Positions 1-64,000 of a DNA stretch of 64,000 bases are shown one piece after another. The position numbers and the translations under genes were made by a program. Numbering within the stretch: the stretch's first letter is position 1; every line of letters begins with the position of its first letter. A model generated the notes under the pieces. It ran no database searches. It was not told where the DNA came from and saw only the letters and a list, made by a program, of their open reading frames with translations. Source of the DNA: Gnetum montanum (taxonomy: Eukaryota > Plantae > Gnetophyta); NCBI GenBank assembly GCA_015680685.1, contig MNCI01000001.1, positions 73,911 through 137,910 on the forward strand, written 5' to 3'.

Positions 1-700
1 AAGTTTAATTTTTGTAGTGTTTGGAGATACTTTGTTTCAAATATCTATAAAAATTTTAGCCAAAGTTCATCATGGCTATACTTCCTATGTTACGATGATC
101 CATGCTGAGCTTAGTTTTAAGTTGTTGCAAGATCATAACTCATGATGAACTTATGATTGACCACCATGACTTGTGGTGCACATGTGGTTGAAGTATACAA
201 AAATCATAATTCATGGTTATCCATCACAATTCATGGTGTACTCATGGTTACAATGCTTAAAGACCATGATCTATAGTTAACTCATGGTTAGCCACCATGA
301 CTCATGATACATTCATGGATGAAATGCACAAAGATCATGAGCCATGATCGACTTGTAGTCCATTTTATTAAATAGAGGTTGATTTAGGGTTGACTTATGG
401 TTACTTCTTCTATAGTTACGACTTCATATCTAGCTTCAAAAATTTTTTATTTCAATCATAACTCATGGTTGACTTGTGGTCTCCAACCATGACTCATGGT
501 ATTCTTATTTTTCTATGTCCTTAATATTTTAGCCTTACCATGACTTGTGATCAAATACCATGTCTCATACTATAATATTATGACCTCTCCTAAACTTGTG
601 GTCTAGTTCATGATGAACTTTCTAGTGGAGTTTGGAGCTAAAACTTTAGCCATCGATGCATCTTGGATACCTTATTTTATTGCATAAATATTTGATAGGT
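1..700 (+). repeat. Partial inverted copy of the copia 3'-UTR-like repeat, rich in decayed CCACGACTCGTGG-type palindromes
   Basis: Reverse-complement similarity to ~26960-27570 and ~31875-32430 (e.g. TAGCCAAAGTTCA, GGAGCTAAAACTTT). Many CATGACTCATGG/CATGACTTGTGG variants. Confidence 0.7.
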
Positions 701-710
701 GGAGATCCCC

Positions 711-2510
711 CTAATGTTTTCTTGAAGGCATTATAAAATTGATTTTCCAAGGTTCAATTGTTATTGGAAGATTAAATTGCTCAACCATTAATGAAGTAAT
801 TGTGGACATCATAACAAAACCAATGTCTCCTTCTCTATATTCTTTAATGTATTTTCTCCCCTCCAAAAGAGTTAAAGATGCATTTATTAAGGTTTGATTC
901 CTCACTTGTTTAGTTATCATTAGAATCAAATCATGGATTTCATTATCTCTATCTACTAAAAAATTATTCTTGGTACCATTAAACTTGGCTTCATTGTTAA
1001 AATTTCAAGGTCTTCCAAATATCACATTAGCATAATCAATTAGAAAAAATTTAGAAAAAAAATTGATTAATGAAACTATAAATCTTAAACTTTAAAAAAA
1101 AATTGTTCCCTCACATCTTAATAAAGTTTCCATGACAAATTATTTATCTTTCAGGATATAGGATAAGGATGAGTTACTAAAGCTAATTGAGTAATAGTCC
1201 TAGAAGAAATCACGTTATCTTGAGTATTTCATCAACAAAAATATGAATCCATTTTCTACTCTTAAGATATATAGTTTAATTTTAAAAAATTATTACCTAA
1301 AAGGATTATCATTCACATTCACATTTTCCATAAATGAATTCATTTCAATTGCATCCTTAATTTTAGAATCATTAGGATTATCTCTTGGAGAAGCTTGATG
1401 TGATGACTCCTCTGTATTTGAACCTCCTTTCACATAATGAAATTTTAAAGAGGATACTCCCATTTCTTACACTTAATTTATTTACACTTAAAGCATTGGA
1501 ACTTGAAAGAATTATTATCCTAGGACTTTTTTCCTCCCTTACTTAAATCCTCTTTAGAGTTACCCTTATCTTTCTTCTTTTTCTTTTCATGATTCCTATC
1601 TTTGTGATCTTCTTTAACCTATTATTTGGATTTGGATTGCTTGTCAAATTTAGAATCCTTAAGCTTTCCCTTTGCTAGTCCTTTATACTTGCTTCCAAAG
1701 TCATTAAGCATGTTCTTAACCTTTAATGCCAAATCATAATCCTTATCAAGGTTTTGAGGGTCATAGAATAACAACTCTTGCTAGTACTGCATCTTCAAGC
1801 CTCTAGGAAATATTGATTCCTAATCATATTTACTTCATCCAACCTTCTATTGATGAAATTAATGACAAAATGCAAGTTTTAGCTTCATAATGGTATTATG
1901 TCTTTGCTTATATTTCTACCTAAACATGTTTTGCATCAAGGTCCATTTCCTTATTTACATATTATTTTACATAAAGAAAGAGGTATATTCCTTTTCCCAT
2001 TAAATGGAATCCATGCCTTCAAGCTTGGGTTCAATAATTGATATCCTACGATGATTAGGTAACTTCTCTAATTTAATATACTTGTTCATAGTTTTTAACC
2101 ATGACTTACATGCATGGGAATCATCCATTCCATTAAAGGATTTCAACTCAACACAAGGGATTTTTGATGCATTTCTAAATGCTCTTGCAAGTATGGCCTC
2201 ATCTTCATCATTAAACTTTAGGTTCCTAAATGAACTTAATGAATGAATAACTAAAGGAGCTCTTGGTGATCTCAATTGAGCGTTAGGATTCCTACCTCTT
2301 AAAATCCTTGAATCATAAAATCCTTCATGCCCATGTGTTAAATTGACAACCTTTTCATCATCTCCTTAATGTTCTTCATCATCATATTCAATCAATGAAA
2401 CTTCATGTTCATGTATTATATGAGATTGACTTACATTAGAATATAATTTAGCATCCAATTATTTAACCTATCTACCACCATTTTAAAGGTACCTTTTAGA
2501 TCTTCCATAT
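711..2510 (-). pseudogene. gag: Ty3/gypsy gag-protease relic, truncated before RT
   Basis: ORF 2000-2275 gives ELKSFNGMDD..AC.SWL..M.KY..., typical of a gag N-terminus. Downstream minus-strand remnants IHIFVD..SQDNVIS (~1215-1250) and DYANVIFGRP (~1010-1040) resemble retropepsin. Confidence 0.75.
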
Positions 2511-3720
2511 ATCTATTAAGGAGTTGAACTAATTTCTTCTTGGAAAGTACATTTCCAAGTAAATTAAAGATAAATGAAAACAGCCAATTATAGATCTAGG
2601 ATAATTAACCCCAATTGATAATACAATAGATAAAATAAAAAAAATTTAAGTAAGAATCAAGCGTCAAAACATCAAAAAATCATCCAATTAGGCATGCATG
2701 GAACTTAAGAATGAATTAAAAATTCTAAACCAAATATTATAATCTAAGGATTTGATATCAATATTTGGTACAAGTTTTTTATCAAATTTTGCACATTTAA
2801 TTCAAATTACAAATTTAACATAATTTCATGTGAAAAGGAAAAAACTACTAAAGATCTTTCTATTAAACCCTAAACCCCAAGTAATCTAATCTAATGCTTG
2901 GATTCAATAATTGGTATGATAAGATGATTAGGTATATCCTATAACTCAAAATTCTTATTTATGGTTTTTAGTAATGGCTCAAATGGCTATGCATAATTCA
3001 CTTTATTGAATGATTTTTGCTTAGCATAAGGAAGTTTTAATACAAGTTTTACTTCATCTTCATCATTGAGCTTTGAGTTTCTAAATGTTCTTGATGAATG
3101 AGTAATTGAAGGAACTCTTGGAGATCTTAATTGAGGATTAGACTTACTTCCTCTTAGAACCCTTGAATAGTTGAATCCTTCACTCCCATGTGCTAAATTA
3201 ACAATCTTCTCATCATTTTCCTTTTCATTCCCTTGAAATCCTTCATAATCATCTCTAGCTAATGAACTCTTACATTCACGTATTATATGATATGAACCTA
3301 CATTAGAATATAATTTAGCATCCAATTTCTCTAATTTATCTATAATAATTTTGAAGGAACCTTTTAGATCTTTCATAGCCTTATTGAGGTCTTGAATTGA
3401 TTTCTTCTTGTGAGTTATGTTTTATAGCCAATTTAAGATAATTACAAACATCCAATTGGAGATCTAGAATAATCAACCCTAATTAAAAATACAAGAGACA
3501 CAATCCAACAAATCTAATTAAGAATAAAGCCTTAAAATATTAAGGGATTCTTCTATCAAACATGCATGGATCTTAAATATGAATTTAAATATTAAGACCA
3601 GGTATTCCACTATGAAGATTTGATACCAAATCTTAGTAGGGACCTTTTCTCAACTTATACACATTTAATTCAAATCTTAAATTTATCAAAATTACATGGA
3701 AATGACTAAGAAGCTCTTGA
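2020..3720 (-). repeat. Diverged tandem duplication (~870 bp unit) of LTR end + PBS + 5'UTR + gag N-terminus
   Basis: 2020-2880 aligns with 2895-3720. Both units encode RSPR.P.I.HS...FRN.K.NDEDE and both have a PBS-like GATTTGATA(T/C)CA (2749-2760, 3617-3628). Confidence 0.8.
3617..3628 (-). promoter_or_regulatory. Degenerate tRNA-iMet primer binding site
   Basis: Minus strand TGGTATCAAATC versus consensus TGGTATCAGAGC, upstream of the gag copy. Confidence 0.55.
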
Positions 3721-3829
3721 TTAAGGCATTTTATATTAAAGATGCATAGAATACAAAATGTATTTAGGCCTACATTCACAAAAGCCATAAGATGTAGAAA
3801 ATATGTGGTCCCTTACTAAAATCTTAGCA

Positions 3830-4313
3830 CACTCAATAATAGTAGATCATTAGGTTCAAGAAACTAGAAATAATTTGATGACTATCATAATATAAACAAA
3901 GGAACATAAAGGTTGAACCACATTGTAAATATTATAATGTTCATGGTGTGACTTACATATGTTACATGTGAACTATAAATGGAAATAAATGGAGAAAAAT
4001 AATATTAAACAATGTGCCTCTATTACGATGTTTTACATACTTCACCTTGGAAAAAAATAGAATTAACACATTTATAGGTTACGAGAAACAATCATGTTGA
4101 TATAAGAAAGAGACACAATGAGTAGTTAACATTAGTTAAAGAATACAATAAATAAAATTGATTATAAAAAAATGTAAACAAAAAGTAGTATAATGCACTA
4201 ACACCATAGATGGTGTTGTGCATTGTGATGATATATACAAAATCTCACAATGTTATAGAATATCGATAAGAATTATCATGTTAAGCTTGTTAGAATACAC
4301 AAAATATTTAACA
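3830..4313 (-). repeat. 3' LTR of the 3830-7969 element
   Basis: Begins TGTTAAATA on the minus strand right after the PPT and aligns with 7494-7969. Left boundary approximate. Confidence 0.8.
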
Positions 4314-4909
4314 CCACTCCTCAAGCTTAACATGAAAAATAACAACATTACTTTTACTATTTGCATTTAAATCCATGACATTTATAGAATGAGTGATAAA
4401 TAAAAACTTCATTCCATTACTAGTCTCCATGACACTACATGAATTAGAGATTCATAAGCACAATCAATGGTTATGGATTAATGCTCTAAAGAGGAATTCC
4501 CTTTAAGAAAATGTAGTTTACAGTGTGTACCATATGACCAAGAAAATCACTAGTTATATCTCTAATTAGTAAAATTAATAATATTATAAATACAAGATGA
4601 TAGTGAACAATTTTTTTCTAACCTTTTAGTCACTTTTAAATAGTTTTTAAAATGTAAGGAAGATGCCTATATATATTTGGGGTAAGTATCTTCTTCCAAA
4701 TATATTGTAACATAACCAAATATTAAACTATAGAAAATGAAATACATGTTTTTCAAGAAAAATTAAAAATTAAATAATTGCTCTATCTAACACAAGAGGT
4801 TATATGTAAGTAAATACAATATATATATATAATAATAACTTGATTCATGAATTAACAAATAAATATATATATACTTTTTATCAAATTATCGAAAATATTT
4901 CATGATGAT

Positions 4910-7015
4910 TTAGGCTTCAATTTTAGAGTGCAATCCTTCATCATGGATTCTTTAGAAACTTTAGGACTTTCAAAGGATGGCAGTGGAATATCTTCAATTG
5001 AATCCTTCATTTCTTGATCAACCAATACCTTTTGCATCTTAGATTAAACTTTAGTGTAAGGTGCTATAAGCAACAATGGAATCACAATGGTAATAGGTTG
5101 AAGCTCATAACCCTTACCTAAGATAAATTTTAATAATGCTTTATAGTGTAAAATTTTCATTCATAACCTAGTGTAATTATCTCATCATGGCATTTTGTTT
5201 CTTTTGTGCTACATTAAAAGTTTTTGACAACTCATTTTTATATTTAGTGAGATCTTTTATATAGTTTTGTAGGAAATCAAGCTCTTCTTGGAGTTCATAG
5301 GTCTTTTTTAGCTTGTGAATTTATTACTCGATAACACCATAATTCTCACAGTTAATTCCTCTACTTTGCTTATGAGCTCCATTTTTGTATTAGAACCAAT
5401 GGCATTTCCTACTTACTTTAGTGTTGCTAACTATTATGATTGCTTCTTTTTAAACTTTAGTACATCTTTAATATCTCCTTTAAATTTAGCAAGAGCTTTG
5501 ACATATTTCTTATTTTCCTCATAAATAGTTATTAAATCTTTATTTAATGCCTCATTTTATACCAAAGAAGCATCAAATACTATTTTATTATTCCTTAGCA
5601 TTATTCCATAGGCTTCTACTCTAAAATAATGTCCCACCATAGTATCATTCATGAAAATCAAATCATATAGTAAATCATTACTCACCATGATGGAATTGAT
5701 TTTAAAGAGTCTATTAAGGTCTTTATTAATCATGCCTCTAATTATTAACAAAAATTCATCCAAATTGATATTCCAAAAATATTTTCATGTAGCTTTATTA
5801 TATAATGTTTATTCCATAGGGCTTTTCTTCACTAATGCCTTAAAGAATTTTTTGGTTGCTTCTTGATGAAAAACCTTATTTTTAAAACTACAACATTGCA
5901 TCACTACATGCATCATGGATGAAATCAAGTAATCACACTTAATTTTGCTCCGCTCCTCTACTTAGACATCAACAAGTTATTTTATTTTGGGAAGCTCTAT
6001 GGTAGTTTTCTTTAGCTTTGATAAGGATTCAAGAAATAACTGTGAAACTAACTCTTTATTCTTACTTTTCACCACTATGGGAACATCCACAAAGTTAACA
6101 TTATTAAAAAATTAAATAAATGTTGGTAAGAGGTAGCCATAAAGAGAATGAGGGGCATACATTATGTAGTATGAAACAACATAACTCTTTATTTTCATTT
6201 TTAAGATGGACAACTAATCCACACAACTTTCCTTCTTTAGTGCAACATAAAGTAGACATAAAAGAGACTAGGAAATTGCATTTTTCCTATCTTTAATAGC
6301 TACATGATAAGCAATAATATTAGCTAAGCCAAAAAAGAGCATTTTAAGTTGTGAAGTTAGGGATTTAATGGTCATAGTGATGCAAGCCTTTCCCCATTCA
6401 TCCTCATTCACAAAACATTATATAAGTTGATGCTTGGGAACATTATCCCCTTACCAGCAAAATCTATTTTCATTGTCTAAAAATAGACTTGTAGAGACCT
6501 CTTTTAAATCATGGAGAATCTCTAGGTATTTCTAGACTAGTAAATAAACTAGCTATTATTGTAGGTCTTGATGAATTTTTCAACCATTACATTATCCTTT
6601 AATACTATAGACTCCAAAAATGAAACAACTTAATCTTTTAGTTTAGCACTATAACCTAACTTTACCAATTCTATAACCAATGCTAAATCATAGTACTAAT
6701 ACTAAATGGTGACCTTAGGGATTTGGTATCTAACATATTCTTTCCTTGATAATAACAAATCATAGTCTCTTATTTTGTTAGTCACAACTTCATAGTGAAT
6801 GATCATTATAGAATGTAATTTTATCTTCTTGGTATTGGCCTTTGATGCGCTATGCAATTTTTCATGGTAACCTCTTAGTCATAGTGTTGGAAATGGTGGT
6901 GATGATGGTGTGTCACTCTATGTATGTTTTGAGAAAGTTGGTGATGAGGAACTATCATAGCACTTCCTTTTTGAAGACCTTCACTTGATCTTGTCCTCTT
7001 CCACTGTGAGCCATT
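4910..7015 (-). pseudogene. Env-like / 'putative plant transposon protein'-like ORF relic
   Basis: Minus-strand translation with stops: FLESIVLKDNVMVEKFIKTY...IKSLTSQLKMLFFGLANIIAY...SLLCLLYVALKKESCVD*LSIL...LYGYLLPTFI. This resembles Sirevirus/Athila env-like additional ORFs. Confidence 0.55.
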
Positions 7016-7493
7016 CTAACAATTAGTTAGTTTGAAACTTGCAAAATAATTATGTCTTTTGAAAATTGAATTTTAAATAGTAAAAAATGATATGCACTAG
7101 AAATTCAAGTTATTGCACAATGATATCTTTTATCTAAACTATTTTAAAACTTAAAATTAAATTTAAATAACTTATAAATTGAAAATCAAAAAATGATTCA
7201 TTTTTTTGAATTCTAAGAGAAAACCATGATATCTCAACTATAAATTGAATATTTAAATTCTTACCAATTGAAATCAAAGGTAACAAGATGATTTAAACTC
7301 AACTTAAAAAAACTAAATTCTCTTATTGTGTTGAGCTCTATGTAGTTTTTGTAGTTTCTTTGTAAATGTGAAAAATGAGATTCTATGGTTAAATTTTATA
7401 CATACTTGGAATTAAATAAATATAACCAACACATCACTATAAATGTTTCAAGGTGTTGGTTTATAAGGTCATCAAAACCTAGCTCCAATACCA

Positions 7494-7969
7494 TGTTGAG
7501 TTTTATGATGCTTAGATCATAAGGTCTAACAAACTAGAAATACTTTGATGATCATCATAATATAAACAAAGACACACATGATAAATATTATAGTATTCAT
7601 GGTATCACTTACATATATTACATTTGAATTATAAATACAAATAAACAAAGAAAAATAATATTAAGCAATGTATCTCTATTATTATGTCCTACATACTTTA
7701 CCCTAGAAAGAAATAGAATAAACACATATATAGGTTAAGAGGAATGGTCATGTAAATATAATGAATAAAAACAATGAATAGGTAACGTTAGTTAAAGAAT
7801 ACAAGAAATAAGATTATTTGTAACAAACTGTAAACAAAAATTAGTATAATGCACTAACACCATAGATAGTGTTATATGCCATGATGGTATATAGAAACTC
7901 TCATAGTGTTACAAAATATAAATAATAATTAGCATGTTAAGCTTGCTAGAATATACAATATATTTAATA
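7494..7969 (-). repeat. 5' LTR of the 3830-7969 element
   Basis: Ends ...CTCAACA on the minus strand immediately before the PBS. Confidence 0.85.
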
Positions 7970-8849
7970 AGCATGAGGCTCTTACGAGGCTCTTACAACC
8001 CTCTTAACCTTGTGTCATTTACAAGACAAAGTTACAAATTCCGAAGAAGTAAGCATAATTATATAATGAACTCATTCAATTACCTTCAATAATCTTAAAT
8101 CATCTAAGGGAAAATAACAATTAGCTAATCTCACTCATGTAGTAATTTATACAATCATACATGAACCCCCATTTAATTTGCAAGTGTAAAAAATGTTTAA
8201 AAATTATCATGCTATTTACTATGACTCACTATAATTTGTTGTCCTTTGTACCTTATCCTAGTTATGACCTATTGTGGGTTATACCTTGATATTAGCCTAG
8301 TGTAATGAGAGAACTTGAATTTAACCACCTTATTAGTGTGACTTACTATGAGTGGTACTGTCATGTATTTAGCTTTAGCCATTAAGTTTTCCAAGTGTCA
8401 CTCATTCTTAGTATGGATCATTGCAAGATGTATCTTTCCTAGTCACTCTAACCTCTTGCAAACCACAACTATCTTGTAGTCCAAAATTTGACTTGAAAAT
8501 TATATAGAAATTTATTTTGGATTTTTTGTAATCTACTACGATTCATAGCTACCTATACAAATAATCTAAAATTCATAAAACTTCTCCAAATGACTCAAAA
8601 TCTAAGTCAAAAATGTCCTAAGAATCCTAAGGATAATAAATGTATGAAATTTTCAATTTGGAATGAGAGGTGTTTCTAGACCAATAAGTCAAAACATATT
8701 TAAAATAAAGTCCTACTTGTCCCATCATGACTCACTTCAGCTAGCATTAATAAATAATTTTTAATTTTATGAAATTATTATTATTAATTAGGTAAGTGCT
8801 TATCTTCCTTCACTAGTCTTGGCTGTTGATGTAACATCCTTTTCCTAGA

Positions 8850-9541
8850 TGTTATGAAAAACATTAAACATATATTATATTTGACATTATGTGTAGTAAA
8901 CATAATAGAAAAAAGTATAGAAGAAAATGAAAAAGTACTTTATTAATAAGAAAATTGAGAATGAATAAATATATATAGGTCATGTTTAATGTTTTCTAGG
9001 ATTGTCTTCCTTTGACATCTATCCTTGTGAGCTAATCAAGAATTATCATAATGGTTAGGCCTAGAATTAGCTAGAAGTATTTGCCAAGTTTCTTTTTGTC
9101 TTCACTTGGCTTGATTTCTTTTTTTTTTTCCAAATTTTCAATTTCATTTTAGCATGACCTCTAAGTTACTAGTATAAATGCTGTAGATTAAATCCTCAAA
9201 CTCAAGAGACGTACTTACAACATTCTCTTTCATTAATGGTCTTTTTATAATAATTGCAACTCTTTATTATGGAATGATGCCATTTAGGAATAAGGATGTG
9301 ACAAATTGCCTTACTTAGCTATCATTCATCCTTGAATGAGTCTAAATAAGGGTCTTTCTTTATGTTGTAATGCTTTGAAATTTTCTTTCTAATGACTTTT
9401 AGATTTAATTTTCTTTTGGTTATTCTATAAATGAATGTATAAATGAGAAAAATATCTAAGAAAAATAAATCTATCATGTTAACACTTGATTCTCTTTGCA
9501 ATAATAAGATATGAATTAAATGGCTATCAGCTATCAATTAT
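8850..9541 (-). pseudogene. Probable L1 LINE ORF2 C-terminal (zf-RVT-like) fragment
   Basis: Minus strand *LSKAICHILIPKW...CCKYV...QHLY weakly resembles W.K.IW...IPPK and C..C...HLF. It is contiguous with the LINE at 18437 once the LTR element is removed. Confidence 0.4.
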
Positions 9542-10412
9542 TTATGAGTCATGAATTTGTCAACCTTGATATCAGATGCCCATTATTCGAGCCCAGGAGG
9601 TGATGTTGGATATTTGATATCGTATCCTCCATGCTAGCCTATAAATACAACACTTGGATGCATGGTTTGAACAACAATAGATAGAAGAAATAGTTTTATT
9701 TTTAGTTTTTAGTTAGTTTTTTTGTAGATTGTTTGTTAGTCCTCTTATTTTCCCTAGTGCATGCCCACAGTGTGATGTTTGTAATCGTATGAAACCTTTG
9801 TTCCAGTGTGACGTACTTGGACATGTTACATGACTGGAAATAAAGATTAAGATTACTGCCATCATTGAAACATCCACTTAGATTATTATTGCTTTTAATT
9901 ATTAATTATTTACTATTTCCTTTAGTTAACATTTCCATTTATTGCTATTTACTATTTTGGTCATTAAGTAGAATGCATATGCCTTACTCATGAATGCTTA
10001 AGTGTAAGTACTTGGTAATCTAGCAATGTATCATTTGGCACACCTAGTGACATACGCCTGAAAATCCTAGAAGTAGTCTCATGAAGTCCAAGGCATGTAT
10101 GGACGATTAAGAGTGGATACTCATCACATGTAGGCTAGTTTATATTTTACTCTCCATTGTTCAGTACCTTAATTAATTCATCTCTTTGTCATCATTAGGA
10201 GTAGCATAGAATCACACAACATCATATGCCTTACTTTAGACTATACCATATGTGACAAAGCTACCACTAGTCCAAGTGGGAAGACAATGAATTGTGATTA
10301 AAGCATAACGATCTAGATACCACAACTAGTCCCATCCACAAAATTTGACTAGATCATGCGTAAATGCTTGTGATTTATATGGTTGAGCATAGGGGTACCT
10401 CATCACTCATCA
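9542..10412 (+). repeat. 5' LTR (Athila-like)
   Basis: Aligns with 17547-18431 and 48815-49681. TATA box CCTATAAATA at ~9638. Confidence 0.92.
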
Positions 10413-11039
10413 GTGCTGTTGTTGTTGGGGATGATGCTAGTCATCTAGATTAGCTATATTATACATGATCATTGTAAAGGTATTAATGATATATCTTTCA
10501 TAAAAGATTAAAGCACACACACTATAAACCAACAACAATGTCTCTTACATAAGGAAGCGATAATACACAATATAACAAAAACATTCATTGGAGAACTAAT
10601 GAGATATATAGTGAGGAAAATTGTAGTAACCAACCTTATGCAAGGGTTTCTTATGATCATGACCACCTTGATGATACTCAAAGACTACATTCACCTAAGA
10701 TAGACAATCTTGGAGGAGATGATGTAAGTCCTGAACTAGGGGAGGCCTCAAGGCCTAAGACCTCCTCAAAACCCAAAAACGATAAATCAAAGGACCTTGG
10801 AGAACACCATAGAAACCATGGAAAGCCTTTTAATTACTCATCTTCCTCTTTTCCTTCAACATCTAGTTTTGATGAAGATGAACATAGGTATGGAGATAAG
10901 GCTCCACTAAAGGGTCAGACTAAAAACTATAATCAAACCCATAGGAAAAGTCAAAGATGTCACCATGAACATAGACAACATCATCACGATCAAATGAATA
11001 GAGATATAAATTTCCCTCACAACCTATTTAATGAAAATT

Positions 11040-11620
11040 AACCCTTGTTGGACACTAAGAGCCTAATGCATATCATAGAGGCCATTAAGATATCTTGCAG
11101 ACATCTCAAAAAGAGTTGTCTACCTAGGCTTGATATAGAATATATTCCTAAATTTGCAGGAGGCTATGATTTAGATCCATAACATCCTTTACAAGCCTTC
11201 CATGATGCCTGATTAAACTCTTTCCTAGGATACTAATTGATAAAGCTAAAGTATGGTATAGATCGTTGAGACCAAATTCAATTTGATGATGGTCCAAAAT
11301 GCTGGAAATTTTCAATGAGAAATATCAAAATTATGCAAGGGTGTCCAACCTAAGGAGACAAATCAAAGAGTGGAAGCAAGAACAACATGAGCCCTTGGAC
11401 ATGGCCTTAGATAGATATTATGCCTTACTAAATAAATGCCCAAGCCATGGTTTCTCCAAGGAGAGGTAACTTTTCCACATCATAGATGGAATTTGCAATG
11501 AAACAAGGGACATCCTTGGAATGTATGCTCTAGGTCAATTATATGAGCTCCAAGCCCATCAGATCCGAGAGCTAATCAAGCATGTGCAAAAAGAGAAAGA
11601 GAGATATGAAAATGGGAGAA
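11040..11620 (+). pseudogene. gag: Athila-like gag relic
   Basis: Nucleotide homologue of ORF 50291-50833 (GGYDLDP, KAKVWYRSLRPNS), disrupted by stops and a deletion. Confidence 0.8.
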
Positions 11621-14600
11621 TGTCAAGAAATATCAATGGGACCCAACTCTTCAATATAAGGAGGTCCATATCTATGGTACGGAGAAAGATGTAGCTCTCG
11701 ATAAGGTGATTCTGCAACAAACCTTGCTAATACAAAAGTCTATTGATGAACTTAAAGAAAAGTTTAATAGGATGTCAAAATGGATATATGAAAGTGTTAC
11801 AACTCTTATTGAGATGGTCAAAAAGAGGATCATGCAAAATAAGCTAGGTGATCACAATAAATAAAGGATACAAAACCAAGAAATAGCTAGGAACACTTTT
11901 TGGAAAATGGCAAAAATGGCTAAAGAAAGTAATGATATAGACTCAACCATAGATGAAGATAATGGATGTGACATCTACATATATGACCATTTGAAGGGCT
12001 ATTGCCCAGTCTTGTTGCATCTACAGGAGTATTGGATAGGTGTCTTAAATCTAAAGTTTGTGAAAAAGTAGATGCCTAGGAGATTTCCTCTCGCACAAGG
12101 TAATTTTAGATAGTCCCACAATCGATCATACCATCCTAGGGAAACTTATTACTAATCTCAACACGGTCATCAATTGTAGTGGAAAAAACCATAGCTGTGG
12201 GGGAGGCCACCACCAAATCAGCCCTATCCACCGAAACTGCATGGATATTATGTTCAACATCCTATTTCTCCAACTAGTTCTACATCCTCAACTTCAAATC
12301 ATCACTACCACTCTTTCAAGTACCATCAACCCATGACATCCCCTAAAGGATCACCACATCAGACCTCTTAGCATCCATCCTACCCTCAATATTCTCATAT
12401 TCCAGCTCATCACATGCCATCACCAATGACACAAGAAGGTTTCACACCACAATATCAACAAACAAATGCCACTTGTGCTACAAATGTGCATAGACATGCT
12501 AACACCAGTGGGTCTCAACTGCAATGTAGAAAACGTACCTTTTGGAGAAAAGGTTGTAAGCTGAAGCAAAAGTCTTGTGGATCTACCACATCATCCAAAC
12601 TAGCATAATGCTAGTCTAGTCCAATGCCTCCCTTTTCACCACCACCATCCTCTAATCATACACAAGGATGATTTTCCATTATTACTCCAATCCCAAATCC
12701 AAGTTATGAATCTAATAGTGTGGGGAGACAAATAAATCCATGCATACCATATCATGATCAAGGATGCAATTATCGACCAGACATCCATAACATTAACACA
12801 CCTCATACCCTAACCCACCATACATTTAACAATCAAGTGTGTGACCAACGATTTTTCTACCTAGCCACTGCATCACCAACAGAAACCTAGTGGCTAGGGC
12901 ATGAACAATTACCAATGTTTCATACATCCATGGATCCTATTTATTCACTTAGTAATACTTGTCATAGCCAAATGTTTAGTCATGGGGGTCACCCCCCATT
13001 CTAATCTTTAGGATTCTTAAGTGCTTTTCATGTTTTTGTCTTACAATTTTTTTTGTCATTTTCCTATTTCTTGATCCAATATTTCCTATTTTTCCTAGTT
13101 GTTATTTTCATTTTCTTTGTTGTGTAATCTTACTTGAGGTGAGGTTTTCTCTATGTTGTCAAGTCATAAGGGACTGATTATTCTACATTGAGACCATGAC
13201 ATCCATCCACACATTCCATTAATAAGAGGTTCTTGCTCTAGTCATAATGAAATCGTTTTTCACCATGAGACTAAAAATATCTTCATAATCATTGTGTATG
13301 GGTAGAAGAGTGCAAAAATAAGGTAGAATGTAAGAGGTATGACATCAAGGGAATTTGTGGATTCTCTTTGACCACTTCTGTATGTTCTATTATGTTGCTA
13401 AGGTTGTAACCATATCCTTGTAGATCTAACAAAAAATGGGAGTAAGAGTAATCTAAAAGGACACTAAATAAAATTCTATAGGTCACACTAGAAAAACATG
13501 TACCCATGCCTAAAGGTTGGTGGCTTCTCAGAATCATAAAAAAAAACATGTGCCATAATAAAGCTCCTCGCTTGGACAAAATGCCAAGTGATGTTACTCC
13601 TTGCAACTATGATAGTCTTATGGTTGTCCGCTAACGTGATGAAATGATGCGATGTCATTGCATTGTGGTGTGGACTTGGTTTGAATCTTGGAAAGAAGGA
13701 CTCATGATTATTTAACCATTAATAACACACAAGGTTTCATTTTTCCCATGGTAAGATACCTCATGCCCCAATTTTTGCAATCCTTTGTACAATCCATCTC
13801 ATCTCATTGTCTAGGTGATCATAACTTGTGATTTTATGTTACATGGAGTTATTATCTCAAATTAGTGGTTTTAACATGTGTGTTTTGTTTCACAGGTATG
13901 CATTGCATTCAAGCCCTTTAGTGCCTATAAACATTTTTAGGTGTGGTTACACAAGGGCATTAATGGCTGACACCTACTTTGGGGAGGACACAATTGTGTA
14001 AATTTTGTGACTTGTTTAACATAACCACATTATTCTTCACCTTCCAAGTGCATAATTGTTTAATTTTGTCATTTCCCTTCTTATGTAACTTGATTTTTCC
14101 ACCACCTTGATTTCAATGCCCTTTTTCTTGCTTCTTCTAAAGCTTTTCACATCAATGACTCCACCTTCAACCACTTCCTATGCCTTCATCCAATTTATTA
14201 CTTACCCAAAATAATGGACCTACCATCAAACTTGTCAACTAATCCCAGTGCTCTATTTTTCATACTTACTTGCCCAACTTATTATAGATTCATGGATCCT
14301 AATATCAACTATCTGATATTGGGTTAGATGCGAAGTTGGATACCTGATATTAAATTGCACAAAACCTATATATATGACCTCCATGGTGCCCAAACTTCAT
14401 TGTCATCATTTGTTGCTAGGGGAGTTGTTCAAATTCTCTCTCATGACTTAGAGCTTTGCGCAACCACTTTCCACTTGTGATATTTGGCTCTCTAGTTCTC
14501 TAATTTTTCTGTCATTTGGACCTATCTTGACCCAGAGTGTTCAAGTTAGTCATTGGAAGGTATTATAAGGGTAAGAGTGTTAAAAAATTTAGGCATTACC

Positions 14601-14869
14601 ATGAATAATCAATCTTATTAATGTTAGAAATCTTAATTTTTCCACCCAAGGGACCAGAACCATCATAACAAGCCACACATAAGAAAAAAGAAATCAATTG
14701 TGTAAGGTCGTATGAGGAGATAAACACTTTTTGGGGATTTTTTTGGAAACATTTTCTAACTTTGCAGTCATATGAACTAAGAACTTAATGAACTAAGTTA
14801 ATGAATAAGGTGTAAATTGATTAATGATAAAGAATACAACCTTAGTAATACTTGAGGTTTTCTTGATTA

Positions 14870-17360
14870 TAGATGGTCCCGAAAAGAGGTGCATAGGGAG
14901 AACCTTCATAGAGAGCACCTAAACATGCACGAGGTGATAGGGGATAGTAGGGTGAGCTTGCAGAACATGAAGAGCAAAAAGACTAATCTTTTAGCATCCA
15001 TCAAGAGGCCCTACTACTAGACAGTCAGTCCAAGGAGACGCCACAGAATCACCAGCTCATGTGTAGGTACAAAATCTCACGTTTTTCCCTTGATTACCTT
15101 GTGGCCATTCAAGAAAATTCCATGTTGACATTGGTCATCATGGAAATGAATTTTAGCCCATTTATAAATATTTCTCTAGAAGCAGTTTGAATACAACTTT
15201 AGGCATCATCCTTGTGGCCCATTCTTTTAGATAATGGTGAATGGTACCTTGGCAAGACTCACCAAGTTTGGCATAGCAAAGAAAAAGGCACCACTATAAA
15301 CATCTATGGAGTTAATGTCTCTTTCTCAATCAAGGAAATTGCAGTAGATCTTAATTTGCCAAATGAAGGGGCTAAGGTAGTCCATCTATCCACTAGATCT
15401 AACCTTGACACCTGAAAACTGTGGCTAAAATGAGCATATGGCAAAGAAGATAAAACATATAATGAATTAACTCTAGAGAAGAGGACATATTTCAAGATCA
15501 GTGCATACCATCTATTTTTCACCAAAGGTATCAATTGAATCTCAACATATGCAGCTAGGGGAAGTGCTATCTTAATGGTTAAATATGTGGCCAATCTTCT
15601 CCAATTCTACTTTACTAAAATTCAAAGGTGGTTCAAGGAGAAAAAGGTAGGGAAGCCAATACTCCCATTCCCTTGCCTAATCAGGAGGCTATGCAAGCAT
15701 GTTAGAATCATAGGGTACACAAATGATGTCTCCAGAAAGGCTCAAAATGCTTCCTTCATAGAGTTGCTCAAACCTGCCACACCAAGGAAAGATCTTGGTG
15801 AAGAGAAAGAACGGGAGAAGGAAGTAGAGCCTAAAGAACAAGTACAATGTGAGCCTAAACAACACTTGAAAACACAAGATCTACCATTGCCACCACAAGA
15901 TTACAAACCTTCAATGAGCCACTTGTAGAAAATAACTGAATCTATCAGTTAGGGAAGTAGAGATGAATCTAATCTTTTCAAAGTAATTAATGATGTCGTA
16001 CATCCCACCAGTTCAACCAATCCAACATGGGATGAGATATCATTACAATTAGGAGAAGGAACATGTTCATTTTGTTGTGCTAACTAGCTAGAATAATATA
16101 GGATGAAGTTGTTGCCCAAGTTGATTGAGGAGAACAAAGCTATAGAGCTAGAGAAGATAAAGGTGGTATGGAATGCCTTAGCTATTGATGCACAATCCTA
16201 CACATATAAAAAGGCATTAGCATCCACACAAGAGGAAAATAAGTAGCTCACCACTGAGAATTAAAGGTTGACCATAGTTGAAAAGCAAAAGAATATTCTA
16301 GAAGAAAGTATCCACCAGTTGAGAGAACAATTGGTGAGGATCAACTAGGACATCAATATATTGACCAGAGAAAACAAAACCCTATCAATGGAGGAGGTTT
16401 GTGCTATTCAACAAAAATTAGCAATAGAAATTAGCATGTCGCAGAATGAGGCCAAGAACCATGAAAAATTGAAGGAACACTTTCATGACTAGGTAGGCAT
16501 GTATAAGAAAATAAATGAAAAGAGATCTAGATGTCTAAAGCCCACATTAGATCCTTGTCAACACAAAATCCTAAGTGGTAGCCAATTTTGGATAGCTATG
16601 CCTTAGTCCACCAGGAAGAAGTAAAGAATAAAGACCTACAGATCAAAGATTTGAAAGAATACATGGCGTTGGCTAACCTTAGACATGCCAAACTTTCCAT
16701 GTTAATAGTAGGTTGACCTTGGAATGAGCTAGAGAAGTAGGTAGCATCCACCTATGAATTATATGAAAAAGAGTTTGCAGATCAAAAAGATGCTTTGCAT
16801 AAGCTACATGTGGCAAACTCAGAATTGGAGGTGATCAAAGCTCACTACCATAGATAGAGGAATTTTTCCTTAGACCTAGCTAGGAGTTTTGATAGATTAT
16901 CACAAATTGAGAGAAAAAGCTAAGGCCTTTGANCTCCACCTATGAATTATATGAAAAAGAGTTTGCAGATCAAAAAGATGCTTTGCAGAAGCTACATGTG
17001 GCAAACTCAGAATTGGAGGTGATCAAAGCTCACTACCATAGATAGAGGAATTTTTCCTTAGACCTAGCTAGGAGTTTTGATAGATTATCACAAATTGAGA
17101 GAAAAAGCTAAGGCCTTTGAGGAATAATGATGATAGTTTGTAGCCTAGTATGTGAAGGACAATCAAATGTTTCCATAGCTACTATGTCCTTGGGACATAT
17201 CGATGCTAGCACACATTAATTTAGCAGCCTAAATGGTACACGAACCATGGATAGAATAAGAAAATTTGCAAGCATTTCTTGATAGCTATAAATTTCATAA
17301 GCCTGGTGACAAAGGGAAGCAACCAATGGAAGAGTCAATGCCTCTAGGCATCATATGAGC
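14870..17360 (+). pseudogene. Athila env-like additional ORF relic with coiled-coil C-terminus
   Basis: Fragments IYGVNVSFSIKEIAVDLNLPNEG and KPILPFPCLIRRLCKH (LPFP.LI..LC signature), then E/K/Q-rich sequence ending just before the PPT. Confidence 0.7.
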
Positions 17361-17546
17361 TTCCTAGTTTTTATCTTATAATATTGTGTCTCATTTTTGT
17401 ACTACACCACTGCAGCATGTAAGAGTTAATTGTTTTGTTTATTATTTAAGTTGGTCAATAATTCCATACCTTTCCAAAATTTTGTATAAAAATTGTTCCT
17501 CATTTTGTTTAACTCAAGGGTAAGTTTTCATTTAGTCAAGGGGGTA

Positions 17547-18431
17547 TGATGAGTCATGAATCTATTGACCCCGATATCAAATATCTGATATTGGAGCCAT
17601 AATATTGGATCTTAGGAAGTGATTTCAGATATTTGATATTGTCTCGTCCTGGCTAGCCTATAAATATAGCACCTGGGTGCATGGTTTGAACAAAAATAGA
17701 TAGAATAAATAGTTTTAGTTTTAGTTTTTAGTTAGTTTCTTTGTAGATTATTTTTTAGTCCTCTTATTTTCCCTAGTGCATGCCTACAGTGTGATGTTTG
17801 TAATCGTATGACACCTTGGTTCAACTGTGACAGACTTGGACACGTTACATGATAGGAAATAAAGATCAAGATTGCTCCCATCATTGTAGCATCCACTTAT
17901 ATTATTGTTGCTTTTAATTGTTAATTATTTATTGTTTCCTTTAGTTAACATTTCCATTTATTTATATTTACTATTTCGATCATGAAGCAGAATGCATATG
18001 CCTTACTCATGAGTGCTTAAGTGTAAGTACTTGGTAATCTAGCAGCGTATCATTTGGCACACCCAGTGACATATTCTTGGAAATCCTAGAAGTAGTCTCA
18101 TGAAGTCCAAGGCATTTACGGACAATTAAGAGTGGATACTCATTGCATGTAGGGTAGTTTAGATTCTACTCTCCATTGTTCAGTAGCTTAATTAATTTAT
18201 CTCTTTTTCATCATTAGGAGTAGCATAAAATTAGACAACATCATATTCCTCACTTTGGACTAAACCATACATGACAAAGCTACCACTAGTCTAAGTGGGA
18301 AGACAACAAAATACAATTAGAGTATAACGATCTAGATACCACAACTAGTCCCATCCATAGAATTCGACCAGATCATGGATAAACACTTATGATCTGTATC
18401 TTTGAGCATAGCTGTACCTCGTCACTCATCA
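17547..18431 (+). repeat. 3' LTR (Athila-like)
   Basis: TGATGAG...CTCATCA termini, preceded by the PPT. Confidence 0.92.
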
Positions 18432-18436
18432 GTTAT

Positions 18437-21400
18437 CTTAATTTGAATTAAATTATGTCCATCTTTTATTCTTTAGTTACCCAAGTTACGGTAGATCAAA
18501 TTCTTATTTTCATCTTATATTACACATGGATATTTACTTACCTAATTACAAAATTATACATTATATAAATAAAAAAATAAGACAAAAATAGAATAAGGAT
18601 TTAAAAAATTCATTTTTTAGAAGATCTCATAATCGTCCATATTATAGTTTTATAATAGGCTAGTCCATATTGGTATTCTTGCCATTCTAAGGTCCAAGGT
18701 GGGCATGTAGGATATTACCTTTTATTCCATAGGGTTCTTGCAAGCATGTTATATGTTACAATGTTCATACATATTGCTAGGTTTTCTTTAGATTCATTTT
18801 CACTCATAGGTATCATACATCTTGTTAGAACAAGGTTATGATTTTTTATGATGACTAAATCTTTGTAGAATAATCCTATTGCTTATTGAGTTTAGTGTGA
18901 ACATTTTCCTTTTATTGGTTTAACAATTGAGCTTTGAATTGCTTACTTTCTTGGAAAACTATCCAACATTCCTACTTGGACCTTTCTACACCTCTTAGGA
19001 TACTAACTTTAAGTGTTGAAAACTTATAATGAAAGGTTATTAACCTAAGTTTTGTTATATGGCTTATGAAGCCTAGTCTACGGAAATATACATCTAAGTG
19101 CTCAATCTTTTGGTTCAACGGTAATTAAATATGAGCTATTTATAAAGTGTTCACATGAGTATGTTCCCCTAAATTTTGAAATTTGGTAAGACCATTTAAC
19201 CTTACAATTAGGTGTAGAAAGTGAAAATTTGTTAGAAATGACTATTTATTTGCTAAAAATGGATTCCTAAATAAAAAATATGGTAGTTTAATTACTATTG
19301 AATTAAAGTAGGATTTAGCAAAATTAGATATAAATGTTTTTCTCAAACTCAATTTCCTACATCCAAACTAACTACACTAGTGTATCCAAAATGTCAAAAA
19401 ATATTAAAAATACTATTTTTCTATTTCAAATGAATGTCCTATGCTAAGGTTATTGGAGGAGGGATTGTTATGGTATATTCTTAAAACCTAGAAATTTTAA
19501 TAATAAATATCAACAATGCATCAACAATAATGATACACTTTTTCGTAACCAAAAAAACTAAACATAATGTGCATTAAATCATAGGTTCAAAACATCAATA
19601 ATATGATTGAGAGAGAAAGGAAAGGTTTAATTATTTTGAGGGTGCAAATACTAGTTTTTACCCTTACAACTAATCTTAGAAAAATCTTCCCTTTGGGATA
19701 GGAAAATAATTAAGCCTTGCCATTTGTCAAAAAAGTCCTTTTGGATTTTTACTTTTAAAAATAGGCTTCCTAAAAATGAAAATAATCCAAAAAGTAGTTT
19801 GAATGACAAATTATAAAAAAGCATAAATCTTCTAGAAGAAATTAAAAAAATAGCACAAAAAGCATTCTTTCATGCACATAAGAAAGAAAATAAAGAATTA
19901 ATATTTATAGGATACTTCCTTTTCTTACTATGAACTTGAAATAAAAATTTCATATTAAGATTCAAGTTTATCTTAAAATTGAGGCTTTTTATTGAAGAAT
20001 GTTTCTTGTAAATCACATCACATTTGTACTTCCAAATGCAAAAAAGAACATGATGCCTAAGCATATTCTAAAAAATTATCAAAAATACCATTACTTATTA
20101 TTCCTACATAAATGACATGAATAGAAGAATTTTGGAATCTTTGAAATTAAAAAACTAAAAAAATACCATTATCAAGCTTGTTGAGAAAAAGAATAATAAA
20201 TAAAAACATGTTTAATAGAGTCTTCATAAAGGAAAAATGGATAAACTAGATTATCAAAATTAAGAAGTTGTAACTGACAACTAATAGGAAGGCCTTTATA
20301 TAATAAATACTAAGTAAAAGATTACACCTTTAGCTAAATCCCAAGTCTCCATAAGTTCTTAAAACTTTTTTTCTAATCATTCTTAATATATTGAGTGTTC
20401 CATCTATGATTGAGAATTTCAAAAAGGATCTTTCTTTGTATTAAATCACTAATAACCTTTTTCAATAAAAAAAATTACCATTTTAACATCATCAAGCCAA
20501 ACATAATAATCTCGAAAACAAAATAACAATTAAGAAGAAGATCCTAAGAAAATTGCTAAACATCTATCATGAGGAGTTTGAAAAGAGGCTTTAGATATTT
20601 GATTTAGATTAAATTTATCTTTGACCTTTTCCCATTCTAATTGTATAGGATGGGTTATATTAGAGAAAACTTTGTAATATGAAAAATTCCTTTATGATGA
20701 AATTTAATCCTTTTTAGATTAGAATCATAAGTAGCTAATGTGATAGTATTTCCATAAAAATGTACCTACTAGATAGACATATATTCAGTAGAATCCCATG
20801 AATGTTGTAAGGGGTTTTATTATAAATAAGAACTAATCTATTGCCAAGCTATTCAAATGTAGAGAAGAAAAAATTTATCTACCAATCTTAATTTTGATAG
20901 AGTAATAACCCAATCCATCGAGTATTAAATCAAAATTTTGAATTTTTTGGATAACTAGATTTAATTCAGTGTCTAATAAGAAATTTACAAATTTTATTAC
21001 TTTAACTCTTAAAATTCATTTAGTAGTAAGAAATAAATCTTGATGTAAGTTGAAGGAAAGCCAAATCACAATTTTTTTTTATCAAGAGTATAAAATTTCC
21101 AATTAACTCAAGAAAAATAATGAAGAGCTTTATTGTTTTTCTAAACTAGAAATTAATCCATACAAGAATTTTTTTTTTAAAAGTATAAATAGTTAACATG
21201 CCATCCTCTCTCATAAGAGAGCAAGAATAAGTGAGAGTCATAGATATAAAAAAATTTAAAGCCTCTTTATCAATACATTGTGAAGTAAACATATCTGAAT
21301 GATGATAAAAAAAAAGCATTTAAAATATTCATAGAGGTGGAGATAATATTATCACTAATAGGAATTTCATTAATTTAATAACTCAATTTAGGGCCTTTTC

Positions 21401-21550
21401 AAAACTTAAAGAATACCTTTAAAGCACTATCCCCTGTTTTCAACTAAGATAACTGACACTTAATTTAATCACCTTGAGCCTTTTGGTATTCAATAATTTT
21501 TTAATACTATTAAAGACTCATGAATTGCTAATAAACATTTTTATCATGAG
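18437..21550 (-). pseudogene. L1-clade LINE ORF2 reverse transcriptase relic
   Basis: Minus-strand motifs in LINE order: *LKTGDS (WLKEGD, ~21440), LEYA..IMFF (FADD, ~20060), FLGSLF (YLGLPL, ~19770), KWQG...LSQR (W....LS..GR, ~19700). Confidence 0.75.
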
Positions 21551-22647
21551 GAGTATGAGATAAATATTCTTTAAGATGATGATTTTTTTATAACACACCA
21601 TTTTTTAGTACCTTAAGTTAGTGATTAGCTTCTATGATGATGGATATTATATATATATATATATATTGTATATTATGAATTCTTCTATATGAGTATTGTA
21701 TTTATAAATGCTAGTTTGGTATTTATGATATTTATGTATTTTTGTTTTATGCAATGATCTAGTTGAATGAGTTGGTAGGTACCATGGGTATTAGCAAAGA
21801 CTTAGGACTACTTTAACCAATATAAGTATCTATCAAGCATTGATTTATATTAAGCTTGGTTATACTTGACAAGGTGTAACAAGATCTTATGTGTGGTTTC
21901 TATTTAATTATTGGGTTGACATCTATCTTTTGGATTTGTGAGTATTTTATATTTCATTTTTAGCTTTTATTTCATATTTATTAACTTGTTATGGTATAGT
22001 AGATGTTTTTATTACATGCCATATATAAGTTAGAGGTTTTATATTCATTAGTAAGTTTTATAACATTTATGGTTAGAGTATATTTTATATTTAGTACTTT
22101 GTAAGATTTCAAGGTTATATGATTTATATTCTATGATTTTGTGGATAGTCATTATTATTTAATTTATTATTATTGTTAAGAAATGACATTTTTCTTAGAT
22201 ATTTCTTATTATAAGTATTTTAATAAAGTGCTATAGTATTATTAATTTTTGTGTAATTTTTTGGTTATTTAGTTATGTGGTAGGTTAGGTGTTTTGTTTA
22301 TTATGTTGTGCCACATGTAGTAGTTTAGTAAGTTATATTTTTTTTATTTTATTACTAGTATCTTATTTAGATGAGTTAACTTTAGTAAGTTTTATTCACT
22401 ATTTATGTTATGTATTTTATACATTACATGGTTATTCTTATAACATTGGTTAGTGAGTTAGCAAAAAGAGTTAGTATTAGAATTTCCTTGTAGCATAAGT
22501 CAAAGTTACCTTTTCTTATTTTTTTAAGGAGGATAGTTTTAGATTTTTTTATCATTCAAGTTTAATGTTATGTGTATGAGAGAGAGTTTATGTTTATGCT
22601 TGCTAGATTTTTGAGAGTTGTCCTGATTAGGATTAGAAAAACATTGG

Positions 22648-22675
22648 TTAGGGTTAGGGTTAGGGTTAGGATTAG
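22648..22675 (+). repeat. Short (TTAGGG)n tract
   Basis: TTAGGGTTAGGGTTAGGGTTAGGATTAG, just downstream of a TATATATA run when read on the minus strand. Confidence 0.85.
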
Positions 22676-22859
22676 CACATTTGAAGGGAACATAATCTTA
22701 TATATATCCTAGCCTAAGCCTAGACGAGCACCCATCTATTTATAGGATTTGGATGTAGAGACTTTGTTTATGAATCAAGATGTTGTTGTATAATTGTCTG
22801 CATGATTTGTGTATGCATGTTGTAGCTTAGTTTGTGATGAAGACCTATTCTTAATAACC

Positions 22860-24793
22860 TAATTTGAGGCAAAATCAATAAAATTACCATAATTGAAAAT
22901 AAGAAAATAAACACAATCTTTATTCTTTCTTAAAATATCATATTACAAATGCTAGAAGTAAAGATTCCAAGGATAGATAATACTCAAGATCCTCTCACAA
23001 TCATACTTATTTCACATAAGATGTAAAAAAAAAATGACTCTCTCATTCTCTTTAGAAAATAGCAAATGGCTTATAAAAAATAATGTTCAAGAAGTGCTCA
23101 ACTATCCTCTTTCAAGATAATTTCTACCTCTCTTTCTAGAGGCACTTTAGGAGCTTCTCTTCACCTCATATTTGAAAGGCATCTTCTCTAATCTCCATCC
23201 TCAAGATTATGTCTTGATGTATTTTTATAAGTTTTCAAGTGATATTTAATATTTTATCCATATTATAATTCAATTTTGAATTCATTGAAATCTATAAAAG
23301 ATGTCTTTGAAGAGCAGAGGACATCTTTCCTGAATGTAAAGATGTTTAGGGTAGATGTCTTTTGGATGTAGAATATATCTTTCTCAAAGATGACATTGAT
23401 ACAAAATACATCTCAGAGTAGGAGTAAATGTCTATTACCCAAATAAGACATCTTATCTACTAGAGTAGATGTCTATTGTGCTAGGGTCAAAAATAAAGAT
23501 TCTTATTTTGAGGTTTGGAACACTTGAACATCTTAAAAGATGTTTCCAATGAATCCAAGATCCCTTGAACTCATCAAAATAGGCTTGAAACTCATCCAAA
23601 CATGCTAAAAATCAAGGAAAAGATACAACTAATTAGAGAGATGATACATTAGTATATGATGTCTACATTGAGGATTGAGAACTTAGAAGGTTCAAGGTAG
23701 GGGATGGGGGGATGTTGGGGTAGGGTGGGGGTTGAATAAGTTCCCCAATTGAAATTCTACCTATCACATAAAAACACAAAATTTTACATGGTTTCCAATA
23801 TTGGGTACAATCAGTGCATAGCTCTAGACTTTGTTTTTTAATAAAATATGGTTTGAAGGATACCACACCCTATACAAGCTCTAAGCTCTACACCAGTGTG
23901 TTTTGTCACTACAAAACCATTGAATCATACAATGTCTAAACAAGCTTAGAATGAGATTTCAAGGATCCCACAACCTTTATAAAATTAAGCTGTACTTCAG
24001 AGTGTTTTGACACTACAAAACTACTTAACCTCACAATGTTCCAATAAGCTCAATGTGGATGCATTCTCGCAAGAAGCACATCAACCTTGTAGGGCTAAAA
24101 GAAAAATAAAAAGAAAAATAAATAAGAAAAGAATGTAACTAAATTTAGAAGTCCTTGTCATTGAAGCTTAATACAACATACAATCAAGTAAATGATGTTC
24201 AATGAAGAAAAAGAATACAATAGCATAGATAAGAAAATGATTGATCTTGTGTGAACAATACTTGGACAATTTTTAAGATCTTGGTATCTTCTTATAGCCT
24301 TAGAGTTTTCAAAAAATCCTAGGAATTCATGCAATAGCTACCAAATGGCTAGTGTAGAATTCTCCTTTGAGGTTGGGATGTCTACTTAAGATTGGCCTCA
24401 ATTCAGGAGAGATGTCTCAATGTAAAGTGGGACATCTTCTGTGGGATGTCTTTAGGGAGATTTCTACTCTAAGACATAAACATATACTATTTTTGGAAGA
24501 CTTCTCCTCAACTTTTGGACTCTATATTCTAAGGCTTTCTCTCATTAATTTACCTTCTTGCCAGTTCTTGGAGCATCTTCATTTGATCTGTAGTCTTCAT
24601 TTTTGTCCATGCTTGTTAAGGCTCTCATCTTGGCTCATGTAGTCTTCACTTTATCATCTCATTGTAGATCTTGTTTCCTTGAATTCTTAGATCTCATGTG
24701 ATGTTCTTGTTCATGTCCTGCAAACACATTATCCACAAAAAACATTCCATGTTCTCCATTTTCGTTAAGGTTTTGACATACCAAAAGGTCAAA
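22860..24793 (-). repeat. Sirevirus/copia-like LTR (boundaries approximate)
   Basis: Follows the PPT AAAAAGGAGGAGAT (24795-24808, minus). Contains clusters of AGATGTCT/AGACATCT (decayed AGACGTCT) and a TATA-like site at ~23225. Confidence 0.55.
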
Positions 24794-25249
24794 AATCTCC
24801 TCCTTTTTGGCATTGACCAAAACTTAAGAACATGATTTAGTAGATACTAAAATCGATTGAGATAAAATGATGAAAGATTGTAAAATTACATCCTTAATAC
24901 AATACAAAACTCATTAGTCATTTAGACACTTGTGAATTTTTGAATGAGAACATTTATGACCAAGAACTTAGAAACAAGAGCATTAGTACCATCATAATGT
25001 CAAAACTTGAAATTTAGAAAGATAAGCATTAGTAGAGATGTTTTATTATTCATAAAATTTAGTTTTGAATATTCACCTAGTATTGATGATCTTCTTGTTC
25101 TTTGGTTTGTCTACTAAGAATCATGTATTATTCTTGTTATTCCATCTATTATTCCATTCTTTAATTTTTAGGGATTTTATCATACTTAATTATTTATTAA
25201 TTAGGGTTGAAAAGGAAACATTATATTTTTCTTGGCTTCTTATGTATAG

Positions 25250-26950
25250 TGTTAGAGATTTGATATGTGTGGTGATCCTTCTTCACTCATGATCTTGGTT
25301 CATAGGTTTGTTACTCCTTATATTCTTCATGAATATAAAATGAGTCAACCTATAAGATTTTCTCATCAAGTATTATAATTCTTCATACATCACACTTCTT
25401 CTTAAGTGAATCAAAAAAATTGTAGCCACTTGTATTAGAATCATATCCAAGAAAGATACACTTCATACCTCTATCATATAGCCTCTTCAAAAGAGCATTG
25501 GGGATCTACACATGGCATCCACATAAAAATGCTTTGAGATGAGAGAGATTTTTATTTTAACATATACAAAATGATAATAAGTTCAAACCTATTAGAGATG
25601 TGATAAATCTATTAAAGATATAGACAGCCATGTGAACTACCTCATTCTAATAGAAATTAGAAATGAAGACATGCTTAAAAAAACATCTACACATTTCTTG
25701 GATCATACCATTCTTTCTCTTACAACATTCATTACTTTGTGGTTCATACTCACATGTAATTTACTTTGAGATGTTATGTTTTTTTAAAAAATTTATTAAA
25801 GTGCTCATTACAGATTCACCTTCTCTATCAATTCTTATGGATCTGATCTTTAAGACAATCATATTTTCCACCAATTTCTTCAAACTTTGAAAGACTCCAA
25901 ACACTTAATCTTTGGAATAGAGGATGTTGCTCCATGTGTACATGGAAAAATCATAAATAATCATCAAAAAATATTTACCTCATCCATGAGAAATGGTATG
26001 TATTGAATCCATAACATCCATGTGGATAAGTTTCAAAGGGTCAATCTTTCTCTTATTTATATTGAAATGTTGAAGTAACTTTTGTTTGTCCTTTTGACAT
26101 GTGTCATACCTTTAATGAGGTGCATTATGAAACTTGACTCCAATGACTATTTGATTTTTGATGAGATCAAGAAGGTTGGAATAGGAGGCATGACCAAGCC
26201 TTCAATATCATAATCTTATCATGTAATGCTTTAAAAGCTCTTGATAGAGAATTAAATGAATAGAATGCATTACTCTAATATAATAAGTACGATTTTCCAA
26301 CATGGAAATCTTTGCAACTAGATCATGATTATTAGAATGATGCATTCATCATTCTCAAAGATAATATTGTTACCTTTTTTATACATTTATTCAAGTAAAA
26401 GGAAAGAATTGGATTATTGAGAAACATAAAAAATATCATGAACTTGGATGGGATGACCATTATTAAGAACAATTTAACATTTAATAATTTCTTAGATTTT
26501 TAAATAAGCCCCACTACCTAATTTAATTGATTTAAGACTCTTATCATCCTTAAAGTATATAAAAAATATTTATTCATGTAGAGGGACCAATTTCTTTAGT
26601 CATGTAGAGAGTAGTAAAACTAGTATTAGAGTCATCACCTACTTTTACTTTTGTCTTGGGTTGATGGAAAATCTCCTCCTTGTTGTGCTTAATTATTACC
26701 TTCTTGAATGGTGTGCTTTGAAAATATTATTTTTTGCTAACCTTTTTTCTTCATGTGATCTTATTGTTGTAATATTTGCATCATGGAACTAATCAAAATG
26801 TGCAAAGATGTTTCTCCTTGGTTGGAAATTGAATCTTGCATATTCCCTTATTTATTTTGGACCTATTTATCTACCTTTGAAATTTGATAGCTTACTCTAT
26901 TAAGATAATGCTTTATTTATTTGGAAATTTGTACTTCCTATTCTTCTTCT
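25250..26950 (-). pseudogene. pol: Ty1/copia gag-end, protease and integrase relic
   Basis: Minus-strand motifs RLGHAS (~26190), LIHMDVMD (~26020) and GMKCIFLGY...GY (~25450). Confidence 0.8.
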
Positions 26951-26959
26951 TATCAATTA

Positions 26960-28290
26960 TGTATGTAATAGAAGAAGATCCTTGAGATACATTAACGAAA
27001 AAAGTTTTAGCTTCAAAATTCACTAGAAAATTCATGAAAAGATGACCATGAATCTAGAAGAGATTCTAGTATTACAACATGAGTCATGGTGAGGCTGAAA
27101 CATAAATAAATTTGAAAAATGAGAATACCATGAGTTGTGGTATTACAACAGGAGTTTTTGGTTAGAGACTAGGACTCAACCATGAGTCATGATTAGAGAT
27201 CATGAGTTAATCATGATTTGTGGTTAAGATAAAGGATTTATAAAGATAGAAATAAGATTGTAATAGTAAAAGATAAAATTGTAAGTCATGGTCTAAGGTC
27301 ATGAGTTGTTCACTGATCATGATCTTTATGCACTTTAATCATGATTGCACCATGGGCTATGATGGTTAATCATAAGTATATTATGACTTGTGATTGATAA
27401 CATGAGTGGATCATGAGTGCTGATATTATTTAATTTTAATTAAGATTGTACCATAAGTTTTGTTAAGGTCATGACAATACATGTAATATAGAAACATTGA
27501 ACTTTGGCTATGATTTCTTCAAAGATTCAAAACAACAAACTTCCAAACTATGAAAATATTGAAAGCTAGACTCCATATGGGAAAAATCTTGGCCTTAAAC
27601 TAATGAAAGTATTGAAAAATGACTTTAAAATAGAAACTTTAAGTCAACTTCATCAAACCATTAAAACTAAAAAAATTGTAAACGTATGTAACTTTTACCA
27701 CTTTGAGAATTGAGAAAGTAGATGAGGACATGCAAAAGAACTAGAAACTTGATAATTTAACTTAGAAATGAGATTAATTTTTTAACATATGATAAAATAT
27801 GGACATGAGAATAAATTGAGGCTAAATAAAAATACATTGTGATCAAAACATTCTAGGAGAAAAAGAAGGAGAAAAATATCCTTGAGAGATTTTAGTAGAG
27901 TAAAGAATGAATTAATACCTATAAATTTTAAAAAAATTGATGCCTTTCTCTTAGGATTTCCAAAAATAACTAAAGTATGCTTTGTATAAGTATGAGAGCA
28001 TCCATGCATGCCCACTATTTCTCTCATCATCAATCCACTCCAAGAGCATCTCTTTGTACACATGAGCATGTTTCATATGAGTACAACTCCCACTATGACA
28101 CCTTACTTCAATAACTTCACTAATTTGTATACATGTATATGGGTGTGCACATTATTTTAAAAAATTCAATTTGAAAATATAAAAAAAATAACTAACATGA
28201 ACTTCAACATACATAAGGTGCATAACCTATGAACTTCAAACACAAGTAAAGAACATGAATACATAAATACACTAGATAATTTCTAATAAT
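26960..28290 (-). repeat. Copia post-RNase H (3'-UTR-like) repeat, copy A
   Basis: Direct repeat of 31875-33190 (shared CAACTCCCACTATGACACCT, AGAGCATCTCTTTGTA, CTAGATAATTTC). Starts at the RNase H stop. Confidence 0.85.
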
Positions 28291-31200
28291 ATCTTCTTTA
28301 GAGTACAATGTGTAGAGTGGTATTCATCCTAAATCATGCTAATGATTTGCAAAAAGTAGCCAATTATAAATTATTGATGTAACTTGATGAATAAATCAAT
28401 AATTTAATCATTGGTAGAGATAGGCTTGGACAAGTTGTTACCTTCCTTCAATTCAATTGATGAAATAGAATTTGCTATCTATATAGTTGAACCTTTTACA
28501 CATAACATGCTCTTTGAAAAGTTGAATCATTGATGTGTTATCAATGTAGATCTCAAGGCAAAAATCAACATAATAGCCCAATTGATTGATGAGCTTCTTC
28601 AACCAAATAATGTACTAAATAAAAGAAGCCAACCATATATTTTGCTTTACATGATGAGAGTATAATTGAAGTTTGTTTTTTCTTTTTTAATAAATGGAAT
28701 TGATCCCATGAAAGATTATGGGTTTACTTATAGACTTCCTTTCTTCTTCATCTTATTGATAATTAGCATCACTATAATCATGAAAATTACATCATATTTT
28801 ACAAAATTTATGAAGTAGTCAAGGGTGATCTTGACATATCTCATCATATGCTTTAAGGCATTCATGTGTACTTGCCTTGTTTCTTGCACAAATATTGATA
28901 ATTATGACATTAAAAACTATAAATTAGGCATTGAGTAATAAAGATATTTGAAGAATCTAAACATGGATATATAAAGAGAGGTCTTAACAAATGGATTATC
29001 TTCTTTTCTTATGAGTTTACAATGTAAAGGGTGAAAAGTGGATGTTTCTCTTCCATCATTTAAGCCATATTTTTCAACTATGACTTTAGTATATGCACAT
29101 TGATGCATCTTTCATCTTCATCTACTTGAATACCTAGAAAAATTTTTAGGATTCTAAGGTTCTTCATCTCAAATTCATTTTTCATGTCTTTTCTAAAGTC
29201 TAAAATCATTTTTTAGAAGTTGATAGAAAGACTACATCATCAGCATAAAGGAAAATCATGATTACATGATCATCAACATGTTTGAAATAAAGGGTATGAT
29301 ACAACATAAAAGCCTTGTAATAATTTTTAAGGAAAAACTTATGGATTCTATGGAAACAAGCTTTTGGTTCTTCCTTGAAACCATAGAGGGCTTTGTGAAA
29401 CTTGCGAATATTATCCCCTTATTCTTGAACTTGTAATACTTAAGGCTATAAAATATAGATATCCTCTTCTACTGTGCCATTTAAAAAAGTAGAATTTACA
29501 TCAATTTGGTTCAATTTTGCATTGAGATGGACAATAATAAAAGTCATTAACTTAATGGTTTTAAACCTAGTAACAGAGGCATAAATATCCTCATAATCTA
29601 TGTACTTTATTTGCCTAAAATACTTTGTAATTGGATTTTATTTATGAGTAATAACATATTTGCTTTTATCAAATTTAGTTTTAAATGCCAACTTTGTATC
29701 AATTACTTTCTTCTTTTTAGGTTTATCTATTAAAGAACAAGTGTTATTTTTCATTATAGCATCATATTTCTTTCTCATAGAAATTTCCCATACCTAATCT
29801 TGTAGGGATTTTTGGAAATTAGGAGAAGTGATTAACCTAATCAAAATGTAGGTGGATATGGCTACAACCTCATTCTAAAATGCATTAGGAATATTAGCAT
29901 GCTTCAAAATACATCTATTCATTTCTTGTAAAACACCATTTTTCCTTTAAAAAATGACATTTTTTTGAGGTTCATAGCCATAGGTAGTCTATTTATCAAT
30001 ACCATGACTTTCACAAACTCCATCAAAATTATTACTCACAAATTCACCCCTTCTTTCACTTCTAATGCTTGTGAATTTACAATCAATTCTATTTTCTAAC
30101 AAATTCTTAAAATTTTGAAAATCTCTCAATGTCTCATCTTTATCATACAAAATATCTATTCATGTATATCTAGAAAAATCATCAACTATCATTAAAAAAA
30201 TATTTACATCCATTTCATGAAATAGTAGGCATTGGGCCTACAACATTCATATGCAACAACTCAAAAGGCTTTGAAAATATTTTCTCATGGTTGAAATGTG
30301 ATAGAGCTTCTTACTTTCCAAAAATGCATGCTTTGCATACTTCTTGTAGTACTTCTAGAAATTTCATCCTAATGGTAGCTTGATTCTTCACCAAATTTTG
30401 AAGATTTGAGTAGGATTCATGTCCAAGCCTCTAATGCCAAAGTCTAGCAGCAAAAAAGTTTGTAGAACTTATACTTTCTTTGATTGAATGAGCAATCCAA
30501 GATACTAGATTTGATTTTCCATCATGGACATCTTGGAAACAATTTCAAACTCATTGGAAATTACACATTCATTATTATCAAATGTAGTCCTATTACCTTT
30601 CTTAGATATTTTACCAAAAGAGAGAAAAGTGTTTAGACAATTTTGGTATAGAAAAAATAGCATGAATAAGAATGGTAGTGCAATTATCAAGCTTAATTAG
30701 GCATATACCTATATGTTAAAGTTTACAAAATGTATCATATCCTACTTTAATAGATCCAAGGTTTGAAGACTCAATATAATAAATAAAAATCTTCTTATTA
30801 GGAGTCATGTGATTGGAAAAACCATTTTATACAATTTATGTATGACAATTAATTTATTTACATGAGAAACAAATAACAAAATTAGCTTTTGTACCTTCAA
30901 CTAGTTCTTTTCCTTTATCTTGGGCTAATAAAGAAGACTCTCCCTTGCCTTGATTGTTATCTTGAACTATGTTATTTTGGATTTTTAGGTTACTTCAACC
31001 TATCTTTAGTATGTCCCCTCTTGTTGTAGTACTTGCAAACTTATTGTTTTCTTTTTAAGAGCTTGATTTACCTCTTTCTCTTTCAAATCTATCTCTACCT
31101 TTAGAGTTTTAAAAATTCTAGTTCTATTTTATATTATTTTGAATGGCATTCTTTTCTCTACCTCTACCTCTTCTATCTTGATCAATATATCTTTGGGGAG

Positions 31201-31851
31201 GTCTAGGTAACATAAGCATTGCCATTTTGAAAACTAAAGATTTTTGGCTCTTCTAGGACTCTCATACTAGATACCAACTAATAAATAGTGTAGGAGGAGT
31301 AATCTTTTGTTTAAACTATGATAACTTGAATGTTTTGATATCTATAGTTAGCATACAAGAATTTAAAAACCTTTTAGAGTTCTTTTCTCATGGAATAATC
31401 ACACTAGTACTTTTCTAAATTTTTTAACAATAAAAAATCAATCAAAAAAATGATTCATGGAGTCACCCTTATGCATCTTTAAATTATCAATGTTAGATAT
31501 AAGTTTTAGCTTCTTGAGTAGCCAGGTTACTACATCTTCTTCGAACTCTTCCTACAATACCTTTCAACATTACTTATATGTCTTCTTAACTATGATCCTA
31601 ATACTAATTAATTTAAATAAAGATGTATAAATAATTATTTTGTTAAGAGAATCTCACTTTTGGATGGTCTTCAATTCCTTATTTTCTTATGTTGTTAAAG
31701 TTTTAATGTTAGTAGGAATTGCAAAGATAATTTTAACATATGTCCAAACTTCATTGATTTGTAATAAAAATTTCATGAGGTAACTCCAAAATGTAAAATA
31801 TTTAGAACCATTAAAAATAAAGGAATACCTATAAATTTTATTAGTTGTCAT
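28270..31851 (-). pseudogene. pol: Ty1/copia gag-PR-INT-RT-RNase H relic with the integrase C-terminus deleted
   Basis: gag FNGSKYFTFW...M...L....VWTYV (31687-31941), LWH*RLG (~30430), LLHMNVVGP (~30245), RT DVNSTFLNG (~29490), LYGF (~29380), LYADDVVF (~29240). Domain order is copia-type. Confidence 0.88.
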
Positions 31852-31874
31852 GTTAAACTGATGCTTTAATATCA

Positions 31875-33190
31875 CTATCAAAGATTTGTGCAATGGAAGA
31901 AGGTTCCAAAAATGCATTAATGATAAAATTTTTAGTTCCAAGCTCCATCAGAAAAGTTACCATAAGTTCACCATGAGCCAAGAGAGATCATGATATTACA
32001 ATATGAGTCTTGACCAGAGATCATGAGTGAACCACAAATTATTAATGAAGACAATGAGCTAATCATGAGTCATTATTGAGATAAAATGAATGAGCAAAGC
32101 ATGAGCCATTATTGAGATAAAATGAATTATTAAACTTAGAGATAAGGTCATGGTAGCAAAACATGTATGCAAGTATTGATCATGAGTTGTAATCTAAGAC
32201 CATAAGGTAGCCATAAGTTATGATATTTATCCACTTCAGCCACATGTGCATAATGTGTTATGGTGATTAATCATCAGTGAATCAAAAGTCCTAATTTATA
32301 AACATATGTAAATCATGAGTTGTGGTGAGATCGTGGTGATGAAAGTAGCATAGAAGTCGCAAAATTCAGCTAGGATTTCTTCAAAGATTTAAATGAATGA
32401 ACTTTCAACCTATAGAAAGATGAAACCTACATCTTTATATGGATAATACTTAGGTCTCAAAATAATCTAAACACTTAGAAATCAATTTAAATAGTAATTT
32501 TAAATCAACTTTGGCAAACCATTAATATTAAATTTTTTTTGAAATTATGAAACTTTTACTATTTTGAGAACTAAGGAAATGGATTAAGAACATGTAAAAC
32601 AACTAAGAACTTGAGAACTTAAATGAGAAATGAGATCAAAGATAAGAAATAAGATTAATTTTAGAACATGAGAGAAAATTGAGATTAAATAAAAATAACT
32701 TAGGATAAAACATTATAAACATAAGAATAAGAAAGAGAAAAATGCTCTTGAAACATGTTAATTAAGCACAAATGAAAATGAACATAAAAAATGTTTAGAA
32801 AATAGATACTTATATCTTGATATTTTAAGCATAAAATGGAGGATAATTTATGTAAGTATGAGAAAGTGATGATGCATGACCAATGTTACTCTTATCATCA
32901 TTTCACTCCTAGAGCATCTCTTTGTATGTTTCATACTTCATGACTTCACTAATAACTGATGGGCATATTTCATACCACTACAACTCCCACTATGACACCT
33001 CACTCCACTAGCTTTACTACTTTATGCACATGCACATGGATGTGCATATTATTTTATAAAATCTATTTTAAAAAGAATAAAATGATTAACTAACTTGATC
33101 TTCAACATACAGAAGGTACATAACATATAAAATTTAATACATATCAAAAGAATGTAGAATACATAGGCATCCTAGATAATTTCCAATACT
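31875..33190 (-). repeat. Copia post-RNase H (3'-UTR-like) repeat, copy B
   Basis: Direct repeat of 26960-28290. Confidence 0.85.
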
Positions 33191-33199
33191 TCTTCCTTG

Positions 33200-33849
33200 G
33201 TTTCTACCTCTTAAAGAAATTTGAGAAACATAGGTAGTATCTTGTCTTAATGATGAAGATTTTTTCAAGTTGTGAAGAGCTCTTAAACTTAATAAAGTTC
33301 ATCTAAAGTATAAGTGGCGAGGTCTTTGGTTTGGATTATGGTTTTCACAACATTGACATATCTATAGTCCCCATAAAATAGAGTAATGAATTTTTTCACC
33401 TTTTATTTCATCGAGTAATTATAGTTATACTCAACATTTATAAGACATAGAATGTACCTTTGAAGGAAATGCTCAAGGAGATCACCTTTATGGATTTTCA
33501 TATTTTCAAATTCTATAATCACTTTTAGCTTTTTAAACTTTCTATTGGTCTTATTGGTCTTATACTCATTGTTTAGGGCATCCCAACATTTTTTGGAGGT
33601 GTTTTTAGTTATAATTATAGTCCCAATGGCCTCACTATAACTTGTACTTATTATCATATTAGCCAATGAATATAACTTAGTATATTTTAGTAGCTTCCTT
33701 CTTTGCTCTCTTGTTAGAGCATGGAAATTTAGAGTAATTACAAGTCCATTTTCTTCATAACCACTACATAACCAAGATTGTTTTGCTTCATAAAAAGTAC
33801 TGTAATTATTGTAATTAGACCCAAAAGGGTATGCTGTACTAATAGACAT
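33200..33849 (-). pseudogene. gag: Ty1/copia gag N-terminal relic
   Basis: ORF 33403-33849: NYNNYSTF...TSKKCWDALNNEY...FENMKIHKGDLLEHFLQR (UBN2/copia gag pattern). Confidence 0.8.
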
Positions 33850-34351
33850 ATCTATTGGTGTGACCTTTGGGGGTTTGACCTAAGGTATCTTTACCTAGAC
33901 ATTAGAGGTTATATCAACATTAAGTTATGAAGTTTGAAAAGGAAAATAATAGGTGTTAGGTGAAGTGGAACAAGAATGTGACTAGCCATCCCTTTTGACC
34001 AATGCTAGCCTAAGTATGATGGTAGTGTTGGATAGAATTTAAGGGATAGATACCAAAGAAAGATAGATCTATTGAATCCTCAAAGCATGATCTACATACA
34101 TTATGCCATATCAATAAAGCATTCCTTTCATTTTTCTTTTGCATTTTCCATAATATTTTCTTTATGAATAATGTTGAATGTAATGAATATTTGACATTTT
34201 CCATGGCATCTAGGAATAGGATGTCACAAGACCTCATTAAATACTTGACCAAATGAAACTAATAATAAAAGTCTTAAGATCAATAAAACATAGTAAAACA
34301 CTTAATAAGATCTATGGATGGCATTTCTTTGCCATCTTCGCAACAAATTAT

Positions 34352-35780
34352 CAACTTTGATACTACTTGTTAAAGATTGGAAGTAGAGTAAGATCCCTCT
34401 AATTATGTTGTAGCAGAACATTAAGCTTTGTTAAAGTTTATTTATGCCATCACAAGTTGTTCATGAGTGTTTAGAAGATTATGGTCTTTTATCATAGGTC
34501 GTGATGGTTAACCACATAGCATAGTTATGTTGTGCTATTTTACCACAAGTTCATAATCAATTATGATCTCTTAGAAATAGAGAAAAATAAACTATTTACA
34601 AATTACAAACTAATCATGAGTCATAGTTAGGTTGTGATAAATATTCTAGCCTTTATGGTACCTCTTATACTGTAAATTATCTTATGAGGGGATCTTGAGT
34701 CATGTACGTATTGTAAAAATATACCATGAGTCTTTGTAAGGTTGTGGTCATCTATAAATATCTTTATATTCACCATGAGTCATGGTGAAGACATGGTTCT
34801 ATAGGAAATAGAACAACATTAAAAAGAAATTGTGAAGGTAATTTGAGCAAACATAAGACTCAACACTTGGGAATAAATACTAGAAACATGTTATACAACC
34901 TGTAGACATGGTAAGATAGAATTGAATTAGGAGATAAATATCAATTAAGCCTTGCATTCAACATATGTATGCAAAATGTAAAAAACCAACATAAACATAC
35001 ATACACTGTTGAATCCACACTTAAGTAAATCTAGTTACTTTTACAATAATGATAGAAACATGAGGAAGAACTCTTACACATTAGAGGAGCTTGTAAAAAT
35101 TACATACAAAGAAATTTATATACTTTTATATGAAATTAACATGAAAGTGACTATAACCCTTCATCATAAACATGAAAAAAGAGAGAAATTAGCTTGAATC
35201 TATATATGGAAAGTGAATTTTTTGAACTAGAAGATAAAAATACATCTAAATTCTTCGGTTCTTCATTATTAACATGAGGAAACATACATTTAACTTTAGA
35301 AAATTGAGAGAACATAAAATTAAAACCTGCATGCAAGAAACAAGTGAGAATGCATATATTGTATGAAATTATAAGAGAAATGATAATAAGAATTTGGGCA
35401 TGAAGGGGATTCAATTCTTTAATTAAGAAAGCCATTTTTCAAGAATATAAGAAAAGAAAAGAAATAAACCTAACAGGGCTTCCCCAAACATACAAAGCTT
35501 GCATAGGAATACTCAAGAGCTAATGGAAGGAAGAGCTTCTATTTACTTCAAGTAAAAATGCAACGTAAGGTATAATGGGAGGTTCATTTATACTTTTTTA
35601 TGGAGGATTTTTCCTCTTGAAACATTGGTGAAACATGAAAGCTCTTATCTCATTCTTTCTATTTTAGCAATTTACTCAATCCCTAATCTTTTAAGATACT
35701 TTTTCTTCATACAAATATAATTATGAATTCTAATACATTAAAGTAAACATGCTAATATTAAATTGATTACTTCTTCTACT
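34352..35780 (-). repeat. Degenerate iMet PBS plus a probable upstream LTR remnant
   Basis: Plus strand ACTTTGATACTACTTGTT (~34354-34370) resembles GCTCTGATACCA.TTGTT, followed by CATGA-type repeats. Far boundary uncertain. Confidence 0.4.
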
Positions 35781-37500
35781 TACTATACTCAATATCAAAG
35801 GAAATGTAAATGGAGGAGTTAGGAGACATACATTCATACTATTTCTAATAAGTGTAATAATGTTATTAAAAAAAAGACAAAGATTTCCATTCATGTTGTT
35901 GAAAAGTAAAAGGTACTTCTTCTAATTTATCAAAGTCATTTTCTGATATATTAAAGTCTCCACAAATCAACTAGATAGCATCAAGAATACCATTTTTAAT
36001 TTGAGATTAATGAAAAGATCTTTCTTTGGAATCACATAAAACATATATACCATAGATACTAGAAATTATACCAAAAACATTTAAGTAAATCCAAAAATAT
36101 TTCTCTAAAATAGAACTATAATTAATGATTCAAGTAGAATATTTTTTAGTAATACAAAGAAGAACACTACCTCTTCCAGCTTCATGATTTGTAAAAAGTA
36201 TACTCTTTAAGTATAATAAAATTACTTACCAAATTCAAATTAAAATAACCTATTTTAACTTCTTAAAGATACAAAAAATCAAATTTTTTATAATGACTTT
36301 GGATAACTACTTGTTGCTGAGGTTAAAAAAATCCATGAACATGCAAAAACATGAACTTTATAAGGGTACAATGCCAACTTAGTTTTTTATTCAATATTCA
36401 TAACAAAATAAAAGAAATTAAGTTATGAAAACTTAGAAACAATTAGATTATAACTTTTATGAGTAATGTTCTTTAGAGTTCTTAAGCTTTTATGATTTAA
36501 GATTGCTACATATGATGTCTTACTTTCTTTTTTGGAGGTATGAAAACCTCTTGAAATTACTGTATTATTTTTAGAAACTTAAAGTATTTTTTGGATAGCA
36601 GAATTTGAAGGTGGTACCTTTTCTCTCTATTTATCTTTTTTCTTGATATTATCTTCTTTTTATTCATCTTCTTGAGGATTCATTTACTTTTCTATGAGTT
36701 CATCTAAAGAATTATCAATCATCTTTTTATAAGTTTTCAAAAGTATCTTATGCTAATTTTTCTTTATTATTTTTTGGTGATTGGTTTGGGATAGTTAAAA
36801 ACCTTATGAGATGACTAATGGTAATAAAAAACATGTATTAGAAATGGTACAGTAAGAAATGTTTTGTTCCAAAATTTTTCTATGTATGATAGCTGAATAA
36901 AAGATAAATTTCATTACTTAAATCTAGTTCTACATAAATTCTTTAAGGTGGTTATGTATTAAAATATATTTTGTAAAAATAGTAATTTTGAAATCATACT
37001 AGAAACATCTATGATTTAAGGGTGTATAGGGAGAATGAGTGAAGATAGTTGTCTATAGAAATATTAGGGAAGTTAATCTATTAGAGCAAATTCATGACTT
37101 CTCTCCTCACATAATTTAGATAACGTGCTTTAGGAGGTTGTTGATCTTTGATTCTACTAGGACATGAATACATCAAAATAGATTCTACTACTATGAATGA
37201 GCTAATCATGATTAAATCTATGTTAACAATAAAATACCTCAAGGAAAATGTTGTCTTGTATTTAAATAATGACTATCTTTGTTACATGTTCCTCAACATA
37301 GCAATGGAAATCAAAAGCTTTTTACTTCAAATTTTACATAGCTATGATACTAATTAAAGAGGTGTTATGGAATATGTCATTCTTTAATTTTGAGCTCTCT
37401 ACTAGCAAACTTTCTGAACTGAAATCACAAAAGAGTCACTAAATAGAGAAATAATCTCAAAATGAAGAATTATTTATAAAGCTAAAAATTGTACAAAAGA
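35780..37500 (-). pseudogene. L1 LINE 5' part: endonuclease domain and probable ORF1 remnant
   Basis: Minus strand FDFLYL*EV (D.L.LQET, ~36270), *LICGDFN (~35960) and PFTF (FTW, ~35805). Confidence 0.65.
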
Positions 37501-37699
37501 TGACAATAATTCTACATCAAACTAATTTAGAACTAACACTTATATAAGCTATCACATTTAACTAGGATAATGAAAATAACCTAAACCTCATCTTTTAGAG
37601 AAAATAACTTATTCTGAAACCTATCATGTACTTACACATAGCTATGCATAATTAAGGTAAACAAATAAGAAAAGCTATGTAACTTTAATAAAAATTGAG

Positions 37700-40420
37700 A
37701 GAAAACCAAAAGAGATAAGATGAACGTATTTAGAATGCCATTATAAAGAAATAGTTTTTATAAGATTATTCTAAGGACGTATTCTCTTTCCCTTCTTCAT
37801 ATCTACTACAAATATGCTCAAAGATTTATGTAGTAGCTTTTGGCAGTTATAATGGTTACAAAGTTATGATTAGATCAATTTTATGTTTTCTTAAAAAAGT
37901 TGTAACCTATTAGATAGTTGCCTAAATTATTGATAAGCTTTCTTGATTTTCTAAATCTAGATCCCTTCTATCGGTAACTACTAAGTGAACTTCAAATGAT
38001 TTAACAAAATTGTTACAACCTTATTCAATGTAGTTGGATCAGTATTGTCAAGTTTCTTAATAATATTTCTATTTCTATTTCACTAGTGTGTAATTTGAAA
38101 AATGAACCAGTTAGCTCATTGAATATAGTTCCTATAGTTAAGCAAGTTTGTTTTAGCTCCAACTTCTTTGGAGTAATCTCAATCATTATCCTTGCAACCA
38201 CTATCATCATGTTATCCAAAAAATCTCTTTTGTATTATGGCAATACCTTTGTTTTCTTTGTAGCTATTCTAACCAAATTTTAAACCCTTTGTTCCATTGA
38301 ACAAAAATAACTTGATTTTTTTCCTATTCAATTTTAGCTCAGTTCTCTTGCATCCATTCATTATTATAGATGATTTTATCAATTAGCTCTTGGAAACTAG
38401 GCTGCAAAAGGTAGGAATAATGTTGAGCTTTACCCTTTTTGACTTTTTCTAACTCAAAGCTCATAATAGCCAACTTCTCTTCTAACTTTATCATAGCTTA
38501 TTGTTTATTTTCTAGAAGCAATTCTTTAATAGAAAAAATAACTTTAAGTTGCTCATTTTCATCTTTTGATTTCTTTAACTCTTTTCTTATTTTAGAAATT
38601 TTATTCTCATTTTATAGTAAAAATTCTTTAAGCTTGGCTATTTTATTATTGGATACTTCTCTCATATCTTTAATATATCATAATAGAACATCACTAACTT
38701 TTGCCCTTTGGCTGAGGGATCATCTTTCTTATAAGGAAAGATACGAGTCACTTTAGTTTCTAGCTTGGTTTGGAGCTTCTGGCTAAGGATGATCCTTCCT
38801 TCCTTTTTTTTTCATGTTGAAGGATTAATTTTCTTCTTTTATTAAGTAGTTTAAGGAAATGTCTAAAATTGTTAGGGCTAATGATGAGCTCTCTACTTCC
38901 TTCTATTTTTGTTTTTGTAGCTTTTGTTGCTCTAGTAACTTTTGTTGTTGTTGTTGCTATTGCTATTGATTCTTTAGAAACTCTTGTTATTTTTCTTTAT
39001 TAGCCTTTATTCTTTTAATCTTTATTTTTCTAGCTACATTTACCCTTGCATATTTAGCTCCAATTGATAGGAATTCTTTATTAGTCATGACCTATTCTGG
39101 ATCTTATAGCTTCTATAAGAAATCATTTTTTCCATTAGAGTTAAATATTCATTAGGAAAATATCTAGTCAAAGGATGACCTCTATTTTTCATCCATTTGC
39201 AAACCTTGTTAACTAGTTGATCATAAGTAGAGGCTGGAAGCTTCATAGATAAGCTTCTTTTCAACTATTTTGGTGCTTCATCCTTGGCTTGATTAATCTC
39301 TTTATCTATAGCTTTTTGATAAGCAACATCTATTTCTTGAGATGATGAACTTTATGAGTCTTGGTAGTTGAATATATCTTCTTTGGAGCTACAAGAAAAT
39401 CACATTTCTCTTTATAAATCTTGGTTATGTCTTTAAGATGTCCTTCATTTTGAATTCCCAAAAGTGGAATTTTAAAGGAAAGACTTCATTATTCTTGTAA
39501 TCATGTCTTAATGGGCTCTTTGACATTTCTCTTCCCACTTCTAAAGTTGTAATATATGGAGCTACAAACCTTGGAAGCTTAAAAGCCTATCCCTCAAACT
39601 TGCTATTAACATATGAGTATAATGAACATGTAAAAAAATAGCTCCATAGCATTTGATTCTTATTTCATTAATAATTTGCTAATTTATATTTGGTAGGAAG
39701 GCTCCTAAAATGAAATCAAATAATTGAGGTCAAACATAGTTCATTAGAAATTCTAAGGCTTGGACATCAAAATATCTCTTCTAATATATTACTAGGGAGA
39801 AATCATAACATGGTTCCTCAAGTTAAGCTTTATCTTGTAATGCATAACTAGTGAAAATTAAGGTTATTCTTTTAGGCTTAGATATTTTTCTTAATGAAAA
39901 ATCCATTTAAAATAAGATTAAATTCAACTGAGCCCCTTTTTCTTCAATATCTACTAAGATAATTTGTAATACATCATTCATATACTATATATGGAAGAAA
40001 TTATTTTTATTTTCTAGGGCTACCTAAGCCTAAATATGATAAGTAGCAACCATATTAAATTCATCCTATACAAAAATTTAAAGCTAAAATAAAAATTGTG
40101 TATGGAAACCTAAACTCTATGACTTTAGAAATAGCATTATGATATTCTCAAGCTTTTATAAGATTTACTGATGATATTTTGAAGAATTTTTTCATTTTTG
40201 GGAAAGTCCAAAACTTGCCATTGAGCACCTGCTCATTGTATTAATAAGCTTCTACTTCTATTATGTCCGGCCCTATTAGACCATAAAAACAACACAAAGA
40301 AAATATATGTTGTAGTCCATGACCAAGAGCATTGTAATTTGGTGCAAAAATAATGACAAATAAAGTTGCCTTATTTTTCCTAACACTTGGAATTGTGATC
40401 CTCATCACTAGAATTTAAGG
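37700..40420 (-). pseudogene. Retroelement additional-ORF relic with coiled-coil and poly-Q region
   Basis: Minus strand YGAIFL...YTHM...FEG*AFKLPRFV...LEVGR, recalled as similar to gymnosperm retroelement-derived hypothetical proteins. CAA microsatellite at ~38940-38960. Confidence 0.45.
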
Positions 40421-42379
40421 TAGAAATTTTAAAGTAAAATATGAAATTGGTAGTTCATACGCTACAATTTCACACATATTAACTTAATGAGGCAAAAAAA
40501 AAAAATGCTTTATAAGTTGTGATTTCCTCTTTTTCTAGGTAAAAAATTTGTATTATGCATGTACCTAGGATTGGGAAGGCTGAAAATGCCTTGGGATCCA
40601 CAAAATTTTTGTTTTTCTAAGATTATAAGCTAGCCATAGCAATTTATATGCTAGAACCACTTGTAGCTAGCGTATAAATTTTTGGGCTTTAATTTTCATG
40701 CTGAAGACACTTGCAGCCAACGTATAAATTTGGGTATTGGAAAAATACATTGACACTAACACAAAATACCCTAGCCAACATATTTTGTACTAGAGCTAGT
40801 GTAAAAACCATCAAAACTTGCTAAGTTTGATAAATAAACTAGAGCTAGAGGACTTGCAAACACTTGCAATTTTTAGCAATCTATAAGCAAGTATGGTAGA
40901 AATTTGTAGCAACAAATCAGGCCCTTGTTAACCTATATAAACTAGAGAATATCATGTTAAAAGGAATTTTTGGGAAAATTTGCATTTAGCTTGAACCAAA
41001 TACTTTCAAAGTAGTGCAAATTCATCAAAAGTCAAGTAACCAATTCACCACCACAACACAGATCTAGTCCTAGAGTGACCATTAAAGAGTGTTAGGAGCA
41101 CAAGTTGGAATTTTTGTGAGTAAAGCTAACTACAAGACACACTCTACCAACTTCATTAGGCTTCAAGCATCCTCTATCTATCTCTTTATGCATTTAAAGC
41201 ACACCCACTTGTACTAATCTAAACTTTGTTTTTGTAACAGTTATTATTATTTTAATATAGATTTGCACTTCATTTTTGTAGTATAAGTATATTTTGTGTT
41301 CCTCTGGGATTATATTTGCATTTTTAATTAAATTTCTTTACATCATTTTATGTATTGTAAGTCCTTGGGATGATTGGTAAGACCATCTGGGCAGCTTTGG
41401 ATCCATTTTCTTGAGGCCCATGGAATCTAAAGTCAAACTATTTCGCTACAAATCTTTGGTTTTCTAGCACCATATTTTTCCAGTGTTATAGTTTCTAGTG
41501 CTAGAAGGAAGGCCTATACCCAAATTCTTCACTCAATCTTTCTTTTCCCTCTTACAAATTTGATTCTAATTAGTTTAAATCTTCAAATATTACCTTAGAA
41601 TTCTCTCAAAAACCAATGTTCAAATTGTAGTAGATTGGATGTCTTGTAATTTTTCCAACAACTACTAAACTTTCTAAGCCCTAGCATATTTCTTAGGAAA
41701 ACTTGCATTTTTCACTTATTGAAATCTACCTTTGGGTTTTTCCAAAGGCCAGTGTATTTTCCACATCATCACCCACTTGTAGTTTTTGAAATTTTTTTGT
41801 TGGGTTTTTTACATAAACCCAATGTATTTTGTCTTACACCTAGTGTATTTTTCATAGGAGAAATACTAGAGTATTTTTTGAAAAAAAGATACAAATGTAT
41901 TTTTTCAAGAATACCCCAACATATTTTCTACAAGGGAAAACCAACATACTTTTTGAAAACCCATGATATTTATTATTTTTAAAGCCTTGCATATTTCTTA
42001 TGTACAAAAAATTACTAGCATATTTTCTTAGTGAAGGTTGGGTGGGATGAACCCAATATAAAGACTAAAAGCCTGCTTGTAACATTTTCACACAAAAATT
42101 TTTCCTAGTAACGAGTTGTAGTGAAAGCCCTTGTTTTCTACATTTTGAAGTTCAAAAAATTCAAAATTGATTAATTAATCAATTTATACCAGTGTAGTGC
42201 ACAACACTGCCACTACCACCTGCACTACACCTATAGTTGTAGTTTTCACCACATTCTAGAGTTAAAACCATTTATACTCTAGGAAATTTCACATGTTGAA
42301 ATTGTTAACTCAAAACCCAGATAAATACTTAGCCAATGCCCTTTCATAGATCAACCATATTGCCACTAAACTTTACATA

Positions 42380-45300
42380 CATGGCCTCTAGCCAAGATGC
42401 AGCTCATGTCTATAACCCAAAAGACCCTGTGGTCATAGAGTGAGGACATTCACTTAGATAGAGAGGCAAAAGCCTAGGTTTTTCCATCATCAATGAGGAA
42501 TTCTATAATATCCTCTATTAAAATATACATGCTTTTTTACTAATACCTCATTTCAAATCTAATGCTATGCATTAGTTCAAAATCATGCACAGGGATGGCA
42601 AAGAATATATCCCATCATCTTATGACAAGATCCCTTTCACTTATTTTTAGGCTCAATTGCTCATACAACACATATATGTTGATAAGTTTAGTGAGGAAAT
42701 TAGCTTTGATGAATACAAGTTGGAGAAAGATGAGTTCAAGGCCAAACTAGAGCCCAACACCTTTATCAGGAGCCTTTTCCAACATTCACCTCCTTTGACC
42801 ATTACTCCTAGTTTTGCTTCTTCTACATCATCTATGGGGTAGGTCCCTAAACCATCTTCTCATGTTCATCCTACCATGTTTGGGTCTATGCTTATTATTT
42901 TCATGCACCAAGCACAACACATGTCTCAATCAAACTCCCTGTTCTCATCCATGTCCTTCGAAGCACAACCTTGTTAAACATGATTGATACCCATGGTGTT
43001 CACCAAGTTCCATCACTTCTCTATTTTGCTGGTCCCCTTAGTGGAACCCCATGTTACCTAAGCTTCTCATATCACATTCCCCCCTATTTTCCTCAAGTAC
43101 TAGCACAAAATTCATTTTCATTATTTAACCACCCTACAACCATGATTACCCAACCTCTTGCATCCTTGCCATTACCCATTGCATGACCACAAGCCTCCCA
43201 ACGTTTCTTGTAGCAATTTGTATAGGGCCTTCAAATCACATAAGTGCCCCAAGACTTTGATTAGGCCTTCATGATGATCCATTACCTCACTGAAGAGCTA
43301 CACAAGCTCAAGGTATCTACCCCTTAGATAGTCACAATAATGGACTTCTACTAGGATGATTCTATTAGTTTGACTATCCCCCAGATCTCGCTTTGTTCAA
43401 GAACTACTGTCCCATAGTTTACCAAGTACAATGCTAAGGGTGATCCCAATGCACACCTCACTACCTTCTATTTTGAGTGCTTGTTGTTATAGGCCTGGCC
43501 TAAAACCATCATGTAAATATTTCCCATGTCTCTCATTGGGAAAGCCTTAGACTTTTATTGTGCATTTCCTAGAGGATTAATTGCCTTATTAGAGAACTTA
43601 ATTTTAAAATTCATGAATCATTTAATGTATATCTTGAAACTAGACATCATTCTTGACCATTTAATGAAAATCAAACAAGGGCCTTTTGAACCTATCCAAA
43701 TATTTATCTAATGATGGAATGCTCTACTTAATGAGATTCCTAAGCCTATAGCTAAAATACATCTTCTGGTCATCTTTAAGAGGCTAGTGAACAACTTCAT
43801 CAAGTCTAAACTATATTATTTAGATGAATTCCTCCTTAGCCAATATTTCTCAGAAATCAAGAACATAAAGGATGCTATTGAAGCCAACCATGACCTTGTC
43901 TATGTAGCATACAAGAACTAGCACATAAAGAAGGATAAGGATAGGGGGAAGTAGAACATGTAGTCATGGCCAAGAAAAAAAAACTACCTAAGGATAAAAA
44001 ACAAGTCAACCTAAGGTCCCTCCCACAATCAACCAACCTTTAACATCATGGATCTTTGCCTCAAATCACACAAGCCCTAACTTTGAGAGAAAAGATCTAT
44101 CAATATACACCAAGTTATCTTTAAAATCATCTGAGCTCCTTGACCACTTGCTCAAGAGTGGTTGGATCTAACACAAGTAAATGATTGAGAATTATCACAA
44201 GAGGCATGATTGATTATGCAAAATTACTAAAGATCCCTCTCTAGTAATCAAGGATAACCCACTGGTACCAAACTATTTCAAACATGACTAATTTTTCCAC
44301 TATCATCAATTTTCGAGTCATGATACTAATTTGTAATCAGCCTTAAAGGATGACTTGCAAAAGATGATAGATAATGGAGAGTTAGTGCTAGATGCCTCCA
44401 ACCTAGTTAGGTCCCAAAGCTAATCCATGTAGGTATAGAGGGACTTGTTGAATGCAAAAAATAGGCCTTACATAATAGCAACATTCAATGTTAGCAATGG
44501 TACAAAACCTACCAAGGATCCATTTGTGAGTTGGGTACCTCCTCATGATCTTCAACTTCATCAGCTTCAAGGACTCTTTTTGTCATAAGTATAACATCAC
44601 TAGCACCTCCCAAAGAATTTTTCATCATCAAAGTGCCCCCTCGAACTACTACTAAGCATACAACCCAAACTGACCAACATCCTCTTATGGTGGCTAATAC
44701 AATAACTTCTTTGCAGTCCAATAACAAGAAATCACCTACCAAGTAATGCAAGAATTTTTCAAAAAAGCATAAGATAAAAGAAAATAGGAAAATGAAGACT
44801 TTGAAAAAATTTAGCACATTGAAGCCCACACCCATTTTAGCCATTTCCATGAGCTCCAATGTACAAAACACTTCAACTAGTCAGCTAAGGGAGGACCACA
44901 AGCAATAAGAGAAAGGGAAGGGGGCCAAACCACATATCTTAAAGCACGATGTTTGAATCTTGGGTAAGATGAAGGAAGTCAAGGTAAAAAAAATGAAAAA
45001 ACAATGACCAATGTCAATGACTTCTTCAACACCATGGAATAGGTGAAGCTATCATCAAGATAAAAAACACTTTGTTAAACCTGTTTGACTTGGTGATGAA
45101 CTTCTCTACTGACCATGAAGCCTTAGTGAGGTTGTTAACTTCAATTCCTATTACCAAAAAAATTCCTACTAATAAGGAATCTATTTACATAGTGATGGTG
45201 CCAACTTCACCTAGGGAAGAAATGAAGTTATTTGCACTAGTGTTTCATGATAGTAAAGTAAAGATCAACCTCTAGGATGGTAAGATAATGAGGGTACCTC

Positions 45301-45900
45301 TCTTAATAGCCATAAGGGTTGGACAATACAAAATACATAGGGTGCACGTTGATGATAGGGTAGTGGCCAATGTTATACCCTTCATCATTATTGAATAGTT
45401 AGGTCTTATAAAACACATGCAAAGTACTACTTTTGCTCTTAAATCCTTCAATGGAGCATGGGTAGTAGTAAAGAGTGTCATCTAATTAGACTTCATAGTT
45501 GATGAACAATTCCACGCATTTGCCAACTTCTTAGTGGTGGAAAAGATACCATGATTTAATCTCATCCTAGGAGGTCTTGGTTAGATCAATTATGAGTAGT
45601 TTCCTCTTCCATCCACTAAGAAATTCATTTTCCTTATGAGGGAGATGAAATATTCATTCATGAAAATAGTGTAGTTTCCTTGGTAGTTAATAATGTTGAC
45701 ATGGAGTGAGGATCTGAAGTGGAGTTTTAAAAAGAAACTCTTACTATTAAGAGTGAAGTTGAGAGACATGAAGGAGTAGACCAAGATGAAATTGATAATA
45801 ACTAAATCATGAATGAAACATGGGAAGAGCTCCAATTTAACATTGTTAGCAAGAAAAATGGGGAGTATAAGATTATGTAATGGAGGCTATATACTTTTCC
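42380..45900 (+). pseudogene. gag: gag-protease relic of the old Tat-like copy
   Basis: MSLIGKALDFYCAFPRG (43526), KYNAKGDPNAHLTTF, RVHVDDRVVANVIPF (~45340) and FNLILG (~45555). Confidence 0.88.
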
Positions 45901-46499
45901 TAATCTTTCAAAGATTAGAAAACAATTGCATGATTGGCTACCTCCTCTACTTGCTTATCCCTATGTTAATAACCATGTGGCCTTTTCTTTTTATTTTTAT
46001 TTCATAACTTGGTTTTAAACATTTGATTACATATGTCATTTTTTTTTACCTTGCTTTACCCTATTTTAGCCTTGTTATAACTAATTAGCCTTACATGTAC
46101 ATGTTTGCAATAAATTTTTCTTTTGATTTATGTCTTTCATTATTTTAGCAATTTTTTTCTTATAGCTTATACTTTAACCAACGTATCCTTCTTATAAGAC
46201 TAAAACATAAAATACATAAAAAAATAAAAATAAAAATGCTAAAAATAAAAATATAAAAATTAAAATATTATAACCAAAGTATCCAAGTCCAATAGCCATA
46301 GTGAAATAGTGTGACAACAATTAGGTTAACAATGATAAAAAATTAAAATAAATAACAGTCTAATAGCCATGTTTGTAGTGTGCAATGACAAATAAACAAT
46401 AATGAACTATCTCATAGTCTTTAATGGCTATGAATAACCAATCAAAAATAACATCAACATCACAACTAAAATAGCCAAAAACATGATAGTACTAGTGTG

Positions 46500-48814
46500 C
46501 ATATAGTAAAATTGGAGGAGGAAGAGGAGGAGGGACATCATCACTATCATGACCACTAGGGCCACTATCATAATCTAGTATAGCCAAAATATAATCATAA
46601 AATGACAAAAGAAACACAAAAAAAACTAAACTAAAAATATATTAAAATAAAAAATTTAAAAAATAAACCTATAGAGATTCTAGTGCAAGGTATTCTAGAG
46701 GAAAGTTTAGAAGATTAGCCTCCAACCTATGAAGAATCTGCTCTTCATTCATATTTTTCTAGTCTATCTCCCTAACGTTTACACTAGTTAGAATGTTCCT
46801 CCTCTCAACATTGGTCCACACTAGAGGCTCTTGGGAAAAAGAGATAGTAGTAGTATCTCTGGAAGTGGTGGTAATATGAATAATATATGAGTTAGACATC
46901 ATTAGAGAGCCTTCAAACACCTTGAATGCATCCTTTGCATTGATTTCCTGCATGAACATCTTGAGCTTTTAGCTCTTCATAGCCTCCTCTTGTAGCCACT
47001 TGTAGTAGCTCTTCTTTTAGCCTTGTACTTTTGCTTGTGGTCCTTTTTTTTTCTTGCCCCACTAAAGGATCCAAGCATAGTAGTCCCACTAGTCTCTAAT
47101 ATTACAAATCAACAAGTCCATCTAAATATCCTTTTTAGTGTTGTTCTTGGGTAGAGCAACCTTGTCATGGATGGCAATCCTGTAGCATGACCACTCAATT
47201 TTCTTAGTTCACAAGGAGTCTCTATTGGCTACATGATCCTCTATAAACTTCTTATGATCTATAAAGTCTCTGATCTCAACTATATACCAATTTTTTTCTT
47301 TCTACAAGTCCACCAACTTTTCCCATAGGAATTTATTGGAGCATTGGAATTCCCATGAAGTCCTAGCACATGAGAGGGCATGTTCAATGATCCCATTGTA
47401 CAACCTTCATGAAACATTTTCCACTTTAGGTAGTAGTTTAGGCAACTCATCAAGCACAATGTCACTCTTAGGATTCCATATAATCTTGGACACTATAATA
47501 ACCATGACAAAAATATACACATGAAAAATAGTAAGCAACAAAAATAACTAAAAACATTTTAGACTATTAAAAAAATGTAACCAAAAAACATAAAAATCCA
47601 TAAAACATATAAAAAATATATAAACAATAAAACAACTAAGATAAAGTATGCTATTTTCCTTACCAACATCAAGAGTTATCCGTTGCAACCAATTAATCGT
47701 ATCTTCAACCATGCCTCACATAAATTTAGTCTTGTTTGGAATCTTAGCCCAAGGTTTCAAACAAAACATGGAGTTGGATGCCTCTAGAAGATATTCAATC
47801 AGTAGAACAAGTGTGATCATCAAAATAATTAAAAAAAAATAAAATAAATTTAAAATAAATTTTGACAAAAAAAACCATAAAATGAAATACATAAACTAAA
47901 ATGCATAAGTACCTAGAGGACCAGGTGCAATGTTAACAAGAGGTTCATCATCAAATGTTTAATCCTCAAAGATGGCATCTAGGGAATTCAATGCTTGATT
48001 AGATACCCTTTCATCCTCCTCTTGCTATCATAGTGCTTCCTCTTCTTGGCATTTTTTCTCCACCTCTACTACTGCTTGGGCTACTAGTTCTTGGTGCTTC
48101 CCTCCAAGAATGACAAAGGCAAAGCATAGGAAAAGCTACAAAATTTTGTTTACAATAAAAATAAAAATAAATAAAAAATAAAATAATAACTCAAAAATAT
48201 AATATAAAAAATATGTAAATTAACATTAGAAACAAAAATAACAAAAATGTAATTAAAAAATACTTGAAATAGTGTGATGAGCCTTACCAAACCTAAGAGA
48301 TAACTTCTTTTTCACCAACTATTCAATAATAGTAACTATTTCTTCAACTAGTGGCCTTTTTAAATTTTCTTTGGCTACATTATTAGCCTCTACAAAAACC
48401 TCTTTGGCACTTTTGACACTTCCATTGGCAATATGGATTGCTAGGGAAAGAACAATATGCACCACTAAATTTCTTAGAGGTAACTAACAATTGTCCAATA
48501 TCCTTAACTCATTGGTCTTGAACTTGCATAGTTGGAATAATATGTTTCATCAAAGGCTTGGAAAATTGGGAGGGGAAATAACTCATCCATTTTTCATCAT
48601 TTTTATCCATTAGAAATCATGTAAACCTTTTTAGATATGCAACAAAAAGGCAAAGTGCATGTGGCATATTGTATCAAGGTTATTAGAAAATTTTTGAATC
48701 TCCTCTCATAGCCTAGAGACCAAGTACAAAACCTAGTTAAACTTAGCATCCTAGGTGAGGACCTTCTTTATGGTCCAAGCCTATTGAATACCAAGGATCT
48801 TCTTCAATGATGAC
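46500..48814 (-). pseudogene. Relic of the antisense multi-exon gene in the old Tat-like copy
   Basis: YLKRFT*FLMDKNDEKW...SQFSKPLMKHII, PWAKIPNKTKFM*GMVEDTINWLQR and IWNPKSDIVLDELP match the young copy. GT-AG introns at 48136-48287, 47784-47912, 47493-47663 and ~46575-46668. Confidence 0.8.
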
Positions 48815-49682
48815 TGATGAATCATGTTTTCCAGGCCTTGATATTGGGGACATGATATCAGGTACAAGATCTTGTAGCCTGGATATGATATCATATACAC
48901 GATATCATGATACGTGTGTTAGCCTATAAATATAGCACTCAAGCGCATAGGGAAGATTCATTAGATCATTAGATATTTTTTTAGTTATTAGGAGTTGAGA
49001 GTCTTTTTATTAGTTTTCAATTCTTTTTCCAAGTGCATGACTACAATGTGATGCTTGTAATTGTACAAAACTTTGTTTGAGTATGATGTACTTGGACACA
49101 CACACAATTGGCAATAAAGATCGAGATTACTCCATCATTGTAGCATTCAATTATTTTTAATTATTATTTTATTATTAATTATTTATTATTATTTTCATAG
49201 TTAATATTTATTTTATTATCATTTACTATTTTTGTTGCTAAATGTGGAATGAGTACGCCTTAATCACAAACATTTAAGTGTAACTACATGGTAACTTAGT
49301 AGCGTATCTAGTAGTGCTTCGAGTAATGTGCGCATGGTAATTCCAAAAGTAGTACACAAAGTCCAAGATGTGTACGGATGATTAAGGATGGATGCTCATC
49401 ACACTTAAGCTAGCTTAGATTTTATTTCCTATTGCTAGCTTAATAAAGTTATTTCTCATTGTCTTTAGGAGTAGCATAGTATTAGAAATCACATCATACA
49501 CCTCACTTTGGATTAAACCATACGTAACAAAGCAAATACTAGTTCAAGTGGGAAAATAGTGAACTATGATCAATGTATAACTATCTAGGTCCACAACTAG
49601 TCCATCTATAGAGTTCAACCAAATCACACGTACATGCTCGTATTTGTATGGTTGAGAATAGGGGTACCTCACTGCTCATCAG

Positions 49683-49700
49683 TGGCACCGTTGCCAGGGA
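49683..49700 (+). promoter_or_regulatory. tRNA-Asp primer binding site (Athila-type)
   Basis: TGGCACCGTTGCCAGGGA versus the Athila consensus TGGCGCCGTTGCCGGGGA (two transitions). Confidence 0.85.
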
Positions 49701-50290
49701 CAGTGCTAGTTATCTAGATTAGTTATATTATATAAGATCATTGTAACAAGGTATTAATGATATATCTTTTAGAAAAAAGAAATTAATATCAATTGAGTCA
49801 CACATAATTCATGATAATGTCTCTCTCACAGGACAATGATAATGCAACAACTAGCGAGGCAATTCATTGGAGAACCAACGAAATTTATGATGAAGAAGAA
49901 GTTTGGAGTACACAATCTTATGTAGGTATTTCATATGTTCATGGACATCCCAACAATACTCAAGGACTATTGTCATCCAACTTAGATACCTCTAGTGAAG
50001 ATGGAACATCCCATAGAACAAGGTGGCCCGTAAGACCTCAGACCTTCTCAATGGTTAGCAAGAGTACATTAGGGGATGATTGGGAGACTTACAAAAGTTA
50101 TGACGAGTCTTCCAGTTCTCTCTCTTCCTCTGCTCTTTCAATGTCAAGTTGTGACACCAATGACTATTCCTCAAGGGGTTAGCATAGAAATAAAAATCAA
50201 ACCCATGGCCAAAATCAGGAATGCCAACATGAACAAAGACAACATCGTCCCAACTCACAAACTCACGACCTACTTAGTAACGATGAACCC

Positions 50291-50833
50291 TTGCTAGCCA
50301 CTAAGAGCCTAATGCATATAATAGAGGCTATTCAAATATTCTGCATGCATCATAAGGAAATTTGTCTACCTAGGCTTGATTTAAACAACTTTCCCAAGTT
50401 CTTAGGAGGCTATGATTTAGATCCACAAGACCATTTACAAGCCTTCTATGATGCCTATGCATGGAACAACATTGATAATGGGTGGCAAAGACTTAAGCTC
50501 TTTCCTATGACACTTGTTGACCAAGAAAAAGTGTGGTACAAGTATTTAAAACCAAATTCAATTTGCCATTGGCGTACAATGGTAAACCTTTTCAACAAAA
50601 GATATCAAACTTGTGTAAGAGTGTCGGCCTTGAGGAGACAAATCCAAGAGTCGAAACAAGGACAACATGAACCCTTGGACATGGCCCTAGAAAGATGTTA
50701 CTCTTTGTTAAACAAATGCCTAGGCCATGGGTTCTTTGAGGAAAGGCTAATATATCACATCATGGATGGGCTTCGTAATGAAACAAGGGAGACCCTAGGG
50801 ATGTATGCCCTAGGTCAAGTATATGAATTATGA
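50291..50833 (+). pseudogene. gag: Retrotrans_gag domain fragment (Athila-like)
   Basis: FPKFLGG...DPQDHLQAF...RLKLFPMTLVDQEKVWY..L.PNSI..W..M...F..RY. Confidence 0.88.
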
Positions 50834-53656
50834 ACCCACCAATTCTAGGAGCTTATTAAGTGGGTAGCAAAAGAAGAAGGAGAAATAGCCAAATGGGAGA
50901 ATGTTGAAAGATCTTAGTAGGACCAAAATCTTAAAGTAATGAAGGTTCATAATCATGAAGGGGAGAAAGTAGCTCATCTCAAGGAGGTGGAACCATCCCC
51001 ACCTTTTCCAATACTAAAACCACTAGATGAAATTTAGGCAAAGATCAATAAAATGATGGAGTGGATGCATGAAAAATGTGGAGAATATGCAAACATTATT
51101 AGATGTAAAACCATCAACTAGAATAAATAGAGGATGCCAAATCAAGAAATAGGACAAAACACCATTCGACAATCAAAAAGAAGGACCAAAGGAAATAAGT
51201 ATAGGGGCCCAAGTACCAATCAAAAGTATCAATGTGATGTTTACATGTGTGATCACCCCAAAGGCCAATGCCCAATCTTGTCACATCTACATGAACATTG
51301 GGGAAGAATCCTACATCCAAATTTCATACAGAAGTACTGTGCTCAACCGTAGTGGCAAAAGCCCCAGTTGTGAGGGAGATCATCATCAAACTAGCCTCAA
51401 CCTTTGTATGCCCCAACACCAAGTGCTTATTATGTTCAACATCCTATTTCTACAACTAGATCAACATCCTCTGCTTCACCTCATCATTATCATTCTTTTG
51501 AATATCATCAACCCATGTCCTCTCCTATGGGGTCACGACCTCATGTTCTTTACACTCCTCCTTACTCTCAATATTTTTCTCCTTCACCTCCTTCTACATC
51601 ACCACCAATTGTACTAGAAGGTTTTGCACCACAACACCAACCAATGAACATTACTTGTGGTACTACTGTCAATTGTTGTGGGAGTCCTTCATAATGTCAG
51701 AAGCATCCTTTCTTTAGGAATGGCCATAGAAAGAGACAACACCATTCTGAAACCACTACATCCTTCAACTTAGCACAAACCCAACATTATGATGCACCTT
51801 CCTCTTCAAAATCAACGCCTATTATTACCTTATACAGGCCACCAATTAATACTCAAACAACCATGTGACCTAATGAGTCTAATAATGTGAGGAGACATAT
51901 CAATCCTTGCATACTATCTTATGGTCACGGGTGCCATAGTGGGTTAGCTTCTTATCACATGACCACATCTTATAATTTACCCCACTATGCCTACTTTAAT
52001 CAAGTGTGTGAAACCCAAATTGGGAACATTCCTAACACACTCCAAAAGGGACCTAGTGTTTTGGATATGAACAGACCCCAATATTTCCAACATGCATGGA
52101 TCCAAACTTTCCATTTATTAATTCTTACCATGATCAAAGGTTTAGTCATGGCGATACCCCCCATTCTAACAAGAAGAATTAGTAAATTTTTTTCCTTTTC
52201 TTTGGTTTTACAATTTTTTTTGTTTTCCAATTTTTCATTTTCTAATTTTTAATTTTTCAATTTGTCATTTTATCTTTTTGAGGGTGATCTCATCTATGAA
52301 TAAAATACTCATGTGACCTATCGGTTGAGGTGTTGTTCTATGTTATCGAGTTACAAGGGACTAATTATTTAGACAATGAGTCCATGACATCCACCCACCC
52401 ATTCTATTAATAAGTAGTTCTACTTTGGGTATGATGATATTCTTGTTATCATTAAAAGTTAAAGTAACTTTGTACTCATTATGCCCATAGTGAAGAGTGA
52501 TGAACTAAGAGGGAATGGCTAGGGTGTGACATCAAGGGGACTTGTGGATTGTCTTTGGTGACATCTGTATGTGCTATCATTGAGCTTGGTTATACTAAGA
52601 CCCCTGTAGATCTAATAAAAAATGGGAGTAAGAGTTGTGATAAAGAAACTTAATAAAGGAACTCAATGCTATTCTAGATGGTTCCACTAGAAAGACATGC
52701 ATCCATGCTTGAAGGTTTGTGGTCTCTCTAGATTTCCATTGAGAAAGATAAAGTGCAAAAGCAACCAGAAGAAGAAAAAGAAAAGAAAGAAGAAAAATAG
52801 CAAAGAAAAAATCAAGAAACATGTGCTGCAGAAAAATTCAAATGACTCCTCCCTTATGAAAAATGCCAAGTGATCGTACACCTTGCTATCATGATGCTCT
52901 TATGGTTGTCTATCATTAGGATGAAACAATGCAATGTCACTGATAGAAGGTATGAACTTGGTTTTGGTCTTGGAGCAAAAGGCTAATGGTACCTTAATCA
53001 TGCATAACACTTTGAATTCATTGTGCCTACGGAAAGTTACCTCACATCTCAATCTCTACAATCCCTTCCACAATTCTCATCTCACGGTCTAGGTATTTCT
53101 AATATGTGTCTTGTGTGGCATAGAATTCATACCTCATTATGGTGGTATTTAACATGTGTGTGTTTTGTTGCACAAGTTCATATTGCATTTAACCCTTCTA
53201 GTGCCTATGAACATTTTAAGGCATGGTTATGCAAGGGCATGATAGGTTGCAACCTACTTTGGGGAGGATCGACTTGCGTGACTTTTGTAATTTGTACTTG
53301 TTGCACATCACCACATCATCTTATACCCTCCAAGTACTACATTGCAAAATCTATTCTTCTCTTTATCATTATTTCAACCAAACATTCCTTTGTAGCACTA
53401 CATGTCATTTTTCCTCACCCTATTCAAAGAACTTCATTGTATAATTCCACTTCATTACACTTTTGGTGCCTTAATGTCCACTTGACATTACCACAAACCT
53501 TTCAAATCTACATCAAATCGTTCATTTTTGGTCATGAAAACTCAAAAATTCATCAATTTTACTAAGTACCCTATTTTGGAGGGGATGTGATATTAGGTAC
53601 CTGGTATCAAGTCTAATGTGATATTGGGTACGCGCTATCATGTTTGTGATATCGTG

Positions 53657-55240
53657 TGAAACACCGTGAAAATTGCGAGTCGGCCTCAGGCAAAGATTCA
53701 CGATCCAGGCAAGAATACATGACCGAATTCCAGAAGGGAGAACAAGGCAGAGTAACGCAAGGAGACGCGCAGCCTCAAGTCTTCGATTTCCTTTGCAGAT
53801 TTCCAATATCACTATGATTTATCTTTGTACGATATATCACGCGACGTAGCGTAATGACGCTTAGCGTGATTTTGTTCAACATAGTCTAATATCAGAAGGC
53901 AACTTACTTCGGGATCTAGAGAGGCTTAAGTAGCGTAATATGTGACTTATCGTATATTTTGCTAAGTCTTTTGTCCAAGGCCGAGTTTACGCTTTGTTAT
54001 GCACGACAGCGTAATGAGCCTCGAAAAAGTCAAAGGCAAAGTCCAAGGAAGCGCAATAGATCAACTCTGTTCTCTTGGCTTGCGGATAGCTCACTTTACG
54101 CTCGTTACGCAACCTAGCGTATCTCAGCGTAATGCATCGCCAAGCTAATCATCGTTTATGCTTCACTACGCTTGGCCGCGTAAGCGAGCATAAAATAGCT
54201 TGAATCCATTGTTTTCATGCCTTGTTACACTCTTGCACGCAACGCAACGTGAATGAGCATAATGTAGCCCAAAGTTAGCTGAGACATGCCCGACGCACAT
54301 CTGTTATTCACATGCACAATACGCAAATGAGCGTATTGTGCATGATCATAAAGTTCAACACAAAGATGGTTAGGTCAATGGCATTTCAGAAAGTTTGAAA
54401 CACGTGTCATCACTGCCAGACCTTCTCCACACGTCGTCAAACCTATAAATACTTTAGTTAGCGAAAACATACGGGGACAGACAAAAAGAGAACACAGAGA
54501 CAAAAGAAAGAAGCAGAGAGAGCAGGACTTTGGCAATTTTTTTTAACAGCATCACCTTCTAATAGAGACAGAGCATATTTCGCTTGAGCATTGGCAGCAG
54601 GAGTGATTACCCCTTTGGCGAAGACACAACTTTCTCCATTGGTGATCGTCGGCAGTTTCGAGCAGAGACTACCTAAGGCAAAAGGAGTAGATCAGAGATC
54701 AAGAGATCATCTGGTGTGGTTTGTGAGTTTTTGTTGGTCAGAAGCAGTTGATCAATAGCCGTCAGAACTTGACCTTCCTTGCATCCCATCTCTGGCCTAC
54801 GAGGTAGATCAGACTCCATTCTGTATTTCTGCTTAGACAGTTTTCCTTGTTATTTTGTGTCTGCTTCACACAAGGCAATCGGGGTCTCCCCAGTGTAACG
54901 TGATATACCAAATATTAATTTTTTGGGTCAAAGCCATAGATCTTGAAATCACGTGTTTCTCTCACATCTGATTCTCTTTACCGTGTTAGCGTTATCGTCG
55001 TTATAATTCATTTGCATCGTTTTTCTTTCATTTTGCGACCTGTCGAATCAAATTGTTCCACGCAACATCCATAATCTCCATCGGTTTACTGATTAGTAAG
55101 TCCCTGTTTGATCGACAAGACCATTCAGGGCGCCATGGATTCGTTTTTCCCACATAGCCCTCGCACGGATCCGTGGTCAAAACTGTGTGCACAGAGTTTT
55201 GTTTGGTATTTTCTAGCTGCCGACATTTTCCGTTGTTACA
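53657..55240 (+). repeat. 5' LTR of the young Tat-like element
   Basis: Imperfect terminal inverted repeats TGAAACACCGTGAAAAT ... ATTTTCCGTTGTTACA. TATA box CCTATAAATA at ~54442. Confidence 0.85.
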
Positions 55241-55246
55241 GTTTTC

Positions 55247-55263
55247 TGGCGCTAGAAGGAGGG
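55247..55263 (+). promoter_or_regulatory. tRNA-Asn primer binding site
   Basis: TGGCGCTAGAAGGAGGG is complementary to the plant tRNA-Asn 3' end CCCTCCTTCTAGCG-CCA. Confidence 0.9.
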
Positions 55264-55482
55264 CCTAGGCTCCGATCCATATTTTTAGGGTAGCCCTATT
55301 AGCGATTTATACCCAAAACCGTAAATGTAATACCTCTAGGGAAGTTTACGGTAAATCGTGTGGTGTAGATCGGTCACAAGAACGATTCCCTTGGAATCCT
55401 ATAGGCCAAAAAGCCTATTTACGATCTTTTTGTCAGCCACTTATTAGATCCCATCATTTGTCACAGCTAATCCACTCGATCA

Positions 55483-58400
55483 ATGGATTCCTTATACACA
55501 ACCACAACCGCCATGGTCGCCACTGATGTGGGTACCGCATCTGTGAACCCTATCACTGTCACCAGGCCAACTGCTGGTGCAGTAGGACAGCAGGGACCAT
55601 CACGTAGGTCATTGAGACTACAGGGCAAAGACCCTGTTTTCATGGTCGTGACCCCTGAAGAATACAACTTCATCTATGTTAAGATCCAGGCAAAGCTTGC
55701 CCTTAGTTGAGCCGAGATCGAAGCAAAAAGAAACTTTGAGATGATTCATCGAGGAGGTCACGATTTCACCCCGACAGCTTATGACATCATTCCTTTGACC
55801 GAACATCAACATGAAATTATAACACAGTTGGTCATGGCCAAGGGCCAGGCTTCACGGGCTACCCTGGAGCCCCAGAATGGGGAGGAGGAAGAGGATGAAT
55901 TTGCAGCCCAGTCTGAACATTCGTTCCATACTCTGAGCCCCCACACGTACATAAATCCCCTATTTCCCTTCAACGGAGAGGCCGCTCCTCTTGACCCAGC
56001 CATGCCCACATAGACGCACTTCCCTATCATTCCACAAGCCACTGCGTAGCCATCCGGGCTGCAAATGCAAATACCTCACAACAACATGGGGGCGGTTTCA
56101 TTGCCACGTGTGCTCAGCATTCCGGCAGTGGTTCCAGCGACCAACGCGTCCCATTTCATCCCGTAGATCCAACCCCAAACCATGTCCACAAATCGTCTGA
56201 TGCAGACCTTATCGCTACCACCCCCTCCAACCCAACAGATCACCGCCGTCGTGCAGCCATAGATACTTATCCAATAGCCTACCGCGAGTCAGTGGACCTA
56301 CCCTGCGGCATAACATAACCAGTCTGCAGTGTACGGTGTGCAACCCTCAATGGCACCCGCAACGCAAATTTCGTAGGTGATCTTGCAATATACCTATCCT
56401 TACCCTGCGCAGCCGACGGCAGCCAATCTCTCTTCCCAAACCGGTGGATGGTGGTCTTCACAGGCACCCCTGCCTGCAGGGATCCCCGCCCCACCATCTA
56501 CTGGCCAAACCATCCCATCATTTCTACCACCTGGCCCTGCTCTCCCAGGTTGCTCCTCCTACACAGACACCTCCAGCAACAGGTCTGGACCAAGCCTTTC
56601 TACTTATTCAAACCCTCACCGAGGAGGTTAGGCGTCTTAAGGCTGCTGGCTCAAACACTATACAGATCATGGACTTTTACCAAGATGATCCCATTAGTCC
56701 AGCGGTCCCCATGTTAACATTGCCACCTGGGATGTCCTTACCACATTTCACCAAGTATAATGGGGAGGGGGATCCCAATGCTCACTTGGTCACATTTAGA
56801 TCCAAATCCTTATTGTTGCAACAGTAACCTCAAATGATTATCCGCGTCTTTGCTATGTCTTTGATAGGGAAAGCTCTAGATTGGTATCGAGCCCTCCCAC
56901 GCTCTTCCATCTCAACCTTGGAAGAGCTTCTGACACAATTCGTGACTCGCTTTAAATACAACTTAAAGCCGGAAGTCACGTTAGATCAACTCATGGGAGT
57001 AAAACAGGATCCTCTCGAACTATTCCAGAAGTTCATACAACGCTGGAATGCTACTTTGAATGAAATCCGTGAGCCAATCACGGACTCACATTTTCTGGCC
57101 ATCTTCAAAGGAGTAGTCAATGACTTTATCAAGTTAAAGCTGTATTATCTTTCCCCCAACTCTTTACATCAAGCCTTTGCTCAAATTAGAAGCATCCAAG
57201 ATGCTGCGGAGGCCAGCAAAGACCCGGCGTATGTCGCCTACAAAAATGCACACAACAAGGCTAAGGATAAAGGCAAGGTAACGACAACGACAGTGGCTAT
57301 GTTGGCTAAAGGCGCCAAGAACAAGAACAAGAAGGCACCCACCACGCCTCCTAAGACCACGGCTAGTGCAGGTAGCACCAGCCAGGACACAGCTGCCCCT
57401 GAAGGCTCCCCCTAGCCAAAACCAAACTTTGAGCATAAAGATCGCTCAAAGTATACAGCCCTGCCTGTAAAACATTCAGAACTGTTGAAACAATTATTAG
57501 GGGCCGGATATATGCAACCCAAAAGGATATCCGAAGAAGCTCTAAAGCGTCACAGACATCATTGTGAATTGCTGAAGAATCCTTCTTTAGCCCTACCTAA
57601 CAAGCCACCAGTTCCGAGATCTTTCAGGCTGGACCATTTTTGTGACTACCACTAGCTGTGTGGTCACAACACAGATTACTGCTGGGAATTGAAGGACGAT
57701 ATTCAATGCATGATCGACGATGGTCATTTAAAATTAGATGGCAGTAATCCAACGCGTCCAGAAAACCAAGCGTTGCACGTGTATAAGGATCTGCTGAACG
57801 CAAACAACGCACCTTACACGATCAGCGTAGTGAGTATGGACGGTGAGAGGAAAGTACTACCCAAACAACCATTTGTTTTACATGTACCTACCAACTCACC
57901 AAGGGGGGCAAGCCTTTCATCGGCAGCCAATGGTGTCTCGAGGCCACCTTTCATTATACGGGCACCTTCGTAGAATACCACTCAGCCACACAGTAACAGA
58001 CAAGCCACGGCTTTGTCCATGTCCATGCCTAGGGCACCCTTCATCATTAGGATGCTAAAGCCACTGGCTGCTTCACTCACGCAAGGGCAGGCCTCTAACC
58101 AAAATCGTCAACCATCACCTGACAAGCGAAAGGGAGAGGACACCTCTGTTAACGCAACGAAAGATCATTTTACGCTTGGCTTCCCTAAGCCTAGGCCCCT
58201 GGCCTCTGTGCCTTCGCCTGCACCTCAGAAACAGAATAAAGGTGCGGAAATGCAACCGCCTCCTCTTGGTAAGAAAAAGAACAACCCCCTGACCGACACC
58301 GTTCCACCTTGGAAGATTAGTCTCTTGGGTTGAATGGAAGCGGACAAGGAAGATAAACAACCTAGCCGAGAGAAGGACCTCCTTGACGCATTTACGCAGG

Positions 58401-59266
58401 TCAAACAGGCTCTCAAATAAAAAAATACAACACTGAGCCTCTATGACCTTCTTATGACGTCCCGGGAACACCGTGAGGCTATGGTCTGCATGCTTACATC
58501 CATATCTATGGATGAAAGCTTGCCAGCGGAGGAGGAAACGATACATGCTGTCATGTTTCCTTCCTAAGCTGAGCAATCTAGGCCTACCTCGTTGACCTTT
58601 CATGATGAGTCCATCAAGGATGATCCTGAGAAAGGCCAGGTGACAACTGAACCCATGTTTATCACTATTCGGGTTGGTCAGTATCGAATCCGGAGAGTAC
58701 ATGTGGACGACGGCGTAGCTACAAATGTCATTCCTTATCCCATCGTGGATAGGTTAGGTCTGGTCGACCAAATCACCCCCACGACGACAGCTTGCGTAAA
58801 ATCGTTCAATGGGGCAAGGGTTTAGGTCAAAGGGATGGTCCGTATCAAGTTTATGGTAGGGAATCAATTCCCAACGGATGCCACATTCTTAGTCATCGAG
58901 GAGATGCCTGGCTTCAACTTGATCCTAGGGAGGTCCTGGTTAGCCCAACTGAGGGCAGTTTCATCACCGATACACCAAGAGATACACCTACCCTACGCTA
59001 GAGGGGAGGTTGTAATACGCAGTGATGAAATCACCCCCAGGACTGTCAACAACATTGAAGAAGAATGGGGTTCAGAGATAGAAACATCGGATGATCAAAC
59101 CTATCCCCAAATCCCTCAGCAAATCGACACCAATGATGACAGTCTAGCCTGGGCCAACCTACCATTTTAGGATGGCGGCGTAGAGGAGTCAGATCGTAGA
59201 TCCCCCCACCCTTACACAACACTCAACGTGAAGGCCATTAAGAGACAACTGAGGATTGATGGTTGA
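55483..59266 (+). pseudogene. gag: gag-protease polyprotein with several premature stops and one apparent frameshift near 56540
   Basis: FTKYNGEGDPNAHL, FAMSLIGKALDWYRALP..SI, FCDYH*LCGHNTDYCWELK, RRVHVDDGVATNVI, FNLILGRSWL. ORF fragments from 56444 to 59170 share one frame. Confidence 0.92.
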
Positions 59267-59484
59267 AGAATGACATTTACGCACATTATCATATTTTTAT
59301 CAGCTATCGCCGTTCGCATTCAGCAGTCTGTTTTTCATTCAATACATATTTACGCTATAAAAGTTTTCAATTTTTACGCTTGCCATCTCTTTACGCTATT
59401 GCATTTCTTTTACGTACGCTATTCATGTTGCTTAATCACTTTAGCCTAATTATGCAGAATTGTATACTGTCATCATTTACGCTT

Positions 59485-60116
59485 NNNNNNNNNNNNNNNN
59501 NNNNNNNNNNNNNNNNNNNNNNNNNNNNNNNNNNNNNNNNNNNNNNNNNNNNNNNNNNNNNNNNNNNNNNNNNNNNNNNNNNNNNNNNNNNNNNNNNNNN
59601 NNNNNNNNNNNNNNNNNNNNNNNNNNNNNNNNNNNNNNNNNNNNNNNNNNNNNNNNNNNNNNNNNNNNNNNNNNNNNNNNNNNNNNNNNNNNNNNNNNNN
59701 NNNNNNNNNNNNNNNNNNNNNNNNNNNNNNNNNNNNNNNNNNNNNNNNNNNNNNNNNNNNNNNNNNNNNNNNNNNNNNNNNNNNNNNNNNNNNNNNNNNN
59801 NNNNNNNNNNNNNNNNNNNNNNNNNNNNNNNNNNNNNNNNNNNNNNNNNNNNNNNNNNNNNNNNNNNNNNNNNNNNNNNNNNNNNNNNNNNNNNNNNNNN
59901 NNNNNNNNNNNNNNNNNNNNNNNNNNNNNNNNNNNNNNNNNNNNNNNNNNNNNNNNNNNNNNNNNNNNNNNNNNNNNNNNNNNNNNNNNNNNNNNNNNNN
60001 NNNNNNNNNNNNNNNNNNNNNNNNNNNNNNNNNNNNNNNNNNNNNNNNNNNNNNNNNNNNNNNNNNNNNNNNNNNNNNNNNNNNNNNNNNNNNNNNNNNN
60101 NNNNNNNNNNNNNNNN
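59485..60116. other. Assembly gap (632 N)
   Basis: Run of N. Confidence 1.
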
Positions 60117-63100
60117 CTAGTGGACCTTCTCTTCTGGGAAGTATCCCTTCATGAAGAGTTTCCTCTTCATGAGGTCCTTGCTCTGGCACCGGCTCCACAG
60201 GGGGACGTTCTTCATCACTACGCTCCTCTTCCTATGCTTGCTCCTCAGCTTGCTCATCTTCTCTATCCCCTTCGGGCACCTAGATATAGAAAACATATTA
60301 GCAAGACAAAACTTAACAACACAATAAGAAAATTTAGACTTAGCCATAATTAAACTTACTCGCGATGGCCTTGCTTCCGTAGCAAAAGGAAGATTTTCTA
60401 GGCCGGCCCACAAGCACTTCATAATTTCCTCCTCAGTTAGGTCTGACCACACATCATCTCCTAAGGTAGCTCCAGCCTTCACCTTCCCTTTCTCCATGCT
60501 AGTTCAGCGAGGCGGGTCAGGGAGGAATGCAGGGATTGTAGTCTGGTCCTCAGGGAGAGTCATCTCCCTTTTTGGGGACACACTTACAGTCACCTGCTCT
60601 TCGAACTTCTTGAAGGCTTCGGATGCTCCAATGACGTCAAGGAAGACTTGCAAGGATTGAGCTTTAGAATCATGATAAAGTTTACGATAAGTGATGCTTT
60701 CTCGCTTATACAAATGTTTGTGGTCCTTTTCCTTCTGCCCCCACTCTTGCACACTTGCACAATAATCCCTCCAATCCTGGCTTTTCTAAGCTAGGAGCTC
60801 TATTTGCATCCGCTGCTCTACGAACGCCCGACTAGTTTGCATACTATTTTTGATGGCGGTCCAATAACGGGAGTAGTAAATAATAGCAGTACGCCAGTCC
60901 TCATCGCCCGTCTCCTGTGCCTGTAGGAATTCGCATCGCGACTTCAGGTCTCCGACCTCTTTGGTCAGAGACTCAATCATCTGATCTAATCTCTGCAGCC
61001 TTTTCTAGAGGTTTTCATTCACGCTTTTACTCTCCCATAAGGAGCGAGTCGAGCGTAATGCACATTTATGTATTTCCTCATAAATGTGGCGTGGCACGAC
61101 CGCCCCATCCGATGGAGGCTCCACTGTGTCCAAATCAATGGGCTCCGTTGGGTCCCATCGAAGGTGAGCTCCTAACAGCAAATATTATCATTGTATATGA
61201 CACATTACTACTGTATAACAAAATAAACCTTCTATAGCTACAACGTACTAGCTTCAGGATCGACGCGCTCAAGGCGCTCGATCATATCACTGACAACACC
61301 TTCCATGAAGGTGAACTTGTCAGGGAAGTCTCTCCACGCTCTGCTCACAGCTGCGGACGCAGACGTATCCCCTTCTCCTGTAGCGTAGTTGAGTTAGAAA
61401 CTCTAAGTGTTAATAGAATTCTACAAAATTTCCAATATGCTCATTACCTCTACCAGTGACAGTGGCAACTTCGTCAACATCTTCCGCCGCCTTCTCTTCT
61501 TCATGCACATGAGTCTGTACGTCGCTGGTTCCAACAGCTGGGGCCTCCTCACCCACAAGGGTCTATGCGCGGATCCCTCTAACAGCTGGGGCCTCTTTTT
61601 CTAAAACTGGGGCCCCTTCCCCACGACTGAGTATCACTGTCCCTATTTTAGGGGTCAGCTGCTCCGTAATTTTCACTGGTCATATCACAATACTCTTAAT
61701 ATATCATTCCAAATATTCTAAGTAAACATTGCATAATACATCTTTCAATACATTTCTTCACACTTACCAGGCAGAGGTTTACTCCGTTGAACTGTGACCT
61801 CCACAGCTCGGCCTGCGTCACTCCCAGGCTCTGCAGAGGCCTCACTTATACGAAGCCTTTTACGCTGAGCTGCAGGTTCTACAATTTCTGCCGCCAGGCA
61901 TTTCCCTCGTGAGGCATCGCCAGTGTAAGTAGGCATTATCCCGCCTACACTGTTGAGGCCTCGCACTTGAGGCACCGCCAAACCCTTGGTCATTATCAAC
62001 AGAGACTCCCCAATCCCTTCCGGAGGATCCTGCTCACGGGTAGTGCTGAGGATATGTGTAATCCAAGGTTTGGATAGCTGGTCTCGGTCTTGTTGGACCC
62101 AGACCCCATTCCTTTGGATGACCAAAAACTCAGCAAGACGCTGAAGGCAAGCTATGTAGAAGGCGTAATGCACATTGAAACGAGACTCGAGCTTCTTGCG
62201 AAGCCTGATCATCTCAGTGCGTAGTCCTGCAGCAAAATAGCTTGGCCAATTGAACTGGGTCCCTTATTCCAGAACCTCCCGCATAATATGGGTCTGCTCT
62301 ATGGAAAAGAACTTCCCTTGCGAGAGTGTTTTGGGAAAAGTCCGGGCCCGGAAAAGGGGATAAACTATCTTGGTGACTCCTAGTTTGATTCTTTCACAAG
62401 GAAACCCTTTAGGCTCCTTCTTGATCCCTACCCACTCCTCTAGCCACTTCTAGTAGTCAAGACTCCTCTTCACCTTCTCGTCTATGGGAATGTCGTCAGA
62501 GGGGACGCTGAAGAGGTCTACAAAGAGTTGAGCATCAATGTCAAAACTTACACGTACCTTATGCACGCGTGTGCAAAAGCGCTCAGCCTTTTCACTAAAG
62601 GAGTTGACAAGGGTTAGCATTTCGCTGATAGGGACATCAGGGGTCGCGGCTAAAAATAAATGCATTAGCCTCACTTCTTGTATCTTGGAGACTACCGCAA
62701 CTGGGGTCGCCACATGGCCGAGCCAGCATTGTGCATCCTTGATGTCGCCATAGCGGAAGAGAACGGTATTCACCTCGCGGTCGAAAATTGTAAGGGTAAT
62801 ATCCTGGGATTCCCTGACTGAACAACGCAAGACACAGGTCAAATGAAAACATTATTATGCAATGTTCACAATTTACAACTACACCACGCAACAATAAAAT
62901 ACATAGCAGTTTTACCAGATCCAAATGGCAAAAGAAATGGAGGAAGGTTCCTCTGCACGTCCTCAACAGTAAGGGGTGGATCCAAGGTCCAGTCATCATG
63001 TAGCCACCCGAGATTCTGGAAATTCTCGAAAGTGTCAGCATAGCGGGTGGGGTACTCATGAATGTCGAAGCCGATCTACCCCATCACACCAGCGCGCACG

Positions 63101-63820
63101 TTGCTGGTTGAGGTAAACACCTTTATTGCCGTTTCGGTCCATGACAACGTATCACCATCTCCTACTAACCTGTTCTCATGAATAAAAAACCTGTACCATA
63201 CCACATAGATTTATCTTGCGCTTCACAAAACTTAGACAACAGACATATAACAAAAATACAGTCAACAAAACTACTTACCCACCTGAATAATACACAGTGC
63301 TAACTGGGTTCTGGAAGTAGGTTGAGACGTGGCGAGACATGAACAAAGTGTTATAGGCATGGTAACAACTAAACTGGGCCATCTCCTAGATCCAGCCTAA
63401 ACACCTCAAACCTCGAGCGCTAAGTTCTCGGTCCTCAGGACGACCAGTATCAATGGCTCCGTCTGTCAAGAAAGCCAGGATCCCTTGCACAGAACCCACT
63501 AACAGGTGCTTCAAAATGGCACCAGCAATATCGCCCGACAAATTAGACCATATAATAAAGCTGTAGTTGCGCAGTAAGAACTGCAGAAACTCCAGCGCAC
63601 CCTTTCGAAACCATATGGCCTTCCCATGCAACCGAGTTTGCAGAGGAGGGATATTAGGCACGATCGGGTTTATACAGCACATAATCCCAACAATATCCAA
63701 GACGATCAAAATAGGCTTTAGCATCATACTGTACAGAAAACGCAATACATAGATCAAAATCTAGATTCACATTTGCGTGATTAAATACAGAAAACCTAAA
63801 AATTACACGTAGTTATCCAT
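60117..63820 (-). pseudogene. Antisense gene of at least 8 exons: FCP1/NIF-like domain + env-like/plant-transposon-like domain + coiled coil + acidic tail
   Basis: Exons 63807-63820, 63279-63728, 62916-63190, 61768-62817, 61448-61675, 61249-61377, 60360-61171 and <60117-60279. Seven 70-98 nt U-rich GT-AG introns with compatible phases. About 9 in-frame stops, no frameshift. Confidence 0.88.
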
Positions 63821-64000
63821 GCCGAAATCGCCAAAACCCTTGCAACAGCGCAAGGTTTGCCCCTGACAATGGCGATAGATGCAATTCCCTTTAAACCCTC
63901 ACCTTAACGTGAGGTCCCTAGTCTAAAACCCTCGTTTATGCGAGTGACGCTACAACAATAAACACTGCTTGAATAACACAAATATGCAAGAGATGGCCTA

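What the first reader, a model, noticed from the sequence alone, without database searches (positions are those of the whole stretch)
62920..63728. Captured, apparently catalytically dead FCP1/NIF-type HAD phosphatase domain at the N-terminus of the antisense protein
Seen: KPILIVLDIVGIM...IWFRKGALEFLQFLLRNYSFIIWS...YHAYNTLFMSRHVSTYFQNPVST...ENRLVGDGD...NVR. Established: the FCP1/SCP/NIF family pattern is LLVLDxDGTL...RP...EFL....F.V.IWS...NTLLIDDSP.K...NP, and the family includes RNA polymerase II CTD phosphatases. Here motif I keeps only the first Asp, and the motif IV DD is replaced by SR, which simple C-to-T decay cannot explain. Inference: a host-derived pseudophosphatase used by the element as a phospho-peptide-binding or decoy module, possibly affecting transcription or silencing.
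Basis: partly seen in the sequence, partly recalled or inferred. Interest (0 to 1): 0.85.

Follow-up and report, generated by a model that had tools for sequence, protein, structure and literature searches.

The report
Disarmed phosphatase domain on plant retrotransposon
A plant repeat found in thousands of variant copies, likely a retrotransposon, carries a backwards-facing gene that starts with a phosphatase-type domain lacking its metal-binding residues yet showing signs of protein-level selection, so the element likely uses a borrowed, probably inactive enzyme fold as a binding module.

Summary
Mostly confirmed, with corrections. Exon 1 (63727-63279, minus strand) is an FCP1/NIF-type HAD domain: Pfam NIF E 5e-4 (below cut-off), Atlas 28 of 30 hits NIF, and 29 bits on a plant profile against at most 4.8 for shuffles. 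The exon-2 peptides do not score as NIF. The best-fitting donor is the uncharacterised plant DxNG subfamily, which already lacks the second motif-I Asp (113 of 120 read DxNG). So only the motif-IV DD loss is element-specific. The domain belongs to a high-copy family: about 3,000-3,800 contigs were laid in each of three DNA runs. Of 39 listed differences, 26 are silent (p 5e-5), and none gives Asp at the catalytic codons. Asp11, Arg41, Ser61 and a basic motif-III residue are kept. Relatives appear transcribed on the antisense strand in one of four RNA runs. Best reading: a captured pseudophosphatase heading the antisense accessory protein of an Ogre/Tat-like element, likely a metal-free binding module. 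Binding, splicing and linkage across an assembly gap are not shown. This copy has stops. The scan noted NIF domains before on moss CACTA transposons, not on LTR elements.

The parts
53587..55480 (+). Start of the element (TG...), probable 5' LTR plus leader; the LTR's end and primer-binding site were not defined
   Evidence: CpG per 250 nt rises from 2 to 9-19 at this point; sequence; the 3' LTR is not in the window
55483..59170 (+). Broken gag-protease region (several stops, at least one frame change), ending in a stop after the protease
   Evidence: Retrotrans_gag E 2.2e-7 at 56828-57412; Asp_protease_2 E 4.6e-4 at 58568-59167; frames
59260..59484 (.). AT-rich non-coding stretch after gag-protease, where Ogre elements have an intron before RT-RH-INT (inferred likeness)
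   Evidence: GC 0.34; Ogre layout from PMC6317226 passages
59485..60116 (.). Assembly gap of 632 N between gag-protease and the antisense gene; the two sides are linked by scaffolding only
63279..63727 (-). Exon 1 of the antisense gene (ATG at 63727), 149 codons, one in-frame stop at 63388-63386
63293..63709 (-). FCP1/NIF-type HAD domain, residues 7-145
63686..63697 (-). Motif I, D11-I-V-G14: nucleophile Asp and the Gly of the DxNG subfamily kept; Val at the acid/base position
63542..63550 (-). Motif II, W60-S61-N62: Ser kept
63413..63415 (-). Arg105 at the column where 119 of 120 host proteins have Lys (motif III position, numbering recalled)
63332..63337 (-). Motif IV position: S131-R132 in place of D-D (Ala-Arg in most copies)
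63191..63278 (-). Predicted intron 1 (88 nt, GT-AG, GC 0.33), not at a host-gene intron position
   Evidence: splicing not observed
62916..63190 (-). Predicted exon 2 (ENRLVGDGD...NVR; stop at 63078-63076); no NIF score
62818..62915 (-). Predicted intron 2 (98 nt, GT-AG; acceptor chosen by frame)
   Evidence: read
61768..62817 (-). Predicted exon 3, about 350 codons, two stops, no family match, basic RKR patch near its end
60117..61660 (-). Further predicted exons: weak coiled-coil-type Pfam hits (E 0.02-0.3) and an acidic tail that runs into the gap; boundaries approximate

Best explanation
The stretch encodes an FCP1/NIF-type HAD fold without the motif-IV aspartates, at the front of a predicted spliced antisense gene of a high-copy, likely Ogre/Tat-type LTR retrotransposon family, and it likely works as a metal-free binding module (a pseudophosphatase) for a phosphorylated or acidic ligand rather than as an enzyme. 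Shown: the homology; the residue changes; thousands of variant contigs in runs under three organism labels; an excess of silent differences. Inferred: (1) capture from the plant DxNG subfamily, probably through spliced RNA, because four angiosperm host introns are missing; (2) loss of Mg2+ binding, with Asp11, Arg41, Ser61 and Arg105 still able to line a phosphate pocket and Arg132 possibly standing where the metal sat; (3) expression from an internal antisense promoter, with introns surviving because they face backwards on the genomic RNA; (4) a nuclear accessory role that tethers the rest of the protein (unknown domain, coiled coil, acidic tail) to a host partner. This copy is dead.
For: Homology. 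A model built with a DxNG alignment (pLDDT 73) matches CTDNEP1 and SCP1 best (Foldseek E 4e-5; VIA Z 11.9, rmsd 3.6, 128 aligned). Donor: the land-plant DxNG profile gives 29.3 bits with no gap from motif I to motif II, against 20.2 for Pfam NIF and 15-18 for a DxDET set. The tree puts it on the DxNG side of a 99/99 branch. Host family: 113 of 120 read DxNG and 115 of 120 read DDxP. Of 49 columns conserved in at least 90% of host proteins, 19 are kept, including D11, G14, R41, W60, S61, W112, N126, T127, N140 and P141; the eight from D131 to L138 are all changed. Family: 3,413, 3,775 and 2,992 contigs laid on 436 nt; 26 of 39 listed differences silent against 0.35 expected for transitions, p 5.5e-5, rough N/S ratio 0.15-0.27; no listed row gives Asp at codons 13, 131 or 132, and none touches codons 11, 41, 61 or 105. 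RNA: in run X15, depth at 63240-63499 is 17-62 in one orientation and 0 in the other. Catalytic roles of Asp96, Asp98 and Asp206 in Scp1: PMC3215212 passages.
Against: The Pfam score is below the curated cut-off and covers only residues 8-75. The single-sequence model failed (pLDDT 44.7, all helix), so the fold match leans on the alignment supplied. The window's branch is very long (5.33), its nearest rows are non-plant DxNG proteins, and grouping with land-plant DxNG is only not rejected (AU p 0.106). No eukaryotic UBLCP1, SCP or CPL sequences were in the tree. One search hid 28 of 68 difference rows and listed only differences above 30%, so rare Asp-bearing copies are not excluded; motif I lies near the thinly covered end. 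The S-P-Y-K residues after DD are changed too, so the pocket may bind nothing phosphorylated. In exons 2-3 only 6 of 12 listed RNA differences are silent. No spliced joints were listed and several reads run into introns. Only 1 of 4 RNA runs has strong signal, and most of its reads are under 90% alike, so they come from other copies. An N gap separates the gene from gag-protease.
Confidence: 0.45

Rival explanations
1. The fold is kept only as a protein-protein or structural surface, as recalled for the non-catalytic FCP1-like domain of yeast Tim50, with no phospho-ligand.
For: All eight conserved columns from D131 to L138 are changed. Most kept columns are hydrophobic or structural. Tim50 chains are among the fold matches.
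Against: Asp11, Arg41, Ser61 and a basic residue at 105 are kept, with no listed family differences at those codons.
Confidence: 0.3
2. The domain keeps an unusual, metal-independent or weak hydrolase or phosphotransfer activity using Asp11, with Arg132 in place of the metal.
For: Nucleophile Asp, motif-II Ser and a basic motif-III residue are all kept. The activity of the host DxNG family is itself untested as far as my searches show.
Against: Both the acid/base residue and both motif-IV aspartates are absent. In Scp1 these serve metal binding and catalysis (PMC3215212 passages).
Confidence: 0.1
3. The gene is real and selected but belongs to a different element across the gap, for example a CACTA-type DNA transposon like those on which this scan noted NIF domains in mosses.
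For: A 632-N gap lies between gag-protease and the gene, and no 3' LTR is in the window. Multi-intron accessory genes are typical of CACTA (recalled). Earlier notes e1-7303624 and e1-9728884 (unchecked).
Against: GC and CpG content are alike on both sides of the gap and unlike the flank. Position and orientation match the 3' reverse extra ORFs of Ogre and Retand (431 of 434 PMD hits are 3' reverse). No transposase domain was found in the frames scanned.
Confidence: 0.12
4. A passively captured host fragment that decayed and was amplified as a passenger.
For: This copy has stops. Gene-fragment capture by plant elements is very common (PMC13477047 passages).
Against: 26 of 39 listed differences are silent, 24 at third positions; no indel rows were listed; the exon-1 stop is not shared by most copies.
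Confidence: 0.04

Closest known systems
Antisense extra ORFs (eORF-3'R, aORF-3R) of Ogre and Retand elements, such as maize Grande gene23, rice RIRE2 and Silene Retand
   Same: Reverse-strand gene in the 3' part of a Ty3/gypsy element, conserved among copies and transcribed antisense (PMC7264820, parts 1-2 of 3 read; PMC6317226 passages and Additional file 4).
   Different: Listed cargo is PMD, Transposase_28, DUF390, SMC-like and a few DUFs, with no HAD/NIF domain. That review says these ORFs lack similar host genes, whereas this one has an identifiable host family. No PMD or Transposase_28 hit here.
AlkB-type 2-ODD domain in orchid Tat/Ogre-like elements (PMC9289625; section 12 and passages read)
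   Same: A host enzyme domain captured by a Tat-type element and kept through many rounds of copying.
   Different: That domain keeps its cofactor ligands and is active. This one has lost its metal ligands and heads a long, predicted multi-exon antisense protein.
Plant, algal and fungal DxNG subfamily of NIF proteins ('FCP1 homology domain-containing protein C1271.03c-like' in database names)
   Same: D-x-x-G motif I, same cap length, W-S motif II, L-x-x-x-x-W segment, N-T-L ... N-P.
   Different: Host members keep Asn in motif I and DD in motif IV (113 and 115 of 120) and have five introns in the domain in a grass. The element's domain has Val, Ala/Ser-Arg and no intron at the four positions within exon 1; identity is only 17-29%.
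FCP/SCP phosphatases (SCP1/CTDSP1, Fcp1, CTDNEP1, UBLCP1)
   Same: Same fold in the alignment-guided model.
   Different: They need DxDx(T/V) and the motif-IV Asp for Mg2+-dependent catalysis; both are missing here. UBLCP1 shares an L-G-x-I-W-like segment but has a cap about 10 residues shorter.

Membership tests
FCP1/SCP/NIF (PF03031) domain family | Profile match to the family | tested here: met
   Pfam E 5.1e-4 but 20.2 bits, under the 21.8 cut-off; met through Atlas and subfamily profiles of 27-29 bits against shuffles of at most 4.8
FCP1/SCP/NIF (PF03031) domain family | HAD Rossmannoid fold with a beta-hairpin flap after motif I | tested here: inconclusive
   Alignment-guided model pLDDT 73 with top hits CTDNEP1 and SCP1, but guided by family sequences; the single-sequence model failed
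Active FCP/SCP phosphatase | Motif I DxDx(T/V) | tested here: not met
   D-I-V-G-I; no listed family difference at codon 13 (28 rows hidden)
Active FCP/SCP phosphatase | Motif IV Asp pair for Mg2+ | tested here: not met
   S131-R132; most copies Ala-Arg
Active FCP/SCP phosphatase | Motif II Ser/Thr and motif III Lys | tested here: inconclusive
   Ser61 kept; Lys replaced by Arg105
Active FCP/SCP phosphatase | Mg2+-dependent phosphatase activity | not testable with these tools
   needs an assay
DxNG subfamily of NIF proteins | Scores best on the DxNG profile, with the Gly at motif I +3 and the same cap length | tested here: met
   29.3 against 15-20 bits, ungapped from motif I to II; the 120 proteins were found with a profile that included the query
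DxNG subfamily of NIF proteins | Asn at the motif I acid/base position and intact DD | tested here: not met
   Val13; S131-R132. A derived descendant, not a standard member
DxNG subfamily of NIF proteins | Nests within the subfamily in a tree | tested here: inconclusive
   DxNG side of a 99/99 branch, end branch 5.33; AU p 0.106 for land-plant grouping; no UBLCP1, SCP or CPL rows
Ogre/Tat Ty3/gypsy LTR retrotransposon | gag and protease ORF | tested here: met
Ogre/Tat Ty3/gypsy LTR retrotransposon | RT, RNase H, additional RNase H and integrase | tested here: inconclusive
   None in the sequenced part; a 632-N gap lies where they would be
Ogre/Tat Ty3/gypsy LTR retrotransposon | Paired LTRs, primer-binding site, target-site duplication | tested here: inconclusive
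   Only a probable 5' LTR start; no clear PBS found; the element runs off the window
Ogre/Tat Ty3/gypsy LTR retrotransposon | Extra ORF in reverse orientation in the 3' part | tested here: met
   linkage across the gap rests on the scaffold and on CpG content

The most novel reading that the evidence does not exclude
Plant transposons of two classes (this LTR family and, by unchecked earlier notes, moss CACTA elements) independently recruited NIF phosphatase folds, and this one is a true phospho-reader decoy that shields or captures a host phospho-protein, such as a Pol II, RNA-processing or silencing factor, to protect the element: a new kind of transposon-encoded counter-defence, and a handle on the untested host DxNG family.
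Probability: 0.18. Interest if true: 0.85.

Novelty: new variant of a known kind. Interest (0 to 1): 0.56.

Why it matters
The function and origin of antisense extra ORFs in plant LTR retrotransposons is an open question, and most have no recognisable host source. Here one has an identifiable donor family, a specific and apparently family-wide loss of metal ligands, and a selection signal. That gives a small domain on which binding and activity can be tested directly. It would add pseudoenzymes to the known cargo (PMD, AlkB, lysine-decarboxylase-like) and could point to the ligands of the uncharacterised plant DxNG proteins.

Tried and rejected
No whole genome is held, so copies could be studied only through laid contigs and reads. 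Word-indexed protein searches with exon 1 found nothing (0 of 12 and 0 of 316 candidates). The metagenome scan with it gave 216 pattern matches, none confirmed. PDB sequence searches with exon 1 and exon 3 gave no real hit. NCBIfam gave nothing for the three exons. The single-sequence fold was discarded. Exon 2 as the C-terminal part of the NIF domain was rejected as unsupported, so the fifth host intron was not compared. No RNA holder was listed by the run index; RNA came from runs added by species label. No spliced joints were listed; with diverged copies this is no evidence either way. A DxNG pattern found 0 viral contigs. A UBLCP1-type pattern gave 9 viral loci that I did not analyse, so UBLCP1 origin was judged only from the printed alignment. 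The Atlas look-up of exon 3 did not complete, so exon 3 stays unidentified. No likeness between exon 3 and the Transposase_32-like ORF at 15539. No complex was predicted, because no partner is named by evidence. The Fcp1 structure paper was not held. Alignment A1 had a wrong reference and was not used. Tree rows: 48 (26 of 120 database proteins, 7 of 8 locus proteins, 14 DxDET, the window); 34 of those 48.
Full report
Setting. The window is a repeat-rich, plant-like scaffold; no whole genome is held. At 53587 a TG start coincides with a jump in CpG from 2 to 9-19 per 250 nt that lasts to the window's end. It is followed by a broken gag (Retrotrans_gag E 2.2e-7) and protease (E 4.6e-4) that stop at 59170, an AT-rich stretch, a 632-N gap (59485-60116) and a minus-strand gene with short AT-rich interruptions. 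A gag-protease ORF closed by a stop and a reverse extra ORF in the 3' part fit Ogre/Tat elements (PMC6317226 passages and Additional file 4). RT and integrase are not seen and the 3' LTR is outside the window, so the lineage and the link across the gap are inferred.

The observation. The quoted peptides are there. Exon 1 runs 63727-63279 with one stop. An 88-nt GT-AG intron leads in frame to exon 2, which also has a stop. A 98-nt intron read leads to exon 3. Exon 1 matches Pfam NIF at E 5.1e-4, under the cut-off. The Atlas gave 28 of 30 hits as NIF (0.93; 193 of 256 features). HMMER over 1.84 billion representatives gave one hit, a NIF protein. Exon 2 scores -1.6 bits on the host C-terminal profile while shuffles reach 3.9, so the supported domain is residues 7-145 of exon 1.

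Donor. I recalled that plants have a NIF subfamily with D-x-N-G, fetched it by pattern (120 loci; 18 long translations, 8 after dereplication) and by profile (477 hits, 120 listed; that profile included the query). In the 120, motif I reads DLNG 74, DVNG 25, DING 14, DLAG 1, unparsed 6; motif IV reads DDxP in 115, unparsed 5. Exon 1 scores 27.0 bits on the 8-sequence profile, aligned from residue 7 to 145, and 29.3 on the 120-sequence profile, without a gap from motif I to motif II; 1,000 shuffles reach 4.7 and 4.8. A DxDET set (13 viral-contig proteins, with or without P0004) gives 15-18 bits. In a 48-row tree the window falls on the DxNG side of a 99/99 branch, but on a branch of 5.33 and next to non-plant rows. 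Grouping with land-plant DxNG is not rejected and not shown (AU p 0.106, 34 rows). UBLCP1, the nearest solved relative of DxNG, was not in the tree; it shares one segment but has a shorter cap. Grass genes have five introns in the domain, and a second plant gene shows the first three at matching places; exon 1 has none at the four positions it spans, which fits capture through RNA if the donor was intron-bearing.

Fold. The single sequence gave no usable model. With 89 DxNG homologues the model reached pLDDT 73 and matched CTDNEP1 and SCP1 first (E 4e-5 to 9e-5; Z 11.9, rmsd 3.6, 128 aligned). This shows compatibility, not independent proof.

Catalytic site. Of 49 host columns conserved in at least 90% of rows, 19 are kept (D11, G14, R41, W60, S61, W112, N126, T127, N140, P141 among them); N becomes V13, K becomes R105, and D-D-S-P-Y-K-A-L becomes S-R-H-V-S-T-Y-F. 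In Scp1, Asp96 is the phosphoryl acceptor, Asp98 binds metal and may be the acid/base, and Asp206 coordinates Mg2+ (PMC3215212, two passages). Ordinary catalysis is therefore very unlikely.

Family. Twelve listed DNA runs under four organism labels hold the stretch or part of it. On 436 nt of exon 1, 3,413, 3,775 and 2,992 contigs were laid from three runs under three labels; this is not a copy number but shows a large family. Of 68 difference rows above 30%, 40 were shown. I left out the one inside the stop codon, where most depth (58-78% in DNA) differs from this copy. Of the other 39, 26 are silent and 24 are third-position; 35% silent is expected for random transitions (p 5.5e-5). Differences are not independent events, so the p value is a guide. 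About 99% of DNA depth differs at the first base of codon 131, giving Ala. No shown row lies in codons 11, 13, 41, 61, 105 or 132. No indel rows were listed. The DD loss thus predates the family's spread, as far as shown rows go. In exons 2-3 only 6 of 12 shown RNA rows are silent.

Expression. Four RNA runs added by species label gave 419, 23, 120 and 26 laid reads, mostly under 90% alike. In X15 the depth at 63240-63499 is 17-62 in the orientation that means minus-strand RNA in most stranded libraries, and 0 in the other. No joints were listed and some reads run into introns, so splicing is predicted only.

Mechanism. Most likely (0.45 overall) the element's antisense accessory protein begins with a pseudophosphatase whose kept Asp11, Arg41, Ser61 and Arg105, with Arg132 near the lost metal site, bind a phosphorylated or acidic ligand and tether the rest of the protein to a host partner. 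My odds for the steps: NIF homology 0.95, selected in the family 0.9, no ordinary phosphatase activity 0.85, same LTR element 0.8, DxNG donor 0.7, phospho-ligand 0.45. Rivals: plain scaffold (0.3), other element across the gap (0.12), odd activity (0.1), passenger (0.04). A role in transcription or silencing has no direct evidence here.

Prior knowledge. Searches: 'antisense ORF' + 'LTR retrotransposon' + 'FCP1' 0 papers; six terms, at least four, 32 papers, 20 listed; 'NLI interacting factor' + 'retrotransposon' 10 papers, listings only, none on element cargo by title; capture terms, 15 of 346 listed, none of them holding 'FCP1 homology'; 'C1271.03c' 0; 19 papers with two of 'retrotransposon', 'HAD phosphatase', 'extra ORF', none with all three. 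PMC7264820 (parts 1-2 of 3), PMC9289625 (section 12 and passages; its figures, which chart all 15 domains, not seen), PMC6317226 (passages, Additional file 4; two large supplements unreadable), PMC13317346 and PMC13477047 (term look-ups) name no NIF cargo. PMC2994645 passages state the general substrate-trap and scaffold ideas for pseudophosphatases. The REXdb table used E at most 1e-10, so a domain this diverged would be missed, and subscription papers such as Steinbauerova 2011 were not seen. The scan's own notes report NIF domains on moss CACTA elements and the DxNG hallmark in algae; I checked only the hallmark, in plants.

Verdict. A real, apparently undescribed cargo of a known kind of accessory gene: new variant of a known kind, interest 0.56.

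Noticed in passing
window 61686: In RNA run X17, 7 reads carry a long T-rich loose end on the plus strand here, inside predicted intron 3: possibly a poly(A) tail of a shortened antisense transcript, or another insertion in those copies.
   Followed up: no
window 63079-63530: In run X15 the RNA signal is piled over the NIF part (depth up to about 92 against 1-8 over most other exons), and 58 molecules begin at 63079: a short NIF-only transcript, or library bias.
   Followed up: no
window 63760-64000: Upstream of the ATG the read orientation is mixed or reversed in X15 and X17, which fits a promoter region or genomic-strand transcription.
   Followed up: no
window 9584-18433 and about 49400-53586: Two copies of an older, CpG-poor gag-bearing LTR family (LTR pair 831 nt, 87.7% alike; copies 66-72% alike). 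The first has a Transposase_32-like ORF at 15539-15928 (E 4e-4). The younger element begins at 53587, right after a purine-rich tract of the second.
   Followed up: partly
window 33403-33879: Remnant of a copia-type gag (Retrotran_gag_2, E 3.8e-4).
   Followed up: no
window 16747-17120: Two 186-nt copies 99% alike on either side of a single N at 16933, probably an assembly overlap.
   Followed up: no
P0004 (not in the window): A singleton protein with two tandem NIF domains, the first with Asn in place of the nucleophile Asp, the second canonical.
   Followed up: no
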